Source: Schmidtea polychroa (taxonomy: Eukaryota). From it: a stretch of 64,000 nucleotides of DNA. The position numbers and the translations under genes are program-made. The stretch covers positions 140,306,001-140,370,000 of the forward strand of contig CM097885.1 of assembly GCA_044892525.1 (NCBI GenBank). The letters run 5' to 3'. The notes below the pieces were generated by a model. The model did not search any database. It worked only from the letters and a program-made list of their open reading frames with translations, and was not told the DNA's origin. This document shows, in pieces, positions 1-64,000 of the stretch. Positions within the stretch are counted from its first letter, which is position 1; each line of letters opens with the position of its first letter.

Positions 1-256
1 TAGAGTGCTGGTCCTTACGAAAACGACGTTGGGTATCGGTAAAGAAGGTTCTTCCGGGCCATGATGGTGACAGATCGACGCAGATGATACGATCTTTTCT
101 TCAACACGATGATGTATGGGGAAAATATTCCCCTTGTCGAGAATCGGCAGTTCAGTGATCCGGCTTTTTAATTCCGCTTCAGAATAAACGCGGTGAGGGG
201 CCTCCGATTGAGCATTGATAGTCAGGCGTTGACATCTGCTTTCCTCGAACAAACTG

Positions 257-442
257 TCACGGCAGTGTTCCAACCGCAAGACCTTTCTGTTCGCTTCTTT
301 CATGCGTGGTGGGGAGAACCACGTATCTTCTAGAGCGTCGATGCGCTTCTTTAGTGTCATTTTGTTGCCTGATGACTACATTTTTGTCGGCGCACGAAAA
401 ACAAGGTTTCGGGCCGGATTTCGGAAGATTTGGCTCGGACAT
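257..442 (-). pseudogene. Truncated/frameshifted copy of the LTR-encoded CFSCxDKN ORF family
   Basis: MSEPNLPKSGPKPCFSCADKNVVIR aligns with MLPNAKSVLRPCFSCSDKNAII (48168) and MTRPNTPKSTVLPCFSCADKN (26376). A pyrimidine tract plus AG (ttttctctctag) lies 3 nt before the ATG. Confidence 0.75.
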
Positions 443-1977
443 AAGCTAGAGAGAAAAGGAGTTATACGATGATTAAATGAGAAATAGATGAAAACAAAGG
501 TGATATAATGTTAGGTTGGAACAAACAACACTCCGTACTGTCTGAAGAAGACACGCAATACCCGCTCTAAAGACTCTATTCGGGATTAAACTATGATTTA
601 CTTTCCGTTTTATAACTTACTCTTTACGGCTACACACCGAGCTATTGTGCCGAGACTTGATCGACATATCGAATTCGTTATTTGCATTTTTATGAAAACC
701 CTTTTCCTTAATTAGAATTAAAATATTTCTTGGGACTACCATCACAAACAGCGCTCCAATTTAGAGGGGCGACATTTATGTAATTTATCTTTGCAATTGT
801 TCATCCTGCTGTGATAACAAACAAACAAAAAAGAATATTTTTAATTTTTATCAATTTACGGGTTGATGAATATTAATTAACTTTGAATTATAATTAAGAG
901 TCGGCGTATATTGTCAAGGCGTTCGTCACTCTGTGTAAGAATCGGATTTGTTTATATAAGTGAAATAAATTTTGAACGGCGAAATTCTAAATTACGTACT
1001 TTGTCGAACAGGATTCCCGTTGAATGTTTATATCGTCTCGGAAATCTTACATCCTGTTTATGATCGTCTAGTGTAAGTAGATGACAAGAATTCAAGTCGG
1101 TAATTGGTTGTACGAGAGTGCTGTCTATTTCCTACATTAACCGGACGTGGAAACGAATAGCCGATGGTTTCGTAATAATGCTTAGATAAACACTGGTGAA
1201 GTTGGCCTCTGTTGTTTATCAAAAGTGATTCGCACTGTCGAACATTGGGTGGACGAATTAAGATATTGTTTATATGACCGTTATCCTCGTGCGGGTCTGT
1301 TAAACGCATGATTCTGAAGGAGTGTCTAATTAATTATCCGACGAATTCGGCTACTCGCGAGGGATCTAATGAAAATCTCCCAGTAAATCATTGCCACAAT
1401 ATAATCTCTACGCTAAAACATCTACAAAAGCAAATTTCACGATTCGAGTTTTCCCCGGCTGTCTCTATGGGTCTGCTGTTACGGAGAAAGAACTTTTAAG
1501 TCCTACGTAACAAGTAGTATTTAACGATTCGCCATCTTGTGGTGACGAGAAACGTGTGATAATGAAAATGAATTGGCCTAACCATTCACTAACGTGAATT
1601 TCATCGCTGGTCCGAGGCATTCCAAGGTCTGTCGTCTTTGCTTAAATAATGAAAACGAAAATATTTAATTCTCATTCTCATATATCACACTTCTCTGCAC
1701 TGTCCTATTCTCAACATCCCAATCTGCAAAAACAACTGGAGGCAATCAACCCTAAGGCCAACTGTACCCAATCATTCCCACAAACTGGTCCTGTTCATAT
1801 CGTGATTCAAAATAATACTTTATTAAATAATAATCGGAAATATTTAATATTTAATTTTCGAACAATGGTTCTTGGAATTATTAGAGATGGTCCTGTCGCC
1901 TATCTCCTCAAAACTGGCCTACCTAATTTCCTTCTCGTTACATCTATCGCACTCGTGGAGTCTGGCTCACTACTTGT

Positions 1978-3389
1978 TTGGATATTTCAATCGATGTTAA
2001 CCACTCTCTAAATCTCTCTCATGTACATGCACGAACTACCTCATACCTCATTCTACAGTGCCGTACCCTCAACCCGGCTTCGGTGTCGTCAAACTGTTTT
2101 CCTTTTAACGTAAAAAATACACGAATTGATGGAGGATTAATAACAGTAGAAAAGAACAAAAATATCTTAATGTTAGTCCCAGAAACATTTGCAGGCCTGT
2201 TAACAACAACCCTACATGAAGAACTATGTTGGAGTTAAGAAATTATTTCATTATATGAAAAAAATATTTTATTGGCCGAAAATGCAAGAGACAATCCAAC
2301 TCTGTTTACGATGTTGCGAGATCTGCGCTAAGAGAAAGATCTTTCAGACAAGAACCAAGGAAACATTTATTCCTAGATATAGCTCTGAATTCCTAGAACA
2401 GATTGTTATAGATGTGGCTTACATGGAAATAAACGCCATAAAAAATATATGGTAGTTATGAGGAAGTTTTATGATGAAGAAATTTTTAAATTGAAAATTT
2501 TAAAAATTAAATTTTAGATTAATTTTTAAAAAAAAATAAGATATTTTAATTAAAAATATCTTCGTAGAAAATTTGTTTAAATAAGAAAGTTTAAAGAAGA
2601 TATAATTTGATTTGATACTGATATTTACTGAAATAAAATTTATGGAAACAAAAACTGTTTTTAATGTTTTACAGGGTGAACCTCCTAATAGTAGTAATGG
2701 TGGACCGTTTTAGCAAACTGATTTCTTTAACTGCAATCACGAAGCAAGACGAAGGGACAATTTTCAAAACAATACTTAATAATTGGATCTATCGATTTGG
2801 AAAACCGTAGAGCATTTTTACAGATAGAGGCCGAAATTTCGAAGGGAATTTCCTAAGACAGAAGCTTCAGAAACTTGGAATCAAACAGGAATTCAGCTCA
2901 CCTTACCAGCATCAATCAAATGGTTTAGCCGAACGAGCCATACGAACGATAAGAGATCTTATTACAGCAACATTGGCAGGTGGATGTGAAGAGAGAAACT
3001 GGCACGAACTTCTACCCAGAATTGAGTTCACTATAAATAGCAGTCGACAAAGTGCTACATGTTTATCACCATTTGAGATAATCTATGGACGGAGTGTTAA
3101 CCTACACTCTAACCTGAAACAAGCCAAGATATCAAGAAGCGGAAGAATCGAAGACACGAGATTAAACTCAAGTAAAGCCGCAGACACTACGAGAGAGCAC
3201 TCGTGTTTTCGAGGTGGGGGAGGAGGTACTTGTACGTAAAGAGCCGCAGAACAGGCACAAGGATGGTATGCAATACGATGGCCATATAAAATCGCCAGAT
3301 TTCTATCACCTCATCGAGTCGAACTACATTCACAAGAAGGAACGAAAGAAAGAAGAATCGAGTGGCTGAAGAAGTGGAAAAATTCTTAA
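1978..3389 (+). pseudogene. Ty3/gypsy integrase relic (frameshifts, stops, one internal insertion)
   Basis: HEELC...CEIC zinc-binding motif, IVIDVAY...DRFSK core, SSPYQHQSNGLAER, ELLPRIEFTINSSRQSATCLSPFEIIYGR. A polypurine tract aagaaggggag ends at 3398, followed by an AGTTA LTR-like start at 3399. Confidence 0.9.
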
Positions 3390-3529
3390 GAAGGGGAGAG
3401 TTAGATATCTTTTTGTTTAAATAATTTGGAGTTGGCGGTTTTTGTAAAAAATAAAAATTGTTATTTATAAATTCTTTGATTAAATATATATTGTTGGTTT
3501 CAAGATTTTGATGCGAAATTTAAAGATGG

Positions 3530-3879
3530 NNNNNNNNNNNNNNNNNNNNNNNNNNNNNNNNNNNNNNNNNNNNNNNNNNNNNNNNNNNNNNNNNNNNNNN
3601 NNNNNNNNNNNNNNNNNNNNNNNNNNNNNNNNNNNNNNNNNNNNNNNNNNNNNNNNNNNNNNNNNNNNNNNNNNNNNNNNNNNNNNNNNNNNNNNNNNNN
3701 NNNNNNNNNNNNNNNNNNNNNNNNNNNNNNNNNNNNNNNNNNNNNNNNNNNNNNNNNNNNNNNNNNNNNNNNNNNNNNNNNNNNNNNNNNNNNNNNNNNN
3801 NNNNNNNNNNNNNNNNNNNNNNNNNNNNNNNNNNNNNNNNNNNNNNNNNNNNNNNNNNNNNNNNNNNNNNNNNNNNNNN
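3530..3879. other. Assembly gap (N run)
   Basis: Run of N; ORFs spanning it are artefacts. Confidence 1.
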
Positions 3880-4782
3880 GATTTTTTGTCATCACGTATT
3901 GCACGTGGAAAAGAATTATTTTTTTATTAAAAAAACTATATAGCGGTAATTTATCATAGAAAATTATCGCTATGGAAAATTAAAAAAAATTCATTAAATA
4001 AATAATTGTTTTTTGAATAACTTAAAAATATAATTTCATATAATTGTATAAGAATCTCTGACTTAGGTTTGGAAACCCGGTACGGATACTTAACAAAATC
4101 AATTGGAATAAATCTCGTTAAAATTCAAAATTTCGAATCTCAGAATAAATACATCGGTCGAATCTGGTTGTGTAATTAATATGAAAGAAATTCAATTTGG
4201 TAGTAACCAGAAATTAACGAAGGATACAAAATACAAATTGAAAGGAATTCTATTTGATAGTTACAAAGAAATTAACGAAGGTTCTTGATTTGATTATTTT
4301 AATAATAAAAGTTTAAAGTTAAAAAAAAACAGTTATTGTTTGTTACTTTTTATTTTTATCATTATTTTTTATTTATATCTATTACATTACACACATTCAC
4401 CCCAGCTATCCCGAGACAGTTTATTTACTGGAGACTCGACTGGATTCTACAATATTCCTTATATAGTACGATTTATAATAGCACTGGAAATAACCTACCA
4501 AACAAAATTGATGTCAGAAGACAAAAAAAACAATGACACACACGCATTCTGTTCGCATATGTTCTTTCAATCACGAAACCTTTCAGTATAGTTATTATAA
4601 AACTATAAAGGCTAGTGACACTGTTGGGCGAACACAGTAGGCCATATCCTTCAGATAAACTATTATAATTTTTTAACACAACAACAAAACAATAAATGGC
4701 AACCAATCAAACAAACCCGACAAACACTACACAGATACCTAACATTTACGAAAACACTCATACACCAGAAAACATAAACTAT

Positions 4783-5900
4783 TGTTGGGGTAGAACTGAT
4801 TTCTAGAACCAAAACTTTATTTTGTGACTAAAACGTGTGGGTACATAACACGAATACCTAGCAATAAGTTTAGTTAAATATAAAGATAAAAACATCAACT
4901 AAACAATATTAATTAAAAGAAAAAACAACAAAAAATAAAAACACTGAAATTAAATAAAATCTCACAAATGCAAGAAGTATTGCAAGAAAATTAACTCAAA
5001 TCCAACAGAGATACATAAAATTACAAAAAACAGACTCGAATGACATCGAAAGATAGTAAAATGTTAAATTCTAGATGAAATTCCAGAACCGTTCATAAAA
5101 TGCCAACATCCACCATAAAAGCCATGTAGATCAACAAAAATTAATAAAAATAAACCAATTAGTTTTAGAAAATAAAAATTATGGCCCTAAAATTGCCATT
5201 AAAATCATCAAAAATAGAAAATAGAAAATTCTAAAATAAAAAGAATTCGAGTTTGTTTTAATGTATCAATACATACACGTGTACTTGCACACACAAAAAT
5301 AGATACCAGCGCATTTTAATCACAAAACACTTTTTATGCCAATTTTGCTTTTGTTGAAATTTTGATTACCGATTTTATTGGAAAGTAAGAATGATATATT
5401 GTTCATTATATTATTAACGATGACTTTTATATTTTTTTTTAATTTTTGTTGGTATGTAAGAGGGGTTAAAATCGAATTGATTGATCTTCGATTTTGATTC
5501 GTCTTGCATCCAAGTTATTAAAATTCAACGTCACTGAGCACGCAGCCTTGACGTATGCAGGCCACTGCCTGGCACGCACCTCTTTATTATACGTCGTTGG
5601 AGGTCGTACCGACTCGGTGGTATAGACCACTGGGTTCGTCGATGAATTACCTCTGGTACGGCGGATTTCTTAGAACTCGTTATCGATACTATATTACGGT
5701 AGTATATTACCGATGTATACACACATTAGGGCTTGTCGTAGTGAGCACAGTGAGGCCACGAAACAAGCAACTTTCTTTAGATCGACTTTGTTTTCATGCA
5801 TAAAATACATATAACGTACACACTAAAAATCAGCACGAATACAGTACCCTAGGTATGATAAACGGAGTAAAGCTCCAGACTCAATTAATCACAATGTCGG
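4783..5900 (+). mobile_element. 5' part of a long LTR-like repeat (subfamily 2), starting TGTTGGGG
   Basis: Homologous in reverse orientation to 36700-38136: tgttggggtagaactgatttctag vs tgttgggctagaactgacttctgg; a shared aaagaattcgagtttgttttaatg.atcaatacatacacgtgtac block; a shared structured motif. Homology begins at TGTTGGG. The right boundary is approximate. Confidence 0.65.
5597..5768 (+). ncRNA. Conserved structured cis-RNA candidate (motif 2)
   Basis: Nested stems with compensatory changes relative to the copy at 37013-37170, e.g. ggtggt/accact vs catggt/accatg, tggagg/cctctg vs cggagg/cctccg, and gcttg/caagc in both. Confidence 0.5.
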
Positions 5901-6229
5901 ACACAAATTGTAGTTGGCTAAACATAAATTACAAAAGATATCAATTTATGCACGGAACTTCCATTACGCCTATGTATTTCGGAGTGAGAATTGGAAGTTA
6001 AAATAAAGTGGAATGAACCGCCAATGATTACCATGACAATTTCAAGGTTCAGAAATAATGAATAAATGATCACAGAAAGGACAAATGGTATACACGAAAA
6101 TTGCGTCAGAAGAAAACAATTTTAGCTTGGAACCCTTCGAAATGCATATGCGTAATTCAGGAATTCACAATTCATTTAATTAACTAAATATCAATTTGCC
6201 GATTTTAAAATTAATCAAATTTATAGCAG

Positions 6230-7950
6230 TGAACCTTTTCTTAAATTATAAATCGGATACTGATAAATTCTAAACTCAGCAATAATTTTATATCTAACTT
6301 CATAAATAACGATTTATTTATAATCTTTTCTAATAATTATATATGATAATTTTATATCTACTATGTTTAACATTTCTTATAATTATATATAACAATTTTA
6401 TAGTTAGCTTTATTCATAACCCCACTTATAATTATATATGATTATATTACCATACCCATAAGTTTAGAACCTATAAATATCATATTAGGGTTACTTCTAA
6501 CTTCATTATATTATACTTATTGAAATATCTTATAATGCCAAAAAATTCATCCATAATCCTTATAAAAATTTAATGATTTTATCATATAAATATTCATAAA
6601 AATTTATGCTCCATATAACTTCGTTTTAACTTATAATATGTATCGGTATTGAATTCATAAATTGGTACTCTAAAATTTTATAAATCCCTCTGCAACGACC
6701 TACACTTACACTCTCATATTAACATCGTCTATGTATATTACCTATGAGCAAAAATTTATAAATTAGCTCTTATGGATAGGACATCTATTTGTATATATAT
6801 ATATATATTACTTATGAATTTATAAATTAAAGTTCTATAGACCACCCCGATAATGTCTTATTTGAATATACTAATATTACTTATAGACACTACTTATAAA
6901 TATATACTTCTTATAAATTTTATACATTCTAATTTTATAAATCCCCCCCCCACAACTACTTATGTATAGTTATTCATAATAATATTACTTATATATACTA
7001 ATGATAAAATTTATGAACTATAATTTTACAAATTAAGCCCTTATAATATCCTACATATAAATATTCGTATTAATATTATCTCTATATATTGTACTTTTAA
7101 ATATATTTACAAATTAACCCCTATAGTACCTTACATATAACTATTCGTATAAGTACTAATTATATATACTACTCACAAATATATACTTCTTATAAAAAAT
7201 TTATAGATTATAATTTTATGAATCACCCCCCCCCATAACTGCTTATATATAGCTATTCATAGTAAGACTACTTATATACACTACTTATAAAAATTATAAA
7301 TTATAATAATTACCGATCACCCCCCCCCCTATAACAACTTATACATCTCCACCTACAATAATACTACTTATATATATTACTTATAAATAGGAAACATAAA
7401 AATTTTAAACTACCCCCTAGAACCAGGTATATCGAAGATTATACTAACACTACTTATCTTATATCCATCATTTATAATTAGAAATTTCTTAATCTTAGAT
7501 CTTATAAATCATCCCCCTATAGCAGTGGTTCTCAAACTTTTTTGATCACGACCCAAATTTTTGACATTTCATGCCAAAAATTTTATTGCGACCCACATGA
7601 CAAAGATTAATTTTAAAATAAATGTTTATTTAATGAGAATAACTCTATTTAACTCTAGTTATTCTAGTCATCGCGACCCACCAAAAATTCTTTCGCGACC
7701 CATAGTTTGAGAAACACTGCCCTATAGCCCAGTGATATCTATAATCATACTATTATTTCAATATATTATTTATGAATAAAAGAATGTACAATTTAAAATT
7801 TTATAATTCACCCTTAAAGTATGCTGTATACCTATATTTCCATTAACACTACCATATACTACTTACAAATAAAAGAATTTATAGTTTGAAGTTTTATAAA
7901 TCCACCCCCCCCCCTTTTTTTATAGTTTTATATGTCTATAATTATCGTAA
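6230..7950. repeat. Degenerate AT-rich satellite-like repeat
   Basis: Recurrent units containing a C-run followed by a(t/c)aact(a/g)cttat(a/g)tatag.tattcata and ttataaattt (e.g. ~6940, ~7225, ~7320). Boundaries are approximate. Confidence 0.55.
7523..7719. mobile_element. hAT-family MITE (197 bp)
   Basis: TIRs CAGTGGTTCTCAAAC / GTTTGAGAAACACTG with an 8-bp TSD CCCTATAG on both sides. The reverse-complement copy is at 16779-16975. Confidence 0.95.
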
Positions 7951-9500
7951 TACTAATGATGTACCCCACTTAGAAAAACCCAATTTGAAATCTGAAAATG
8001 TATTTGAATTTATGGTCATGTTTCCACCATTTTCGGTATAGTTATGATAAATATTACCTACATGCAGGCCCTAGGAGAGGCGGGCCAGGAGGGGCCACTG
8101 GCCCCAAATCTTCAAAATTTTATTTGAAGAAAATTTTTGGAAACAAAAATTAATTTTTAAAAATTCAACAATTTGAAAATGGACTAATGATATAACTTCT
8201 TTGCTCTTATATATCAATCTAACATGTTTTTAAATAAATAAGATTGATCTAAGATTAGGAATTCGTCATTTAAAATTGCTTGGTCGTTATTAAAATCCAC
8301 GAATAAGATTTTTAAAAATATCCGTTTATTAATGATATGATATTGGGGCCCCTAATTAAAACCCAACTAGCGTGGAATTCGAAAGAATATTTTAAATTTC
8401 ATTAAAATTTCTCATTGAAGCTTTAGAACCTCAACAGTATTACTTTATTTAAATGTTTTGATTTACTTTTGTTTTTTATTTCTGAGTTTTTGATACTTCT
8501 TTGTTATATGGTCTTACTCTGACAGAAGCTGACAACGGTTCTATTTAATTAATTTATTTTTATTGAAATTTTAATTTAATTCCTATCTAGTCTAACAATA
8601 TATAATTTTTAAATTTTGTTTTTATTCATCGCCATGGATTTAAATTTGTCTTAATCGTGTTATTTCTTTCTGATTTTCAATTTTGGTGTTGTGTTTATTT
8701 ACCTAATTTTTGCTGTTATTTCGTGTTTCATTTAAACTCGGCTTACAGTTATATTTTCATGCTATTTTCAATCAGGCTTTTCCATTAATTTAGGGCGAAG
8801 TTCTGTTTTTCCCCAACATTCCTGAATAAATTTTCGAAAGTAATTGCATTACCCTAAAAACTCATCAGATGTTTTACATTAATACGCTTTCATTTTTTAA
8901 CTGTTTCTATTTATTAATTATTCGATCCAAAAACTTCAATCCAGATACTACAAACTTGCATTTCTCATGATTAATTTTAAGTTCAGATTTGTTAATTCGA
9001 AGAAAATGTTTATTAATTCTTTTCTTGAGTTTCTCAATCGACATTGAAATATTAGGATAATAATTAATGGCATAACATGGAGAAAATTATAAAATCCAAT
9101 AGTACATAACAAGCATAAAACTAACAATATCAATTCATGTTACAGATTCCATTTTGGCACCACGGGTCATTTAATCCCTACCAAACCATGTTTAATTTGA
9201 CAACCTGAGATGGATTCAAATTGTTATAGCTTCAATCTACCCACCGGGAAAATACATAGTATTTCGATAATTTTGAGTGCAATGAAATTGATTAAAATAA
9301 CTTACATCAGAAAAACATTTACGACATGAAACAAATCGAAAAAAATCACATAAAAATAAAGCGCAAACTATATTTAACAGTCAAATGGATCTATCAACCG
9401 ATGTAAATAAAATATAAAACTAGTTAGAAAGAAACTGTAAAATATCCAAAATATAAAAATTCATTTATTATGATAAAGTTTTTGTCCAAAATCAATTTTA

Positions 9501-10678
9501 TTATTCTTGAACAAAATGCCATTTTTCCACTGTAATGAAACATTAAATTTACCAATTACAGGAGCTAACTAAATTACCACTAGAATCGATTGTCGTTTCA
9601 GCTGCTTTAAGGGGTAAGGCAGCATTAGCGATAGCTGTAACTTCATCACTGGTGATTCGGAAACGACTCCCTCCAACAGTCAAATTTTCACTAATGTGGA
9701 AATAAAACAAATTATAGATAAAAAATAAAACCATTTGCAATCCTCAGCATTTATTTTACCCCCAACTAACTTTTGCCAGCTTTCATTGGTCTCTTTGATA
9801 ATTCTCTTAGCAAATTCCTTTAAAATAGTTATTTAATTAGAATTTTAAATAACTAATTCGTATTTAAAGCATAACCAAAATATTGGGAAAATTATTCAAA
9901 CCTTATTTTTAAATTCTCCATTAAAAGCAAATGCATTTGGAGGTTTATCTTGAGGAACTTTGTAAAGCTTGAACCAACGTCTAGTATCCTACAAATATAT
10001 AATAATTAAATATACACTAACTTAAAATTCTACATTCAATAATCCAGGCATGTATTTTTCCACATCAGATATGTCTAGTCAAGATTATTAATGTAGTAAC
10101 TTCAACAATATTACCATTTAATTTTGGTTCTAAAGAATCTCCTTTAGCAATAGCGATTACTTTCCAATCAGTTTCACCTTCATCAATCATTGCCAAAATA
10201 CCCAACACTTTAACAGGTATTACCGATCCCCTTGGGAAGATCTTTTGACCAATTTCACAAATATCTAAAGGATCATTATCTCCTTTTGCTTTTGTATCCG
10301 GATCAACATGATTTGGATCTTCCCATGTTTGTGGAATTGCTCCATAATTCCAAATATAACCTTTATAAGGATAAACATTGTCGACGTATCTAAGCTTTCC
10401 TTTCTTTATATCTTGTTTAATTGGATTTAATTTTAATTGTTTAGAGATCTCAAATTTCGCATTGGTCCACCTTGGTATTTCTACAACCATGTTAACATAA
10501 ACTTCTTCATGATCATTAAAAAGAGGTATATCATGCCAGGAAGAAATAGCAGAAGAATCTTGACCTAAATTTAAAAATTAAATTTTAAAAAATGAGGAAT
10601 AATTTTAATTTTACCTAAAAAGAGACCATATGTACTAGATAACTTTGTTCCAAATTCAGCAATGTTATATTTCGCCAT
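9501..10678 (-). CDS. PPA1: Soluble inorganic pyrophosphatase (family I), 7 exons, 289 aa
   Basis: Motifs [50 protein letters not shown]. Exons 10678-10615, 10564-10115, 10074-10034, 9988-9902, 9817-9732, 9690-9578 and 9529-9501 join in frame through GT-AG introns (870 nt in total). Confidence 0.96.
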
Positions 10679-11168
10679 TTGATAAGTCTTAATTTAAATA
10701 AGTTCTAAAATTAAAACAAAATGCTCTAAATTAAATAAGTAATTAATAGGTAGCTAAATAAGTAACTTATTTAATTTAAAATTAAATCTAGTAAAATATT
10801 ATTTATATTACTTTTATGTAAATTTATTTATAATAAATAACTTTCAATATCTCATAATAATATACTTAATAATATACTCAGGTTTTTGGACTAAAACTAA
10901 CAATCACTTATTTTTTGTTTAACACAGCAATGGGGAACTGTAGAAAGTGAAAATCACAAGGTAAACATCAGTTAAACCAGTACACATATAAACCTGCAAT
11001 AAAATAAAAGCAAGAACAAAAAATTAATACAACTCGAAGAAGAGAAAATATAGCAATTTTTGAATATAATGGTGGGTTACAGGTAATCAAACATTTTAGA
11101 TCGCCTTTCGGGGCATCCTCCTTTCTGGGTGAAATGGTGGTTGGTCCTCGTGGTCTGTTGGCACGGTT

Positions 11169-11777
11169 TCATGGGTGATCCAGGCCACGCTGTATGGCTG
11201 CGATTCGATCGGTGCTGCAAAGTAGCCGGGTAGTTCCGTCGACATCTTCGAGTTCGCCTGACAAGATTTCGCCTTCTATCGAGCGCAATCGTCCTATTGC
11301 CGCCGCCACGTATTCCAGGGCCCATATCTGAGCTTGCTTGGTGTAATTGACATAGGGTTTGATTTTGGGTTGTACGGGTACGATGTCCCCGTACATCCAT
11401 TCGTGGATCCTGTACCAAATCCACCTTGTACGGAGACGAGTGATGGATTCGTTTTCCTCGGAGACGACTTGATTTCCATTTTCCACTGGGAGTCCCTCCT
11501 GGTCGAACTTTGCCGTCGAGGTACTGGCCTGAAAAGTGGCATGCCGTGTTTGAGACATTCCTACCTCTATTTGATTCAACAATATATCTATTATCACTAT
11601 ATCTGTTCCTATCAAAATTATTTCTTGTGTTAAAGTTATCCCCATTATTTCGATTAAAATTGTTCCCTTTATTGAAACTATCTCGATAAATTTTATCAAG
11701 AAACAACGAACACCAATCGAGAAAATATCGTAGGCAATATGGACGAATTTGAAGCGTTGATAATTATCAAAAAACAC
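11169..11777 (-). CDS. Unknown protein of the ITRLRTRxIWYxIHxW family (probable start MSQTRH near 11550)
   Basis: ESITRLRTRWIWYRIHEW matches WTITRLRTRYIWYHIHRW in ORF 29692-30192. The region is GC-richer than its flanks. Confidence 0.55.
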   Translation of the reverse strand: MFFDNYQRFKFVHIAYDIFSIGVRCFLIKFIEIVSIKGTILIEIMGITLTQEIILIGTDIVIIDILLNQIEVGMSQTRHATFQASTSTAKFDQEGLPVENGNQVVSEENESITRLRTRWIWYRIHEWMYGDIVPVQPKIKPYVNYTKQAQIWALEYVAAAIGRLRSIEGEILSGELEDVDGTTRLLCSTDRIAAIQRGLDHP

Positions 11778-12350
11778 TTATACGGGAAAATAATAGTCGG
11801 ATGCGACATAATGAAAAAATTAAAAAGTATAACAATTGATCTAGATGATATAATGGGAGTAAGGGAATTATCTAACCTTGAATATATGAGGACATTTGTA
11901 ACTAACGTTCCAGAAGATAAAATCAAACTATCAAACTTAGCATTTCAAATAATCAAACACACAAATGATTTAAAGAGAAACAGAAAACTACAAGACATTT
12001 TACTCAAACCAGAACCTTTTAATGTAGAAGATACATGCCTGATGGTACGAATACTATACTTTTTAACAGAAACTGAATGGGAACATGCAATAACAAGAGA
12101 AATGGAAAAAATAATGAAATTCCCAAGGAAAGAAGAATCACGACAAATTATGGAAAACAACAACCAAATAGACAACATGGAAACAGATGAAGTAATAGAT
12201 ATGGAAGAATTAGGACCAGAACCTACAATATCTATAGAAGATATTCAAGAAGAATATATCACAATAACATATGATGAAAATATCGAGAAAACAACAATAA
12301 CAAAAAATGGAAAAAAAAATAGAAATTTACCTTGTGAAGAAAGGTTATGA
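11739..12350 (+). CDS. Orphan 203-aa ORF
   Basis: Uninterrupted ORF with a globular-looking N-terminus and acidic tail, and an acceptor-like tatcgtag just before the ATG. No family recognised. Confidence 0.4.
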   Translation: MDEFEALIIIKKHLYGKIIVGCDIMKKLKSITIDLDDIMGVRELSNLEYMRTFVTNVPEDKIKLSNLAFQIIKHTNDLKRNRKLQDILLKPEPFNVEDTCLMVRILYFLTETEWEHAITREMEKIMKFPRKEESRQIMENNNQIDNMETDEVIDMEELGPEPTISIEDIQEEYITITYDENIEKTTITKNGKKNRNLPCEERL

Positions 12351-12826
12351 GGACATAAACTTAACGCCCCAGGGAGTAATGTTAGAAGATGGGAGAATCC
12401 TAAAAATTTTAAAATTAAAATATTATACAATAGGGGCAGATAGATATAGAATAAATATACATATTCAGAAATAAGTTAATGAAAATTGATTTGAATACAA
12501 GATAACTATGATGATGACAATTTGGTGATCTATCGACAATTATGACTATATTGATTAGATTATTTTATTTTGATTATGACAATTATAAATACATCGATCG
12601 TTTTTATTTTTATGGTGATGTGAATTTTTAAATAGCAATTAATTAAGGGATTATGCAAAGAAACTATGTTTATTTGCATAGCCCCTTAATAAGGGTAGTT
12701 ATAGATTGACAATGTATTTTTCACCTTTGATCTTTTGTTATTTTTGTCAGGGATGCTGCATTTGAAAATTAATAAAAGTTAAATTTAATAAACAAATAAA
12801 CAACTGTAGCACAGTGTTGAGGTTGA

Positions 12827-12963
12827 NNNNNNNNNNNNNNNNNNNNNNNNNNNNNNNNNNNNNNNNNNNNNNNNNNNNNNNNNNNNNNNNNNNNNNNNNN
12901 NNNNNNNNNNNNNNNNNNNNNNNNNNNNNNNNNNNNNNNNNNNNNNNNNNNNNNNNNNNNNNN
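12827..12963. other. Assembly gap (N run)
   Basis: Run of N. Confidence 1.
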
Positions 12964-13459
12964 TTACCAAGTTAGTTTTGAAAATGAAATCAAAAATGAA
13001 ATAAAATCCACGGGAAATAGCTAGCCCAAGCTGTTGACAATGCAAGTCATTTCAAATCAAGTAAAACAAATAAATAATTTACAGTGATTTTAAAATTGGC
13101 AATTCACATTTGAATTGAGTAAACAAGGTATGTGTCCAAATGGGGTGTCAACAGAAAATTCGTATATATACAGACTGATATTTCAGTCAAAACACCCCAA
13201 AAAATCATTTGCGAAGAAGAATTGCAAATTCAGTAATTGATATTGCAATATAAATTTGAGCATACAGATTTACATAACCGAGCTCAGGTAATAGCATTTA
13301 GAGACTATTAGCAAAGAAAACAAGACAAAAAGAGAACCCTATATAAAATTACATAATTGACTGTGTGAAAAGGTGAATATTTTATTTTGTAATATATCAT
13401 TATTGTTATCAAATAAAAGTCTTGAAAGAACCAGTGTTTGACTTATTTATTTATATAAG

Positions 13460-15330
13460 ATCATCAAGTTGAGATTCTTGGAACCTAAACAAAAGTAAAA
13501 TTGAGGCTATTAAATCATTTCAGAGGCCTAAGTGTATAAAGAATTTGAGAAGCTTTTAGGTATATGTAACTATTATCGGAGATTTATTAAGGAATATGCA
13601 ACAAAATCAAGAGCGCTAGAAAGCATATGTAGAAGCAATAGTGAAAAAAATAATCTGGACTGAGGAATGTGAGAAAGCTTTCGAAGAAATGAAAATGGCG
13701 TTGACTACAGCGCCAATTCTCGTATTTCCAGATTTCAAGAAAGAATTCATATTAGATACAGACGCAAGCTTTGATACAATTGAAGCTGTATTATCACAAA
13801 GAGATGAAATGGGGCATGAACACGTTATTGCATATGGATCCCATGCAATGAGTAGCCATGAAAGAGGATATTGTATAACACAAAAAGAGCTTTTGGTTAT
13901 ATATTATTTCTGTCGCCATTTCAACAATTATTTATACGGTAAACGGTTTGTTTTGCGCACTGATCATAAAGCACTTTTATGTTAACGACAAAGAAGCCTA
14001 TAACAGCACAGTTCCAAACGTGGATAAATTACTTGAGCAGTTTAGACATAAAAATGGAGTTCAGAAAAGGTACGGTGCATACGAATGCAGATATGCTGTC
14101 TAGAAATACATGCGGCAAATGTGTACAATGTTTGATGGACCATGATAACCCCAAATCAGGGCGATTAAAAACTAGATTGTTAACATTGATGACCGAAAAT
14201 AATGGAAATAAATGGCAATGAGATAATGCAGAAATACAAGATATAAAAGATCAAATAAATGAAAGGAAAAATAATAAATATATATTAAAAGGAAATATTA
14301 TCTATACCAATGAAAACAAAATATGGATACCAGAAACAAGAAGACGAGAAATGATTAAGGAAACACATTTATTATTATGCCACGCAGGAGTAGAAAAAGT
14401 TATGAAATATATTAGGAACAATTTTGATATGGAAGATTTGCTAAATGAAGTAAAAGAGACTATTTCAATATGTGAAGCATGTCAGAAAAATAAAGTTTTA
14501 ACTACAAGGTCAAAAGAAAAAACCCAAGTAATTCAAGCTTCAGAACCTATGGAGAAAATATACATGGATATTTGCGGTCCATTAAGAGAAACCTTCAGAG
14601 GAGAAAAATATATTTGTGCAATAATCGATCATTACAGTAAATACATATCTTAAACTCCTATTAGAAAGCAAGATGAAAATACAATAAAGGCAGTTTTGTT
14701 AAATAATTGAATATTGAAATTTGGAGCCCCTAAGGAACTACATGTTGATTGTGGAAAGAATTTCGAAGCAAATAGTATTAAAGAACTAGCAAAGGCAGCA
14801 GGAATTGAGTTGATATTTTCGAGTCCGTATCATCATAATACTAATGGCGTAATTGAAAGACAATTTTGTACTATAAGAGACTATATTAACGCGTCACTCA
14901 GAGAAGGAGTTAAAAAAAGCTGGGCAGAATTAATACCTGATATAGAATACGTTTTAAATGCGACAGCTCAAAAAACTACTGGAGTGAGTCCAGCAGAAAT
15001 TATATTTGGAAGAAAGATTAATAGATCGCTATGGCATAGTAATAATGAAGTGGATAGAAATGAAATCATGCGGAAATTAGAGGCTAAAAGACAGCAAGCG
15101 AAAGAAATTTGCACAACTAGGAACTTAGAAGTAGGGGACAAAGTATTGGTGAAACAAGAAATTAGAAACAAAGATCACGAGAGATATGAAGGACCATACA
15201 CAGTAATTAAACGAAATCATGAAAGAAGTTACTTATTAACAGACGAAAACGGGAGAAAAATAACGAGGAATATAGAGAAGTTAAAGCATTTTAAAGAAAG
15301 GGTTATAAAAATAAGGGTTATAAAAATAAA
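13460..15330 (+). pseudogene. Ty3/gypsy pol relic (RT end, RNase H, integrase)
   Basis: FILDTDASFDTIEAVLSQ, LRTDHKAL, HLLLCHAGV...CEAC, YMDICGPL, FSSPYHHNTNGVIER, YEGPY. Several stops and frameshifts. Confidence 0.92.
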
Positions 15331-15835
15331 TGCTTGAAGAAGATTTGAATTTAATTGCGCCTAACAATGGATATTAAGGGTATAAATGGATATTACACAG
15401 AATCTTGTGGCACAAAATTCGATTATTTAAACGGAGCATGTAGAATGTTGACTTTTACCATTTCAAGACATTGCATGAGAATGTACAAATTGGAAGCTCA
15501 TAAATGCTCAAAGTTGAAAAGAAAAGTTGATTTGAGATGTAATAAAATATACGAAACCGTTTCTGATTTTTGTGAGACTCCATTCAGTAAGAAAGAATTT
15601 GAAATAAATAACAAAAAAAATTTTATTTATAATTTATTTATAAAAGAAAATATGTTTCTAATAATTCATAAAGTTATTTTTAACATTTGACAAGTTTATT
15701 TTAGAAATGCAGTGAATTTAGAAAGTACCTGAATAATAATGTTGGTGTTACACCGTGTTAACTGTCGGGTCAATCAGGTAAGATTTGAGGGAAAGGTGTT
15801 GACCTACGAGTAGGTTGGGTCCGAATGGGTTTTTG

Positions 15836-16183
15836 CAGTGCTTTTTTTCTGGAAAAATAGGTGCCGGAACGTATCTGTAGTAAATTTATTTTAAAATTCA
15901 ATTTTTTGAAATTTTAAATATATTGATTATTTTACAATGTGAATTTACAACGCTGACGACAGGAAACGATTTTAATGACGTAATATATTATTGGCGTATA
16001 TTTACCGTGAGCGTGTTTTATATAATAGTAATAACACATAGAAAGCACGGAGTTATGATTCACTGGCTGTCAGAAAAAGAAATATGACAAAAAACCAAAA
16101 CATATGTCAATTTTTTAAAATCATTCAGCGAAAAAAGGTGCCGGAACGCCGCTCCGGAGCGTTCCGTCAGAATAAAAGCACTG
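15836..16183. mobile_element. MITE (CAGTG termini, hAT-like)
   Basis: TIRs CAGTGCTTTTTTTCTG / CAGAATAAAAGCACTG; subterminal aggtgccggaacg repeats; flanks GGTTTTTG / GGATTTTG (8-bp TSD with 1 mismatch). Confidence 0.85.
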
Positions 16184-16778
16184 GGATTTTGCAATGGGGA
16201 TCTTTTCCGAGGTCGATAGTGATTGGCCCATTGGCTAATGGGGTATGTATTAGCTGATCTCAGTCAAATTAGGTTCAATGGCGAGTGCCATTTAGGAGAC
16301 GGTGATGATACTATTGTTAGATAGGGTGTGATTGGTCAATAAATTTCAATAATTTTCAAATTTTAAATGTTATAATTAGTAACATGATTAATAAATTTCG
16401 TGAATTCTAATTACAAAAACTAACAATAAGATTCTAGATACATTTAAATATTCGGGATGATAGTATAGTAACTTTGAATTCTCTGGTTAACTAAATCTCA
16501 CATTACAAATTAGATAATTATCTTTAAATTAATAAAATAACATTTTTAACAATTCTCGATCTTTAAATAGTAATTTAATATTTGATAGTATGGTAGTAGT
16601 AACGGGGGAAAAATTAATTTACAATAAAAATAATCAATAAAATTTAAGTATTCAAAAAATTTAAACGTAATACTTTATAGCATTAGGAGGTAGGGGTTCA
16701 TTAATAGCATAGGGTCAGATAAGTAATAAATTGCATTAAAATTTTAGGTATTCATCCCTAGTATAGTATCATATAGGT

Positions 16779-16975
16779 CAGTGTTTCTCAAACTATGGGT
16801 CGCGAAAGAATTTTTGGTGGGTCGCGATGACTAGAATAACTAGAGTTAAATAGAGTTATTCTCATTAAATAAACATTTATTTTAAAATTAATCTTTGTCA
16901 TGTGGGTCGCAATAAAATTTTTGGCATGAAATGTCAAAAATTTGGGTCGTGATCAAAAAAGTTTGAGAACCACTG
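16779..16975. mobile_element. hAT-family MITE (197 bp), inverted copy of 7523-7719
   Basis: Same TIRs and internal sequence in reverse complement; 8-bp TSD ATATAGGT. Confidence 0.95.
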
Positions 16976-17148
16976 ATATAGGTAATAAATTATAATACAA
17001 ATTTAGAGGTGCGTCAATAGTATAGAGTCCTATATATAATAAAGTGTAATAAAAGTTATATATTCATCAATAGTATGGGACTATACGTATAATAATTTAT
17101 AAAAATTTATGGATTTATCAACAGTAGAATTTATGTATTCATCTATAG

Positions 17149-17215
17149 CAGGGGTGGGCAAAAGCCGGCCCACGGACCGTGTCCGGTCCTTTTGCTTATT
17201 TTATCCGGCCAATTG
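17149..17215 (+). mobile_element. One end of a hAT (Charlie/Buster-like) non-autonomous element
   Basis: caggggtgggcaaagccggcccacggaccgtgtccggtcc is a typical hAT terminus. The matching end was not found. Confidence 0.45.
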
Positions 17216-17565
17216 AAAAATCCCGCATGCAATTTTTAAAATCCCTTTTATGCGATTTTGTAGAAATCAACAGTATTAGTGTGCGTAGTGTACATATAAA
17301 TAATGAAAAATATAAATAATAGACAGTATTATAATTTCGAACAGCCATAATTGTTAAACATAAATTAAACATAATTTCATTAAAGTAACTACATCGGAAA
17401 TACATTATGATACTTAAGTGACGCATCTATAATTGGTTGTGCACACCAACCTGTATTATTGATGCGTTTGTTCACTGCAAACGGGTGTACTTTAATGTAT
17501 GCGGTATATGTATTTATTGTGTATTAACGGAAATTTATTTAATATATCCTTAAGTATAAAATCTA

Positions 17566-18875
17566 TTACCAGACAAAAAATGTCATTGACATTGGGCATC
17601 CTTGCTTAACTTCATTATTTATTTCTATTTCAATAGTGAGTTGCCCTTCACAATCATATTGTGTTTTGCAGTTGCTATATAGATCCTTAAACATTTTTAG
17701 TGTGTTGTTATTAATGCCTAATAGTGTCTGGCAAATTAGTGTATATGGTACACTGGCAAAAGCGTCCGCTAAGTCTAGCCATATTATCTTAATATATTTA
17801 TCCTTGCAAATTGTTCTTTCTTTAATAAGTGTAAACGTTATATTGTGTTCAGAACATCCATCAATTATGCCAATTGCTTTTTGGTTAATACTGACGTGGC
17901 CCACTATTTTTATTCATTCTAGAATTATATTGTTTATTATAGCAGAGAAATTCTATATGATGTATCTAATATTGCAAGGGGTCTCCATAAGAATATGTCG
18001 TAGCTGGTTTACTCTTAATGCGGTTTTATTATTAATTTAGTTTTGAAAAATTTCCGATTCTCAGGAGTTTTTATGTTTCTAATTATATTAATAAAGAGGG
18101 CACATAAAAATGTGAGGTCAGGGTCAATTATTCGCCAATCTCTGTAAGTTATTTTGTCAGTACCTGGTGCTGAATTTAAGTTAAATTTCTTAATATTGTT
18201 ACCTATTTCATTAATTGAGATTATCTCATTAGTTATTTGTTCTATGTTATAATTAGTTTTATTAACCTCAATAACTATTAGGGCTTTTTTAAAGTTTTCG
18301 GTAAATTTTTCACTAGCCGGTGGTTGAACTTGAGTAATATTAATAAATATTTTATTAATAGTAATTTTAGGCGTTTTATTATAATTATTTCTTAATTCGT
18401 AAATTAGTTCAACCTTTTTTATATTGTTCCTGATATTAATTATAAAATTAGGTTTTGGGTATTTATTTGGGAAAAGGGAAGTATCAAAGTCAAGATCTAC
18501 ATTATGTTTGTCATGTTGGTCATCTAGGTCAATTAGTTTTAGGTCTAATATAGACTCATTTAAATTAGTAATATTTCCTAGTTCATTTAATGGTTTTTTA
18601 TTTATAAAGTCCCATTTCCAAGGGAAGGATTCAGTAAAGTGTGGTCTTTTAGATGTACCTATATTGTGTTTTGCTAAAAGATTTTGGTTATTCATATTTA
18701 TTTCAGATATTTGGGTCGGTATTTGGGAGCTTGAATTAATTTTTGAATTTTGTTTATTCAGAAATATTGATTGTTTATTTGATCTTTTTTGGTTGTAGAG
18801 GTGGGGGGTGTTATCTATGTTAGTTTTATTTATAAGTAATTCGTATCTATTATTACCTATTCCCGGATTATTATT
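17566..18875 (-). pseudogene. R2/NeSL-like non-LTR retrotransposon RT, degraded (downstream part)
   Basis: SAPGTDKITY, WRPLAILDTSYRI, QKAIG..DGCSEHN, WLDLADAFASVP, VKQGCPMS. Truncated at 17566. Confidence 0.85.
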
Positions 18876-19063
18876 AGTAACATTTTCATTATAAGTCATT
18901 TAACTAACACGTTATTTTCAAATATACCTTTATTATAAAATCTGAATATTTAAACAATATATCAATTTAAATATCGTCACTCTCCCCTTCTTTAAGAACT
19001 GTGATACTCTTTCAGCCATTCAATTCTTCTGCATCTTTTCCCACCTGGATATTCTAGTTCAAC

Positions 19064-21845
19064 TTAGTGTTCCGTTGGAAAACCAAGGATCTTTACAGGA
19101 CCTTCGAACAAATTACCATGTTTTGATCTTTTATGTGGATCCATCTTTACTAGAACTCTTTGACCCACCTCAAAGTGCCGATGGCATTTCTTATCTACAT
19201 CTCTTGATCTCATTTTATCTGCCGCTACCATAACATTATCCTGTGCTGTCAATAATACTTTTTCTCGATTAAGATCTATGAATGAATTCTTTCCATGTAT
19301 ATTAACCTTTATTCCAAATAGTATTTCCATTGGCGAAAATCCCGTAGAATTCTGTGTTGTTGAGTTTAGGGAATATTCAATTTTTGGTATAATGTCGTCC
19401 CAACACCCTCCAGTTTGACCATCACTCACGAACTGTTCGTATTACCCGTTCTGCTAAACCATTAGACTTATGATCATATGGCGAAGTAAATATCCATTCG
19501 ATGTTAAAATTATCAACTAGCCCTTTAATTTGACTTCCCTCGAAAACCTTACCTCGATCCGAAACAATGAAAGCTGGTTTACCGAATTTGTATATCCAAT
19601 TGTGTAAAAGTACACCATATACAGTCTTTTCATTTTGGTTCGGAGTAGGCGTTAAACTAACAATCTTGCTGAACTGATCAATTATTACTACCAAATAACG
19701 GTTATGGTTTCTGGTTTCCTTCATATGAGCAATATCGATTACGATTTGTTACATCGAATTCATTATTACCCTAGGAATTAAATATTCAGCTGTTTTACTT
19801 GTCAAAACCTTCCTTCTATTGCATATATCACATCTTTTTATAATGTCTCGTATATCGGTTACCATGTGTATCCAAAAGAAATAATCGTTCATATAATTTG
19901 TTGTTTTCTTAACTCCTAAATGACAGAGTTCTTTGTGCATATGCTGTACGACTTGTGACGCTATCTTCTGCGGAATTATTATCTTCCGCTTATCATCATT
20001 TACTATTAAAAACATATTGTCTTTTACCAATATCTGATCCAATCTTTTGAAATAAGGTGAATCCCGAATCAAGTGAGGTATCTCGGGACTCGGGTTTATA
20101 ACTGACAACTCACTCAACCATGTTTGGAATTGTGGACTTATTGGTTTCGAAGTTGATTTTAAGAACTTTAAAGCCTTATGATCCGTACGTATATCAAAAT
20201 TTTTGCCATATAAATAATGCCGAAAATATAGGACATACTCGTATATTGCTAATAGTTCTTTTCTAGTTACACAGCATCCTTTCTCGTGAGCACTTAAAAG
20301 TCTTGAACCATATGCTATGACTTTTTCACAACCATTTTGAACTTGACTTAGAACAGCACCAATTCCACTAAAACACGCGTCAGTATCCAAAATAAAGTAA
20401 ACGACCTTATTTGGAAACGCCAAGATTGGTGCACTCGATAGTACCTGTTTAAGTTTTCGGAAACTTTCTTCACACTTGTCATTCCATTTAATATATTTTT
20501 CATGTCCCTTTGTAGCTTCATACAACGGTTTCGCTATTTCAGCAAATTTTGGAACAAATTTGCGATAATAATTTGCTAATCCCAAAAATGAACGTAGTTG
20601 TCTGCTGCATTTCGGTATTTCAACCTCAATAATTCTCTTTATCATATTGTTATTCGTGGATATTCCTTCTGCTGAAATTTTATGGCCCGAGAATATCAAT
20701 TCACACTTATAAAAACTACACTTCTTAGGATTGATCCTTAATCCTGCTGATTTAATTTGCTTGAAAACTTCCTCCAAATTTCTATTGTATTCTTCGATAG
20801 TTTTCCCATATATCAGAACATCATCTAAATATGCTGCAACACCGTTATACAAAATATTATCAAATAATATGTGCATAAGTCTTTGGAAAGTTGCTGGAGC
20901 AGTGGATAATCCAAATGGCATTCGATTGTAGCAAAACTGTCCTTTCTTTGTAGAAAACGCTGTTATTAACTGAGACGCTTCATCCACATGTACCTGATAA
21001 TATGCCTGCCCCAAGTCTAAGGACGAATAAACTGAAGATCCGGACAAAGAATCGAATATTATTTGAGGATCTGCCATTGGAAAACTGAATTTTTCAGTAA
21101 CTTCATTAACCTTCCTAAAATCTTGACACATCCTGATTGATCCGTCTTCCTTACCTACCACGACCGTAGGTGAGTTCCATGGGCTTTGGCATTTCCTGAT
21201 AATGCCCATTTTTAATAATTTCATAATCATATCGTCCACTTTTGATTCCATCTGCATTGCCATGCGCCTATGATTTTGAATAATTGGATTTCCAAAAGTT
21301 TTTATAGTATGTGTAACCAAAGTAGTACAACCTAGATCAAAATCTGATGCCATAAAGATCGTACTATACATGGTTACTAACTCCACAAGTTTTGGGTCTG
21401 AATTTGGTCCAAAAACATCCAGCGCTTTTTTACATCTTTCGGTATCACTGTAGCTAACACCAACCGTATCTGAATCTATTAATGCAATTGATGCATCTGG
21501 CACAAGTTTTATTTTAAAAGCTAAAATCAAATTCATTCCACCCACAAAACTTAGACTTAAATCCCTAACCACATTTACATTCACTTTCTGACACAATTCA
21601 TTCCAAACAATCGAAGTTGTAAAGTCACCTAAGCGATTATTTCCAAACACCCCCCTGAGCGCCATATCCACCGGTTTTAAAACTGGACTGCCACACTTCC
21701 TCCATATGGCCTCCGACATTACAGTAACCGACGCACCTGTATCCCACCACATCTCAATCACTATTCCACAACACTGAACAAAACTCCACCACCTTCCATC
21801 CGTCTTCTTGAACATCATAACATTTCGGTTTTCTGTGTTCTGCAC
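19064..21845 (-). pseudogene. Gypsy pol: protease, RT, RNase H, integrase (frameshifted in integrase)
   Basis: WDTGASVTV protease, SPWNSPTVVV..EDGSIRMCQDFRKVN, YLDDVLI, ILDTDACFSGIGAVL, IRTDHKAL, HKELCH...CDIC, TSPYDHKSNGLAER. Confidence 0.93.
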
Positions 21846-22003
21846 ATTTAATTAAACGACTCCACAGACGAAATGTTTGCTATGGAACGTATCTCGTTTA
21901 AAGGACGGTCTTTGTAATTTTTCCTATTACTTCCTGTAATCGATCCTATTTCATTTACTTCAGATTCTGACGTGACATCATTTTCAAGGTCTTCATACGA
22001 ATA

Positions 22004-22909
22004 AGTCAGATTTCATGCCAAATATTTTCAATAATATTTAGATCAGGGCTGTAAGGTGGCCATTTTAAAATGTCGATATTCGAATTACTGAAAAACTCAT
22101 GCGCTTCCTTAGAAATGTGAATTGGACAATTATCTTGTTGGAATATAAATTGTTGAGGCATATTTAATTTAATTATCGGAATTGCCTTTTCTTCTATTAA
22201 TGTGATATATTTCTTAGAATTTATTTTTCCTTTAAGCAATTCATAAGAGAGTAGACCATTTGGGAGAATCATGCCCCAAAGCATAATACCCGGAGATCTT
22301 ATGACCTTTTTTATTCGTCTAGGTGTTTGGTTATCTTTTATCCAACAATAGTACGAATCGCATCCTGCCAAAGTAAAGTATTTTTCGTCAGAAAAAACGA
22401 CATTATTCCATTGGACTCCGGAAATGAGAAATTCTTTAGCTGCCTCAAACCTTCGTTGTTTCATTTTATAAGATAATTTGAATTTTGATGGTACATTTTT
22501 GTAATTATAATTCATACTTCTTAAAACCCTGCAAATTGTGTGTTTTGATACATTTAATTGCATAGTCTTTTTAATATCAGTTGACGAACATTTAACTTTT
22601 TTAGTAAATGAATCATTTACTAATGCAAGGATACGTCGTTTGTCTCCTTTACTTAATTTCTCTTTAGGTCCATTCTTCTTCTTATTTCTGCCATCATTTT
22701 TAACCATATATTGGATAGTGGAACGCGAAATACCATATTTCTTAGAGATTTCGCCATATGACCTTCCATTAGATCTTTCCAACTTTATTTGTAACCGGAT
22801 TTCTTTTGAAAAGGTCTATAAAATATATATTAAATAAATATAAGTCTATTATAATATAAATTCATCAATAAGTCAAAATAATGGAAAATAACTATATAAC
22901 ATATAACTG
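22004..22909 (-). mobile_element. Tc1/mariner (DD34E) transposon, 3'-truncated
   Basis: ORF 22006-22782 has an HTH region, FSDEKYF, QQDNCPIH and WPPYSPDLNIIE, with 34 residues between the second D and E. A putative TA|CAGTT terminus is at 22909; the other TIR is absent. Confidence 0.9.
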
Positions 22910-23022
22910 TACGAAAATTCATGCTACAATTAATTCAAAATTACGCAATTTAATTTATAATATTAAAACAACTGGATATTTAATTATATAGTTAAGTTTA
23001 TTTAAGTTATTTAACTACGATT

Positions 23023-23680
23023 TCAACCCAATTTTAGCAAAATATATATTAAGAAAAAATTATTGACTGTACAAAAATTTATGATACGGGCTGTATCATC
23101 TGCCAATACAAATACCTCTCTGGTGTCTTCTGTATGTAAAATATTTTCAAAATTTACATTCAATTTCTTTATTTCTGTAAGAGATACTTCTGGGTTCATT
23201 GCAATTGCATCCTTAACTTTTTCTGAATACATACATCTTGTTACAATATCCTTGACAATCATGTCTTCTGTTTGATTTGCGAAAAGAACTTCGCGCACTA
23301 ATTTCCTCACTCTGATTACAAAATTTTCAAATCTTCGTCCGATCTCTGCTTTATCAGACTCATGTCTTCGATATTTTGCAAAAAACTTTTGAATTTCACA
23401 TATTTTAAAATATACCAACTTGTTATCTCGGAGTCTTTTGTGCGTCCTTAAAGGCCATCCATAACTCTTTTGCGTCTCCATGTAATAATAAATCGAATGC
23501 TGCTCCTAAATTGAGTGAATTTATCGTCACAAATTCTTCAATAGATACAAGCCAGTCCTTTGCATTTTCTTCTTTTTCTCCAAAAAACTTCTTTATCACT
23601 GGATAAATTGAATCTTGAATATTCTTTGGCAAAGATTCCACAATTTTCTTCCTTTGCCGTGATCTAGTCAGAACTGCGAT
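23023..23680 (-). pseudogene. Gypsy gag relic
   Basis: AKDWLVSIEEF and RFENFVIRVRKL fragments just after the PBS. The frame begins I-AVLTRSR (ATC in place of a likely ATG). Confidence 0.7.
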
Positions 23681-23801
23681 TTCGGCGTGGTCGCCAGTAA
23701 CATTTTCATTTTAAGTCATTTAACTAACACGTTATTTTCAAATATATATTTATTATAAAATCTGAATATTTAAACCATATATCAATTTAAATATCGTCAC
23801 T

Positions 23802-24154
23802 TTATTAATTACTACTCTTTTAATAGGGAGCTTAACAGTAGTGGTATTATCTAAGATATTTATTGGTTGATATTTATTGTTTCTTGGGTTAGGGTTGTTA
23901 TCAATATAGACTTTCTTATATACTGGTTTAGCATTTTTTGTATCTAAGTTAGTAGACGTGGTTTGGTTATTGGTAAGTGAAATATGTGAATTTGTTTGCA
24001 AAGATGAGGAGGAAGATGTTTGTGGAGTCGTAGGATTTTCTATAGTAGGATTTTCAGTGGTTTGACGAAAGATTAGCAATTTACGTGGTTTTAGTTGTGG
24101 TGCTGAATGACGTATATTTGGTGAATTTGACGTGATTTGATTAGAAGTGATCAA
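23802..24154 (-). pseudogene. Upstream part of the same non-LTR ORF, split off by the gypsy insertion
   Basis: Removing 18876-23801 and one TSD copy joins ...PIKRVVIN to NNPGIGNNRY... in frame. Confidence 0.75.
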
Positions 24155-25275
24155 GGTACGTGGTTTTGGTACTGGTGATGAGGTGGACGGTTGCGGTACT
24201 GGAGAAGCTAAAGGTGTAAATTTTTACCGTGGTTTGATCAAAGGTTTCCGGGTAAAGTGGTTCTGGTTGTGATGAAGAGGAAGAAGGTTGTAGCGCTGAT
24301 GGGGTTTGAGATGTTTGATTTTGAGATGGATAGTGATTGGAAGAAGTGAATGGTTTAAAGGAAGGTTGGTTGCATTTCATTTTATTTCCATTTATAAGTT
24401 TATTTAATATCGGAAAAAAATGAATATATTTGGTTAAATTTAATACTTAATATATAAAAATAATCTATAATAATATTAAAGCTTATGATTTTATTATTTC
24501 TATGCGATTGTCTATGTACATCAATAAAGAGATTATTTCTTAGGTTACTTAGATTTTTGATAAATCTTTCATTATTATTATTCTTATGTGTGTAGTAGGA
24601 ATATCCTAATTTGGTGGTGCCAAATGGTTATATTATATTCTGGTTTTAAAAATTTAATTAGTTTTATATAATCATTATTAACATCATTAAAAAATCAATA
24701 AATATTCCTCTGACGGTAAAATAATCATAATTATATAGTTTAATAAATTGAGATAATATATCCGCAAAAAATTCATTTCCTATTAAATTTAAATTTTTTA
24801 AGTAATTATTATTATTATATAATACTTAATATTACATTTTCTGTGAGTCGGCCGGAGGCCGGCGAGCTGCGCTTTGTGGTGAGTTGACACCATTAAAAAA
24901 TTATTTATGGGAGTTATAATATCTATTTTTTGAGAGGTGACATTCTCCGACGAGCTGCGTATAAAAAATTTTCTCATGCTTCATCGGGTATGAAAATAGT
25001 TTTATTATTTTTGAAATTGTTAAAATCATTTAAATCATTAAAATTGTTTTTATCAAAAAGGTAATTTTAGTTATATTTTTATTTTTAAAATTAATTTCAA
25101 TATAATTATTAAGTTTTCAAAATTGTCATTTTCATTTTTATCTATATCATTTTTATAAAAAGTTTCACTTTTTTAATATAATTATTATATAGGGGATTTA
25201 ATTTTGAAAATTTGTCTACATTTTTACTATTTTTAATATTTTTAACATTATAACATTGATTATTATTTAGATTAA

Positions 25276-26400
25276 TGTTAATCATGTGATTTCTATACGG
25301 GTCCTAGAGTGCCGATAGAAGGTCTTACTTCTCACTGATCAGACGATTGTCTTCCAACTGGTCCTGGCTGGAGAATTCAAATCAAGGGTTAACATTACCT
25401 CACTATCGTACTGGTCATCTGAGGAAAAGTTACAATAATTCATCAATAGGTCAAACTAAATTATATTCAGTCAACAACATTCGAAAAAACGTTTATTTTC
25501 GATTTATCATTATATAATATCATACACACTTTAAAAATTGTCAAATGCCTAGTTACCATATCCGTCAGTACAGTTCGACAATAGGATTAGAAGAGAGAAC
25601 TCATTAGATCAGGTCCGTTGTAGAAGATTTCCAAAATGCACTATCCTCTTCTTCCTTTAGTAACTGGTTGAAGTCGAAATCTACTTGACCCTCCTCCATC
25701 CATGGTGTACCGAAAGATGGTACCATTAGTGTTTTGCAGCTTCTAACGCAGAAATAAGCTCGGTGGCCGCTTTAGCGTTGATAGCGATGAGGGCGGCTTC
25801 CGATTCCGCTTGCTTATCTCGGCGACGTTGAGTCCGCTCCGCCCGAGTGCGAGATTTTTGCTTCGGATTTTCAGATGAGATTGTTGGAGCGGGAGCCGTG
25901 ACAGGCACAACAGTGACAACTTGGGTCCCACTAGTGCCGAGATAAATTACATCAGAGGCTGGCGACGCAATTGTACTTCCTCCATGTCCTCAACACTTAG
26001 ATTGTTTCGGTGAGCTAGGACCTTCAGGAAAATGGTGGCTGGGGAAAATGTTTACTCGATCTTCGGCAGGACATTCCGCTATACGCTTACGGAGTACGGA
26101 ATTTGTGTAGATCTTGTGGAGAATTTTTGACTGCTCTTTGATGAGGATACCCTGAGAGCGATTTTCCTGCAACAGGCTGTCCCTGCAGTGCTCCAGACGG
26201 AGCACTTTCTTTGTAACTTCTTTCATTTGGACGGGGATGAATCTGGTCCCCTACAGATGATCAATACGCTTCTTTAAATGTCCTATTTCAATCTGCATCA
26301 TACGCATTGACGTGTTTTTATCTGCACAAGAGAAGCATGGTAGAACAGTTGATTTTGGTGTGTTTGGTCTTGTCATCTCTAAATTAGACTATTAAAAAAT
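25276..26400 (-). mobile_element. 3' fragment of a gene-carrying long LTR with a pseudogenised CFSCxDKN ORF (26376 to ~25590)
   Basis: Acceptor tctaatttag|agATG. ORF homologous to 47419-48168 with an in-frame TAG and frameshifts. AATAAA near 25495, GCCGATAGAAGG at 25311, candidate ...TAACA end at 25276. Confidence 0.7.
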
Positions 26401-27045
26401 ATTATTACACCTATGTAGTTCACAGACTGCAACACTCACAAAAGCGTTATAAATCTCATACCAAACACATTTGCACAATTATTTTCACAAATTTTATTTG
26501 GCGGGTGGGAAAAGTTAGTCGGGGATGACAACGCGATTTTAATTATTATTGTTCCAATTAGGTAAAAGATTTAGGTAAAGATTCTATGATAGTTATAAAA
26601 GAGAATATTACTGTTTGATAGAACGTAATGAACTATTGTTCAGGATAGCTAAATAAAAATTTACAAAGAAATAAATAAAATTACCTGGGGGAAGATCACC
26701 ATGACAAACGGGACGATCTATTAGAACTCAGAAAAGTAAACGGAAGTAAAAAGAAATTAAAAATGAGAAAGATAAAGGAAATAAAAGGAATCAAACAGGC
26801 AAATGAAAACCAAGGTCAGTACTAATTAATTAGTGCAAAAAGGAAAGGGAATTTTGAAATCGGGGGAAAAGGAAAACAACAATATCCTTATCTCGACAGC
26901 TTGCCAGTGATAACAGAATTGATGGTAGAAGGTGGTCAAACAAAAAAGGGAACCAGGGAAAATAACTTGACAGCTGTCAGAGATAAAATGGGACAGTCGA
27001 GGAAAGCAGGAGAAGGAAAATGGAAAATCACTTGATAATCTAGAG

Positions 27046-27462
27046 CAGTGCTACTCAAAGTGTGGTACGCGTACCGGTGCCGGTACGCGAAGAGATTTTC
27101 AAAGGAAAATAAACAAATGTAAAATTACATGCCATGAGAAACAGGTGGGTCATGTGACTGATTATACATTCATTATATGTTTCTAGTATAAATGAATACT
27201 ATTACGAATGTTCAATTAATATTTTCTTGGGTCATAAACAATTAATTAAATGGCACAAATAAGCTACCGATTACTGGCACAATGGGAAGACTTGCATGAC
27301 AATGATTAGTGATCTTAAATTGAATAAGACTTCATGTCAACATGATTAGTCGTCGCTTTTTTTCCCATTTCCCTCTTGCGATAGCTAGATTGGCTAGTCG
27401 GTCCCTGTCGAATAAAAAAAACATCTGCCGGTACGCCACATCAGAAAGTTTGAGAAGCACTG
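27046..27462. mobile_element. hAT-family MITE (417 bp)
   Basis: TIRs CAGTGCTACTCAAAGT / AGTTTGAGAAGCACTG; 8-bp TSD ATCTAGAG. Confidence 0.92.
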
Positions 27463-27568
27463 ATCTAGAGTGTCACAAGAGAAGCGAACTATATAAGGGA
27501 AAACAAGTTGACATGAAATTGGAATAAGATTAGAGACAAAAGTGACGCGAAATTGAAACAATTTGGAA

Positions 27569-27620
27569 GACGATTTGAGAGACAATTTGAGAGACAATTT
27601 GAGAGACGATTTGAGAGATA
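27569..27620 (+). repeat. 12-bp tandem repeat (gagac(a/g)atttga, ~4 copies)
   Basis: Read directly from the sequence. Confidence 0.85.
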
Positions 27621-28926
27621 AAATTATTGAAGAAAATTAGACGTTGAATGAAACGTTGTTGGACAAACGATTTGTCAAAAATAATTGTAAAGGAAATAAT
27701 TGTGGAGAATAATTATTGGAGAAGAGTTGAAGAAAAGAATTAGTTGAAAAATAAAACGAAAAGAAGTTATTTGATTATTTGAATAAAGTTGTGAAGAAAA
27801 TCAAAGAAAACAACCAGCTCAAAATCCCAGTTTAGAAACCAATCAGTAATTTGTGATCTTTTAATCCGGTGTCATACATAAGTACTATTCCTCACCGAGT
27901 GTTGTAATAAGCATTGTATAGTCACCAAGCAGAGAGTTGAATTGATTGTCAGTGTAAAGAGAAAGTTTATTTGTGATTATCAATAAAGATTTTTGTTGTC
28001 AAGTGTTATTTGTGAATCGTATAAAGACACATTTGGGGTCAGAGTAACATTTAAAATTATCACTAATTCAATAACCCAACACTATTAATGTTAGTTAATA
28101 ATTTTCTGCGAAATGTACGAACTTTCAATCTCGGCATTTATATTTAAATTTACGATAAAAGAAAATTTTTTAAAGGTTAGGCTGAATAGAACTTAGTTCG
28201 TCGAGTAAAATTCATGATCGATAATGTTCCGTGCAACTGGGTATTCGACTGTGTATTTATTTCAAGATTATATAATTGAAATTCGTAAAAATTGTGTTTA
28301 CCTTCGTTTTCTCAAGTCGAATTAAAATACTCCTGCATGATCATCAGTTATTTCCGGTGTTTATATCAATGTTCATTAGGTGGATGTCGAAAAACTGCAC
28401 TCTGAACCGACGAATACGTTTCAATGAAATTATGGTGGACATCAAATGTCTATGTTATAGGTTCTCCTGGCCTACCCTTATGTGAGATATGAAATTAATT
28501 TGTCGCCGAATTATCTTATGTTACGAATGTACAAAAACTGAACTGGTGGGTTACTGGTGGTTGAATGTTTAAGTGCTGTTACCAGCGTAACCCAGCATAC
28601 AACATTGTTTTCCTCTTGGTACCCGTTGAGCGTTCAACGTTGGTACTGTACCAAGGGGTTGAGTACTCGCAAAAAGTGAGCGCGTTAAGAGCACTATAAT
28701 TGTCAAGTACTCTATGGGTTCACGGACGCCGATAGAAGGCACGTGTCCGATTTGTTTCGGTCCCTCATCGAGATTGTTTTCCCAAACGCCTTTCTGTCGA
28801 CCATCTTGTTCTAGACAATCGCAAAGTTTAATCACATACTCATTAGACAACAAGAATCATTTATTTAACCACTACTATATTACAAGGTCTGTTTTACTCA
28901 GGAGGGGTCGCACTCTCAAATATTCC

Positions 28927-29366
28927 TCAGGATCGTGGAGTGGCTGCAGGCTCTTTCAATTTTTCTTGCTCGGCCAGCCAGGCCCTTTTCAATTTGTCTC
29001 GGGCATTCCGCCCTAGCCGTTTACGTTTCGGCTTGCTTGTCTGGGCTGGTGGGTATATCTTGGCAAGCTCCACGGGAAGTGGGCGAATCTGCTCACAAAG
29101 AGTGTCATGGATGAACCTTTCGTTCAGTTTGCTCTCGAGCGAGCGCACTTGTATCTTCAGTGCTCAGATTTCGAGTTGGTCCTGCTCCGCCTGGGTCTGG
29201 AGTTGCGAGATGTGGGTTGTCCGTTTCTTCATCTCAGCCGGACTGAACCAAGTACCTTCGAGCTCCCGGCATTTGACCTTGAGCTTCTCGACCCTACTTC
29301 GAAGGTCTTCGGCTTGTTGCTGGGCCCGTTCGCGGTCCTTACGTAGGTTTTCGAGCAACTGGTACA
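28927..29366 (-). pseudogene. LEGTWFSPAxMK coiled-coil ORF (relative of 47419-48168) with one internal stop
   Basis: ELEGTWFSPAEMK vs ELEGTWFSPAQMK, and KPKRKRLGRNAR vs KPKRRQLSRAER. Begins at the splice acceptor ttttcattcag| (29367-29368). Confidence 0.7.
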
Positions 29367-29691
29367 CTGAATGAAAACAATAATAAAATTCCATTGCTCG
29401 CTGTCATGTGCGTAAAGGTGATTCGATTAGTTGCGTAAAATTAATAGATGAAGGATGGGGCAGGTCACCCCGATCCTGAAGACACCCCATAAACTATAAG
29501 GCCCAAATACAATCACAGAGAAAATAATTTAGTATATGAGGAAGACACATGACCAAATATAATATTAACAATTTTAATAAAGTAAAAATTCTACAATTTG
29601 TCGTATCAACTACTAATGAAGTCAAACACAATCACAATAACATTATGTCAGATTGATCACATAGTTTGTTTAAGCCACCACCGCCGTCGGA

Positions 29692-30192
29692 TTAGGCAGG
29701 GTTCTTCCGGGGCCTTCCTCGTTTCCTCGGAGGTGCCTCGACCTCTTCTAACTCTTCCAGGGGCACCCCTTCCCTTTCTGCCCTGATCTGCAGGTCTATC
29801 TTCTTAAGCCGGGTCTGAGCGGCTTCCACGTCCCAGGCCGCTTGATCTTGGGCCTCCTGCAACCGGTTATTCTCCGGTTCCACCTTCACCCATGCCGGGG
29901 CATCTGCTTCGGGGCCTTGTCGGATCACTCTACCTGCGCAGTCCAGATCCCGTCCCTGACACCACCGATGAATATGGTACCAAATGTACCGAGTGCGGAG
30001 TCGGGTGATCGTCCATCGCTCGTCCTCTTCGATGCTGCTGCTATCGTTGGATTGTGTCATGCCTGGAGGATAACCGTTAAAACCCATGTTTAACCAACGT
30101 AACTTACAAATTGTCGTTAGGATAAAATATATCGAAATAAATAACACATTAATGATCAAGTTTACTACAATTGATATAACTGCTTTTAGCAT
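29692..30192 (-). CDS. Unknown protein of the ITRLRTRxIWY family with a C-terminal AT-hook-like/NLS motif (RKRGRPRK); probable start MGFNG
   Basis: Homology to 11169-11777; PPRKRGRPRKNPA at the C-terminus. Confidence 0.6.
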   Translation of the reverse strand: MLKAVISIVVNLIINVLFISIYFILTTICKLRWLNMGFNGYPPGMTQSNDSSSIEEDERWTITRLRTRYIWYHIHRWCQGRDLDCAGRVIRQGPEADAPAWVKVEPENNRLQEAQDQAAWDVEAAQTRLKKIDLQIRAEREGVPLEELEEVEAPPRKRGRPRKNPA

Positions 30193-31051
30193 AAAAATTT
30201 TTTTTTGTTTATATATTTCATCGATATAATTTTTAACTACTTAAATTAAACAGGATTTTATCCAAATTAGGCGTTAATAATTATCATCATCACTCTTGTT
30301 TGTGGCTTTTTATTTCCGTTGTTTTATTGCAGTAATCGTTATCAAGGTTACGCAATAATTTCCAAATGCGATAATTTTAGTCAGCATGAATAAAACAAAG
30401 GAAATGAATTCAGGTATTTAATGTTTATGTCTTAAATTTTTCAATAATAGTTTAGTGATATTAGTAGTTGGCCCAAATCTCGAATCAGTTACTATCGACC
30501 AATAATATACTATGGTACCTCACATGAACAAAGATAGCTTGAAGATGCTAAGGAGAAAATTTGGCGATTGCCTTGACAATCGAGTTTAAAGGGATATTGA
30601 GTTTTTGTTTGTTCCAAGGGCACTCATGCCCACAATCTCTCTTTACCGGGCACAGCTTACTCAAAGAGGAATGTAGTGATTGTGATTGGCTATCAAGTAC
30701 TAATGTACTACAGTAATCTGCAAGTCGTTGAACCGGGCGCAAAACTTGAAACGGAGGACAAAGAACAATCCAAGGCTCTCCAACCACAAGAAATGCAATT
30801 CCTTGGGATGATCCCGCAATTGAGCCCTAAGGACTTTGGTATCATGTGGCTCATAGAAAAACAGTATAAAGAAACTTAGTGATTCGATTAATAAACTCCG
30901 TTTGAAATTTTTTGTTTTGATTTGATTTTATGATAAAGTTAATCTTCCTGGTAAAGTAATAAATTATTTTAACGAAAATGCTTTGATTACTTCTAATTTT
31001 AAATTTCCGGGAAATTCCCAAATCGATATCAGATCAATGAATAATGTTAGT

Positions 31052-31190
31052 NNNNNNNNNNNNNNNNNNNNNNNNNNNNNNNNNNNNNNNNNNNNNNNNN
31101 NNNNNNNNNNNNNNNNNNNNNNNNNNNNNNNNNNNNNNNNNNNNNNNNNNNNNNNNNNNNNNNNNNNNNNNNNNNNNNNNNNNNNNNNNN
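31052..31190. other. Assembly gap followed by an (AAT)n-like microsatellite to ~31290
   Basis: N run, then aataatagtaatgatgatgataat repeats. Confidence 0.95.
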
Positions 31191-33517
31191 ATGATAATAA
31201 TATTAAAAATAACAGTAATAATGGTAATAATAGTAATGATGATGATAATTTTAGTAATAATAATAGTGATGATAGGGCTAATAATAATAGTGGTATAGTT
31301 TTCTATTTTACAATTCGAGGTTCTTATTTCCTAATTTTAGAAATTCTTCTTTTACAATTTAGGAAGTTACCTTTACAAGTTAAGGATTTCTGTTTATAAT
31401 TCAACATTTATATTTTACCATTTACGAATTTCTACTTTACAGTTTCTAGTTATATATATCTCAGTTTATAGTTTACTACTTTGCGACTTTCTATTTTGTA
31501 TTTTATCATTTTATAATCTCTGCTTCATGTTTCATAATTTATAAATTTATGTTTGATAATTCTTAATTTTCTGATTTTCAATTCATACTTTACATTTTAC
31601 AAATTTATAATTTACATTTTCTAATTTTGATTTCATAAGTTATATTTTTGATTTAGAAATTTATACTTTATGATTTATAAATTTTCTTTTCACTATTTAT
31701 AGTTTTATATTTTATACCTTTGGCACTGATAACTATATACTAAATACGGAACTATAATCTAGATTTTGGTCCGGTGTCGATTAGACACCTATCTGAAATG
31801 TGAAGTCAGGGTTGCTAATTTGGGTGTTTATAAATTCTACGTCCCCACGGAGTGCAAACTTTTGGTTTACAACTCATACGTTCTATGTAACCTACAATAA
31901 TTGCAAGATAACTGAAACAATTAATCGATTTCTTGTTCCTTTAATCCAGGATGCGGGGATGTACAACTACGTCACCGAGTGACTCACAAATTTGTATTTT
32001 ACATCAACTACCTGATTGGTCTACTGATCGTCTAGCATGATTACACGTTACCAAAAATAGATTTCTTAGCATGCGTATTATATCGATCGTTTGGTTCCCT
32101 AGTAAATTTTGTATAATTCCTAAGCTGTAATTTATAATGATTAAACAGGTTCGTCGTAATGCTTCCGAAAACGTCTTTATGGATATTTTTTGGTTCAGAA
32201 AATTTTGGGTTATCAGGACTCTCGAGATCGTAATAATGCAATACCCAATATAACATTTGGAATGCCAGCTGCTTTATTGAATTCTCTATGGATTTATAAA
32301 ACCGACTCGCTTCAGGCTGTTCGTCGGATTTGGAAAGCGACCTCACCGATGCAATTGGAAGTAATAAAGAATGACATCGCACTCACTCAACCCCAGTCAC
32401 AGATGTCCACATTGAACGTTTTATGTATGCAAGTGATTTCAATGATAATTAGGACCTTTCATAAATTTTTCATGTAAATAAAGTATTTCGATGGTAAATT
32501 TTGTCCAAGTTATTTGCACATAATTATTTGGGTTCACCTTGTAGTATGGGCATATACTTTTGGGCATGAGTGTATTTTGTTAATTGTTCTACACAAGGAT
32601 TTTTTCTTTTAATAAGTGGGACGAAGTTTCCTTTTATTTTAAAACATTGATAAAATAAAAATTATAATCAAAAGGTCTTTTAGAAGAATTAGAAAGTAAA
32701 TAAAACTAATTTATCATCTGAAAATTTGAATAATTATTATAATTAAGAGTCAAATAAGATTAGGTGTCTGGTTTATACATTTCTAAATCATAAGTAAAAA
32801 TCATAGAATCAGAGGTTATACTTCGGAATTTACAGCAAATATGACCTAAACATTTCGAGATTATATACCCAGTTGAAATATCAAACTAAAGTTATATTTT
32901 GGATATTCAGCCAAATTATAGTTCATAATCAATTACATGTTTAAGGAAATGTATAATACTACGTTATAATTTAGATATGTATAAATTATCGATGGAGGGA
33001 ATAGAAATTATCATTATACCTTTTGACACTCGTGAATTATATTTTTATATAAAAACTCTAGTTTCCAATTTAGGGGTGGTGTATTTAGGTAGCTTATAAG
33101 ATTCCCTTGTACATTTCTACATTATATTTTAAAATTGGATTTCGTAATTTAATAAAGTTGTATTTTATCAATTGATACTATTATATAAAATACTTTATAT
33201 TTTTAACGATGATACAAAGTTATGTTTCTAATTCAATATTTGTAGAGTATAATTTAAGTATAACCTAAAATTATATTCATTCTTTAGTATCATAGTATCT
33301 TCATACTTTATATTATAAATAAGACATGAAGTATATTTCATAATGTGAGATTTATAAATTATATTTTTAAGTGCAGTATAAAATTATATTTAATATTTAT
33401 AAATTATACTTCTAAGCAAAGTTATTTTCATAATTTATGAACATCTAGCATTTTTAAATTACGTTTTTAAGCCCATTAACAAGACATATTTCATAAACGA
33501 AGGCAATACATATTTAT

Positions 33518-36500
33518 TAGGGTGGGTCGAATGTTAATAAATTTTGAGTTCAAGAAAGGAAACATGGTTAAAAAGTTGTATTTTGGTATAGAAAAATCGA
33601 ATCAAACCATTTTACTTAGATTTATGGACATTTACTGCTCCCAACTTTTCTCCGAAAATGCAGTTCAACATAAGTGTGAAAACAATGTAATTTGGCTAGT
33701 GTCGGAATGTGTTTTGCGCCTTTGTCCATATTTAGATGTAGCTTTCTTAAGAGCTTATAAGTATATTATTTACTCTCTTGGGCTGAGATAGTATATTCTG
33801 TGTCCTCATCCCGCATTGAAATATATCCTGACAACGTCAGTGATTAGGAAGGGCCAAATTTGAATTATCCTTTTCAAAGACAAAAATCAACTTTCGAAAT
33901 TATTTTTTATTAAAAACATCCAGCCAAAAGTTTAGAAATGTATTAGCGAGGGCATAAAAAGAAGTCACATGAAATCAGCTTTGCTTTGCACCTTGGGCAA
34001 TTCCTTCCTTGATTTTTTACACAGTAGTACCATACCATGTCTGGACTTGTGACCAAACACTTTGCAACTGGCAGAAGAAACATCTTTGATGGCTCTTTCA
34101 ACGGCTTGAGAATGACAGGGAAATTGTTCTAATGTAATTTTCTTATTCATCTTCAATTCATGATCCAATATATGAGATAAAAGAGGGGGAGGCGTCAAAT
34201 TACATTTTGTCCAGTCAATCATGTCAGCATATGATGTAGCAGACGACTGAAGAAAGACAGTATTCTTGTCCATAGTGCGAATCACTTCGGAAGGGAGAAA
34301 ATTTTGTCTTGCAGTTATGATTTTTTCTGTTGCAAACTTTCTGATTTCTTCATCATCATCACCAACAGCAGCTAGGAGTATATTTTCTGGATGTGAGAAG
34401 TAATTGTTGTTCTGAATGACAGGAAAGATGATTTCTTGGTCTGATGGATCCAAATCCTGCAGAAGTTGGAGCATATAAAAAATATTTCTTGCACCATCTT
34501 GGCATGACGAGTGAATCTTTATATAAAACCATGACGGTCCATAGAAATTGACAATAAATTTCACTATTCGCATGAGAGGTTCAGATGGAGCAGTTTCGGA
34601 CATATATAGTCGCAGAATTCTATTAGCTTTCGTTAGCCAGCGACTGTGATTCAAATTTCCTGGTTGTGCCATTTGTAGAAAAGGGACATCCTTGTTGTTG
34701 TGGTACCCTTTCTGGACTGCCAAGCATACTCTGAGGAAATACAATTGATCAGTGTTCAATTCTTTCTTGACATTTTCACTAATATCTACGACCTTTACAG
34801 GAAGGGACATAAAGGCTACTACGGGCTTGTCTTTTGGATCAAAATCAAGAACGCTTCCTATTTCACCACATGACGTTTTTGGACCTTTTGTTTCTCCACC
34901 ATCGACGACTGAAAAATACTTCCTGAATGGCAATTCATTTGCATGCAACAAGCATATCAGCCATTGTAGAGGTCGCCCTAGGCTTTTTTCGAGTCTTCTG
35001 ATTATTCCATTATTTTTTCCGGTGTTTGTATTGGTTCCATCGCACACAATTGCTTGAAGGGTCAGTGAGGACTGCGTGCTAACGATGATTGACATGATTT
35101 CTTTGCCAATATCCACAGCTTTACTACTTTGAGGTACAACATGATCGATATATGTATCCCCTGGAAAGGCGACAATCACATAATGCTCCTCTTTTAGGAT
35201 CCTTCTATGAAGTAAGGTGGAATCTTGTTTCCCGTCGAAACCGAGGCAAATCAAGTTTTTCGCTTCTGCTGAATGCTGTTCAATTTCTCTCTCCCTCCAG
35301 TACTTTCTCTGACGTCGTAATTTTGCGGGATCGATGATTGTTTGAGAGGATAACAGTTCCATATCTTTCAGAAAAGCGTTTACTAGCAAACACGTGTCTC
35401 TGTTGCTCACACCACATCTGTCAACAGCTTTACTTAATTCAGGATAATGTCTTCTATTTTGAAATTCATCACATTCTTCTACGCTTGACTCTGAGCTTTC
35501 TGTTGAATTGTCTAACTTATCTTTACTTTCATCACTAGCGGCTTCACTCTCCGTGTCACTTCTTGAGGTCGGATGTAGATCGTTAACTTCAGTGTCCATT
35601 ATTTCATTTTTCATTTGTTTTCCTTTTCCTGTAGGGCTGCTTTTCGCTTGTTTTCTCTTCAATTTTGAGGTTTCCTGTCTGTCCGTATTTCCGATTTTCA
35701 TGTTTCTGGTAGTTTGTTGGTCAATCCAGAACTCCCACTCTAAGGTAGGAATTTTCAAGGCCAATCGGCATGTACACTGACTTCTTCCACGAGCACCATC
35801 ATTAAAACATTTGCAGCAACATATGTCAAACAATTTGGAAAACGAGCTTAACTTATCTTGAAATTTGGCAGATGACCTCTTGCATACTGGATACTTCTCT
35901 AATTCACGCACTTTTGATATTAGTCGCTTGACACGAACCACAATACTACTGAACTCAACAGTTGGGATACTTGCCTTCATATAAATTTCCTTCACCTTAT
36001 TTGCGAGAAGAGTTGCTTGTTCGTTAAAGCCAGTATGAAATTGCGTACATTTCTCATTGTAACAGTAATCACGAAACACATCTTCACAAGTAGGTAATTG
36101 GTTTCTGGGTAGTTCACAAGTTTGACCAAACAGACAATGACGTGATTTACTTCTTGTTTTGCGAAATTGCTTATTTCTCTGTCCCTTCATAACTGCTCTT
36201 CTGTACTCAGCTCTGGCAAAATAAAAGTGAATCATCAAGTTAACTTTTTTAATTATGTCCAACAAACACTTGACATCCAATCGAAACAAATTAAATTATC
36301 TGAGTTTAGACTGACTAGTAGTATCCATGTGGATTATGTGTTGACTGTAGTGTGTGTGTTAGTATTGTTCAGAAGAAATTGTCTTTGTGAGTGCTTGTGT
36401 GAAGGTGCTTCCGTGAATTAACCTCTCTATACATGCACGCGTTAGCTTGGACTTGTGAATAGAGCATGTCAAAAATGGTCTTTCTGCAAGCGTGTGACTG

Positions 36501-36689
36501 CTTGTAGGATGAATTTACAATGGCACATGTGCGAGCATTTTTACTGGGATAGTACTAATACATACAAACAAAAGTTGGGACCTGTAAACCCTTTTAAACA
36601 GCAGTCTTTTGCAGGGATATTTCATTTTCTAGCATAAGCACAACTTTTTAGGCATGTTTGGAGAAAAAAAAAATTTTCGACCCACCCTA
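33518..36689 (-). mobile_element. Complete hAT-superfamily (hATm-like) DNA transposon
   Basis: 14-bp perfect TIRs TAGGGTGGGTCGAA (33518-33531 and 36676-36689); 8-bp TSD ATATTTAT. Confidence 0.95.
33965..36289 (-). CDS. hATm-like transposase (774-aa ORF; true start may be a downstream Met)
   Basis: GFDGK, CDGTNTNTG...LQWLICLLHANELPFR (CxxH motif) and PCHSQAVERAIK; the ORF is uninterrupted. Confidence 0.9.
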   Translation of the reverse strand: MFRLDVKCLLDIIKKVNLMIHFYFARAEYRRAVMKGQRNKQFRKTRSKSRHCLFGQTCELPRNQLPTCEDVFRDYCYNEKCTQFHTGFNEQATLLANKVKEIYMKASIPTVEFSSIVVRVKRLISKVRELEKYPVCKRSSAKFQDKLSSFSKLFDICCCKCFNDGARGRSQCTCRLALKIPTLEWEFWIDQQTTRNMKIGNTDRQETSKLKRKQAKSSPTGKGKQMKNEIMDTEVNDLHPTSRSDTESEAASDESKDKLDNSTESSESSVEECDEFQNRRHYPELSKAVDRCGVSNRDTCLLVNAFLKDMELLSSQTIIDPAKLRRQRKYWREREIEQHSAEAKNLICLGFDGKQDSTLLHRRILKEEHYVIVAFPGDTYIDHVVPQSSKAVDIGKEIMSIIVSTQSSLTLQAIVCDGTNTNTGKNNGIIRRLEKSLGRPLQWLICLLHANELPFRKYFSVVDGGETKGPKTSCGEIGSVLDFDPKDKPVVAFMSLPVKVVDISENVKKELNTDQLYFLRVCLAVQKGYHNNKDVPFLQMAQPGNLNHSRWLTKANRILRLYMSETAPSEPLMRIVKFIVNFYGPSWFYIKIHSSCQDGARNIFYMLQLLQDLDPSDQEIIFPVIQNNNYFSHPENILLAAVGDDDEEIRKFATEKIITARQNFLPSEVIRTMDKNTVFLQSSATSYADMIDWTKCNLTPPPLLSHILDHELKMNKKITLEQFPCHSQAVERAIKDVSSASCKVFGHKSRHGMVLLCKKSRKELPKVQSKADFM

Positions 36690-36699
36690 ATATTTATAG

Positions 36700-38136
36700 G
36701 TCATAACTTCGACTACTGATTTGAGCCATAGATTTAGAAAATGATTGAGTACTTTCATTTTATTATTTGCGCTTGTCGAACTTCTTTACGAGGATTTTTA
36801 CGTTTACTTCTAGGAAAAATTTTATAGAATTATATATCTCAATGAGGTTCGACAAACTTACAGATATAATCGAGCTTTTTCATGATGTTCAACTGACTAC
36901 GTGTGTTTAGTTTGGGTCTGAGATCTACTCAATTATGATCCTAGTGTGAAACTCTTGTATGAGATTTTTAATGTTGAGTTTAATTATGTTCTACATTCAA
37001 CTCGGGAAGAATGCTTGCTTACACGGCCCCACTGTGACCGCTACGACAAGCCCTACTGTAGTGTTGAGCCGAAACATCGCTGTCGACCGATAAATAAATA
37101 GTTGGAGCCATAGCGGAGGGGTTTTATCGACACAACTCCATGGTAGAACCATGAAGTGGCCGACCTCCGATGACCGAACAAAAAAAAATTTATATAAAGG
37201 ATATTGCATGTCTGCATGTTTCGTTTTAGAAAAATTAACATCAAATGCAGGACTAAATAGAGACGCACTAAGACGCCGCTGATCAGTCGTATTTAAAGAA
37301 AAAATAAAAAAATAGGTCTTAAGGATGTTAAAATGGATTTACATTAAAATAATTACATTAATCATAGGTAAAACATCAATCAAAAAAAAAAAACTTACTA
37401 TTAGTTTTTCGACAAAATTTTCGTCAACAAAATATTGGCATAAAAAGTGATTTCGTGACTGAAACGTGTCAGTATATATACCTATTTTGTACACGTGTAT
37501 GTATTGATGCATTAAAACAAACTCGAATTCTTTTTATTCCAGAATTTTCTATTTCGCGATTTTGATATTTTTAATGGCAATTTTTGTGCCATAATTTTTG
37601 TTTTTATTTTTAAATTTTTATTTTTTAATTATTTTTTGTTAATTTCACGTCCATGATGGATTTGGAACGGTTCCAGAACATTCTATATTACTTTTAATTT
37701 AATTTTTATTTTAACTGATGTTTTTATGAATTTCTTTTTAAGATTTTTTATTTTTATTACCAATTTATTTATTTTTCTAAATTTTATTGTTTAAGGTAGC
37801 TTTTATGATGGTCATCGCCATTTTTATGGAATGTTCTGGGTTTTTTCTGGAATTTTTTACTGTTTTTACCATCTTTTAAGTTATTCGAGTTTGCTTTTTG
37901 TAATTCTATGTTTATTTGGTTATTTTCTAGTTAAATTTTGCATAACTTCTTGCTTTTGTATAATTTTATTTAATTTCTGTGTTTATATTTTTTTTTGTTG
38001 TTTCTCTTTTAATCATTATTGTTTATTTGGTGTAATTTTCATATTTAACTATACTTTTTGCTTTTTGCATGCTGTGTACTTACACATTTCAGTCACAATT
38101 AGAAATTTGGGTCCAGAAGTCAGTTCTAGCCCAACA
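36700..38136 (-). mobile_element. 5' part of a long LTR-like repeat (subfamily 2)
   Basis: Starts TGTTGGGCTAGAAC at 38136; homologous to 4783-5900. The left boundary is approximate (it abuts the hAT element). Confidence 0.65.
37013..37170 (-). ncRNA. Conserved structured cis-RNA candidate (motif 2), second copy
   Basis: Covarying stems relative to 5597-5768. Confidence 0.5.
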
Positions 38137-39190
38137 GAACACTGGCTTGTTATATCCGAAATCTAAATGCTGGCTCAATCTACGAAATTTTTTTATTAGA
38201 CAATTCAATGAGTGGAATTTTTAGTAGTCACCCGTCTAGGATTTTAACGATAGTGGATCCTATTAATAATTTTCTTATTTCTAGTTTTGCTTTTTTATCG
38301 AAAAATATTTTAAAAGAAAGATTGAAAATTGTTTAAACAACAAACAAAAGGAAAGACAAGTTTTGACTGTATAATTTATTAAATAAAATTTATAGAATTA
38401 TCTAGTGATTTCTAAACAAATATTAATGTTTTAACGGATGAGAATCCTAATAATAATTATTAGAAGCTACTAAAACATATTCTAAATTATTTTTTAAATC
38501 CGGTTCAAAAGTTAACGTCATAATTCCAAGTATTTATTTAATGAAATATTGTATAATTTCGAAACAAATTTTCAGCGTTGAATAAAATATTTCAAAAAAC
38601 AATTTATTAAAATTTCGATATTTAAACTATATTTATTTAAAAATGATCCGGTTAAAAAGTTTGTTTAATTTAAAAATTTAAAAATTTCAGTTTAAAAATT
38701 ATTTTCAAAGTTAATTTAAATAGTCAATTATTTATCATTTAAAGTTATCTTAATAATTTTTTGATATATTTAACTCTCAGTTGAAAACACCTCACAATTA
38801 TAGTATACATAATTAGAAAATATCATTTTTACATCAAAACATCATGTCATAAATTGAAAAAAATTTAACAAGTAAATTCTTAAGATTTTCCCAAATAAAA
38901 TACGAAATAAAATTCAAAGCTGGTTTCGGATTTGAAAATTGCTAAATGATTGGAAGTTTTACCTATAAAGATTAGAAAATTAACATTAGTAAATGTAAAT
39001 TGTCATGGCCTTATTTATAGTATTTCCACCAGTGCTTCGTCCAATAGGAATTAAGCAGATGTGTATCTTGGTGGAATTTCTATTTTATTTTTGAATTTTG
39101 CGTTATTTTCTGTGTTTTCTTATTTTTTATTTTTTAATTTACTTTAGTTATTTTCTTTTTGATCTGCTTTATTTTATTTTACTTTAGTTA

Positions 39191-40985
39191 TGTTGGGTGG
39201 CTTAGGGGTGTGTCATTTTAATTTTGAATGTGTTAGGGGTACTTATAGATGTTGAATCGAATCCTTCCTAAACGCCTTCATGACTATTGTCGTTATACCA
39301 TCTGTGTACCCATGGGGACAACCATGTTGGTGCTGTTCACAATGGCTGAAAATCCAAAAGCAGGTGAGCTCCATTGCTAAAACTACTCCTCATGATATTT
39401 TCATTTTGGGTTCTGGACTGCCGATAGAAGGTCTTACGTCATTGTTCATTATCAATCCTGTTTTTAGATTATTGTCATATATACATTTCATTGTGGACTT
39501 CATTTCTAGATGTTTGCTAATGTTACCTTCAAAAATTTGCTCAGGGATCCTCCTTTATTTTTCTGTTAATAAATGTTACTATGTGTTTTCCATAATATTT
39601 ATGAACATTTAACTTATCCTTCAAAACGTTTTGAGAAGGGATCTGCCCTTATTTCCAAGTTAATAAATGTTGTTCTATACTTTCTACAATATTCAAATTA
39701 TTCTTCAAAAATTGTAAGAAGGGATCTGCCTGTATTTCTAATCCTAACATATGTATATATCCACTAAAATATATCCATATCCACTAAAACTCTTACAGCG
39801 ACGGACCCGAAAAGAAGCCTCCACATTACGACTCGAAATCAGCTGTGTGGTTGAAAAAGCCAGTATACCCACCAGTCTCAGCATCCCGAAGGTACGCCAA
39901 ACCATGGTATGCTGAAGTTCCACTCCACTATATCTATTGTTCATTAACAAACATAAAAATTACAAACTAGAAATTAGCAATTAAAAAGAACCAAAAAAAA
40001 TAACTAGAACTAAAATTAATACAAAGATTTATTACCTTAAAACATTACATAAAAATTACAAATTATATAAAATTACGAAATCCAATTCAAACTTACCAAG
40101 AAGACATAAACCGAAGACTGAGAGCGTCACAAAATGTTTACACTGTCTGCAAACCAAGTTTGATTTCAAGTTGAAAACTAGTTGTTGTATGTTAACTGAA
40201 TTTTCAATCAGTATTTATACTGATTTTGACTGTGCATCCATGCATTCTCTGCCACTAGATCCAATCAGAATGCAGTAATTATATATTTTTAATTTAATTG
40301 ATTTAATTTTTATTAATTTCAACAATTTAATTTTATATATTTTATAATTTTAATAATTTTAGCTAATTTTATTTTAATTTTACTTAATTTTAACCATTTA
40401 ATTCTATCAACTTTATAATTTACATAATGTTAACTAATTTTATTTTATAATTTACATAATTTCAGCTAATTTTACTTTAACTTTTATTATTTTATCAGTT
40501 CTACTGGAAGTTCTTTAGTTTCAATTTTTAAATGTATTTATTTCTATATTTTATTTCATTTAATTTTTAAATAATTTTTTCCTGTTCCTTTTCTTAAAGT
40601 ATGCCCTCATTGTCAAAGCTCCTTAGTGTGTAAATACGAGCCATAACATCCCTAATTAATTCGATTATGGTGTTTTGATTGTAAATACGATCAACAATCC
40701 TTCTTAAAATTTATTTTCATATTATTAGTTAATTTATTATCAATTATTTTATTTTCTAGTTGGCAGGTTTTTTGAATGTGATATATCTCTTAACTGTGTT
40801 GGTGATTGTAACTTTATGCGTTTCCTGATTTTATTATACATGTTTTATTTATTCTCAATGTGTTATATACTTTATTTTGTATTATTTGGTGTATGATCAT
40901 GGATTTAAATTCAACTTAGTGCGGCTTTTATGTTATGTATTTTCGATTCATTAAAACAAACGCTCAACCCGGTTCTAGCCCAACG
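39191..40985 (-). mobile_element. Internally deleted long LTR copy (subfamily 1)
   Basis: Starts cGTTGGGCTAGAAC at 40985. CCAAT at 40261, TATAAATA at 40219-40212, donor cttg|gtaagt at 40096, structured motif 39796-39930, GCCGATAGAAGG at 39420. There is no ORF. The left end is tentative and no TSD was found. Confidence 0.6.
39796..39930 (-). ncRNA. Conserved structured cis-RNA candidate (motif 1)
   Basis: Homologous to 49877-50005 with compensatory stem changes and a cUUCGg loop. Confidence 0.55.
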
Positions 40986-42427
40986 GCTACTTTAGATATC
41001 CTGATGTCTTTTCTTAATTTAATTATTAATTTTTGTTTTTACTTCTTTATTTTAATCATTTATTTTTTATTTTTTGTTAAACCATTTTAAATTACATTTT
41101 CTAATGCAGAAATTCTATCTATGAAAATTCAGAATCTATTCTTGATAAAAAGAAAATGAAGATTTAATTATGAGAAATTTCTCATTAATGGTTCAATAAT
41201 AAATTATTTTTAATTAATTTTCAGGTTTTTAAGGATTTTTATGAATTCTTTTGGAATTACTTAGACATAGTGTTCCTATACTATAATTTTATCGATTTTT
41301 TTAAAATTATATACTTTTATATTTCGGATTTAGGTGAAAAATCGGTTTACGTCAGAAAGCACAACCATACATTAGACGCACTGACGGTTTTTGAAAAAAT
41401 GAAAGGATTTTAAGTGAGCCTTATGGTCCAAAAAATACGGTACTTGATTTTAGTCATATTTATTATTTTGAACTAACGGTTCGCACGATACTTGACCAAA
41501 CCGGTTCCAAAAAAAAACAGTGGGTATATTCCAAACTCCCACACGCAACAGAAACAGAGTTTAAAATTATTCTTTAAAAAGGGAAGATTGATACAAGATT
41601 ATTACGATACAACGCAGGTCAAGTGCAATTTCAAATTTCGGACATGTCATTATCAATCAAGCTGATTCTATTTGTTTTGGTGATTTTTGACTAATGGGAA
41701 AATAGTAAAAAAATTATTAAAAAGAAAAAGTCTTTAGAATTTGTTAGGAATATTAGGAATTTAATTTGGAATAAATTAATGAAAAATCAACCCTATTCTG
41801 GCCAAGCAATTAAAATTAGTCAAAATTTTTTTCTTGCCCTTGAAAACCGAAAATATCCTTTGAGAAATCTTCTAAAATAAGATTTTTAACATTCAGAAAA
41901 ATCACTGAAGCCAATAGGATACCCGGTTATCAAAACCAGTCAAGGAATTCCGATGTTTGATCATTAAATACCAAATCGCAAATCATCAGACAATGGGTGA
42001 GAAATGAATAGGTAAATGTGGAATTTAAATGACTTGTGAATCATTATTTTTCTGATAATAAAAATTCTTGACTACAAAATTCTACTTAGCGCCTTGGTAA
42101 CTAACTTCTAGCACTAAGGATAAATAGCTCTACCAAATCCAATAACTAAATAGTACCGAAAAACTAAAACACAAAATAATATTTCATTAACTCCTGAAAA
42201 TATTTATAACTGACCTTTAGTTGTTCTAACAGTTCATATATATTAAAATTATTTACAAATTTTCAAATCAACAAACTCAATTATTGTTAACTTTGGAAAA
42301 TTGTTTTGCACGTGTCGAATCGATATTTGTTTTTCCATTTTCTTAATTAAAATTATTAGTCATTATTTATGATTAAATATTTCTCAATGATCAGGGTTAT
42401 TTACAAATGAAACCGTTAATATTGTCA

Positions 42428-42860
42428 TTATGGGATATCAGAACGATTATCAGATTTTTTATCTGCTCCGAGAGGATCTTTAAATCCTTCTGATTCACAA
42501 AACAGTTGCCTTTCAAGGATTACTTTGCCTTCTTTGTACTGTTGACTTTCATCATTTGCTTGTTCGTAAATCCAACCTAGTTTAACGTGGCATTTAATAC
42601 AATGAACATCTCTAACTAAATGACGTCCGGTTAACATAAGTCTATCCTAATTAAAGCTAAAAATTTTATTTATAAAATAGTTATTTAACTTGTAATTCAG
42701 TAGAATAAATATTGACGACTTTATTAAACAAAAACGCTCGCCCTGTAACACCGCTAAACCTAGTACTAATTATTTCGTCTTTATTAGATAATGGAGTATC
42801 ACATGCTTGACATTGAATTATTCTTTTGCCACCCAAATGTTCAATAAACAAAATTCCCAT
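42428..42860 (-). CDS. YPEL5: Yippee-like protein (YPEL5/yippee-type), 2 exons, 129 aa
   Basis: [24 protein letters not shown]...[16 protein letters not shown] | [19 protein letters not shown]...LGWIYE...YKEGKVILE. Intron 42647-42689 (43 bp, GT-AG). Confidence 0.92.
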
Positions 42861-44559
42861 AATCAAAAATTTTGAAAATTTTAATTAATTTAATCAGCTG
42901 ATTAACTACTAGAAAATATTTTAATACAATCAAACAATTGATAATATAAAATTATATATTTTTTATATCATGATTTAAAATTTTTATTTAAAATTCTGGT
43001 ATGCAGAACACTGGAACTTTTTTTTCAAAATTGATGTTAATTTTTGCTAAAAATTTTCTTATTACTGAAAAATATTTACATATGTTCATTATATGATTTT
43101 CAAAATAATTATTTTTATAAAAATTGTTAGACAAAACTAGGTCTGGGAGCTTTGTATTGTGTTTTTATTTTATCGTATCGGTGGCACGTCAATGTTAACA
43201 GGCAACAAGTTGAATTAAAATCAACAGGTAGAGCTACCTTCTACCTGATCCTACTCATTGTTTTCGTTGTACTTCAATTTGCTTGTTAAACTTGTGGAAG
43301 TAGAAAATATGTCGACACCATAGGACGACATCTCATAACAACGTCTCAACCCATTGAATTTGGACAATTTATTTCATTATGCATTACGCAATATTTGTTA
43401 GAAACTTTTCAAGTTTCGGGTCCACTGGAATAAAAATGAAATATATTTAAAATGTATGGAGATAACTAATCACAACAAATTACACATGTCAGCAGAGACC
43501 GATATTTATCCCGTGACCTTGAGACTCTGATGTTATTGACTGTAGTGGGATGATAACAGAATGGCATAGTGCTATGTAGGCCATAAGAAAGAAAATTACT
43601 GATCTGATTTCAAGTGTGTATTGAAATATCAATAAAAATGACAACTTCTATCTATTATCAAGATTTATTATCTATCGCTTTTATAATCAATTCAATTTCT
43701 CCTGACACAATTACACAAAAATGTTACCACTCAAGATTCTAAACTCAAGACTTATAATGACAAACAGTGAGTAATAGTCCAATTAATAACTTTCAAACTG
43801 TTTCTTCAATCGAACTTCCTCGACATTGTAGTTTCAATATACGGGTTTCTTTAATTTCTGTTTGATTTCTGATTCTCTAATATTCATTTTCCAAAATGTC
43901 TAACTATTTTCTTCATTTTCGTTTTTTTGTTGGATTCATGGGGTTAGGGTTACCATTGAAGATATCTGGCTTTAATTCTTTCCTGTCCCCATCTTTTTAT
44001 TCACTGACTTTCCTTGATCGTTCAATAATACATTAGGACCTTCCCATCCAAACTCTTATGTGCGATTACAGATTCCCAAAAATAATTAAATCGTAAATAT
44101 AACTGGGTATTTATTACAAGTCGGTACTAGTTTCTGACTCATCGGTGTCATTATTCGAATAAATCGAACAACTCAACAACAATAACGTTTATTCAAAATT
44201 ACTACAATTGTTTCCCCACTTTATACACATATTTCTACGTCATTTTTAATCTTTCGCGTTTGGATAAGTATTCCAATTAGAGATCTACTTTCTGGTAAGC
44301 TTAAAACTTCTTGAAATTGTCTTCAACCAACTAGTCATTCCATTACTTTTCTCCTCTTTTATTCTGAATATTTAATTCACTTTTCATTTAAATTGATTTA
44401 ATGCTAGAATGTCTCTTAAGGTTATAAATTTTGTTTGCATTTCCCAAGGTTTTCTTTCCTAACTAATTTATTGTCAATTTGGAAACATTAGGGCTTTCAC
44501 ATGATCCATTATTTTTAGCAATTTTTAAATAGAAGTCTGATTCCTTTTTTGTTTCTGGT

Positions 44560-44819
44560 TTTCCTTTATCCCACAATTTTGTATTTTCCATTATCTCGGG
44601 TTTCCTATTAGATAATTAATTTTTTGATTTTAATTTTCTTTAAATATTTGCTTCTGATTTTATTTTGTTATATTTAAAATTATTATGTTTATTTTAAAAT
44701 GATTTTTGAATAAGTTTTAGCACTTTAATTATAAATTTGGATTTAATGTTTATATTGATTTACATTTAGTTTTAGTGATTTTTATTTTTATTTTGGCATG
44801 GTTAGGCCGAACCCCAACA
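44560..44819 (-). repeat. Possible start of another long-LTR copy (TGTTGGGGTTCGGCC)
   Basis: TGTTGGG followed by the same strongly A-biased tract seen after the other LTR starts. The left boundary is arbitrary. Confidence 0.35.
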
Positions 44820-45789
44820 ACACAATATTCTATATTTTCAATACAAAAAATAACAAAATAGTTCGTCAAGTGTCATTCAACAAGATGAATTTGTTGACGA
44901 AATTTCTTAGTTTGTTCTAGGATGTAAGCATCTTTTAGCTGCCTTATTCTATTTCACTTGCTCTTCCAGAGACGCAGTTTATCATATGCTTTTTTTCAAG
45001 TCAACTGGAGATACAACTAGTCAATCTGATTGCCTCGGAACAAGCATTGAAGTGGCCGGAAATAGTGTTTCACTGTAAGTGAGTTCAGACTCTAGTGGTG
45101 TTTAATAAATGCTCATAAACACCTTGCCTCGTTAGAAAATCTTTTTAGTTGGTGTATTTTATCATTTGTTTGTATGTTTGATTTATATAGAAATTGCTCT
45201 TACTATGTTTGTATGTTTCATTAATTTTCTATCCTTTCTGGGATCCTATAATAAATTCCTTAAAATATAATTTATTGATTATTATTTTTATATTATAGAC
45301 TATTTTTATCAATTGTAACGTAGTGTATTAACTTTTCTCAACTTCTTTCTCTTATAGTTTTAAGCATTAATGATTTCTATATTATATAAAACTAAAATAT
45401 TAACTGTGCTGCAAAAATAGGTTTTAAAATAATTGATTAACAAAAAAATTTAAAAAATTATTTTTAATACGCTATAAAGAAGTTAGAAAATCCATGCGAT
45501 TACAGTATCCTCTTAGAGATGTATACAGAGGAAAATAATTTATTTATATTTTTGATAGAAATTTCCCGTTAATTTATTTGTTTGGATCAACCTTTTTTAT
45601 CATTATTTTATTATTTCCAGCGCCATATTTTATACATGATCATATAACTTTTGAAGTGTTAATGAATCAAGACTAAATTATCTAGATTTGCATAAAATTC
45701 GTTTCTATCCTAGTCTGAGGTACAGAAATAACGATGTTATTGTTATAACAATCTAAATAAGATTGATGTTTTATATATGTACCTGGTAA

Positions 45790-46833
45790 TTACACACCCT
45801 TAGCTCTCATAGTCGATTTGTTCCCTAAAAGACCGTTGCACCTTAGGTGCAAGAAAACCCACTCACTATATCCAACCCCCTTAATCTCATCCTTAAATTT
45901 GCCTATAACTAAGTCAAATCTTATAGAATATAAAGGATGAGAGGGATTGTAATTGGAGGTGTCTAACAAGCCATCCGAAATCATCGCAGATTAAAGAATG
46001 TCAAGCCTTAGATTTTTGACCTCTAAGAAGAAACTCTCGGTATCACCCGCAACTATATTTATAACACAGTTAAACTGACGCTTATCTTTCTTTAATTCTA
46101 TGTATTATAATTGATACATCCTTAGTTTGGATAAATCCAGCACTGATTGTCCGATGTAGCTGGGTCTATCCAAACATATAGAGTCCTTATTGGGATGCGC
46201 TGCAAAAAGATCGTCATCCATTTTAATAGTTTTTCTAAATGCAGATGAATATGTAATCAAATTTTCAGCTGAATTAGATATCCTCAAATGTAATCTCTTT
46301 TTAAGGTTTTCAGCGGATTTACCGTATAAGCTATTATTATACAATTTAAATAAATCTCTATACAGTTCACTGCTTGATTCTGCTCTTAATTTTGTATTTT
46401 TATTTATATAATTTTTAAAAATAGGTGCTTGCTTGAATTTTATAGCCCTATATATATTTACAACTTTGGAACCAAGAGACAAATAAAGCTTGAGAAGCCT
46501 CCAATGAAAAACATGGTTCTTCTTGGGTCAATGTGTAAGCATCAGCTTCTCAACTTTTGAGTCAGGTGGGCACATTTTCTCAGGAGCAAGAGGAAAGTCA
46601 TTCAGGAAATCATGCAAACATTCAGGAATATCGATATCCACTTCCATGGTATAACCATAGGGAAGGATTTCAATATCATCATTCATAAACTCAAGCAAAA
46701 CATCATTTAAACCGTCATACACCCAAGTAAATTCAGCAAAAAGAAGATTTTGGCTAAGACCCCAAACATACAGATTATTTATATCAATGTATTCAGTATT
46801 ATCAGAAGGAGCAAGGTAATGTTTGTTAACAAA
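45790..46833 (-). pseudogene. Protein-primed family B DNA polymerase relic (Polinton/Maverick/adintovirus type)
   Basis: YIDINNLY, FPLAPEK, FKLYNNSLYGK, YIGQSVLDLSKLRMY, GDTES (GDTDS-like), DTSNY...HPLYS...GKFKDE. Broken by stops and frameshifts, and cut at 46833 by the LTR. Confidence 0.9.
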
Positions 46834-47418
46834 TGTTACCCATACCCCGGTATTCCTCCCTCGTGTTGGCGGGCACTACTCGGTTGACCACCCTTAGTTC
46901 AACTTTCTAGTCTAGGGGATGAATGCCTGTTACAATTATATCTTTCATTACTGTGTCACCCCCGAGCAGGGCCCGTACATAATCTATACTCCAACATAGC
47001 ACCCGTGAATTGCTTCACGTTGGAACTGTGCTATGCCGGCGAGACGCCAGTAAGCAGGTGAGCCACCATCTTCGGACTACTCCTTACTGAGGCCTCGACT
47101 TCCTACCCCTGACTGCCGATAGAAGGACTTACGTCTGCTCATTCTGTCACCCTGTCGCCATACTCTTGATTTAGATTGCAACTGGGCCATACTCCTCGAA
47201 TCTCAAAACACTCAATGCCATTTACCACTCAATGTAAATTCCTTATGAACGAAAAAAACAAAACCCGTATACAGACAAAAATTGTTTATTTCAAACATTG
47301 TAATACAGGCGCGTCGTAACTTATACATCAGAATCAGAATAAGAGAACACAAAGACAGGAAATGATGTTAGTTGATTCAGGACTCTCCGAAGGATGAGGT
47401 CACTTCACGGGAAAATCC

Positions 47419-48168
47419 TCAATTTTCCCACTCGGAGTCGGCGAGTAACTCGTCCAAATCGAAGAATTCGGAGGCGTTTTCCTCCCACATCACTCCAGCG
47501 GCAGATACGATCCGCCCTGGTGTTCCTGTTGTTAGGTTAATTACAGCAGGGGCGTTATTGACATTACTACCGAGGTCAGGCAGTTGCTTGGACTGCTTTG
47601 CGGCTATCCGCTCACGCTGTTTCCTTTTACGTTCGGCCCTCGATAGCTGCCGACGCTTTGGTTTGTTGGTCGATGAATTGTTTGGGGCTACCGCCGATGT
47701 AGAGGCGACGTTAGGCAGTACCCGACTATTTCCAACAAAAACTACCTCTAGTTGCCCTGGCGAGAGTTGCGTTTCTACGCACGGCCGGCAAGGTTTTTTC
47801 GAAGGGGGCGATGATTTGGCCGAAGTATCATGGTGGGTCGGAAAGAGATTGTCGGCGTCACCGATGGGGAGTTTCACTATCTTCCTAGTTGCCGTAGCCT
47901 GGATGTACACTTTATGCAGCGCCTCGGACTGCTCCTTGATCAAACTTCTTTGGGCACGACTCTCGGAGATTAGAGCGTCCCGGCAATGTTCACTTCGGTG
48001 TAATTTCTTTTGGGTCTCTTTCATCTGGGCGGGACTAAACCATGTCCCCTCTAACTCGTCTATTTTCTTTTTGTACCGTCCGATCTGGGTCTGTAGGTCC
48101 TTGATTATTGCGTTCTTGTCGGAACAAGAAAAACAGGGCCTGAGGACGGATTTTGCATTGGGTAACAT
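47419..48168 (-). CDS. LTR-encoded 249-aa protein: CxxC, coiled coil, basic NLS-like segment, acidic/aromatic C-terminus
   Basis: Intact ORF preceded by the acceptor ctcttcttag and followed by AATAAA at ~47290. Homologues at 257, 26376 and 29366. Confidence 0.8.
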   Translation of the reverse strand: MLPNAKSVLRPCFSCSDKNAIIKDLQTQIGRYKKKIDELEGTWFSPAQMKETQKKLHRSEHCRDALISESRAQRSLIKEQSEALHKVYIQATATRKIVKLPIGDADNLFPTHHDTSAKSSPPSKKPCRPCVETQLSPGQLEVVFVGNSRVLPNVASTSAVAPNNSSTNKPKRRQLSRAERKRKQRERIAAKQSKQLPDLGSNVNNAPAVINLTTGTPGRIVSAAGVMWEENASEFFDLDELLADSEWEN

Positions 48169-49876
48169 GTCTGCTAGCTAAGAAGAGTAATAACACTAAA
48201 TGGGATAAATCAAGTTTAGAAAATCATCATCTTCCGCCACTATTCGTTAATCAGTATTAGACAGTTTTACCGGAAAAGAAAAACGGATTATTTATCAAGA
48301 GGGATTTCCTATGCCATCGACCTATGCGGGCTCTAGGTGTTTATTCACTAGAAAACCAACTGGCAACATAAGGCTTTACTTAACGAAGGTTGTACGTCAT
48401 TGTTAAAGAAAATGAAAATTGCATGTTTGAGAGGAATTATTGATGACGGAAATTTTCCTGAAGAGATAAATAGCATTGAAAATTCAACCCGAACTACATA
48501 ATCACTAAGTGAACATTTAGCTAATCATTATAATGATTTTATAGATAATTAGATAAGTTGGTTGTAATTTATTATTAATTGAAAATGTTAAATTTTAGCA
48601 GTTCCATTAATAGACGTGAACTAATTGAGTTGAATTTATTTGTATTTTGTTTAGGCTTTCGATTATATTGTCTATATTTTATTATAATTTGGTTTTCAAA
48701 TCTCACATTTATTTACTATTTTAACATAAATTATTGAGTTGTTGGTGACTCATGTTATCATCACTCATGTCTGGTGCTTTCGGTAAATAGCCGAGATTTT
48801 CATCTGACACACCCGGTGGATTTTTCTCAAGTTAGCCGTTCGTGGTGAATTATCTACTATCGGGTTAGATGACTATGCGATCTCAATAAATGTGTCACCT
48901 GGAAGATAGACTCGTAGAATTACGGCCAGTGATATCTGTGTTATTATTGGTGAGCACTAGCATGTGGACTTTGGTTATTAGAACTCGCCATGTGTGCATT
49001 TACACATGTGTGCGGGTACTCACTTCGTGAGACTCTTATCCTATTCGGCAGCTTGCATGAATCATCAGATGTTATATTATACTGTGTTGAATTTCTATCT
49101 CTCATGAAAATTTTGCATAGGAAGATTTTGCGTAACGTTGTTTCTGGATGGCATTCGTTTCGTAGACAAATTGGTCAACTATTCAAGCTATGGTTTCTAC
49201 TCCCCTCATGGATTTTATCATTGTCAACATGCCCATTATCTATATCGAGTTGGAAATTATTTAACTATCGCTGGAAATACAATTCGACGAAATGCGGAAA
49301 TTCTATCATCCTCTGTGACATTTCTAAGACTCGGATTTTTCTCCCATGGAGGGTTGGTCGGATCAGTTATCTCTCACCCTACCTTTGCATCAGTTGACAC
49401 AGACGTTTGGCATTCGATATATAAAGGAAGGACTTATTTAAGTGGTTTTGAAATATATTTTTCTTGATCAGATTCGTTATTATCTCATGGTTTATTATTT
49501 TTGAGAACTATTTGTTTTCCACAATCCACCACAAGTAGGGTTTAGAGGGACGTATCAAAATTGATTGCACGTGATAAACATAGCTGATAAAAATAGCAGT
49601 TATGAAAGTTGGTAGGTTGAAGGTTTCAGGAATAATTTCGAGAGGAATCACGAACGCAGAGGATATGCTACAAATGGTGCCCAGACTGATTTGACGGAAA
49701 GTCCTATATAGATCTTCAGATGGTAGTAACAATTTCAATTTGCTAAAGACGATAGTATGACGCCCTCAATCACCATGCGAACTCTCGAACGAGATTTTCC
49801 TCATATGACTACACTTCTCATTGCTTGATAGTTACCCTCTCTCTACAGTATCGTCCACATATTTTAGTCACATCTT

Positions 49877-50005
49877 CAGCGACGGACCCGTGAGGAAGCC
49901 CTCACATTACGGCCCGAATCAGCTGCGTGATTGAAAAACGCCATGTCCACCGGCTGAGCTCCCGAGGGCACCTCACACCATGACATGGAGTTTCTCAACG
50001 CCACG
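49877..50005 (-). ncRNA. Conserved structured cis-RNA candidate (motif 1) downstream of the LTR splice donor
   Basis: Stems ttgagaaac/gtttttcaa, ccatgtc/gacatgg, cagc/gctg, gggcc/ggtcc and gtgagg/cctcac. Most G-U pairs favour the minus strand. Confidence 0.55.
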
Positions 50006-50222
50006 TTTCTCGGAAATTTATAATCATTAAATAAATATGCATAAAAATCAATCAGAAAAAGTTCATAATAATTCATTTATTAAATAACTAAATCCTCTAA
50101 TTAGCAAATGTATCATTAGGAATCAAACGAAAGGACAACTGTTTTCAGTTTAAATTTATAATTATTTCATAAAATTACATGACTACTATTACTTAGATAA
50201 AGTATAAATCGAAAAATTCCTT

Positions 50223-50495
50223 ACCAAGTAATTTGTATAGATTTTTAGGCTGAGTCGGAAGGTATCGAATCGAATAAATGGTTACTCGAAATTTACGTCG
50301 ATTGTTAACTGTTTGATAATATCTCCTGGTTTCTAGATTGATTCTCGTACGTTGCTGCTGTTTACCTGTAAAGTTGGTTGTTTAACGGTAACTGTTAAAA
50401 TTTGTCTTACCTGTAAAGTTGGTTGTTTAACAGTAAGTTTATAATTTTTGTGTTTCCTTATATATTAATTTTTGATGTGTGCGGACCAATCAGAA
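50223..50495 (-). promoter_or_regulatory. LTR promoter (CCAAT 50486-50490, TATA-like ~50458-50466) and 5' splice donor (cttg|gtaagg at 50224)
   Basis: The same order, ccaatcagaa then TATA then cttg|gtaag, is conserved at 40261, 40215 and 40096. A 25-bp direct repeat at 50362-50386 / 50407-50431 contains further donor-like sites. Confidence 0.55.
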
Positions 50496-51099
50496 TTGAG
50501 TGCCGCTTAATTTTATTGCTTTAATTTATTTTTCTTGTTTTTGAGTTATTTTTTCCTATTTTCTTTATTTTTATTGTGTTTTTATTTATTTTCTTTAATT
50601 TCTTTATTATTTACTACATTTTACGTTATTTTTTTGTCATTCTATTGTCCTATTTTAATTTTCCTTATTTTTATATTTTTTTGTTTTAATTCCTATTTTC
50701 TAATTTTTTATTTTTCTTATATCCTATTCTATTTTATTCTTAAGTTTGTTTGTTTTTTTTTTATTTTAATTTAATTATGTTTAACCTAATTTCTTGGATA
50801 CCCTTCGACTCAGCCCAACAAATCACTCGGGGACCCGACAAAATTGCGTCCCACAATTACATACTTGAGCTACTCTTATTCTCTCATAAAAAGATAAACA
50901 CATTCATAAAAAGATAGCATAGTGATTAACAAAATTATAAACATCAATAGAACTTTATTAATAAGATATAGGTCAAATCAAGACCAAGCAGTCATCACTT
51001 ATGGTGATGGTTTATATACAAAGCAAAATTTTCACAATGTAATGTTTTAGTTCAGTTATGGTATTGTTCGATTATTCTGATGGTTTTGGTTGGAGTTTG

Positions 51100-51720
51100 T
51101 TACTGCGGTTGGGAATGGATATTATGGTAGGCTTGAAGACTGGATGATGGTTGAGGAGATGCTTTGTTGGCTAATCTGGGTGGGCTTGTGGTTTGGGTAG
51201 CATTGGTTATTTCGACTGGGTTTTGTACGGTGGCTCTAGATTTCGAGCTCTGACATTTTTTCTTAACTTCGAGGATTTTTAGGAAGGTTATGAGGCATAA
51301 TGAGATAGTTTCTGCGACCACTACGTAGAGAAGGTAATGGGTGTCGCTGTTATTGGAGGGTGTTTCTGTTGTCTCGGCAGGATTTTCGAACACTTCTTGT
51401 TGAATTTGTTGTTCCAACTGATCGAAGTGTTGGACTTGTTCGAGTATTTTCCGGTCTATCATTCGGCATACAGGGCTATTCTGGCATAAACGTCTGATGT
51501 TGTTAACATATGACCGAACCGATTGGATATTATGGAGGAGGTTGGTTTTTATTGTATTGGGGTATTTGCATTGGCAAGGGTCTGATTTGGCTTTTTGATT
51601 CCGATTGCGGTGGTCTCGTATGCTTGTTGGTTGGGAATTTAATGGTGGTTTCTCCATCAGGTGATTTATCAATACCATTACTGTTATTGTCATACCATAC
51701 CACATTGTACTAATATACAT
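51100..51720 (-). CDS. Accessory ORF: probable single-pass membrane protein
   Basis: Hydrophobic N-terminus, four Cys in the putative ectodomain, TM segment YLLYVVVAETISLCLITFL, and an S/T/P-rich tail. Confidence 0.6.
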   Translation of the reverse strand: MYISTMWYGMTITVMVLINHLMEKPPLNSQPTSIRDHRNRNQKAKSDPCQCKYPNTIKTNLLHNIQSVRSYVNNIRRLCQNSPVCRMIDRKILEQVQHFDQLEQQIQQEVFENPAETTETPSNNSDTHYLLYVVVAETISLCLITFLKILEVKKKCQSSKSRATVQNPVEITNATQTTSPPRLANKASPQPSSSLQAYHNIHSQPQ

Positions 51721-51759
51721 TTATTATTATTATATTATTTACACTGGCTTTAATTGCTT

Positions 51760-52470
51760 TTAGTTAAACGGTTCTGTTTTGGGATTATTTTCGGCGGTTC
51801 TCATCAGGGTAGACTCCGCTTTAATGACCCTGTGTCTCAACTCGGGCAGCATTTCCAACTGTCTGTCCTTTTCACGGGCCTCCCTTTTCATGTGTCTTAT
51901 CTCCTTCTCTAATCTTCTAATTTCTTCCCGTTTTTTATCGAGATTCCTTTTTAGTTCGATTTGCAGGAAATCTTGTTCGTTTTCTTGCGAAAGGTTTCGT
52001 TGTTGTTGTTGTTGCTTTCTCTCGATCTCTTGGTATTTGCGAATCCATTTCTTCATTTCCTCACTTTCTCGTTGTTTTTCCTCCAATTGTCGATTTAATT
52101 TATTTATAGTTATTTGGCGTTCTTTCGCCTCTGTTTTCCAGTAGTCCTGGATTACTTCTTCTGCTTTGAAGCTTGCTCTTTCTTCCCATAATTCTTCTGC
52201 GATCTTTTCCCAATTTCTCCCTCGCTTTCGTTGTTCTTGTAACCATTCATTTCTCTCTTCTACTTCTCTCTTTACTTCTCCTAGTACTTTGCACTCTTTC
52301 TTTAGTACTTTAATTATTTTCCGGTCTCCTATGTATTGGTTTATTAGTCTCTCGTTTTCCCGTCTCTCTTCCTGCAATTCTTTCTTTAGAGTTCGTGTTT
52401 CTGTGGTTTCTACTTCAATCTCTCCTTCTTCCGCTTCACTCATGAGTTCTATTATCTCCTCAATCTTCAT
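51760..52470 (-). CDS. Accessory ORF: E/K/R-rich coiled-coil protein (236 aa)
   Basis: Intact intronless ORF with heptad-like charged helices. Confidence 0.7.
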   Translation of the reverse strand: MKIEEIIELMSEAEEGEIEVETTETRTLKKELQEERRENERLINQYIGDRKIIKVLKKECKVLGEVKREVEERNEWLQEQRKRGRNWEKIAEELWEERASFKAEEVIQDYWKTEAKERQITINKLNRQLEEKQRESEEMKKWIRKYQEIERKQQQQQRNLSQENEQDFLQIELKRNLDKKREEIRRLEKEIRHMKREAREKDRQLEMLPELRHRVIKAESTLMRTAENNPKTEPFN

Positions 52471-52627
52471 ATCTATAATATTTATAATTAATCATGCGCT
52501 ACAGTGCGACTCATACTTATACATTCATATACAGTTTAGGAAATTAGGGTTACAGCCCCTCAAATACTTTTACAATACTTTTAATTTTTTTGTTTGGGAT
52601 ATAAGTCCCGAATTTTTTTTAAATTTT

Positions 52628-53701
52628 CTATCTTTTTATTCGCCTATATACGAAGGTTTCCTCTTGACCCACGTATCCCTCATCGCTCTCGACCGATGCC
52701 TGTAGCTGGATGGCAATGGGGTCATATGGTATGTAATATTGGGGAATTTGAGCTCTCAACTCGTGAACTTCATTTCGTAGTGCTCTAGTGATATTCAATT
52801 CTTCGTCGAGCAAATAGGTGAGGTATCTCGTCTCATCATCTTTGGCTTCTAATTGCCTATCTAACTCCTTTATCTTTTCCTCGCCCTTCCATTTCTCGAT
52901 CTCTATCTCTAGATTTTTGAGGTTTTCGGTATACATTTTCCGTTCGTTTTCCAGCTTCTTATTTTTTCCTGCCAGTACCATATTTCGTTGTTCTAGAGCT
53001 CCCTGATATCCATTGACATCTCGTTCCAGCGCCGTGACCTTATTTATTAGTTCCACGACTCGTCCTGAATGCTGGAGTATCATTTCTTCCATCGCTGCAT
53101 TCTCGTGCTCCTTGATGGAGATTTTCATAGCCAAATGTCTTTCAAACTCCATGGCCTTGGTCTGCCATGTTTGACTTCGGGCGGCAATCTTTCTCAGCCG
53201 TTTGAGTTCCTCTTTTATCACTAGGTTCTCTTCCCATTTGCCTTGTTCGCTTTCGTACTCTAATCTCATAGGCAATTCTTTCATTTCCTTTTTCATTTCT
53301 CTGTTCTGTCGCTTCCATTTCCGGGCTTCGGTCAATAGATGTCGCATCTTTTTCTCCTCTTTTTGTTTTTCGGTCTCTCGTTTTTTATTCTCATCAGTCA
53401 GTCTTTTCCGCGATTCTTGTAGTAGTTGTTTTAGATAGTGACTGTGCGATTCTTGTCGAGTGTTTTCTAACGAAGCCCATTGTGCGGCCCTTTTACATGT
53501 CTCCGCTTCCGTTCTTAAATTGTCTACCAGCCATTGGTATTTGTGAGTTTCGTACTCCCTGGCTTCCTCAATGTGATTTCGGGTGAGGTTAGCTAATTGG
53601 AACATCACCTTGTTCCATTTCTCACTATATTCTTTGGGGATTTGTGTCTTGTTGGTATTATTTGGGGCTATCGTAGTTCCGGTTGTTCTTTCTTGTGTCA
53701 T
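52628..53701 (-). CDS. Accessory ORF: coiled-coil protein (357 aa)
   Basis: Intact intronless ORF with long charged helices. Confidence 0.72.
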   Translation of the reverse strand: MTQERTTGTTIAPNNTNKTQIPKEYSEKWNKVMFQLANLTRNHIEEAREYETHKYQWLVDNLRTEAETCKRAAQWASLENTRQESHSHYLKQLLQESRKRLTDENKKRETEKQKEEKKMRHLLTEARKWKRQNREMKKEMKELPMRLEYESEQGKWEENLVIKEELKRLRKIAARSQTWQTKAMEFERHLAMKISIKEHENAAMEEMILQHSGRVVELINKVTALERDVNGYQGALEQRNMVLAGKNKKLENERKMYTENLKNLEIEIEKWKGEEKIKELDRQLEAKDDETRYLTYLLDEELNITRALRNEVHELRAQIPQYYIPYDPIAIQLQASVESDEGYVGQEETFVYRRIKR

Positions 53702-53897
53702 TTTCTAAATCATATATTCTGATTAAATATCATCGCAGTATTAGATTTTATTATTCAGTTGATGTTTTTTCCTGGATTTTTTCGCTTTAGTTTTGGGTTG
53801 TTGTATTTGCGGATCCCATACTACTATTATATATTATTTTATAGGTTATATACACCGATATATACAGATTTATTATATACAACGTTATTCGCACTGG

Positions 53898-54845
53898 CTA
53901 CTCGGTTCTGCTCTTTCCCTCCTTCCTCACTGTCATCTTGATATATACGGTATCATTTCTCGCCATATCCTCTATCTTTTGTTGTAAAATGAACGTAGGC
54001 GCTCCTGTTGCTGATCCTTCTTCGTCGAGGGGTCTCTGGTAAGCCATCTGATTCCCCGTTGTTTTGAAGCTTTGTTCATGTATACTTTGATTGTTCATTA
54101 TTACAATGTTGATTTTCGACTGAAACGGCCATTCTAATATTTCATCATACTCCCCTTTACATAACAGAAAAAATATCGAAAAGTGTGTGTCTAATCCGGT
54201 TCCGTCCCCGTTGGGATATATCTTCATTTTCATTTTGTATCCATTCTTCCATGAGAGGAATGCGGGACTGGTTATTCTAGTATCTTCTCCAATTTTTGCT
54301 TTTCGTATCTTTTCCTTCACTCCCGAAATTTTCCATATGTAAGGTGCGGTTGGTAGTATTTCATTGAGATTTATTTCGGTTATTTTTTGATCTAACACTT
54401 CGGCTTGCTCATTACTGATTTCCATTCGATTTATTTGCATTTTTATGTTGGCTCGAGCTTGTTCGAGAGCCTCTCTTTCTTCTAGTAGTTCTTTTACTAA
54501 TGCCTTCAGTGAGGTTATTTCTATCTCCAGTTGTTGCACTTTCTCTTCACTTTCTTGCAACGCAGTTGACCACATTTCTGCATGATTTATTACATTTTCT
54601 GTTAAATGGTGTGGTAAGTCTCCTCGGTGTAATAGTTTCTGACAGCCCCATTTACTTAGAACACATCTCATCCTTTTCTTTTCACATTCTTTTAGATGCT
54701 GGGCTAATTTTATTATTCCCCCTTCGTTGCATCCGTTCGGGCATTCGCCACAGAACTCTGCACATACCTTTTCCTCTTGGACATTGTGATGTTTGATGGT
54801 GAGATTTCCTTTGCATCGTACGCCCTTGCTCCTGCATATTAGATA
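53898..54845 (-). CDS. TRAF-like protein: TRAF-type zinc fingers, coiled coil and MATH (TRAF-C) domain
   Basis: YIWKISG...SPAF...GYKMKMKIYPNGDGTG..THFSIFFLLCKGEYDEILEWPF is a TRAF-C signature. The frame stays open upstream of Met 54671 to 54845 and includes CPNGC...LAQHLKEC...C...GC...HHL. No introns. Confidence 0.9.
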   Translation of the reverse strand, partial: YLICRSKGVRCKGNLTIKHHNVQEEKVCAEFCGECPNGCNEGGIIKLAQHLKECEKKRMRCVLSKWGCQKLLHRGDLPHHLTENVINHAEMWSTALQESEEKVQQLEIEITSLKALVKELLEEREALEQARANIKMQINRMEISNEQAEVLDQKITEINLNEILPTAPYIWKISGVKEKIRKAKIGEDTRITSPAFLSWKNGYKMKMKIYPNGDGTGLDTHFSIFFLLCKGEYDEILEWPFQSKINIVIMNNQSIHEQSFKTTGNQMAYQRPLDEEGSATGAPTFILQQKIEDMARNDTVYIKMTVRKEGKSRTE

Positions 54846-55094
54846 CTACTTGTGCTAGTCCAGCGCATTGTTGTTTCCACATATCCTCGGTCGTTGTATT
54901 GCGATTTATTTCGTTATTTCCTTGCTCCATTCTTAATTTTTTATACATTCTCAATCTTTTTCTTATTTAATTTTATATTGTTTATTTCTCCCGATCGTTA
55001 TATATTATTAATACCGCGCTTATATACGAATATAATACTGTTATATACATAAGATATACTTACTTTTTACAATTATATACAGTCATAACCCTTT

Positions 55095-55469
55095 TTATAT
55101 TTGTGGATTTGGAGGGCACTGCATATTCCAGGCCTCCATCCACTGTTCTTGGCTCATTTTACTGGGCCTTTTTACTTGATGTTGAAAATTCCTGGCTCTG
55201 ATCATTTCGAGTTTGTTACGCTGCTGTTTATCTCGGATTATTTTTATCGTCCCCCCCGTTATAGTTATGAACGCTCCGGTTATTATTATTCCGCTGATCC
55301 ATATCATCTGCTTCACACTGATGATCTCTGAGTTTCCATTGTTTGTTATTGTACTCGCTGTTTCTGCATTTCCCTCTTTCTCTGTTTGGCTTTTTCCTTT
55401 CTCCAACCATCGTATTCTTGTTATTTCCTCATTGATCCCTTCTTTTGCCATTTTTTGTATTTTTTCCAT
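55095..55469 (-). CDS. TM plus cytoplasmic segment; probably the frameshifted end of the polyprotein
   Basis: MIWISGIIITGAFITITGGTI hydrophobic helix. The frame is open back to ~55505 and overlaps the end of the 55421-60124 ORF. Confidence 0.55.
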   Translation of the reverse strand: MEKIQKMAKEGINEEITRIRWLEKGKSQTEKEGNAETASTITNNGNSEIISVKQMIWISGIIITGAFITITGGTIKIIRDKQQRNKLEMIRARNFQHQVKRPSKMSQEQWMEAWNMQCPPNPQI

Positions 55470-58400
55470 TTCCTCTTCTGATACGTAGTTATCTTGGTTA
55501 TATCATTGGTCTTCTGACGTTTTCCTTCTTCATCTTCTTCGTCATTGATCTTTCTTTTCTTTCCTCTTTTCCCAGGATATCGTCGACATTCCTTTTCTGG
55601 TCTTTTTCTCACGATACAGACCGTGTATTCCTTTGGCGGTTGTTGTTGTGTTACATATTGTAGACAGTCTTCTCCTGGTCCTAACCTTGAAATACAAACT
55701 TTGTGTTCTTTCCTTGGTTGGAGTTGTGTTATCACTACTTCACCTCCTTTACCCAGGTGCACCTCTTTCCATTTGACTTTCGTTATTCTCTTTCCGTTTC
55801 GATGTTGGTATGCCTCTTGTATTCCCACTTCCGTTATCGGTTCTGTGTCCTCGTTCATCAATACTAATCTCCGATATGCTCTAGACATGCATCTTCCCAG
55901 TATACATCTTTCCTTTAGATCCCATTCCTCCTTCAGATCCCATTGTTGTTCTTGCATTTGCTTTTTCTTTTCTTGCTTTAATTCCTCCTCTTTGTTATCG
56001 TGATTTTCCGCTTCTTTGGTCTCTTTTATCGTTCTCGTCCCTCCATGAGCTGTTACTAACTCTATCATGGTTAGTACAATTATCATTAGTATCATATTTG
56101 TTTCCATTTCTTTGTTGGTGAAGGGTAGGCATACCCTCTGTTTTCCATTATTTGGTTTTTCCTCCTCTTTCGTCTTGTTTCCCGGGTTGTTTCCTTCTTT
56201 TCCCGTACCTGGGTCTTTATTTTCCGGGTTATCCTCTTCCGGTTTTCTTTTCTCTTTGTCCTCCTTTCGACCTCTTTCGTCATTATCATCGTATTTATCT
56301 CCCCCGCTGTCGTTTAAAATGTCGTCCTCGACATTTATATCGTTTAATAGTCTTCGGTATGCTGTTAGTACTCTATTTCTTGCTAATTTAGCTTCAAATT
56401 CAAACTCTTTTCTCCCGGTTGCTGCGTGTCTCTTCCGGTTCCATTCCTTTACTAGTTCTCTCAATTGGATCCGGCGGTGTTTTCCAATTCGTTGTTGTTC
56501 GTTTTGATTTTTCGTGAATCTCAGGTCTTCTCTATTCAATACAATTAATATGATTTTAGGTGTCTCCCCTTTAGTTAATGTATTTTTGACCATTGCGTTT
56601 TCGCCGTTCTCATAAAATTCGTTTACGTTTATCGCATATTTATTACTTTGTGGCACTCTCCATGTCAACAATAATTTCATTGCTTCTAGATTTTTTCGTA
56701 CCGTATTCCACTGGAATTGAGATGTGTTTTTGCAGATATTTTCGACTTCTTCCTTTGTCGCGTTTTTGCAGATGAATCTGATCATTTCTAGGTTTGGCTG
56801 AATGGTTGCCCAATCCATTGTGGAATTTCCTTCGCTTGACTTTTCGTCTAATCTCGATCCTGATTGATGTAGTATATGTAATGTTTTTGGGTGTATTTTC
56901 GTTATAGCTGCATACATCATGGCGGTTTCGCCTTGTTCGTTTTTCGTGTTGGTTTCCTCTCCCAGATCTCTGAGAACTCTTATGATTGTAATTGCTCGGT
57001 TTTCTTTTGCTGCCAATATTGCTTGTTGTAACGGTGTTCTTTGATCCTTGTTCGACATGGTAAATGCTCGTGGCATGAAAGTTTTGATTTTCCCGATATC
57101 TAAATCCGTTGTCTGATCTCTTGCGTATGTATGTACGGTCTTTATTATTTTCGACAATATCATTTCATCTGATAACTCTAGCATTTCTTCAAAGAATACT
57201 TCTTTTGCTTTACGTATTATTGTTCCTTGATCTGAATTCATCGGTTTTGTTTTGATGACGTTATTTGCTGTAGTTTGGTTCGTTGGCGACTTTGATTCTT
57301 TTGACGTCCCCTTCTTTATTTTTATTTTCTTTCCGGTTGGATTATTGATTCGTTCTTCTGCTGTAAGTACTTGAATAATATCCAAGTAATTCTCGCGAAT
57401 GTTGTTCATTGTGTCCATCATATATAACACACTTCCCGTTTCCCAATATTTATTTCGTACTTGGTTAGTGAATTGAAATATTGATTTTTCGAATGTGTCA
57501 ATTCGCTTTTTTAATAACTGCTCATCTTTATGATTTGTGAATTTTATCCCTCGTTCTACTAATTGGTTTGGGATTTCGAATAATTGATGTCCTTTCATGG
57601 CTTCTCTCATAAGCGTGTTCTCTCCTCTCGTGAATGCTTCGTTTACGTCAATCATGAAATCATTTTTAATTGGATTTCTCCATGTAATTAATATTCCGGA
57701 AATTGTTGTTAGTTTCTCTTTGATTGCCGTTAATAATCCGTCATACATGTTTCCGACTTCTCGATTATCCTCGTATGCTAGTAGTTCCATCAACGTCGTG
57801 AACGCTTCGGTACTTTTCCCTTCGATTGCATGATGTAGTGCGTTTTTCTGATTGCGATCTTGTGTGGTTATTTTTGATCCTGTGTCGAGTAATGCGATTA
57901 TAATGTCTTTTGTTTTGCCTCTGTTTGCTGCTATCATTAGTGGTGTGTAGCCTTGGTTATTTTCTTGTTCTGTTGATCTCTTGCAGTCGTGAAATGCTTC
58001 TATTGTTTCTAGTATTTGTTCGTTGTTACCCACTTTCATGAGTTTATGTAATGGTGTGTCTCCATAATGATCTGTTACGGTAAATAATATTGGCCATTGA
58101 CTTTTAACTACTCGTAGCAGTGGATGTGTCCTCTCTCGGTTTGCGTAATTTTCGATCATAGTTAATAGACCTCCTAATATTTCGAAGTCTAGTCTGTCTT
58201 TTGCCCATCCGGGTATCTTAATTTTTACCTCCTTTACAATCTTTTCCGCTTCTGATGGTTGGATACCCAATCGTCCAGTCGTTGGTTCTGCGAGCTGTTG
58301 CATCATGTTCATTCTGTAAGTTTGAGAACGTGTGGTTAACGTACGACCTTCTGGTTGACTGGTGGCTGTTTTTGGGATCGGTTTACATCGTGCTACATTT

Positions 58401-60215
58401 ACGTATATTGGACTGGTGAACGGATTATTTACTAATTTCACTCTTACGTTAGTTTCACCCACAAATAAGATCTCATATGGCCCTTTTCCGTTCCGCTGTA
58501 ATTTTTTCGTGGTTCCCGGAATCAATTCTGGTGTTTCTATCATTACCCAATCACCTGTTTGAAAGGTATGTTGCTTCACGTTTTTCTTTCGATCGTGTAA
58601 ATCTTTATAACTTTCCCGGTAGAACTTGATATTTAATCCCGCAGTTTCCCAAATCTCTTGCATTCTCTCCTTGAATTTTGTGACATAATCGTCTATCTCC
58701 ATATATTGCGATATCGGTGGTTGATATTCCAGGTCCATTGGCATGTTACATTCTCTCCCGTACATTAATTTGAATGGGCTCATTTTCGTTGATGCATGAA
58801 TTGACATTCTATAAGCCATAAGACATAGATTTATGTATTCGTCCCAATCTCGTTGGTGATGGTCGACGTAATTTGATAGCATTTGTATAAGTGTTCCGTT
58901 AAATCTTTCTGTCATCCCGTTGGTTTGAGGATGATACGGTGATGTTCTCAACTTTGAGATTTTGAAGTAATTGGTTACCTCGCTCATTATCTCACTCATG
59001 AAATTGGTGCCCTGATCTGTTAGTATTTGTTTCGGCGTTCTATATCGGCAACATATCTCTTCTACTAAGATTTTTGCGATTGTTTTAGCTTTTTGATCTG
59101 GCATAGCGAATGCCTCTGGGAATTTCGTGAGGTAATCCGTAATTACCAAAATATAAACATTTCCTTTATCCGATTCGGGTAATGGACCAATTACGTCCAT
59201 AGATATCATCGTCATCGGTTCTATTGGTACTGGCATTGGCGTTAAAGGTGCTTTCCATTTTGATCCAGTATTCCTTCTGGTCGCACAAGTTAGACAATTT
59301 TTCACCCATTCGGTTACGTCTTCAGTTAACGTAGGCCAAAAATATTTCTGTTTCATTCTTGCCAGCGTCTTTTTCGATGACATATGTCCTCCCAATCTTC
59401 CATCGTGATATTGCGTTAATAACTCTTTCCGTCGGTTTTCCGGTATACACATTAATCGTTTCTCTCCATCCATTATCAGCAACCAATCTTTCTCTATAAC
59501 GTATCGATGTCGGTGTTTATCCATATGTTCCTTTAATTTCTGGTCTTTCTCGTACACTTCGGTTTTTCCCGTTTTTACATAATCGATAATTTGTTTTAAT
59601 TCTGCATCTTCCTGTTGGTCCTTTCGCAATTGGCAAAAATCCAAGTCTTCCGCTACTATCAAGCATATGCGTTGCATTTCTGAATCTACCAAATCCGGAA
59701 AAATGAATCTCGACATACAATCGGCGTTGGCATTTGCTCTTCCTGCTTTGAATTTTATAAATGGAGAGTATTCTTGTAATTGCATGGCCCATCTCATTAG
59801 TCTACTTGATGCTTCTTTATGTTGCCCTAACCACACTAATGGTTGATGATCTGTGGTTATGCATATCTCGTGCCCCCATAGTAAATATCGGAAGTGTTTG
59901 ATGGCTTGTATTATAGCCAATGCTTCTCTTTCTGTTACTGAATAGTTCTTCTCGTGCTTTTTGAATGTTTGACTGTAATAACCGATTACTCTCTCTTTTC
60001 CCTCGTCATCCAGTTGTCCTAAAATCGCTCCTGCTGCATATCCGCTTGCGTCTGTTGCTAATAAGAACGGTTTCTTGAAATCAGGATGTACGAGGATTGG
60101 TGCTTCAATCAATTTATCTCTCAACGTTTCGAATGCCTCCTGTTGTTCTTTTCCCCAAATAAATGAGATATCTTTCTTTACCAGTTCTTGGATTGGTTTT
60201 GCGATTCCTGCATAA
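55421..60215 (-). CDS. Pol C-terminal part: RNase H, integrase (to ~58380), two ankyrin modules, signal-peptide-like segment, FN3-like domain
   Basis: LATDASGYAAGAIL, ITTDHQPL, HDGRLGGH...CLTC, ISMDVIGPL, LTDQGTNF, TSPYHPQTNGMTER. Ankyrins GDTPLH, GYTPLMIAA, RTPLQQA, GETAMMYAA. Tail METNMILMIIVLTMIELVTA and VITQLQPRKEHKVC. Confidence 0.93.
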
Positions 60216-63200
60216 TTTTTTTATGAATTTTCGGTAATACCCACATAATCCTAGGAACTCTTGCACTTGCGTAACGGTTTTTGGTGCTGGACACGTTTTT
60301 ATTTTTTCGATGTTTCGTGGATCTGGTTCTTTTCCTTTGGCTGACACTATGTGTCCCAAAAACGTGACTTTTTCCTTTGCCCAATCGCATTTTGAAGGTT
60401 TGAGCTTGAGTTTCCATTGTCGTAATCGAATAAATACATTTCGGATATCCTCCAGATGTTGTTCAAATGTCGCTGAATAGATTAGCAAATCATCAATATA
60501 TACCATACATTGTTTGATTCCATGAGTGACAAAGTTCATACACCTTTGAAATGATGTTGGTGCGTTGGTCAGTCCGAATGGCATTTTTCTGAATTGATAT
60601 AGATCTCGTCCCAACGTGAAAGCGGTCTTCTCTTTGTCCTCATCTTTGACTTTAATTTGCCAGTATCCATTTTTTAAATCTAAAGAAGTAAAATATGCTG
60701 CCCCTTGCAACATGAGTAACATTTCATTAATGTCTGGCAATGGATAGGTATCCCTCTTTGTTACTGCATTTAATTTTCGATAATCAATACAGAATCTTTG
60801 CGTGCCATCTTTCTTTTTCACCATGACCACTGGAAACTGCCAAGGTGAGCAACTTGGTTCGATTACTTTTGCGTCTAGCATTTTCTGCACTTCTGCTTCG
60901 GCTATTTCCTTTTGCATCTCTGCTAGTTTGTATGGTCTTAATGCGATTGGAGTTTCATCTATCAGTGGGATTGCATGTAGGGTGACATCACATGTACCCA
61001 AATCCAAATCTGAGATGGCGAATATATCTTTATATTCCACTAACAATCGGTGCAATTTTCTCTTTTCGGCAGCTGTTAACAATGTACTGTCGATTGTCCA
61101 TAATTCGTCATTTTTGTTTACCTCGTTGGTCACTTTTGGTAGTTCTATATCCATCATTGGAGTCAATTTTCCCAATCTTTCATTCTCATAGATGATTTTG
61201 TCTTCCTCTTCGAAATTCGTGATGTTGATCGGTATCACTCCTTCTTGATTTATTGTTATTATTTCTCTAGCGAGCGGTAATTCTCGTCGCTTTTCAAATG
61301 ACTTACTTGGTTCGAAAATAACTTCTCCTTCCATTCCCGTGTCTACTTTTATCTGACAGATCATCTGTGATTTTGCTGGTACTATTATTTTCTCTGGACA
61401 TCGGATTACTGCATTCATTTTGCATATTCTGCCGGTTTTATCCTTTAGACACATGGTTGTCAAGTCGATTACTACTTCTTTTAGTAGTTCTGGCATTAAA
61501 TCTGTTCCGATTATGCATGGTACACTCAGTTTTGGTATTACTGCTAAATACGTTTCGATTTCGTTATCTTGGTATTTTAAGGTGGTCCACCATCTCCCGA
61601 CCACGTCTACTGTTTCTTTACTGCATGCTATGATGTGGATTGTTGTTGACTCGATATCTTTCCAATATCTACTGGGAATTTGATTAATTGCTATTGCTGA
61701 TACGTTAGCTCCGGTGTCTATCATAGCATTTGTTTCTTTTCCATTGATTTGGATCATGACTGTTACTGCCGGACCTCCAGGTAAACTCATTGCTGCTATT
61801 GTCCGTACATCGTCCGCTTGATCTACACTTCTGGTTCTCCTCGTTGGCATATAATTCATTCCAGATTGATTTGGTAATTGCGGATACATATTTTGTGTCA
61901 TATTCATTGGTGCTACTTGTTGTCCGACAATATCTGGTGGTATATAGCTTCCATTGGCTATCCACGTATTTGTTTTTTCCTTTTCCCAATATGGTGCCGT
62001 TTCAATTTGCTTTTCCTTGGGATGTCCACTGGGGTACGGATATTTATTGTTTCCTTCGTCGTCGTCGTCACTATCGCTGTTAGATGATTGACTTCTGAAT
62101 CGGTCCAAGAATTTTGGCTTGTTCTTTTTCAATTGTCTTCTTGTTGCTTCATCGTACATGGTTTTTCGGAATTGTCTACCTACTTCCTCGTCTGTTCCTT
62201 TAATCTTTGTTAAGATTTTAATCAATCGCTTTATTCGATGAATGTCTTTTGAGTGACCATGTAATACCATGGTTTTTGCTAAAAATGGTAGAAACCCTAC
62301 TATCATTTTCCAATTTACTTTCTTTTCTCTCTTGTATATATCGAAACATGCTAACATTTGTGTTAATATTACTCTGACAATTTGAATTATGAGTATGATT
62401 CCCAATATTCCTGCCATCATTTGTCCAAATACTAAGAATCTTCCCCACATTGCTTTCATCATATTTGACGTTGCGTGCTGGAAATGATCCGGTGATAGTA
62501 GTAGTTCGTAATTTGGACCTGATTGATAGTTTGTTCCCCCAGTTATGGTGACCATATTTGACAATATTGACTCACGTCTGGCTGGGAAAAGTATGTTTAG
62601 CCGTGCGGTTTCTAGATCCGCTGGTGAATACATACCTCCGTTTGATACGTCTATGGGCTTGAAGTCCTGCTCCGTGGCGAGTTCTATTAATCCAAACTTC
62701 TTAGGTTCCTCCACTGTGGCCCTTACCGGTAACATTATCCATTTCCCATCGGGTCTCTCGTACAATGGTCCGTACGCATTGGAACAGTTAAAGAGATTTG
62801 GATAGAAGCCTAATGGGTTCATAATTCTAGTAACTGGCTGGACGAATCGATTTTGTCCTTTATAACGAATTTCCAACTCGTTTGCGCATTTCCCTGTAGG
62901 TATTGTGGGTTTTTCTGGCATTCGTGCAAACGTCTTAGTGCACGCATACGTATACATCACTTCGCCCACCATCCTACCAAAATGTCCATCTGGTAATGGG
63001 AGTGATGGCATCGTATTATCAGGGTGCGTTATTGCGATAGCTAGTTTTGTTTTCAGTATCTCTTTATTTAATGAACAATCGTTTTGTATAAGATCGTAGT
63101 ATACTTTTTGCAGTGTCGTTTGTCCGCGATGGAATAAAAAATCCATTTTGTTGTTGGCGTATAGGTACAATTTGACGTCCTCCGTGGCTATCTTTCCCAC

Positions 63201-64000
63201 TGCTCTATCTATTATCTGTCTTGACATGTAGATCCCTGCGTAGTTGGTCTTGTAGACGATACTATCGCATTTGGTGGTCTCCTTTTCTCTGATGAATCTC
63301 ATACCCAGGTCTGGGTCGTCTGTGATCAGTGCCGTTGGTGTTTTTTGTGTTGCGAGCCTCTTTTCCCTGGGCGCGGGTGGTACTGGTTTCCCATTTCGCA
63401 TTCTCACCTTTCCATTTCCATCCTCGTCATCTTCGTTCTCATAAATTTCCCCTTTTACTTCATTGAACAGGGCACTTTTTAACAATTGGAGTCGGCATTT
63501 TTGGGTGTTAGCTTCATATATTATGGTCGAAACCCCCGTCTTGCATACGTTTTCCGTAGCCTTACATATGGGGTTGGTTTTCATTTGATAATTATTGGCG
63601 TCAAATTGTGCTTCGTATTCTTTTAATTCCACTGTATAGGACTCGATTACTACTACCCCCGATATCGCCTCTCCTCTGATCGTATACGTACCTCCGTTAC
63701 ATGTACCATCAGTTGATTTTACGCGTCCGGCTACATAAATGCTTTCGGTTTTAATCATTCCGCTTTGCCCGTGTATCGTTACTCCGTCTCGGATCCTCAT
63801 CGCTCCGGTTCTAAACAGTTCTTTGCAATCCTCTCTTTGTATAGGCACTATTTCTTTATCCAATCCGGGTAGTATGAGAGTTGAATATGAATATTGTCCA
63901 CAGTAATACGCCAACACACGTTTTGATACTACGCACTCCTTTGCCAGCGTCCTGATGAAATCCGATTCTTGATACACGTGATATGAGACCTTTTTGTTCA
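60216..64000 (-). CDS. Polyprotein N-terminal part (5'-incomplete): chuvirus-like class III glycoprotein, TM, aspartic protease, spacer, RT
   Basis: The frame is open to the window edge (NKKVSYHVYQESD...). Glycoprotein Cys pattern: YYCGQYS, DGTCNGG, NDCSLNKEILKTKLAIA, GEVMYTYAC, CANELEI...FVQPVTRI...C...GKW. TM MAGILGIILIIQIV; protease [47 protein letters not shown]. A 1-nt excess in an A7 run (60216-60222) shifts the frame. Confidence 0.9.

What the first reader, a model, noticed from the sequence alone, without database searches (positions are those of the whole stretch)
46834..50820. A ~4 kb LTR that is itself a complete spliced transcription unit
Within the terminal repeat, on one strand and in order: CCAAT/TATA, a 5' splice donor (50224), a structured RNA, an acceptor just before the ATG (48168), an intact 249-aa ORF, AATAAA (~47290) and the terminus. 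All three other copies of the ORF (442, 26376, 29366) also have an acceptor at their start, and the donor is conserved at 40096. If correct, R spans about 3 kb and every solo LTR is a portable gene. The nearest precedents are MMTV sag in U3 and HIV nef overlapping the 3' LTR; this architecture is unusual for Ty3/gypsy. It should be compared with the giant planarian Burro elements, which may be the same or a related family.
Basis: partly seen in the sequence, partly recalled or inferred. Interest (0 to 1): 0.85.

Follow-up and report, generated by a model that had tools for sequence, protein, structure and literature searches.

The report
Gene inside giant retroelement's terminal repeats
Each 4-kb end repeat of a giant virus-like jumping element in what is likely a flatworm genome carries its own strongly conserved protein gene with promoter, splice and end signals; the gene is likely read from a spliced RNA and likely helps the element control its own copying, but no RNA data could confirm this.

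Summary
Window 50820-46864 is a true 3,957-bp LTR: partner LTR 25 kb upstream (99.7% identical), 4-bp target duplication, tRNA-Pro primer site. It belongs to a Burro-like gag-env-pol element. The 249-aa ORF is under purifying selection (dN/dS 0.09 between subfamilies), has no known family, and is open in 27 of 31 solo LTRs of a sample biased towards intact copies. Promoter, donors, acceptor and poly(A) signal are conserved in two clades, and the predicted 5' exons nearly lack ATG (10 against 439). This is likely a fossil of the start site, of splicing and of the minus-strand jump. 'R about 3 kb' is doubtful: a second conserved AATAAA (50081), also present in ORF-less relatives, favours R near 0.4 kb with the gene in a 3.2-kb U5 (0.6 against 0.33). 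No transcript was seen. A Rev-like role is my best guess (0.4). The element type is known; two key Burro papers could not be read and may already note the ORF. The scan's notes held nothing on this LTR gene.

The parts
46864..50820 (-). 3' LTR, 3,957 bp, TGTTGG...CCAACA
   Evidence: Partner LTR at G000:C1:140377846-140384252, 12 differences; 4-bp target duplication CGAG
50781..50816 (-). Start of U3, complementary to the segment before donor 2
   Evidence: Duplex mean -31.1 kcal/mol against -10.5 for random sites; covaries in clade 2
50484..50493 (-). Inverted CCAAT box
   Evidence: Conserved in clade 1, clade 2 and ORF-less LTRs
50458..50464 (-). TATA box
   Evidence: CCAAT+TATA anchor found in 56 of 64 clade-1 LTRs and 12 of 12 clade-2 LTRs
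50411..50436 (-). X1: predicted first exon; predicted start site about 50434
   Evidence: Begins 29-32 nt after the TATA box in most copies and ends at AG|GTAAG; start site inferred
50366..50410 (-). Predicted 45-nt mini-intron; its last 26 nt (X2, 50391-50366) repeat X1
   Evidence: X1 and X2 98% alike within a copy, 72% between copies; 20 of 23 distinct X2 end in YAG, 23 of 23 have a branch-point-like YTRA 16-18 nt upstream
50225..50365 (-). Predicted exon 2, ATG-free; 50266-50248 pairs with the U3 start
   Evidence: 10 ATG against 439 behind the donor in 53 LTRs
50219..50226 (-).
   Evidence: Found at the expected place in 53 of 61 LTRs of both clades
50076..50081 (-). Proximal AATAAA, candidate 3' end of the genomic RNA (R/U5 border near 50055)
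   Evidence: 38 of 53 against 9.4 expected from shuffles; 30 of 30; 11 of 12 ORF-less LTRs; use inferred
49874..50011 (-). Conserved two-domain structured RNA inside the large intron (packaging signal or response element)
   Evidence: z -3.6; 11 of 51 pairs with changes on both sides in 25 copies; no Rfam family
48178..48195 (-). Splice acceptor, 9 nt before the ATG
   Evidence: 56 of 60 clade-1 copies; YAG directly before ATG in 16 of 20 clade-2 loci
47419..48168 (-). 249-aa ORF: CxxC, long helices (predicted dimer), linker, basic helix, acidic-hydrophobic tail
   Evidence: dN/dS 0.09; model; dimer prediction; no Pfam family over cut-off
47285..47290 (-). Distal AATAAA with U-rich downstream stretch, predicted end of the LTR-gene mRNA
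   Evidence: 58 of 60 clade-1 copies; AATATA/AATACA variants in clade 2
47127..47133 (-). Donor 3 (C|GTAAGT), 153 nt behind the distal AATAAA
   Evidence: GTAAG in 53 of the 53 clade-1 copies where the site was located, of 60
50821..50836 (-). Conserved non-purine-rich motif where a polypurine tract is expected
   Evidence: Same motif before all 3' and shared LTRs of clade 1 and a close variant in clade 2
50821..64000 (-). Internal region in the window: env-PR-RT, IN-ankyrin, MATH/TRAF and other accessory ORFs
   Evidence: Pfam hits; gag, RING ORF, primer site and 5' LTR lie beyond the window
39191..40985 (-).
   Evidence: Multi-copy family, no ORF hit in 16 of 16 loci

Best explanation
The 3,957-bp LTR of this Burro-like element carries a conserved 249-aa gene that is likely expressed from the LTR's own promoter as a spliced mRNA, likely lies in an unusually long U5 behind a short R, and likely encodes a Rev-like regulator of the element's unspliced RNA. 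Steps: (1, shown) both ends carry the repeat, and solo LTRs keep the ORF. (2, inferred, 0.9) Transcription starts near 50434. (3, inferred, 0.8) The 45-nt cap-proximal intron is spliced from the 5' end of the genomic RNA, so the minus-strand strong-stop DNA (about 3.5 kb) ends in exon X1 and lands on the look-alike X2 of the unspliced 3' LTR; this rewrites X2 from X1 and restores the intron in each cycle. (4, inferred, 0.85) Splicing from 50224 to 48178 and ending near 47265 gives the LTR-gene mRNA, which lacks the structured RNA and the primer site. (5, inferred, 0.6) The genomic RNA keeps the large intron and ends in the 3' LTR at the proximal AATAAA (R about 375 nt), which U1 bound at donor 2 would silence in the 5' LTR, as in foamy viruses. 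(6, inferred, 0.4) The dimeric, basic protein binds the structured RNA and promotes read-through or export of intron-keeping RNA.
For: LTR pair, target duplication, 18/18 match of the primer site to a host tRNA-Pro once CCA is added. dN/dS 0.09, and 0.04 in residues 1-110. Acceptor kept in 56 of 60 clade-1 copies and directly before the ATG in 16 of 20 clade-2 loci, whose upstream sequence differs. ATG 10 against 439. X1/X2: 98% against 72%, own X1 best match in 43 of 46; 11 of 12 clade-2 LTRs have 21-22 of 22 identical letters with different X sequences; the left edge of X2 varies by 1-5 nt among near-identical copies while its flanks are constant. Proximal AATAAA counts. Two independent deletions, each in both LTRs of one element, remove donor 2 and this signal and end 17 and 20 nt behind it; one is exactly GT...AG. 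RNA covariation. Gag has its own acceptor and a 673-nt ATG-free leader. Dimer score 0.55, best control 0.00. Distant relatives carry arginine-rich motifs, one scoring Pfam REV 19.1 bits, under the cut-off of 22.
Against: The proximal hexamer is missing from the 50-150 nt window in 15 of 53 LTRs (AATGAA in one subfamily), while the distal one is in 58 of 60 clade-1 copies. Folding does not predict that U3 pairing hides donor 2 (17 of 27, mean difference 0.025). No intron-less copy was found by two tight patterns. The exact GT...AG deletion also has 3-nt microhomology. Copies are related, so counts are not independent. An ORF-less LTR family has the same RNA element, so the RNA does not need this protein in cis. 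The protein matches no known family or fold. Direct-repeat template switching by reverse transcriptase could also homogenise X1 and X2.
Confidence: 0.6

Rival explanations
1. Same LTR gene, but the genomic RNA also ends at the distal site near 47265, so R is about 3.2 kb and contains the whole gene.
For: Distal AATAAA/ATTAAA in 58 of 60 clade-1 copies with a U-rich downstream stretch; donor 3 lies 153 nt behind it, the HIV-1-like place for U1 silencing (PMC3694450 Background); proximal hexamer not canonical in 15 of 53.
Against: Clade 2 has canonical proximal and mostly variant distal hexamers; ORF-less LTRs keep the proximal one in 11 of 12; two deletions end at the predicted proximal cut site; out-of-register chimeras and one triple X unit are easier with short homology.
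Confidence: 0.33
2. The LTR protein is a transcriptional activator (Tat/Tas-like) rather than an RNA export factor: zinc-bound dimer, basic nucleic-acid-binding or import helix, acidic activation tail.
For: Invariant CxxC and His/Cys residues, basic helix 177-194 and a conserved acidic-hydrophobic tail in both clades; likeness of the tail to acidic activation domains is recalled, not tested.
Against: No family or fold match; the element depends on both spliced and unspliced RNAs, which fits an RNA-level regulator as well.
Confidence: 0.3
3. The protein acts on the host (silencing suppressor or cell-survival cargo) and its place in the LTR only raises its dose.
For: The element carries other host-directed cargo (MATH/TRAF, RING, ankyrin); Burro1 is reported, second-hand, to protect stem cells through an IAP region (PMC13465017 passages); solo LTRs with open ORFs are many.
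Against: Strong purifying selection with no sign of fast change in the conserved blocks; no host-derived domain detected.
Confidence: 0.25
4. The ORF lies in U3, as MMTV sag does; the genomic RNA starts at a second promoter near 47330 and R is a few tens of bases.
For: A TATAAA-like word precedes the distal AATAAA in 28 of 60 copies.
Against: It is absent in 32 of 60; the strand-transfer scar sits at X2, 3 kb upstream.
Confidence: 0.06
5. The signals are chance words in AT-rich DNA and the ORF is a passively carried fragment.
For: No transcript was seen; the DNA is about 65-70% AT.
Against: dN/dS 0.09; ATG depletion 44-fold; acceptors kept while the intron middle is unalignable between subfamilies.
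Confidence: 0.02

Closest known systems
Burro / GYPSM1 giant gypsy-like elements of planarians (PMC6431247, section 7 read whole)
   Same: About 29 kb without the insertion; gag with zinc knuckle, mononegavirus-type env in frame between gag and protease, ankyrin, MATH/TRAF and RING cargo; very many copies.
   Different: That section names no LTR gene, transcript map or R/U5 layout (its figure was not visible). MATH lies here in a separate ORF after integrase; no BIR or BCL2 hit. Sequence identity to Burro1-4 could not be tested. Grohme 2018 and Lee 2026 were not held.
Prototype foamy virus LTR (PMC3694450: abstract, Background, one Results section)
   Same: Major donor inside R, upstream of AATAAA (+168 to +173, R of 193 nt); U1 silences the 5' site. 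The proximal signal here has the same order and similar spacing.
   Different: There U3 bases next to R refold the donor; here the far end of U3 pairs beside the donor and occlusion is not predicted. No gene in U5 and no duplicated first exon are described there.
MMTV sag and HIV nef (PMC11998498 passages call Sag LTR-encoded; U3 position recalled)
   Same: A protein gene carried in the LTR and under selection.
   Different: Those lie upstream of the main start site (recalled). This ORF lies 2.3 kb downstream of the LTR's TATA box with its own acceptor and poly(A) signal, so a solo LTR holds the whole unit.
Rev/Rex/Rem regulators with their response elements (Rem in PMC11998498 passages; the rest recalled)
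   Same: Small protein from a fully spliced RNA, oligomer-forming helix, basic motif, structured RNA in the removed intron.
   Different: No sequence or fold homology shown; binding and export untested; a retrotransposon host.
BEL/Pao LTRs with captured host fragments in the same genome (scan notes, unchecked)
   Same: Coding sequence inside an LTR.
   Different: There host pieces are said to run into gag; here a stand-alone gene with no host match ends inside the LTR.

Membership tests
LTR retrotransposon (Ty3/gypsy type) | Two direct terminal repeats TG...CA with a target duplication | tested here: met
   99.7% identical, CGAG on both sides; second element likewise (ATTC)
LTR retrotransposon (Ty3/gypsy type) | tRNA primer site after the 5' LTR | tested here: met
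   18/18 to host tRNA-Pro(TGG) plus CCA, 7 nt from the LTR end
LTR retrotransposon (Ty3/gypsy type) | Polypurine tract before the 3' LTR | tested here: not met
   A conserved mixed motif stands there instead
LTR retrotransposon (Ty3/gypsy type) | PR-RT-IN order | tested here: met
   Pfam RVP, RVT_1, then Integrase_H2C2/rve; RNase H not scored separately
Burro | Size near 30 kb | tested here: met
   31.4 kb with, 28.9 kb without a 2.45-kb insertion
Burro | env in frame between gag and pol | tested here: met
   One 2,943-aa frame with Retrotrans_gag, zf-CCHC, Monjiviricetes_fusion, RVP, RVT_1
Burro | MATH/TRAF, ankyrin, RING cargo | tested here: met
   positions differ from Burro1 as described in PMC6431247
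Burro | BIR and BCL2-like motifs | tested here: inconclusive
   No Pfam hit in the frames scanned; remote-profile search not run
Burro | Sequence identity to Burro1-4 / GYPSM1 | not testable with these tools
   No reference sequence available
MMTV sag-type U3 gene | ORF upstream of the start site, in U3 | tested here: not met
   Conserved CCAAT/TATA and the transfer scar lie 2.3 kb upstream of the ATG; start site inferred, not mapped
Foamy-type poly(A) switch | Donor upstream of AATAAA inside R | tested here: met
   38 of 53, 30 of 30, 11 of 12; sequence arrangement only
Foamy-type poly(A) switch | U3-dependent fold hides the donor at the 3' LTR | tested here: not met
   17 of 27, mean difference 0.025 by predicted folding
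Rev/Rex/Rem-like regulator | Homology to a known family | tested here: not met
   0 of 35 members reach any Pfam cut-off; one of 16 distant relatives 19.1 bits on REV, cut-off 22
Rev/Rex/Rem-like regulator | Basic motif and self-association | tested here: inconclusive
   Basic helix conserved; dimer predicted, 0.55 against 0.00
Rev/Rex/Rem-like regulator | Binds a response element and exports unspliced RNA | not testable with these tools
   Needs experiments

The most novel reading that the evidence does not exclude
A gypsy-type element whose LTR is mostly a 3.2-kb U5 holding a complete regulatory gene upstream of the primer site, copied as a 3.5-kb strong-stop DNA, with a first intron that is spliced out of the genome RNA and rebuilt at every strand transfer; hundreds to thousands of solo LTRs would then supply a Rev-like regulator in trans, a complex-retrovirus control circuit that arose independently in flatworms.
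Probability: 0.25. Interest if true: 0.9.

Novelty: new variant of a known kind. Interest (0 to 1): 0.72.

Why it matters
It would move the limits of what an LTR is: a gene downstream of the start site and upstream of the primer site, and strong-stop DNA about ten times the usual length (usual range recalled). The X1/X2 pair gives a readable record of start site, splicing and strand transfer in plain genomic DNA. Burro elements are abundant and reported to be expressed and functional in planarian cells, so an LTR-borne regulator in solo LTRs is directly testable by RNA sequencing and RNAi in a model animal.

Tried and rejected
RNA evidence: the run search listed 12 runs, no RNA holder on record. 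Four runs (X1, X2, X3, X7; contigs only) were laid on 46500-55500; none of the 15 joints shown was 50225-48177, 47 more were not shown, and depth cannot rank parts. This is no evidence either way. Intron-less genomic copies: two gap patterns gave 4 hits (control 0) and 2 hits (control 1); by their matched letters none is a spliced copy; the loci were not opened. Idea that one clade-2 subfamily had lost donor 2 and the proximal signal and switched to a long R: rejected, 30 of 30 loci read (of 58 hits) keep them. Idea that U3 pairing hides donor 2: not supported. Reading TGTA words before the distal AATAAA as CFIm sites: dropped, as PMC5068929 passages report no UGUA enrichment in planarians. 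A 61-nt duplication in L049 over the proximal signal is explained by 7-nt microhomology. Ribozyme or known RNA family: no Rfam match under E 1. Protein: word-index search 0 of 613 candidates; Atlas best 0.82; Foldseek no match, on a model of pTM 0.27. The search for the 29366-type subfamily was not completed. Papers not held: Grohme 2018 and Lee 2026; their text and supplements may bear on novelty.
Full report
1. What is there. The window is G000:C1:140306001-140370000. The minus strand holds a large retroelement. Laying the next 20 kb beside the window shows the region 50820-46864 again 25 kb upstream, in two pieces of 99.8% and 99.5% identity split by a 2.45-kb insertion, with 12 differences in all. 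Both repeats run TGTTGG...CCAACA and the element is flanked by CGAG on both sides; a second element elsewhere has the same plan and its own 4-bp duplication. The LTR is therefore 3,957 bp and ends at 46864. Seven bases after the upstream repeat lies an 18-nt match to the 3' end of a host tRNA-Pro(TGG) plus CCA, which fixes the direction. No polypurine tract precedes the 3' LTR. The interior has gag with a zinc knuckle, a mononegavirus-type fusion protein, protease and RT in one frame, then integrase with ankyrins, a MATH/TRAF ORF and a RING ORF. This fits the Burro elements of planarians (PMC6431247, section 7 read whole). The host is inferred to be a planarian.

2. The ORF is a real gene. The protein search of the genome scored 150 of 6,976 candidates, all matching. 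I fetched 60 of these 150, chosen by hand across 70-94% identity. Of the 60, 31 are solo LTRs with a 4-bp duplication, 4 are 5' LTRs, 4 are 3' LTRs, 2 are shared and 19 were not resolved; 27 of the 31 solo LTRs have an open frame of 245 codons or more. The sample is biased towards intact copies, two loci share flanks, and two duplications lie in microsatellites. Among 54 open frames (the window's and 53 of the 60), dN/dS is 0.09 for distant pairs (dS near saturation), 0.18 for middle and 0.43 for close pairs, and 0.04 in residues 1-110 (pairs are not independent). A second clade of 33-39% identity (20 loci fetched of 150 hits) has the ORF at the same place in LTRs of about 4.1-4.2 kb.

3. Transcript signals. 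Subfamilies align over the first ~960 bases and from the acceptor to the end, but not in between. A pyrimidine tract with YAG lies within 16 nt of the ATG in 56 of 60 clade-1 copies; in clade 2 YAG stands directly before the ATG in 16 of 20 loci and within 3 nt in 2 more. In 53 of 61 LTRs where TATA box and donor 2 were placed, the stretch from the predicted start to donor 2 holds 10 ATG in 11,294 nt, against 439 in equal lengths behind the donor. The distal AATAAA or ATTAAA is in 58 of 60 clade-1 copies; clade 2 mostly has AATATA or AATACA, which PMC5068929 (passages) lists as enriched planarian variants. Gag has its own acceptor followed by 673 ATG-free bases, in both full elements. The RNA at 50011-49874 folds better than 200 of 200 shuffles; in 25 copies (of 39 distinct) 97.8% of cells pair, 11 of 51 pairs change on both sides, and the covariation score is 0.20 against 0.12 shuffled and at most 0.06 slid; Rfam has no match.

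4. A 24-26-nt unit X1 starts about 30 nt after the TATA box and ends at a donor (50410). A copy, X2, follows 45-51 nt later. Of 64 clade-1 LTRs examined, 56 had the anchor and 46 the pair; X1 and X2 are 98% alike within a copy, X1 units 72% alike between copies, and the own X1 is the best match in 43 of 46. In clade 2, 11 of 12 pairs share 21-22 of 22 letters. X2 looks like a 3' splice site: 20 of 23 distinct units end in YAG and 23 of 23 have YTRA 16-18 nt upstream (branch-point reading recalled). In two subfamilies of near-identical copies only the 1-5 bases at the left edge of X2 vary. One subfamily's exact X motif gave 79 hits in 43 LTRs: 34 double, 8 single, 1 triple. My reading (inferred): the genomic RNA starts at X1 and loses the mini-intron, so the strong-stop DNA ends in X1 and lands on X2 of the 3' LTR, overwriting it and leaving a scar. 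Template switching between the repeats is a rival, but would not explain borders at the start site and the donor.

5. Where R ends. A second AATAAA lies 50-150 nt behind donor 2 in 38 of 53 LTRs (9.4 expected from base shuffles), in 30 of 30 loci read of one clade-2 subfamily, and 140-198 nt after the TATA box in 11 of 12 ORF-less relatives where the box was found, of 16 loci. Two single elements lack donor 2 and this signal in both LTRs; the deletions end 17 and 20 nt behind it, one is exactly GT...AG but with microhomology, and the other occurs nowhere else in the genome. The order donor-then-signal is that of foamy viruses, where U1 silences the 5' site (PMC3694450: abstract, Background and one Results section). 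The first ~35 bases of U3 are complementary to the segment just before donor 2 (mean -31.1 against -10.5 kcal/mol) and covary in clade 2 (own -26.8, cross -17.7; own best of 27 in 5 of 8), though within clade 1 the own partner is best in only 4 of 47. Folding does not predict that this hides the donor (17 of 27), so it may instead circularise the genome. Against a short R: 15 of 53 lack the canonical proximal word in that window, the distal signal is nearly universal in clade 1, and a third donor lies 153 nt behind it. Either way the strong-stop DNA would be about 3.5 kb and the genomic RNA must pass the distal signal in the 5' LTR.

6. The protein. No Pfam family reaches its cut-off in 35 members. 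A profile search found 16 proteins at E 0.001 or better; 13 of the 16 join the region to unrelated host domains, and the 10 looked up are unnamed single records, most likely wrong gene models. Several carry arginine-rich motifs; one scores 19.1 bits on Pfam REV (cut-off 22). The model (pLDDT 62.5, pTM 0.27) has helices at 15-39, 46-98, 177-194 and 238-243. Residues 5-112 are predicted to pair as a parallel dimer: score 0.55, best of 3 controls 0.00, runs agreeing in at least 87% of contacts, pLDDT 80; the mark was reached by 21 of 30 solved pairs and 0 of 23 single chains of microbes, and by 7 of 16 animal pairs. I rank Rev-like 0.4, activator 0.3, host-directed 0.25.

7. Known or new. The element type is known. 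An LTR gene, its splicing or the X1/X2 pair appears in none of the texts I saw: PMC6431247 (section 7 and passages), PMC8532177, PMC11410931, PMC13524379, PMC13465017, PMC11998498 (passages only). Searches listed no such report (listings only). Grohme 2018 and Lee 2026, the two main Burro papers, were not held, and figures are not visible, so the ORF may already be annotated. The scan's notes hold a Burro note and BEL/Pao LTRs with host fragments in this genome, but nothing on this gene. No transcript was observed. Verdict: real, a new variant of a known kind, interest 0.72.

Noticed in passing
window 50821-50836: No polypurine tract before the 3' LTR; a fixed mixed motif stands there in both clades. 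How the plus strand is primed is open; the U3-start pairing lies right beside it.
   Followed up: partly
L031:8986-10000 and L032:1-1433 (beyond the window): The 5' LTR has a 2.45-kb insertion inside its ORF copy, with a poly(T) end and a long (TTA)n tract, probably a non-LTR element in the opposite direction.
   Followed up: partly
window 39191-40985; L203-L217: An older family of ~1.8-kb LTRs keeps promoter, donor, proximal AATAAA, RNA element and U5 end but has no ORF and no X1/X2 pair; L216 has a 4-bp target duplication.
   Followed up: partly
window 29692-30192 and 11169-11645: A second small ORF family (166 and 158 aa, shared W/Y-rich block, no Pfam hit); one copy lies just upstream of the distant ORF relative at 29366, so some related LTRs may hold two genes.
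   Followed up: no
L038, L050, L053, L110, L116, L132: Chimeric LTRs in which the X unit of one subfamily follows 7-17 nt behind the last X unit of another; likely misplaced strand transfers.
   Followed up: partly
L058, L071; G000:C4:69.86-69.91 Mb; G000:C1:145.06-145.16 Mb: LTRs shared between tandem elements, and arrays of 3-4 ORF copies spaced 26-33 kb apart.
   Followed up: no
L099; G000:C1:130.90-130.95 Mb: Tandem array of tRNA-Pro(TGG) genes with a 475-bp period; the 21-nt tRNA motif occurs 1,580 times in the genome.
   Followed up: no
P0001-P0016: Distant relatives of the LTR protein appear in public proteins fused to many unrelated host domains, most likely gene-model errors that took the LTR exon from introns; real exonisation is not excluded.
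   Followed up: partly
window 33965-36235: An intact 756-aa ORF without Pfam hit that looks like a DNA transposase (impression, untested).
   Followed up: no
L152-L171: Clade-2 LTRs carry a different structured region and a further donor-like site about 1,040-1,150 nt from the LTR start.
   Followed up: no

Follow-up and report, generated by a model that had tools for sequence, protein, structure and literature searches.

Genomic context of the LTR-resident ORF

The window (the whole 64-kb stretch of DNA that was analysed) contained an intact ORF of 249 amino acids inside the right-hand long terminal repeat (LTR) of a giant gypsy element of the Burro type, inserted into a Polinton-type polymerase gene. 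A second, shorter LTR of the same plan lacked the ORF.

45800-46863, minus strand: broken protein-primed DNA polymerase B gene, Polinton type, insertion target of the element (PF03175, E 5e-11)
46864-50820, minus strand: LTR of 3,957 bp, right-hand LTR of the Burro-type element, TGTTGG...CCAACA (from termini, flank divergence and collinearity)
47419-48168, minus strand: intact ORF of 249 amino acids, ATG to TGA (from the ORF listing and translation)
50821-64000, minus strand: internal region of the Burro-type gypsy element, running off the window at 64000 (from domains)
39191-40985, minus strand: LTR of 1,795 bp, equal plan, without the ORF (from collinearity)

Burro elements occur in thousands of copies in planarian genomes, and from the presence of such an element the host is taken to be planarian-like. 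In the present element, a single ORF (60117-63800) encoded a mononegavirus-like fusion glycoprotein (PF24664, E 3e-52) in frame with protease (PF00077) and RT (PF00078), followed by an RNase H-integrase with ankyrin repeats, a TRAF/MATH ORF (MATH at 53901-54845) and four orphan ORFs. The element was assigned to the Burro type because this domain set matches the description of Burro/GYPSM1, as given in the available parts of PMC6431247: a fusion glycoprotein in frame before protease-RT, ankyrin repeats, TRAF/MATH and accessory ORFs, with multi-kb LTRs, as here, implied by the stated sizes. The same parts of that account list no LTR-resident ORF, whereas the present LTR has one. They also describe a typical Gag with zinc knuckles (the gag end of the present element lies beyond the window) and many apoptosis/ubiquitin modules, and Burro is reported to be under PIWI control (PMC8532177, available parts). 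The four orphan ORFs and the separate TRAF zinc finger/MATH ORF lay downstream of pol (51100-55500, minus strand), an order unlike that of the two Burro types in the accessible text of PMC6431247. The env-protease-RT and RNase H-integrase-ankyrin frames overlapped in different frames (60114-60220, minus strand), through damage or a programmed shift.

On the other side of the LTR, the PF03175 match started about 250 nt from the border at 46864, and no polymerase remains were seen inside the LTR. Judging by its motifs, the polymerase sequence probably extends right up to this border.

Several further features lay elsewhere in the window. LTR-like units starting with TGTTGGG were found at 4783-5700 (plus strand), 37000-38136 and 43900-44819 (both minus strand), the first two being 74-77% alike with a GC-rich block of their own. 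A 579-bp LTR-like insert (27471-28049, TGTCAC...GTAACA), a MITE with an 8-bp target duplication (27046-27461) and a 211-bp near-identical inverted pair (7516-7726 and 16772-16982) were also present, as were a gypsy pol (19749-21851), a Tc1 transposase (22006-22815) and an intact ORF of 756 amino acids without Pfam match (33965-36295). A host inorganic pyrophosphatase gene with short introns (PF00719) was located at 9500-10680 (minus strand), and presumably host exons with short introns, yippee-like in appearance, at 42430-42790 (minus strand).

Layout of the LTR

50410-50493, minus strand: promoter-like region with reverse CCAAT at 50493, TATA at 50464 and a splice donor near 50410 (from motifs)
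49874-50006, minus strand: block A, a conserved RNA hairpin and candidate response element that probably lies in a non-coding exon (from folding and pair conservation)
48169-48200, minus strand: splice-acceptor-like tract directly upstream of the ATG (from an acceptor test and gene models)
47285-47290, minus strand: AATAAA, likely polyadenylation signal of the LTR (position conserved before block B)
47040-47140, minus strand: block B, a conserved cluster of non-coding motifs located in the U5-like end and comprising GACGTAAG (donor/CRE-like), CCTTCTATCGGC and GCTCACCTG (E-box-like) (from sequence conservation)

The TGTTGG start of the 3,957-bp LTR was shared at 38136, 4783 and 44819 and, with one change, at 40985, and three contigs of run X11 diverged into unlike flanks behind 50820. 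The ORF-less LTR was collinear: its start was followed by an A-rich tract, the reverse CCAAT (40268), TATA (40219) and donor (40097), then by block A, AATAAA and block B, and it closed with CCCAACA. Together, the TG...CA termini, the X11 flanks, the collinear ORF-less LTR and the polymerase sequence beyond 46864 place the gene inside the LTR, in agreement with the initial annotation, which had called the protein LTR-encoded; the partner LTR lies beyond the window. No canonical polypurine tract abutted 50820, a purine-rich stretch being located about 50-65 nt upstream. The expected polypurine-tract site was occupied by a conserved block of 38 nt (50821-50858, minus strand) that contains two small inverted repeats, and many contigs diverged just beyond it. 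TGTTACCC (46834) and GGGTAACA (48160) had been considered as bounding a solo LTR of 1.3 kb, with the ATG formed at its edge. This candidate was rejected, since there was no target-site duplication, an X2 contig spanned 48058-48365 (3 differences, depth 227) and 46834 fell within polymerase sequence.

A splice acceptor was located at 50009, upstream of block A, while the donor after block A was non-canonical in the 3,957-bp LTR; the 1.7-kb gap between block A and the ORF region contained no long ORF on the minus strand. The acceptor test was passed by 2 of 3 ATG-bearing copies of the ORF, against 63 of 2246 ATGs of the window, and three database gene models (P0010, P0012 and P0027) joined unrelated host exons at one point, 4 residues before the Met. 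The true N-terminus of the protein may lie in an upstream exon, and must do so in the subfamily of the copy at 29 kb, which starts at a splice acceptor.

One AATAAA was found 126-175 nt before block B in all four copies, including the ORF-less LTR, a spacing for which 13% of such windows hold an AATAAA and whose test was devised after the pattern had been seen. Further AATAAA motifs, donors and acceptors occurred between the TATA and the LTR end. With TATA 50464 as sole promoter, the gene would fall in R, of about 3.2 kb; a second promoter near 47320 would instead place it in U3. A TATAAG was found about 30 nt before the AATAAA in the 3,957-bp LTR, but the ORF-less LTR had no TATA-like match at the equivalent position. 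A search of Rfam over 24-52 kb gave one chance match, and no tRNA was found.

The ORF, its paralogs and selection on the protein

47833-48123, minus strand: conserved core, residues 16-112, with two long helices, a G-T-W-x-x-P turn (41-46) and a short conserved segment (from models and alignments)
47584-47658, minus strand: Arg/Lys-rich helix, residues 171-195, net +10 (from composition and predicted model)
47422-47487, minus strand: acidic-aromatic tail, about residues 228-249, net -9, W/F/L (from composition)
25620-26376, minus strand: paralog, 41% over 188 aa at 25.8-26.4 kb, with two in-frame stops and a frameshift before the tail (from similarity)
1-442, minus strand: paralog, 55% over 86 aa at 0.1-0.35 kb, with a frameshift after the CxxC, cut by the window edge (from similarity)
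28930-29366, minus strand: distant paralog, 29% over 102 aa at 29.0-29.3 kb, without CxxC and with one in-frame stop (from similarity)

An ORF of this kind is unlikely to arise by chance: none of 2000 base shuffles of the region contained an ATG-initiated ORF of at least 200 amino acids. All three paralogs in the window were broken and on the minus strand. The 25-kb paralog was followed by AATAAA and part of block B and retained an acidic tail like that of the 249-aa ORF, in another frame; downstream of the 29-kb paralog came AATAAA and block B, and a CGTAACA terminus lay at 28519. In all three pairwise comparisons between window copies (82-114 codons), identity at the three codon positions was 0.61-0.65, 0.66-0.68 and 0.27-0.32, and pN was 0.32-0.34 against a pS of 0.92-1.00. 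Saturated third positions with 61-68% of positions 1 and 2 kept indicate that the ORF family evolved under selection for the protein. A 269-codon antisense (plus-strand) frame was open opposite the 249-aa ORF and over part of the 29-kb copy; it was rejected as the gene, as the 25-kb and 0-kb copies had 3-6 stops in each plus frame.

All motifs that the initial annotation had listed were found in the 249-aa ORF, including a CxxC at residues 12-15 (48124-48135, minus strand), the LEGTWFSPAQMK motif at residues 39-50 and a second CxxC at residues 127-130. The CxxC pair did not extend to the family: the first was subfamily-specific, present in 3 of 4 window copies and in none of the 19 database relatives described below (2 of them too short to tell), and the second was private to the copy at 47419-48168. 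The basic tract was an arginine-rich motif with 9 K/R in 15 residues in the 249-aa protein, and at least 7 K/R in 15 residues were found in all three window copies reaching that position. No canonical leucine-rich nuclear export signal pattern was detected in the 249-aa copy by regular expression, a weak test.

Summed contig depth over the ORF reached 1,557-6,776 in public run X1 and 1,382-4,754 in X2, far above the nearby flank bin (15 and 53), which marks the ORF as repeated sequence, depth not being copy number. Contigs of run X6 covered the ORF and X11 depth was zero over most of it, neither of which bears on expression; none of the sequence records carrying the ORF was listed as RNA, and assembled contigs cannot reveal transcript starts, ends or splicing.

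A second family of orphan ORFs was observed at 29692-30087 and 11169-11560 (both minus strand; 35% over 93 aa, shared ITRLRT...W-Y-x-I-H), without PHROG or Pfam match. Its member at 29692-30087 ends in an AT-hook-like RKRGRPRK, lies directly upstream of the distant 29-kb paralog and contains a donor at 29933 whose phase suits the acceptor of that paralog.

Database relatives and predicted fold

A profile built from the window copies matched 20 proteins among 1.84 billion, of which 17 had the core; the remaining three (P0020, P0021 and P0023) were coiled-coil look-alikes without it and were dropped. With two more from a second profile, the relatives numbered 19 (18 unnamed UniParc records and 1 protein from an ENA contig), 20-32% identical to the 249-aa query over the alignments. 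Residues 122-220 of P0023, from an ENA contig, carried a CxxC and coiled coil resembling query residues 11-40 (E 1.7e-4), without the core. Fifteen of the 19 relatives were fused to unrelated host domains, as would be expected if gene predictors capture the repeat exon, and we infer that the relatives are flatworm gene models. One of them, P0013, belonged to the same subfamily as the 29-kb paralog.

The T-W-x-x-P turn was kept in 17 of the 19 relatives, and the two long helices were also conserved. At the position of the basic tract, 12 of 19 had at least 7 K/R in 15 residues, most of the others being cut-short models. Many relatives had an Arg-dominated tract, with as many as 11 R in 15, in an otherwise divergent C-terminal half. 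Other features were scattered: the W-acidic motif in 3 of 19 (many models being cut short), PPxY in 3 of 19 and absent from the 249-aa copy, and a canonical export-signal pattern in the element-derived part of two, P0007 and P0018 (again by regular expression, a weak test).

Two AlphaFold models agreed on helices at residues 13/16-40, 46-96/98 and 177-194, with the remainder disordered and a pLDDT of 85-97 across residues 21-90. The initial annotation had recognised no known family and had proposed a Foldseek comparison; searches of Pfam, PHROGs, PDB and Atlas likewise found no known family, and Foldseek and VIA-align found no specific fold. Foldseek with the first model gave no match at E 0.001, and VIA-align with the same model reached a best Z of 10.2, among many unrelated hairpins. 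Pfam, PHROGs and PDB sequence searches returned weak coiled-coil matches only (PDB none under E 0.19), Atlas nothing at 0.9, and word searches with the single sequence and the first profile 0 of 613 and 0 of 581 candidates. A metagenome scan passed 2 of 172 stretches, both rejected as a short match with a stop in the disordered part. Pfam REV did not match the query or 12 aligned members; P0010 scored 19.1 bits against it, below the 22-bit cut-off.

Conserved blocks A and B

Block A folded better than shuffled sequence on the sense strand (z -3.9), whereas the other copy (39.8-39.9 kb) folded alone was no better than shuffles (z +0.25). Between the two, 37 of 37 predicted pairs held, 5 of them by two-sided changes (0 in six slid controls), a covariation drawn from two sequences from which the structure itself was derived and which 14 of 500 shuffles reached. 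The apical loop was UUCG in 113,947 of 114,575 depth units in X1 and in all of X2, X6 and X11. No block A could be recognised ahead of the other three paralogs.

Block B gave no folding signal in the 3,957-bp LTR (z +0.6 and +0.2), and its pattern had 0 matches in viral contigs. Its summed contig depth was 59,421 in X1 and 37,556 in X2; over both blocks, depth lay between 36,000 and 59,000 in these runs, well above that of the ORF. Blocks A and B were retained in ORF-less LTRs, including an X2 contig with a deletion of 47532-49874. At 47053-47068, 39360-39375 and 28675-28690, GCTCACCTG contained a strong splice donor on the plus strand (CAG/GTGAGC), possibly that of an antisense LTR transcript, or else an E-box.

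Possible functions of the LTR protein

We tentatively favour the reading that the product of this Burro-type accessory gene binds RNA and regulates the transcript of its own element. It is suggested by the basic tract, conserved in position while the remaining C-terminal half diverges, by the block A hairpin (fold, kept pairs and UUCG loop), by the export-signal pattern in P0007 and P0018, and by the retention of blocks A and B in ORF-less LTRs. As donors, acceptors and AATAAA lie inside the LTR, a full-length RNA must pass splice and polyadenylation signals, a problem that Rev-type proteins solve (PMC10309623 and PMC12789967, available parts). There is also a precedent in a gypsy element, the CERV protein of Cer1 (PMC10309623, same parts). 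The Arg/Lys helix is, by its sequence, a candidate RNA-binding motif and nuclear localisation signal, and the RNA hairpin of block A favours binding to RNA over binding to DNA.

Under such a scheme, the LTR promoter (TATA 50464) would drive a short spliced mRNA composed of exon 1, a block A exon and the ORF exon, ending at AATAAA 47290. The protein would enter the nucleus, oligomerise via its helices and use the Arg/Lys helix to bind block A or another RNA of the element, and its acidic-aromatic tail may recruit a host factor. Binding would allow the long intron-containing genomic RNA to be elongated, to avoid being spliced or prematurely polyadenylated in the left LTR, or to be exported, in the manner of Tat, Rev, Rex and CERV. 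ORF-less LTRs would be served in trans.

Several observations argue against an RNA-binding regulator. The 249-aa copy has no export-signal pattern; block A covariation comes from two sequences, the second of which, taken alone, folded no better than shuffles; block A was not recognised at the three other paralogs and is followed by a non-canonical donor; and a basic helix would suit binding to DNA, or mere nuclear localisation, just as well. An R of about 3.2 kb would be far above the retroviral range of 15-250 nt, as given in the available parts of PMC12789967, so the promoter assignment may be wrong. The broader proposal, which we regard as rather doubtful, treats each long Burro LTR as a spliced regulatory gene complete in itself, housed together with its cognate hairpin in about 3 kb of repeat region: an independently evolved Tat/Rev-like switch by which solo LTRs would supply the regulator in trans and decide between short and genomic RNA.

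A trans-activator of the Tas/Tax kind acting on the promoter is rather unlikely. The basic helix would bind LTR DNA or a bound host bZIP and the tail would activate, with the gene in U3 under its own promoter and a short R. The acidic W/F/L tail (net -9), also found in the 25-kb copy, the CRE-like and E-box-like motifs conserved in block B and the TATAAG near the AATAAA would suit this mode of action. The tail is however not family-wide, the CxxC is not conserved, the basic helix in the model does not continue into a zipper as it does in bZIP proteins, and the ORF-less LTR lacks the TATAAG equivalent. The initial annotation had proposed a regulator-like architecture and a nuclear trans-activator or RNA-export factor analogous to Tax, Tas or Rev. 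The layout stands, with oligomerisation-type helices, a basic helix and an acidic-aromatic tail, less the CxxC, which the family does not share; the analogy is weakened, with no link in sequence or fold to Tax, Tas, Tat or Rev detected and no canonical export-signal pattern in this copy.

The protein could also target host proteins rather than element nucleic acid, as an anti-silencing factor or ubiquitin-ligase adaptor, which we consider unlikely. The apoptosis/ubiquitin modules of Burro (PMC6431247) and its PIWI control (PMC8532177), both from the available parts of these sources, would be consistent with such a role, as would the TRAF/MATH and ankyrin domains of the present element, the PPxY in 3 of 19 relatives and rapid divergence outside the core. 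Against it, no similarity to any host domain was found, PPxY is absent from the 249-aa copy and the basic tract is the best-kept feature outside the core.

Structural proteins of retroelements commonly combine a coiled coil with a basic tract. The layout would therefore also fit a component of the particle or RNP, a Gag/ORF1p-like chaperone that packages or anneals RNA and aids strand transfer across the very long repeat, a multi-kb repeat that would presumably need help in reverse transcription. This role is very unlikely: Burro already has a Gag with zinc knuckles (PMC6431247, available parts), no capsid, RRM or zinc-knuckle match to the 249-aa protein was found by Pfam and fold searches, and both the acidic tail and the export-signal patterns suggest a nuclear protein. 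Least probable of all is that the gene is not Burro's and that 46.9-50.4 kb represents a distinct mobile unit, or a nested insertion, beside a short Burro LTR: the missing canonical polypurine tract, contigs diverging at 50858-50866 and 50444, depth ratios that vary between runs along the LTR, the different terminus of the 29-kb copy and a left LTR and target-site duplication lying beyond the window would allow it, but TGTTGG...CCAACA encloses the whole 46864-50820 stretch, the 1.8-kb ORF-less LTR repeats the full order from start to end, an X2 contig (depth 610) ties the region above 50427 to block A, and polymerase remains start at the unit's end with none seen inside.

Novelty and implications

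Burro elements are already known, as are accessory ORFs in or near LTRs as a kind (PMC7264820, available parts). No mention of an LTR-resident Burro gene was found in the literature, including the accessible portions of PMC6431247, PMC11410931, PMC8532177 and PMC9289625, where accounts of Burro cover internal domains only; Grohme et al. 2018, its supplements and Repbase may note one. With a gene under selection in its LTR, Burro would count as a complex element that regulates itself. If the RNA-regulator reading is true, Burro would join Cer1, with its CERV, as a gypsy element that has an RNA regulator of its own, and solo LTRs, usually deemed dead remnants, could encode a trans-acting protein. 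The LTR exon also accounts for the chimaeric gene models among the relatives.

Comparison with known systems

At best, the LTR protein works like Rev, Rex, Tat or CERV; it is a member of none of these families. CERV of the C. elegans element Cer1 is likewise a novel nuclear gypsy protein, made from spliced RNA, with a helix-hairpin-helix domain, and is required for export of the unspliced genomic RNA (PMC10309623, available parts, as for all statements on CERV here). It is set apart, by its description, by its 517 aa, sequence shared with Gag, globular M and G domains and invariant cysteines (PMC10309623), whereas the LTR protein has 249 aa, is LTR-resident and has no globular domain or invariant cysteine. 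The H-M-G plan of CERV with its invariant cysteine loop is absent from the LTR protein, whose models contain nothing beyond a helical hairpin plus a single basic helix.

Rev, Rex, Rem and Tat are similarly small proteins with an Arg-rich motif, a helical oligomer region and a cognate stem-loop in or near the LTR, TAR lying in R and RexRE in the 3' LTR (PMC12789967, available parts). They differ in that no homology to them was found, the viral genes lie outside the LTR and no export-signal pattern was detected in the 249-aa copy. Pfam and PDB sequence searches showed no homology of the 249-aa protein to Tat, Tax or Tas either. Tat and Tax have a conserved cysteine/zinc region. This region has no counterpart in the LTR-protein family, and as the CxxC is not a family feature, the plan common to the family is not that of a Tax/Tat-type zinc-finger trans-activator.

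Grande GENE23 and other ORFs of plant LTR retrotransposons are comparable as conserved orphans presumed to be regulators, with their own promoter and a nuclear location in one tested case; these additional ORFs lie between pol and the 3' LTR, often in antisense (PMC7264820, available parts). The Burro ORF, in contrast, is in sense orientation and inside the LTR. Accessory ORFs in or overlapping the U3 of the LTR are found in MMTV (Sag), HIV (Nef) and foamy viruses (Tas/Bet). No homology to these was found, and here a whole gene, with an apparent promoter, introns and a poly(A) signal, lies within the LTR.

Follow-up and report, generated by a model that had tools for sequence, protein, structure and literature searches.

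A conserved pair of RNA hairpins in the long terminal repeat of a Burro-type giant gypsy element from Schmidtea polychroa

The long terminal repeat (LTR) of a giant gypsy-type element in Schmidtea polychroa contains a real, evolutionarily conserved pair of RNA hairpins, which likely mark unspliced RNA either for an arginine-rich protein encoded in the same LTR or for packaging. The element comprises 129 nt on the minus strand of the window, i.e. the complete stretch of 64,000 nucleotides under study, and is embedded in the 3,957-bp LTR of a 29-kb Burro-type gypsy element. Being part of the LTR, it is therefore present in both LTRs of an insertion and in solo LTRs. The window holds only two copies, both on the minus strand, starting at 49877 and 39796:

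50821 to 64000, minus strand: 3' part of the internal region of the host element, with RT/RNase H/integrase, ankyrin repeats, a TRAF/MATH ORF and further ORFs
46864 to 50820, minus strand: 3' LTR with TG...CA ends, 3,957 bp, of the Burro-type giant gypsy element, with a 4-bp target duplication
49926 to 50005, minus strand: domain 1, a long irregular hairpin with a covarying, variable lower helix and a near-invariant AU / GGUG internal loop
49877 to 49925, minus strand: domain 2, a hairpin directly adjoining domain 1, with a GNAA bulge (49907-49910) and a GCUU loop (49896-49899)
39191 to 40985, minus strand: solo LTR of about 1.8 kb from a small family lacking pol, carrying the second copy
39796 to 39929, minus strand: second, decayed copy of the element within this solo LTR

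The 49877 copy folds into two abutting hairpins with a free energy of -61.9 kcal/mol (z -4.5, 0/200 shuffles), as compared with a z of -2.45 for the opposite strand. Domain 1 is topped by a purine-rich apical internal loop followed by a 2-bp stem with a UUCG-type tetraloop, which reads CUCG in this copy. A sequence-only reading of the window had proposed a conserved two-domain RNA structure on the basis of the two copies, and its details are correct: both copies are present, 7/7 pairs form in the 49877 copy and 8/9 in the 39796 copy, and the apical loops are cCUCGg and cUUCGg, respectively. The two copies share 78% identity over 112 nt (E 6e-16). Taken alone they are weak evidence, because the 39796 copy has decayed and its fold is not superior to that of shuffles (z +1.17, 182/200). 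It is the genome-wide copies that settle the question of structure. At least 1,200-1,500 of them exist, as judged from exact patterns, one per domain, that match 1,206 and 1,499 times, while the reversed control patterns of the two domains gave 0 and 0 genome matches; a scan of metagenomes with the element pattern returned 0 matches. Compared with the window copy, 50 copies have a median identity of 0.89 across the element and of 0.57-0.66 across four flanking blocks. Furthermore, contigs from a DNA-like sequencing run (80% identity) pile up on the element to a depth of 102,000-133,000 versus 1,000-6,600 in neighbouring bins, figures that represent summed contig depth and not copy number. The element is not the sole structured part of the LTR, as segments near 47520 and 47100 score just as well for structure. 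Its loops are strongly conserved: 21 of the 31 unpaired columns show 94-100% conservation, and the guanosines in the GGUG and apical loops are near-invariant. The apical loop may resemble stem IIB of the RRE, and the AU/GGUG loop may resemble an 11-nt tetraloop receptor.

Compensatory change across the genome-wide copies bears out the two-domain structure. In an alignment built from sequence only (A3), which holds the 51 distinct copies of the type found in the window element's own, large family out of 89 distinct copies in total, 95.3% of the cells pair and two-sided changes occur at 15 of 49 pairs. The 130 two-sided cells compare with 36 in shuffles (0/500) and 3-30 in slid controls, and RNAalifold, unprompted, gives a nearly identical fold. 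In a G-test the predicted pairs make up 11 of the top 27 among 9,186 column pairs; E < 0.05 is reached by four pairs structure-wide and by one when all pairs are considered. Against a tree-simulated null, domain 1 is clearly supported (0/1,000 on both measures) and domain 2 marginally so (25/1,000 and 65/1,000 on the two measures), the latter because it is too invariant for a good test; these nulls were custom-made rather than R-scape, the tree was built from the element itself, the copies are mosaics, and the same sequences had served to derive the structure. The proposal that covariation would back the fold thus held for domain 1 and stayed marginal for domain 2. Since copies were collected by BLAST or by patterns fixing parts of one domain, and extracted by requiring both cores within two mismatches, the invariance of the core letters is partly built in. 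The alignments leave aside the truncated copies L067 and L098 and an older family (L127-L146), which has the same outline with further changes. No tertiary covariation was detected apart from an alignment-register artefact. The lower helix of domain 1 shows up to four pair types, and such turnover next to fixed loops is as expected of a protein-binding site. In the 51 copies, G-U cells outnumber A-C cells by 338:28, and the median z is -3.7 for the sense and -2.0 for the antisense strand (23 of 89 copies); both observations point to sense RNA.

As judged from its gene content, the host element matches the Burro/GYPSM1-type giant gypsy elements of planarians. Its internal region encodes gag with zinc knuckles, a RING ORF, RT/RNase H/integrase, ankyrin repeats and a TRAF/MATH ORF. 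The polyprotein frame is in pieces in the window copy, and a 4,732-aa frame is intact in many other copies. Burro/GYPSM1 has likewise been described as an element of about 30 kb with a single giant polyprotein and ankyrin, MATH/TRAF and RING (IAP-type) cargo (PMC6431247). The excerpted account differs from our findings in that it describes no LTR RNA element, LTR ORF or gag-only satellite family. The partner LTR (G000:C1:140377846-140384252) is located 27 kb away and is 99.5-99.8% identical apart from a 2.45-kb insertion (L032 986-3433), which contains a long microsatellite and interrupts the LTR ORF in the 5' LTR. No purine tract is present upstream of the 3' LTR (50821-50860); the same stretch contains a 38-nt block common to the small family (89%) that could form a hairpin with a pseudoknot. 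An 18-mer like a primer-binding site, which presumably resembles a tRNA-Pro site, is found in both families (about 7820-7845 of L031) and starts 7 nt, not 1-3, past the LTR end.

Elsewhere in the window, two decayed LTR 3' halves (25300-26400 and 28550-29400, minus strand) lack the RNA element and carry broken LTR-ORF homologues, the basic motif, AATAAA and the second donor block. A separate gypsy pol, an adjacent Tc1/mariner transposase and another pol fragment on the plus strand occupy 19749-22815 and 13488-15337. The minus strand carries an inorganic pyrophosphatase-like frame (10065-10577) and, at 33965-36295, a frame of 776 aa that matches nothing in Pfam and is probably a transposase.

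Around the hairpins, the LTR contains an ordered set of predicted expression signals and an open reading frame:

50457 to 50491, minus strand: predicted promoter with a reverse CCAAT box (50486-50491) and a TATA box (50457-50464)
50406 to 50411, minus strand: second donor-like site, less conserved than D1
50220 to 50225, minus strand: predicted splice donor D1, 218 nt upstream of the element
50076 to 50081, minus strand: AATAAA between donor and element, a possible first poly(A) signal
48169 to 48195, minus strand: predicted splice acceptor (pyrimidine tract and AG) directly before the LTR ORF
47419 to 48168, minus strand: LTR ORF of 249 aa with a predicted coiled coil, a helical arginine-rich motif and an acidic-aromatic C-terminus
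47285 to 47290, minus strand: AATAAA with a GU/U-rich downstream stretch, 3' of the LTR ORF
47128 to 47135, minus strand: second donor-like site D2, in a block common to the small family

The spacing of the CCAAT and TATA boxes, which precede the element by about 460-480 nt, is conserved, and we infer a transcription start about 30 nt downstream of the TATA box. A donor-like RGTARG occurs 195-270 nt upstream of the element in 41/50 copies and an AATAAA 60-105 nt upstream in 31/50, a moderate conservation. A pyrimidine tract with AG precedes the ATG of the LTR ORF in 12/13 copies, and an AATAAA follows its stop codon at 124-141 nt in 9/9. As the ORF is flanked by a predicted acceptor and a poly(A) signal, its spliced mRNA is predicted to lack the element, and the simplest reading is a short spliced mRNA wholly within the LTR, the intron of which would hold the element. 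The sequence-only reading had placed the hairpins just after the major donor and hence in unspliced RNA only, and the conservation of both donor and acceptor is in keeping with that placement. The two candidate poly(A) signals bear the additional possibility that the element also sits at an RNA 3' end. Neither a splice joint nor a usable RNA end was present in the contigs from five sequencing runs; a high U3 depth with a poly-A-like loose end in run X2 was set aside as possible internal priming in an A-rich tract.

Several further features of the LTR and leader deserve mention. The D2-type donor block near the LTR 3' end (47040-47135 and 39350-39440) is conserved in the large and small families, has a similar counterpart in a sister family, and lies in a region that folds well. 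The first bases of the LTR (50804-50818) are complementary to 50245-50262 (minus strand), a stretch ending about 20 nt before D1, with 13-15 of 15 pairs in most large-family copies, compensatory change in copies such as L091 and weaker pairing in the small family; this pairing could render the donor of the 3' LTR inaccessible, as is the case in foamy viruses, or close the RNA into a circle. A possible long-range pairing is also suggested by 20/21 complementary nt (E 8e-4) between 50120-50140, a part of the predicted intron, and a leader segment 1 kb past the primer-binding site (about 6830-6850 of L031), a similar partner being found in three other copies. Conserved acceptor-like sites at the RING ORF after the primer-binding site (L031 7032-7514) and in the gag region (about 5610) suggest several spliced mRNAs.

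The LTR ORF, about 1.7 kb downstream of the element and still inside the LTR, encodes the candidate partner. It is kept open at 63-72% identity within the family and 40% in the sister family, and its basic motif (about 47602-47664; predicted helical, pLDDT about 70) has 9-10 R/K per 17 residues in 10/10 family members. The structure model is a low-confidence coiled coil (pTM 0.32). A word-indexed protein search with the ORF found nothing. A profile search recovered 15 distant homologues, mostly fused to unrelated genes; 10 of the 15 have the basic motif at the same place, and several of these read RNRRRRERRR. One homologue (P0005) has a weak Pfam REV match (E 0.0013; 19.1 bits, below the curated cut-off of 22 bits), and the window protein itself has none. 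A leucine-rich export signal pattern after the basic motif was found in 0/10 full-length ORFs of alignment A5, the sole match among its 11 rows lying in a frameshifted tail. The pattern is a permissive one, and the corresponding segments of P0006 and P0012 do contain it. Nuclear localisation may be all that the basic motif serves, and we take the acidic-aromatic C-terminus to be more like a transcriptional activation domain.

Other families retain or replace the hairpins. The three elements of the small family (14.7-16.7 kb, LTR pairs 99.9-100% identical) have neither pol nor an LTR ORF (3/3), and two of them encode an 877-aa Gag with its own knuckle that is 35% identical to the large-family Gag. 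Loci L073-L076 and L085-L086 represent a young gag-only satellite family of 15-17 kb without pol, the LTR pairs of which are near-identical. Between the large and small families the element is 81% identical over 126 nt and is the longest segment common to their LTRs, the only matches at E < 0.01 being the element and a 25-nt donor-like block. After the primer-binding site, two of the three small elements share almost nothing with the large-family leader, and the third shares 0.7 kb. From mosaic copies such as L070, L120 and L073, domains appear to have been exchanged between the families. In a more distant sister family, the ORF of which has a different basic motif, the same place in the LTR is occupied, after a U-rich stretch, by a different covarying hairpin (98.3% pairing, two-sided changes at 7/28 pairs, 19 copies). 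This hairpin was not detected by the element's model R1, and has the GGUG loop and the 2-bp tetraloop cap in common with the element. The retention in the family lacking pol, together with the different hairpin of the sister family, makes it likely that the partner is element-encoded and supplied by the autonomous family, that is the LTR protein, Gag or Pol.

We tentatively favour the reading, with somewhat less than an even chance of being right, that the hairpins are a response element through which the LTR protein licenses the export of unspliced RNA in the style of Rev/RRE or Rex/RexRE. The LTR would at first give rise to the short mRNA spliced from D1 to the acceptor before the ORF and ending at the downstream poly(A) signal; this element-free mRNA would be translated into the LTR protein, which would bind the internal loops of intron-retaining RNAs and promote their export or shield them from splicing. 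The small family would borrow the protein in trans. Our preference is based on the precedent of RexRE, which also lies in the LTR (PMC12789967), on the exclusion of the element from the predicted mRNA of the regulator, on the retention of the element in a small family without LTR protein yet with its own Gag, and on the finding that invertebrate LTR retrotransposons use such export proteins: CERV, a protein that the nematode retrotransposon Cer1 makes from a spliced mRNA, is needed for export of its genomic RNA (PMC10309623). As in the Rev/RRE, Rex/RexRE, Rem/RmRE and Rec systems (PMC12789967), a conserved structured RNA on the sense strand of unspliced RNA is combined with a small arginine-rich-motif protein encoded by the same element, here a candidate the mRNA of which is fully spliced by prediction. 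The differences are that the present element is of the gypsy type and non-retroviral, that protein and RNA element both reside within the LTR, that sequence homology is lacking, and that the candidate protein of the window family has no export-signal pattern. Cer1 of Caenorhabditis elegans resembles our case as an invertebrate LTR retrotransposon with a spliced accessory protein for genomic RNA export, and differs in that CERV has a cysteine-loop domain and in that no RNA response element is named in the excerpt (PMC10309623).

Binding by Gag fits every feature of the RNA equally well, which counts against the export reading. The zinc knuckles would then recognise the hairpins and restrict packaging to genomic RNA that retains the intron, and by keeping the hairpins the family lacking pol would gain entry to Pol-containing particles. 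Such a role as psi, which the sequence-only reading had brought up, is a serious if doubtful possibility; a division of labour, with one domain for export and the other for packaging, is also conceivable. It agrees with the location in the predicted first intron, with the near-invariant unpaired guanosines, clusters of which drive HIV-1 NC binding (PMC4576207), and with mosaic copies suggesting co-packaging. The element is, moreover, what the LTRs of both families share at greatest length while most small elements have hardly any common leader, and a variable position relative to the donor is known from RSV psi (PMC5035971). On the other hand, HIV-1 psi lies downstream of the primer-binding site (PMC4576207), so that the likeness to the HIV-1 and RSV signals (PMC4576207, PMC5035971) extends to hairpins with unpaired guanosines after a donor and stops at the location: the present element is internal to the LTR, about 3 kb upstream of the primer-binding site, and occurs in every solo LTR and 3' LTR, the transcripts of which could compete for Gag. 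It lacks a palindromic loop for dimer initiation (its loops are UUCG and GCUU), it has not diverged in a small family with a Gag of its own, and the 0.7 kb of leader shared by one small element is another candidate for psi. An element read by a host factor, be it for export in the manner of a CTE or for the control of splicing or of poly(A) choice between identical LTRs, is unlikely. Long hairpins with fixed internal loops do recall the MPMV CTE (PMC12789967), both LTRs have a donor ahead of an AATAAA, as do foamy viruses, in which poly(A) use is governed by U1 binding and RNA structure (PMC3694450), and with a host partner the retention of the element in the small family would be accounted for. 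One motif would however be expected across families, whereas the sister hairpin escapes the model and merely the GGUG loop and overall shape recur; besides, the nearby AATAAA is present in only 31/50 copies and an Rfam match is lacking.

The remaining alternatives have little probability. A signal for reverse transcription or Pol loading on the very long strong-stop region (about 3.5 kb) is quite improbable: the element does have the inferred start site on one side and the primer-binding site on the other, and Pol has to be borrowed by the small family, but the distance to the primer-binding site differs fivefold between the families. A 10-nt stretch identical to the primer-binding site within domain 1 at first suggested primer-site mimicry, an idea we rejected as the stretch occurs in only 32/89 copies and varies with its hairpin partner. 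Self-cleavage by a non-canonical ribozyme, for which a compact, highly conserved sense-strand fold with a GNAA bulge might be quoted, we regard as barely credible. Retrozymes, like the present elements, have a conserved RNA motif in both LTRs that is common to non-autonomous elements, namely a hammerhead (PMC4918200); the elements studied here differ in being large and coding and in lacking a hammerhead core. The element is not a hammerhead, as far as its letters tell. The CUGA and GUC motifs to which the earlier reading had drawn attention do not hold up: CUGA is present before the stem in 54/89 copies and continues there with UU/CG and not NGA, so that no CUGANGA stands 5' of the stem, while GUC is replaced in 27/89 and, in the 62/89 that keep it, is predicted to pair with a 5' GAY. 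The bulge (GAAA in 53, GUAA in 23, GGAA in 11 and other letters in 2 of 89 copies) is predicted to lie within one hairpin. Descriptors of hammerhead types I and III gave 0 matches in both window copies, and the type II descriptor matched once, in the 49877 copy, leaving a single base for stem I. A CUGANGA match does follow the 3' end in some copies (20/89 have one anywhere). Rfam yielded 0 matches in the window at the gathering threshold and, with E up to 10, one unrelated chance match within 49500-50500 that lies outside the element, so that neither a ribozyme nor any other family matches it. Two simple hairpins without a detected covarying tertiary pair do not suggest a ribozyme either, and self-cleavage at this position would sever the template of a 29-kb coding element within the stretch that separates its 5' end from the primer-binding site. 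Equally remote is an IRES or translation enhancer, which a structured element in a long leader might suggest: the nearest conserved ORF follows 1.7 kb downstream behind an acceptor-like site of its own, and the small family has no ORF there. A tRNA origin, considered because of a likeness to tRNA-Lys, was rejected; this post hoc hypothesis gave p values of 0.01-0.6 over nine copies (3/9 at or below 0.05, uncorrected), and no RF00005 or ARAGORN match and no intact B box were found.

Among the papers listed for comparison, on Burro, on LTRs, ribozymes and RNA structure in Schmidtea and on Rev-like export in gypsy elements, none deals with the element. This comparison stops short of the primary Burro papers, and these reports or their supplements (PMC13047482, PMC5797480) may already describe the LTR ORF or its splicing. 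We thus consider the hairpins a real and new RNA element of a known functional kind, without an Rfam family and with an earlier description in the primary Burro papers being possible. A small, covariation-supported RNA and a candidate protein partner thereby become available for one of the largest and most abundant groups of animal retroelements, members of which are reported to affect planarian stem cells and regeneration (cited within PMC13465017). Should packaging prove to be its role, the element would be an unusual, LTR-internal packaging signal. Should the export reading be true, a gypsy lineage has evolved control in the style of complex retroviruses together with a defined RNA target, the latter not being provided by the excerpted account of Cer1 and CERV (PMC10309623), and RNA-peptide co-evolution could be tested directly on the family-specific pairs. 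It is conceivable, albeit rather speculative, that a single LTR even holds a self-contained Rev/RRE circuit composed of promoter, intron with response element, spliced regulator and poly(A) signal, with family-matched protein-RNA pairs and piracy by satellites. In that case even solo LTRs could supply the regulator, and the gag-only satellite would pirate the circuit by keeping and exchanging the RNA element.

Follow-up and report, generated by a model that had tools for sequence, protein, structure and literature searches.

A truncated TRAF gene in a Burro-type retroelement of Schmidtea polychroa and its RING-bearing sister copies

Burro elements and the element in the window

Burro or GYPSM1 elements are giant Gypsy-like LTR retrotransposons of planarians (Jurka 2007, Grohme et al. 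2018, reviewed in PMC6431247). They carry MATH_TRAF_C, BIR and ankyrin modules, with TRAF-C in an accessory ORF, and according to the review this domain belongs to the polyprotein in Burro1 and to an upstream ORF in D. tigrina; a meddling of Burro with apoptosis and ubiquitination has also been proposed there (PMC6431247). The Burro element and its TRAF-C domains are already known. A TRAF expansion in planarians is described in PMC6109357 and PMC7586133, and the main text of the latter contains no word starting with "transpos"; the accessible parts of PMC8532177 and PMC11410931 mention Burro, but not TRAF. In the literature searched, neither a full-length downstream RING-TRAF nor selection on it was found; figures and supplements of Grohme et al. 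2018 and Lee et al. 2026 may show it.

The window analyzed here, a stretch of 64,000 nucleotides from Schmidtea polychroa, contains a TRAF ORF that was first reported at 53898..54845 (minus strand) as an open frame of 315 codons without introns. TRAF proteins form trimers, their MATH domains bind the tails of partner proteins, and their RING recruits an E2. We think it very probable that the window TRAF is the remnant of a Burro-type RING-TRAF accessory gene, cut by a loss of about 800 bases, and that intact sister copies encode a predicted ligase and adaptor.

The ORF lies in a Burro-type Gypsy LTR element of ~31.4 kb, a 2.4 kb insert included. LTR alignment placed the 3' LTR, 3,957 bases bounded by TG and CA, at 46864..50820 (minus strand) and the 5' LTR beyond the window, from L031:7846 to L032:4252. 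The pair differs by 10 mismatches in 3,959 aligned bases (99.7% alike), and the element is flanked by an identical 4-bp target duplication. Only the 5' LTR contains the insert, which runs over 2,448 bases from L031:8986 to L032:1433, has a stretch of A at one of its ends, includes (TA)n as well as ~1 kb of (AAT)n, and found no match in the window after masking; it interrupts the counterpart of a 252-codon frame that lies within the 3' LTR at 47419-48177 and has no Pfam match. A short G-rich word adjoins the 5' LTR (L031:7827-7845), and we take it to resemble a tRNA-Pro primer-binding site. There is no clear purine tract before the 3' LTR, and no tRNA gene was found in the window. Decayed fragments of a type-B DNA polymerase (PF03175) lie at the insertion site (window 46105-46875), and because of these fragments the data suggest that the element landed in a Polinton-like remnant; L032 beyond the 5' LTR contains ORFs that resemble them.

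L031 contains a Gag (retrotrans_gag and three CCHC zinc knuckles) that shares its frame with env, and PF03732, PF00098, PF24664, RVP and RVT_1 follow one another in a single frame from L031 into the window end. The middle of the polyprotein, assigned by Pfam to a viral fusion glycoprotein (env), protease and RT, occupies 60114..63998 (minus strand), in frame with the upstream Gag. The frame is lost in the link between RT and RNase H; the two share one frame in three of five sister loci. RNase H, integrase, ankyrin repeats and a C-terminal region follow at 55421..60220 (minus strand, Pfam). The ankyrin modules pointed out in the sequence-only reading are thus real (Ank_2, E 8e-18) and sit in the pol frame after the integrase. 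ORF comparison with the sisters indicates that the frame at 55095..55502 (minus strand) is likely the C-terminal polyprotein tail after a second frame break; in the sisters this frame is already open where the fetched stretch begins.

Three further ORFs, all on the minus strand and without a Pfam match, lie between the TRAF ORF and the 3' LTR. Accessory ORF 1 (52628..53704), coiled-coil-like by its composition, is conserved in the sisters and has a weak homologue in a Burro1-like family described below, accessory ORF 2 (51760..52491) is likewise coiled-coil-like by composition, and the last ORF ahead of the 3' LTR (51100..51720) has hydrophobic stretches. The spacers 53705-53897 and 54955-55094 are AT-rich and have several TATATAA-like words ahead of accessory ORFs, which could possibly be internal promoters of the individual ORFs. 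An ORF with an IAP-type RING (L031:7032-7586; PF13920, E 4e-11) lies between the 5' LTR and gag, in contrast to the IAP ORFs of the Burro1-like family, which sit downstream of the TRAF.

This anatomy agrees with that of Burro/GYPSM1, which are ~30 kb long with LTRs, in the order of the long frame from Gag with its three CCHC knuckles over env, PR, RT, RH and IN to ankyrin, and in the presence of MATH_TRAF_C, IAP-type modules and accessory ORFs. It differs in that the polyprotein of the window family has no MATH, that its TRAF forms an ORF of its own downstream and includes RING and zinc fingers, where the review names TRAF-C only, and that the IAP-type RING ORF of the window element precedes gag and is not accompanied by a Pfam match to BIR in this element. 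The MATH between Gag and env that is specific to Burro1 is absent here and present in L064/L065, the pol being ~60% identical. No Pfam match was obtained for BCL2-like, ubiquitin-like or dUTPase-like polyprotein regions, for which the review partly used HHpred; the region examined aligns with the Burro1-like polyprotein at 34-36%. Elsewhere the window contains an inorganic pyrophosphatase exon (10065-10577), a second Gypsy pol remnant (19749-21851), a Tc1/mariner transposase (22006-22815) and a transposase-like ORF of 776 codons without a Pfam match (33965-36295).

The truncated TRAF copy and its missing stretch

The TRAF-C signature that had first drawn attention to the frame is clear: PF21355 matches with E 3e-26, and the MATH or TRAF-C domain was placed at 53928..54341 (minus strand; PF22486, residues 169-306, E 3.9e-26). 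The accompanying zinc fingers and coiled coil are real as well, the zf-TRAF match in the window ORF being weak (E 0.0013, below the Pfam cut-off) and the coiled coil being taken from the model of an intact sister, in which a helix of coiled-coil length is predicted between zinc fingers and MATH. The 315-codon frame is not TRAF throughout. Its first 13 codons (54808-54845) are DNA of an upstream small ORF read out of frame, and TRAF homology begins only at residue 14 (54806). According to sister alignment and Pfam, the TRAF remnant at 53898..54806 (minus strand) comprises 302 codons and the stop and encodes the last zinc fingers, the coiled coil and MATH. It corresponds to the 3' two-thirds of the accessory RING-TRAF ORF of the element; in the sisters this ORF has 462 residues, and the identity to its C-terminal 302 is 83-91%.

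The upstream border of this remnant is a copy-specific junction at 54806..54810, where sister alignments show that ~800 bases are missing: the 3' half of the small upstream ORF, the spacer, the TRAF start, the RING and the first zinc fingers, the TRAF part of which amounts to the first 160 codons of the 462-residue protein. Against 26 of the 29 sisters fetched first, the alignment needs a single gap of 755-801 bases at 54808-54810; the remaining three (L003, L010 and L012) have upstream differences of other kinds. This gap accounts for the start at 54845 that had seemed unresolved. It had also been considered that the frame is joined by a frameshift to the ORF 54682-54954 (minus strand), but translation identifies this ORF as a hybrid, consisting of the front of a separate conserved accessory ORF of ~120 residues and of out-of-frame TRAF DNA in which it hits an early stop; the sisters have an ORF of 122-128 residues with the same N-terminus. 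Splicing to an upstream exon, the other route suggested, would need a source of the RING, and a tblastn search with the N-terminal 159 residues of a sister TRAF found no match in L031, L032 or the window itself; the RING of IAP type that L031 does contain is part of a different ORF.

This copy indeed has no RING, as the sequence-only reading had suggested; a RING-less design of the element is not supported. When 53800-55000 was searched against the genome from which it comes, all 39 other listed matches begin at query base 193 or later (40 of 892 candidates scored). RING DNA passes the cut-off in 36 of the 39 sister copies examined (29 fetched first and ten more), among them all ten of a second set that was picked as nearest on the upstream side of the junction; L004 stays narrowly below the cut-off (108/125 bases), and in L010 and L012 other breaks have removed the RING. 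The frame from RING to MATH is unbroken in 26/39 sisters (22/29 of the first set and 4/10 of the nearest set). A full match to the junction was found in the window copy alone (40 scored of 174 candidates), and the junction 23-mer occurs once in the 781 Mb assembly (G000) with up to one mismatch allowed. A RING-less subfamily was ruled out, as the junction is unique and the sisters carry RING DNA. The missing RING is, judged from these sequences, damage of one copy, and the norm of the family is a complete TRAF.

The uniqueness of the junction raises the question whether the gap is an error of assembly or consensus in a repetitive element, the real copy having a full RING-TRAF. Mis-joins are possible among hundreds of similar copies, and among the contigs of four public runs none of those listed bridges the junction, the loose ends at 54807 fitting the full-length form. 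The missing bridge is weak evidence, because unitigs break at such branch points and not all pieces were listed; one contig of run X1, moreover, matches 54807-54928 with zero differences. As the element is otherwise coherent, with matching LTRs and a target duplication, and as other copies (L010, L012, L096) bear different large breaks, we regard such an error as improbable.

A real loss of ~800 bases likely arose either by a template switch during reverse transcription or by repair after insertion, and these are not distinguished, because the family is mosaic. A switch between two subfamilies was considered as well; the nearest relatives do differ on the two sides of the junction, but in a wholly mosaic family this is not diagnostic. 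Even the closest sister is only 94-95% alike, despite the young LTRs, and for this reason the parent of the window copy is not among the sisters examined and may already have had the gap.

The damaged copy could still be thought of as a working decoy of the TRAF1 type, in which translation restarts at Met59 after the hybrid ORF and yields a protein of 257 residues, coiled coil plus MATH, by which TRAF trimers are poisoned. The 315-codon frame has no Met before residue 59 (54669..54671, minus strand, from the positions of Met in the sequence), this codon sits 10 bases past the stop of the hybrid ORF, and it would be the sole, putative route to a RING-less product from this copy. Coiled coil and MATH are undamaged, and TRAF1 lacks RING and ligase activity (PMC7586133). 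The putative product would consist of coiled coil and MATH only, as in TRAF1 or RING-deleted TRAF2; TRAF1, however, is a fixed gene with its own start codon, and the window copy is a single lesion without the start codon of its family. RING-deleted TRAF2 constructs are dominant-negative, and a dominant-negative action had been proposed for the window TRAF. This does not fit a family whose TRAF has a RING as its most constrained part and of whose RING-less junction 781 Mb of sequence contain a single instance. Further arguments against a decoy are that this one copy faces hundreds of RING-bearing candidates, that nothing points to its spreading or to selection once the RING was gone, that the remnant owes its low dN/dS (0.09-0.14) to the time before the loss, and that the copy has other lesions, namely the RT/RNase H frame break and the 2.4 kb insert in the 5' LTR. 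We therefore consider a decoy highly improbable and return to the damaged RING-TRAF gene, from which a TRAF product is likely absent; the window copy, cut by the loss, is likely silent.

Intact sister TRAFs and their descent

The dN/dS comparison that had been called for was carried out with the 22 intact frames, whose 231 pairs are not independent in a mosaic family. It gave 0.10-0.12 for the 182 pairs with dS >0.3 and 0.27 for the closest pairs, with differences mostly at the third codon position (7962/5554/22786 at positions 1/2/3). By domain, dN/dS is 0.16 for the N-terminus, 0.07 for the RING, 0.11 for the zinc fingers, 0.08 for the coiled coil and 0.10 for MATH. The intact TRAF copies are under purifying selection, and the value of ~0.10 speaks against a decayed passenger, which had been named as a possible refutation. 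In the stretch that encodes the RING, at least 40 copies (of 322 candidates) show 99-100% agreement.

The intact sisters have the architecture RING, zinc fingers, coiled coil and MATH, in the order and with the fold of TRAF2/3/5-type and flatworm host TRAFs. Among solved structures, the intact ORF matches the RING-zinc-finger chains of TRAF6, TRAF5 and TRAF2 with E down to 1e-14 and the TRAF domains of TRAF3/2/1 with E 6e-28. The model of an intact sister (mean pLDDT 85.8, pTM 0.39, so that domain placement is unsure) predicts fingers, a 75-residue helix and a MATH sandwich, and it matches the TRAF domains of TRAF1/2/3 with E ~1e-17. Pfam scores of the RING lie near or below the cut-off. All eight RING ligands are kept in 20 of the 22 intact frames, the fourth being Cys and not His, so that the RING deviates from canonical C3HC4. 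In an alignment with TRAF2, the serine triad and the Ser-Gly-Cys motif of MATH, residues of the peptide groove, are replaced. Since the fourth RING ligand and the MATH groove differ, the partners of the element TRAF may differ from those of textbook TRAFs.

The Cys ligand is shared with flatworm host TRAFs. It occurs in the element TRAFs, in 7/7 host-like loci (L066-L071) and in seven of the eight proteins P0002-P0009, while the fourth ligand in 113 other proteins is His in 61 and Cys in 4, with no pattern match in 48. The flatworm TRAF RING is accordingly of a C4C4 type, with Cys for the His ligand of other animals. Host TRAFs used for comparison were the Dugesia TRAF2-like P0005, the Dendrocoelum TRAF-4 P0009 and Smed-TRAF-2 from PMC7586133. 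The TRAF of the window family differs from TRAF2/3/5-type and flatworm host TRAFs in being borne by an element and in its partly replaced groove residues.

A MATH profile search of the genome gave 1,551 candidates, of which 150 were scored; by hand count, ~50 of the scored matches lie in frames of 487 codons and 13 in frames of more than 2,000 codons. Two loci of the 487/490-codon class and two polyproteins were checked and could be assigned to a Burro1-like family, whose polyprotein includes a MATH and which has a stand-alone RING-TRAF downstream. This family (L063/L064, L065, L080) resembles that of the window in its pol (59-62% identical) and in its RING-TRAF, which follows the same small ORF at the same position and falls into one clade with the window-family TRAF. 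It differs in that this TRAF is only ~30% identical and has a frame of 487-490 codons, in its own second MATH in the polyprotein, and in the BIR-like and IAP-RING ORFs after the TRAF. One Burro1-like copy has both TRAF-derived modules, the downstream RING-TRAF (L063:5914-7374), followed by BIR-like and IAP-RING ORFs, and the polyprotein MATH (L064:8377-8829), which are at most ~37% identical to the MATH of the window family.

Seven single-frame TRAFs from RING to MATH (L066-L071) have no Burro-like context within 10 kb. Because non-Burro TRAFs thus also occupy one frame, the absence of introns, which had been read as consistent with a capture of mRNA, does not prove one. Exons for MATH, in frames of 180-210 codons, cluster densely at ~1-5 Mb and 105-124 Mb of G000:C2; these seem to be host TRAF expansions with introns, distinct from the TRAFs borne by elements. 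Since such split-exon clusters exist in the same genome, a host gene with introns could have been mis-joined into the element, as had also been raised. Most of the 39 similar places, though, show the same element context on both sides, in support of the TRAF being cargo of the retroelement, and host MATH domains are only 32-40% identical to that of the window; we consider such a mis-joining extremely improbable.

The phylogeny suggested for the frame was run as well. The element TRAF is ~27-31% identical to host-like TRAFs, and among named proteins those of Dugesia and Dendrocoelum come closest to a host-like TRAF. In a first tree, the two element TRAFs come together at 93/95, subject to a warning about long branches. 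A word-indexed protein search with the intact TRAF gave one match among 3308 candidates, and a full HMMER search gave P0125, P0137 and P0138 as close unnamed relatives. With three unnamed proteins added, the element TRAFs group at 100/99 and are nested in a clade that they form with flatworm TRAFs at 100/100, and they thus descend from a flatworm TRAF lineage. In both trees they are long branches with a shared composition bias, which could inflate their grouping. The unnamed TRAF-like proteins P0125, P0137, P0138 and P0002, three of which were placed in the tree and all of these with the element TRAFs, are likely Burro relatives from other planarians. A MATH-only tree, from which 12 split-exon cluster loci, L072 and L075 (at the pattern step) and L073 (dropped) were left out, is poorly resolved, with 95/65 for the two downstream TRAFs and the polyprotein MATH unplaced. 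The best reading of these sequences is that both element TRAFs derive from one old capture of a flatworm TRAF, and the nesting in the tree would give the direction of this capture as from host to element.

Possible roles of the element TRAF

For the intact copies, we predict a TRAF protein that works as a trimer, both as ubiquitin ligase and as adaptor. Its coiled coil would bring about the trimerization, its MATH domain would bind the tails of receptors or adaptors, and RING and first zinc fingers would recruit an E2, through which partners would be ubiquitinated. In a cell with an active element, stress or innate-immune signaling might thereby be tilted toward survival, jointly with the IAP-type RING and ankyrin modules of the element.

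Alternatively, the intact TRAF may serve the cycle of the element itself, such as budding or the turnover of its own proteins, or may be a scaffold without ligase activity. Such a role would be an alternative with respect to function alone and does not conflict with the deletion in the window copy. Selection shows a need, not a purpose; the MATH groove and one RING ligand are unlike those of vertebrate TRAFs, and the element has an env, a ubiquitin-like module having been reported for Burro (PMC6431247). On the other side, the RING is the most constrained domain, and its Cys-for-His replacement is also seen in host TRAFs. PMC8807557 reports that RNAi of planarian traf-2 affects homeostasis and survival, and in PMC13465017, which describes Lee et al. 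2026, the Burro1 IAP is reported to protect stem cells. A role confined to the element or a ligase-less scaffold appears rather unlikely to us, though well within consideration.

The finding in the window itself is a broken copy of a known element and matters little. Of more weight is that the TRAF cargo of Burro is a complete RING-TRAF under strong purifying selection, common to two families in which it is ~30% identical; the intact RING-TRAF offers a concrete target for the effects of Burro on apoptosis and ubiquitin signaling, a question posed in PMC6431247. TRAF counts of planarian transcriptomes, as given in PMC6109357 and PMC7586133, may include element copies. We tentatively propose, as a possibility with somewhat less than an even chance, that at least two Burro families keep one anciently captured full-length TRAF ligase in hundreds of copies, and that planarian cells use it, or are steered by it, as a second survival module beside the Burro1 IAP. 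If this is true, part of the planarian "TRAF expansion" would be retroelement cargo.
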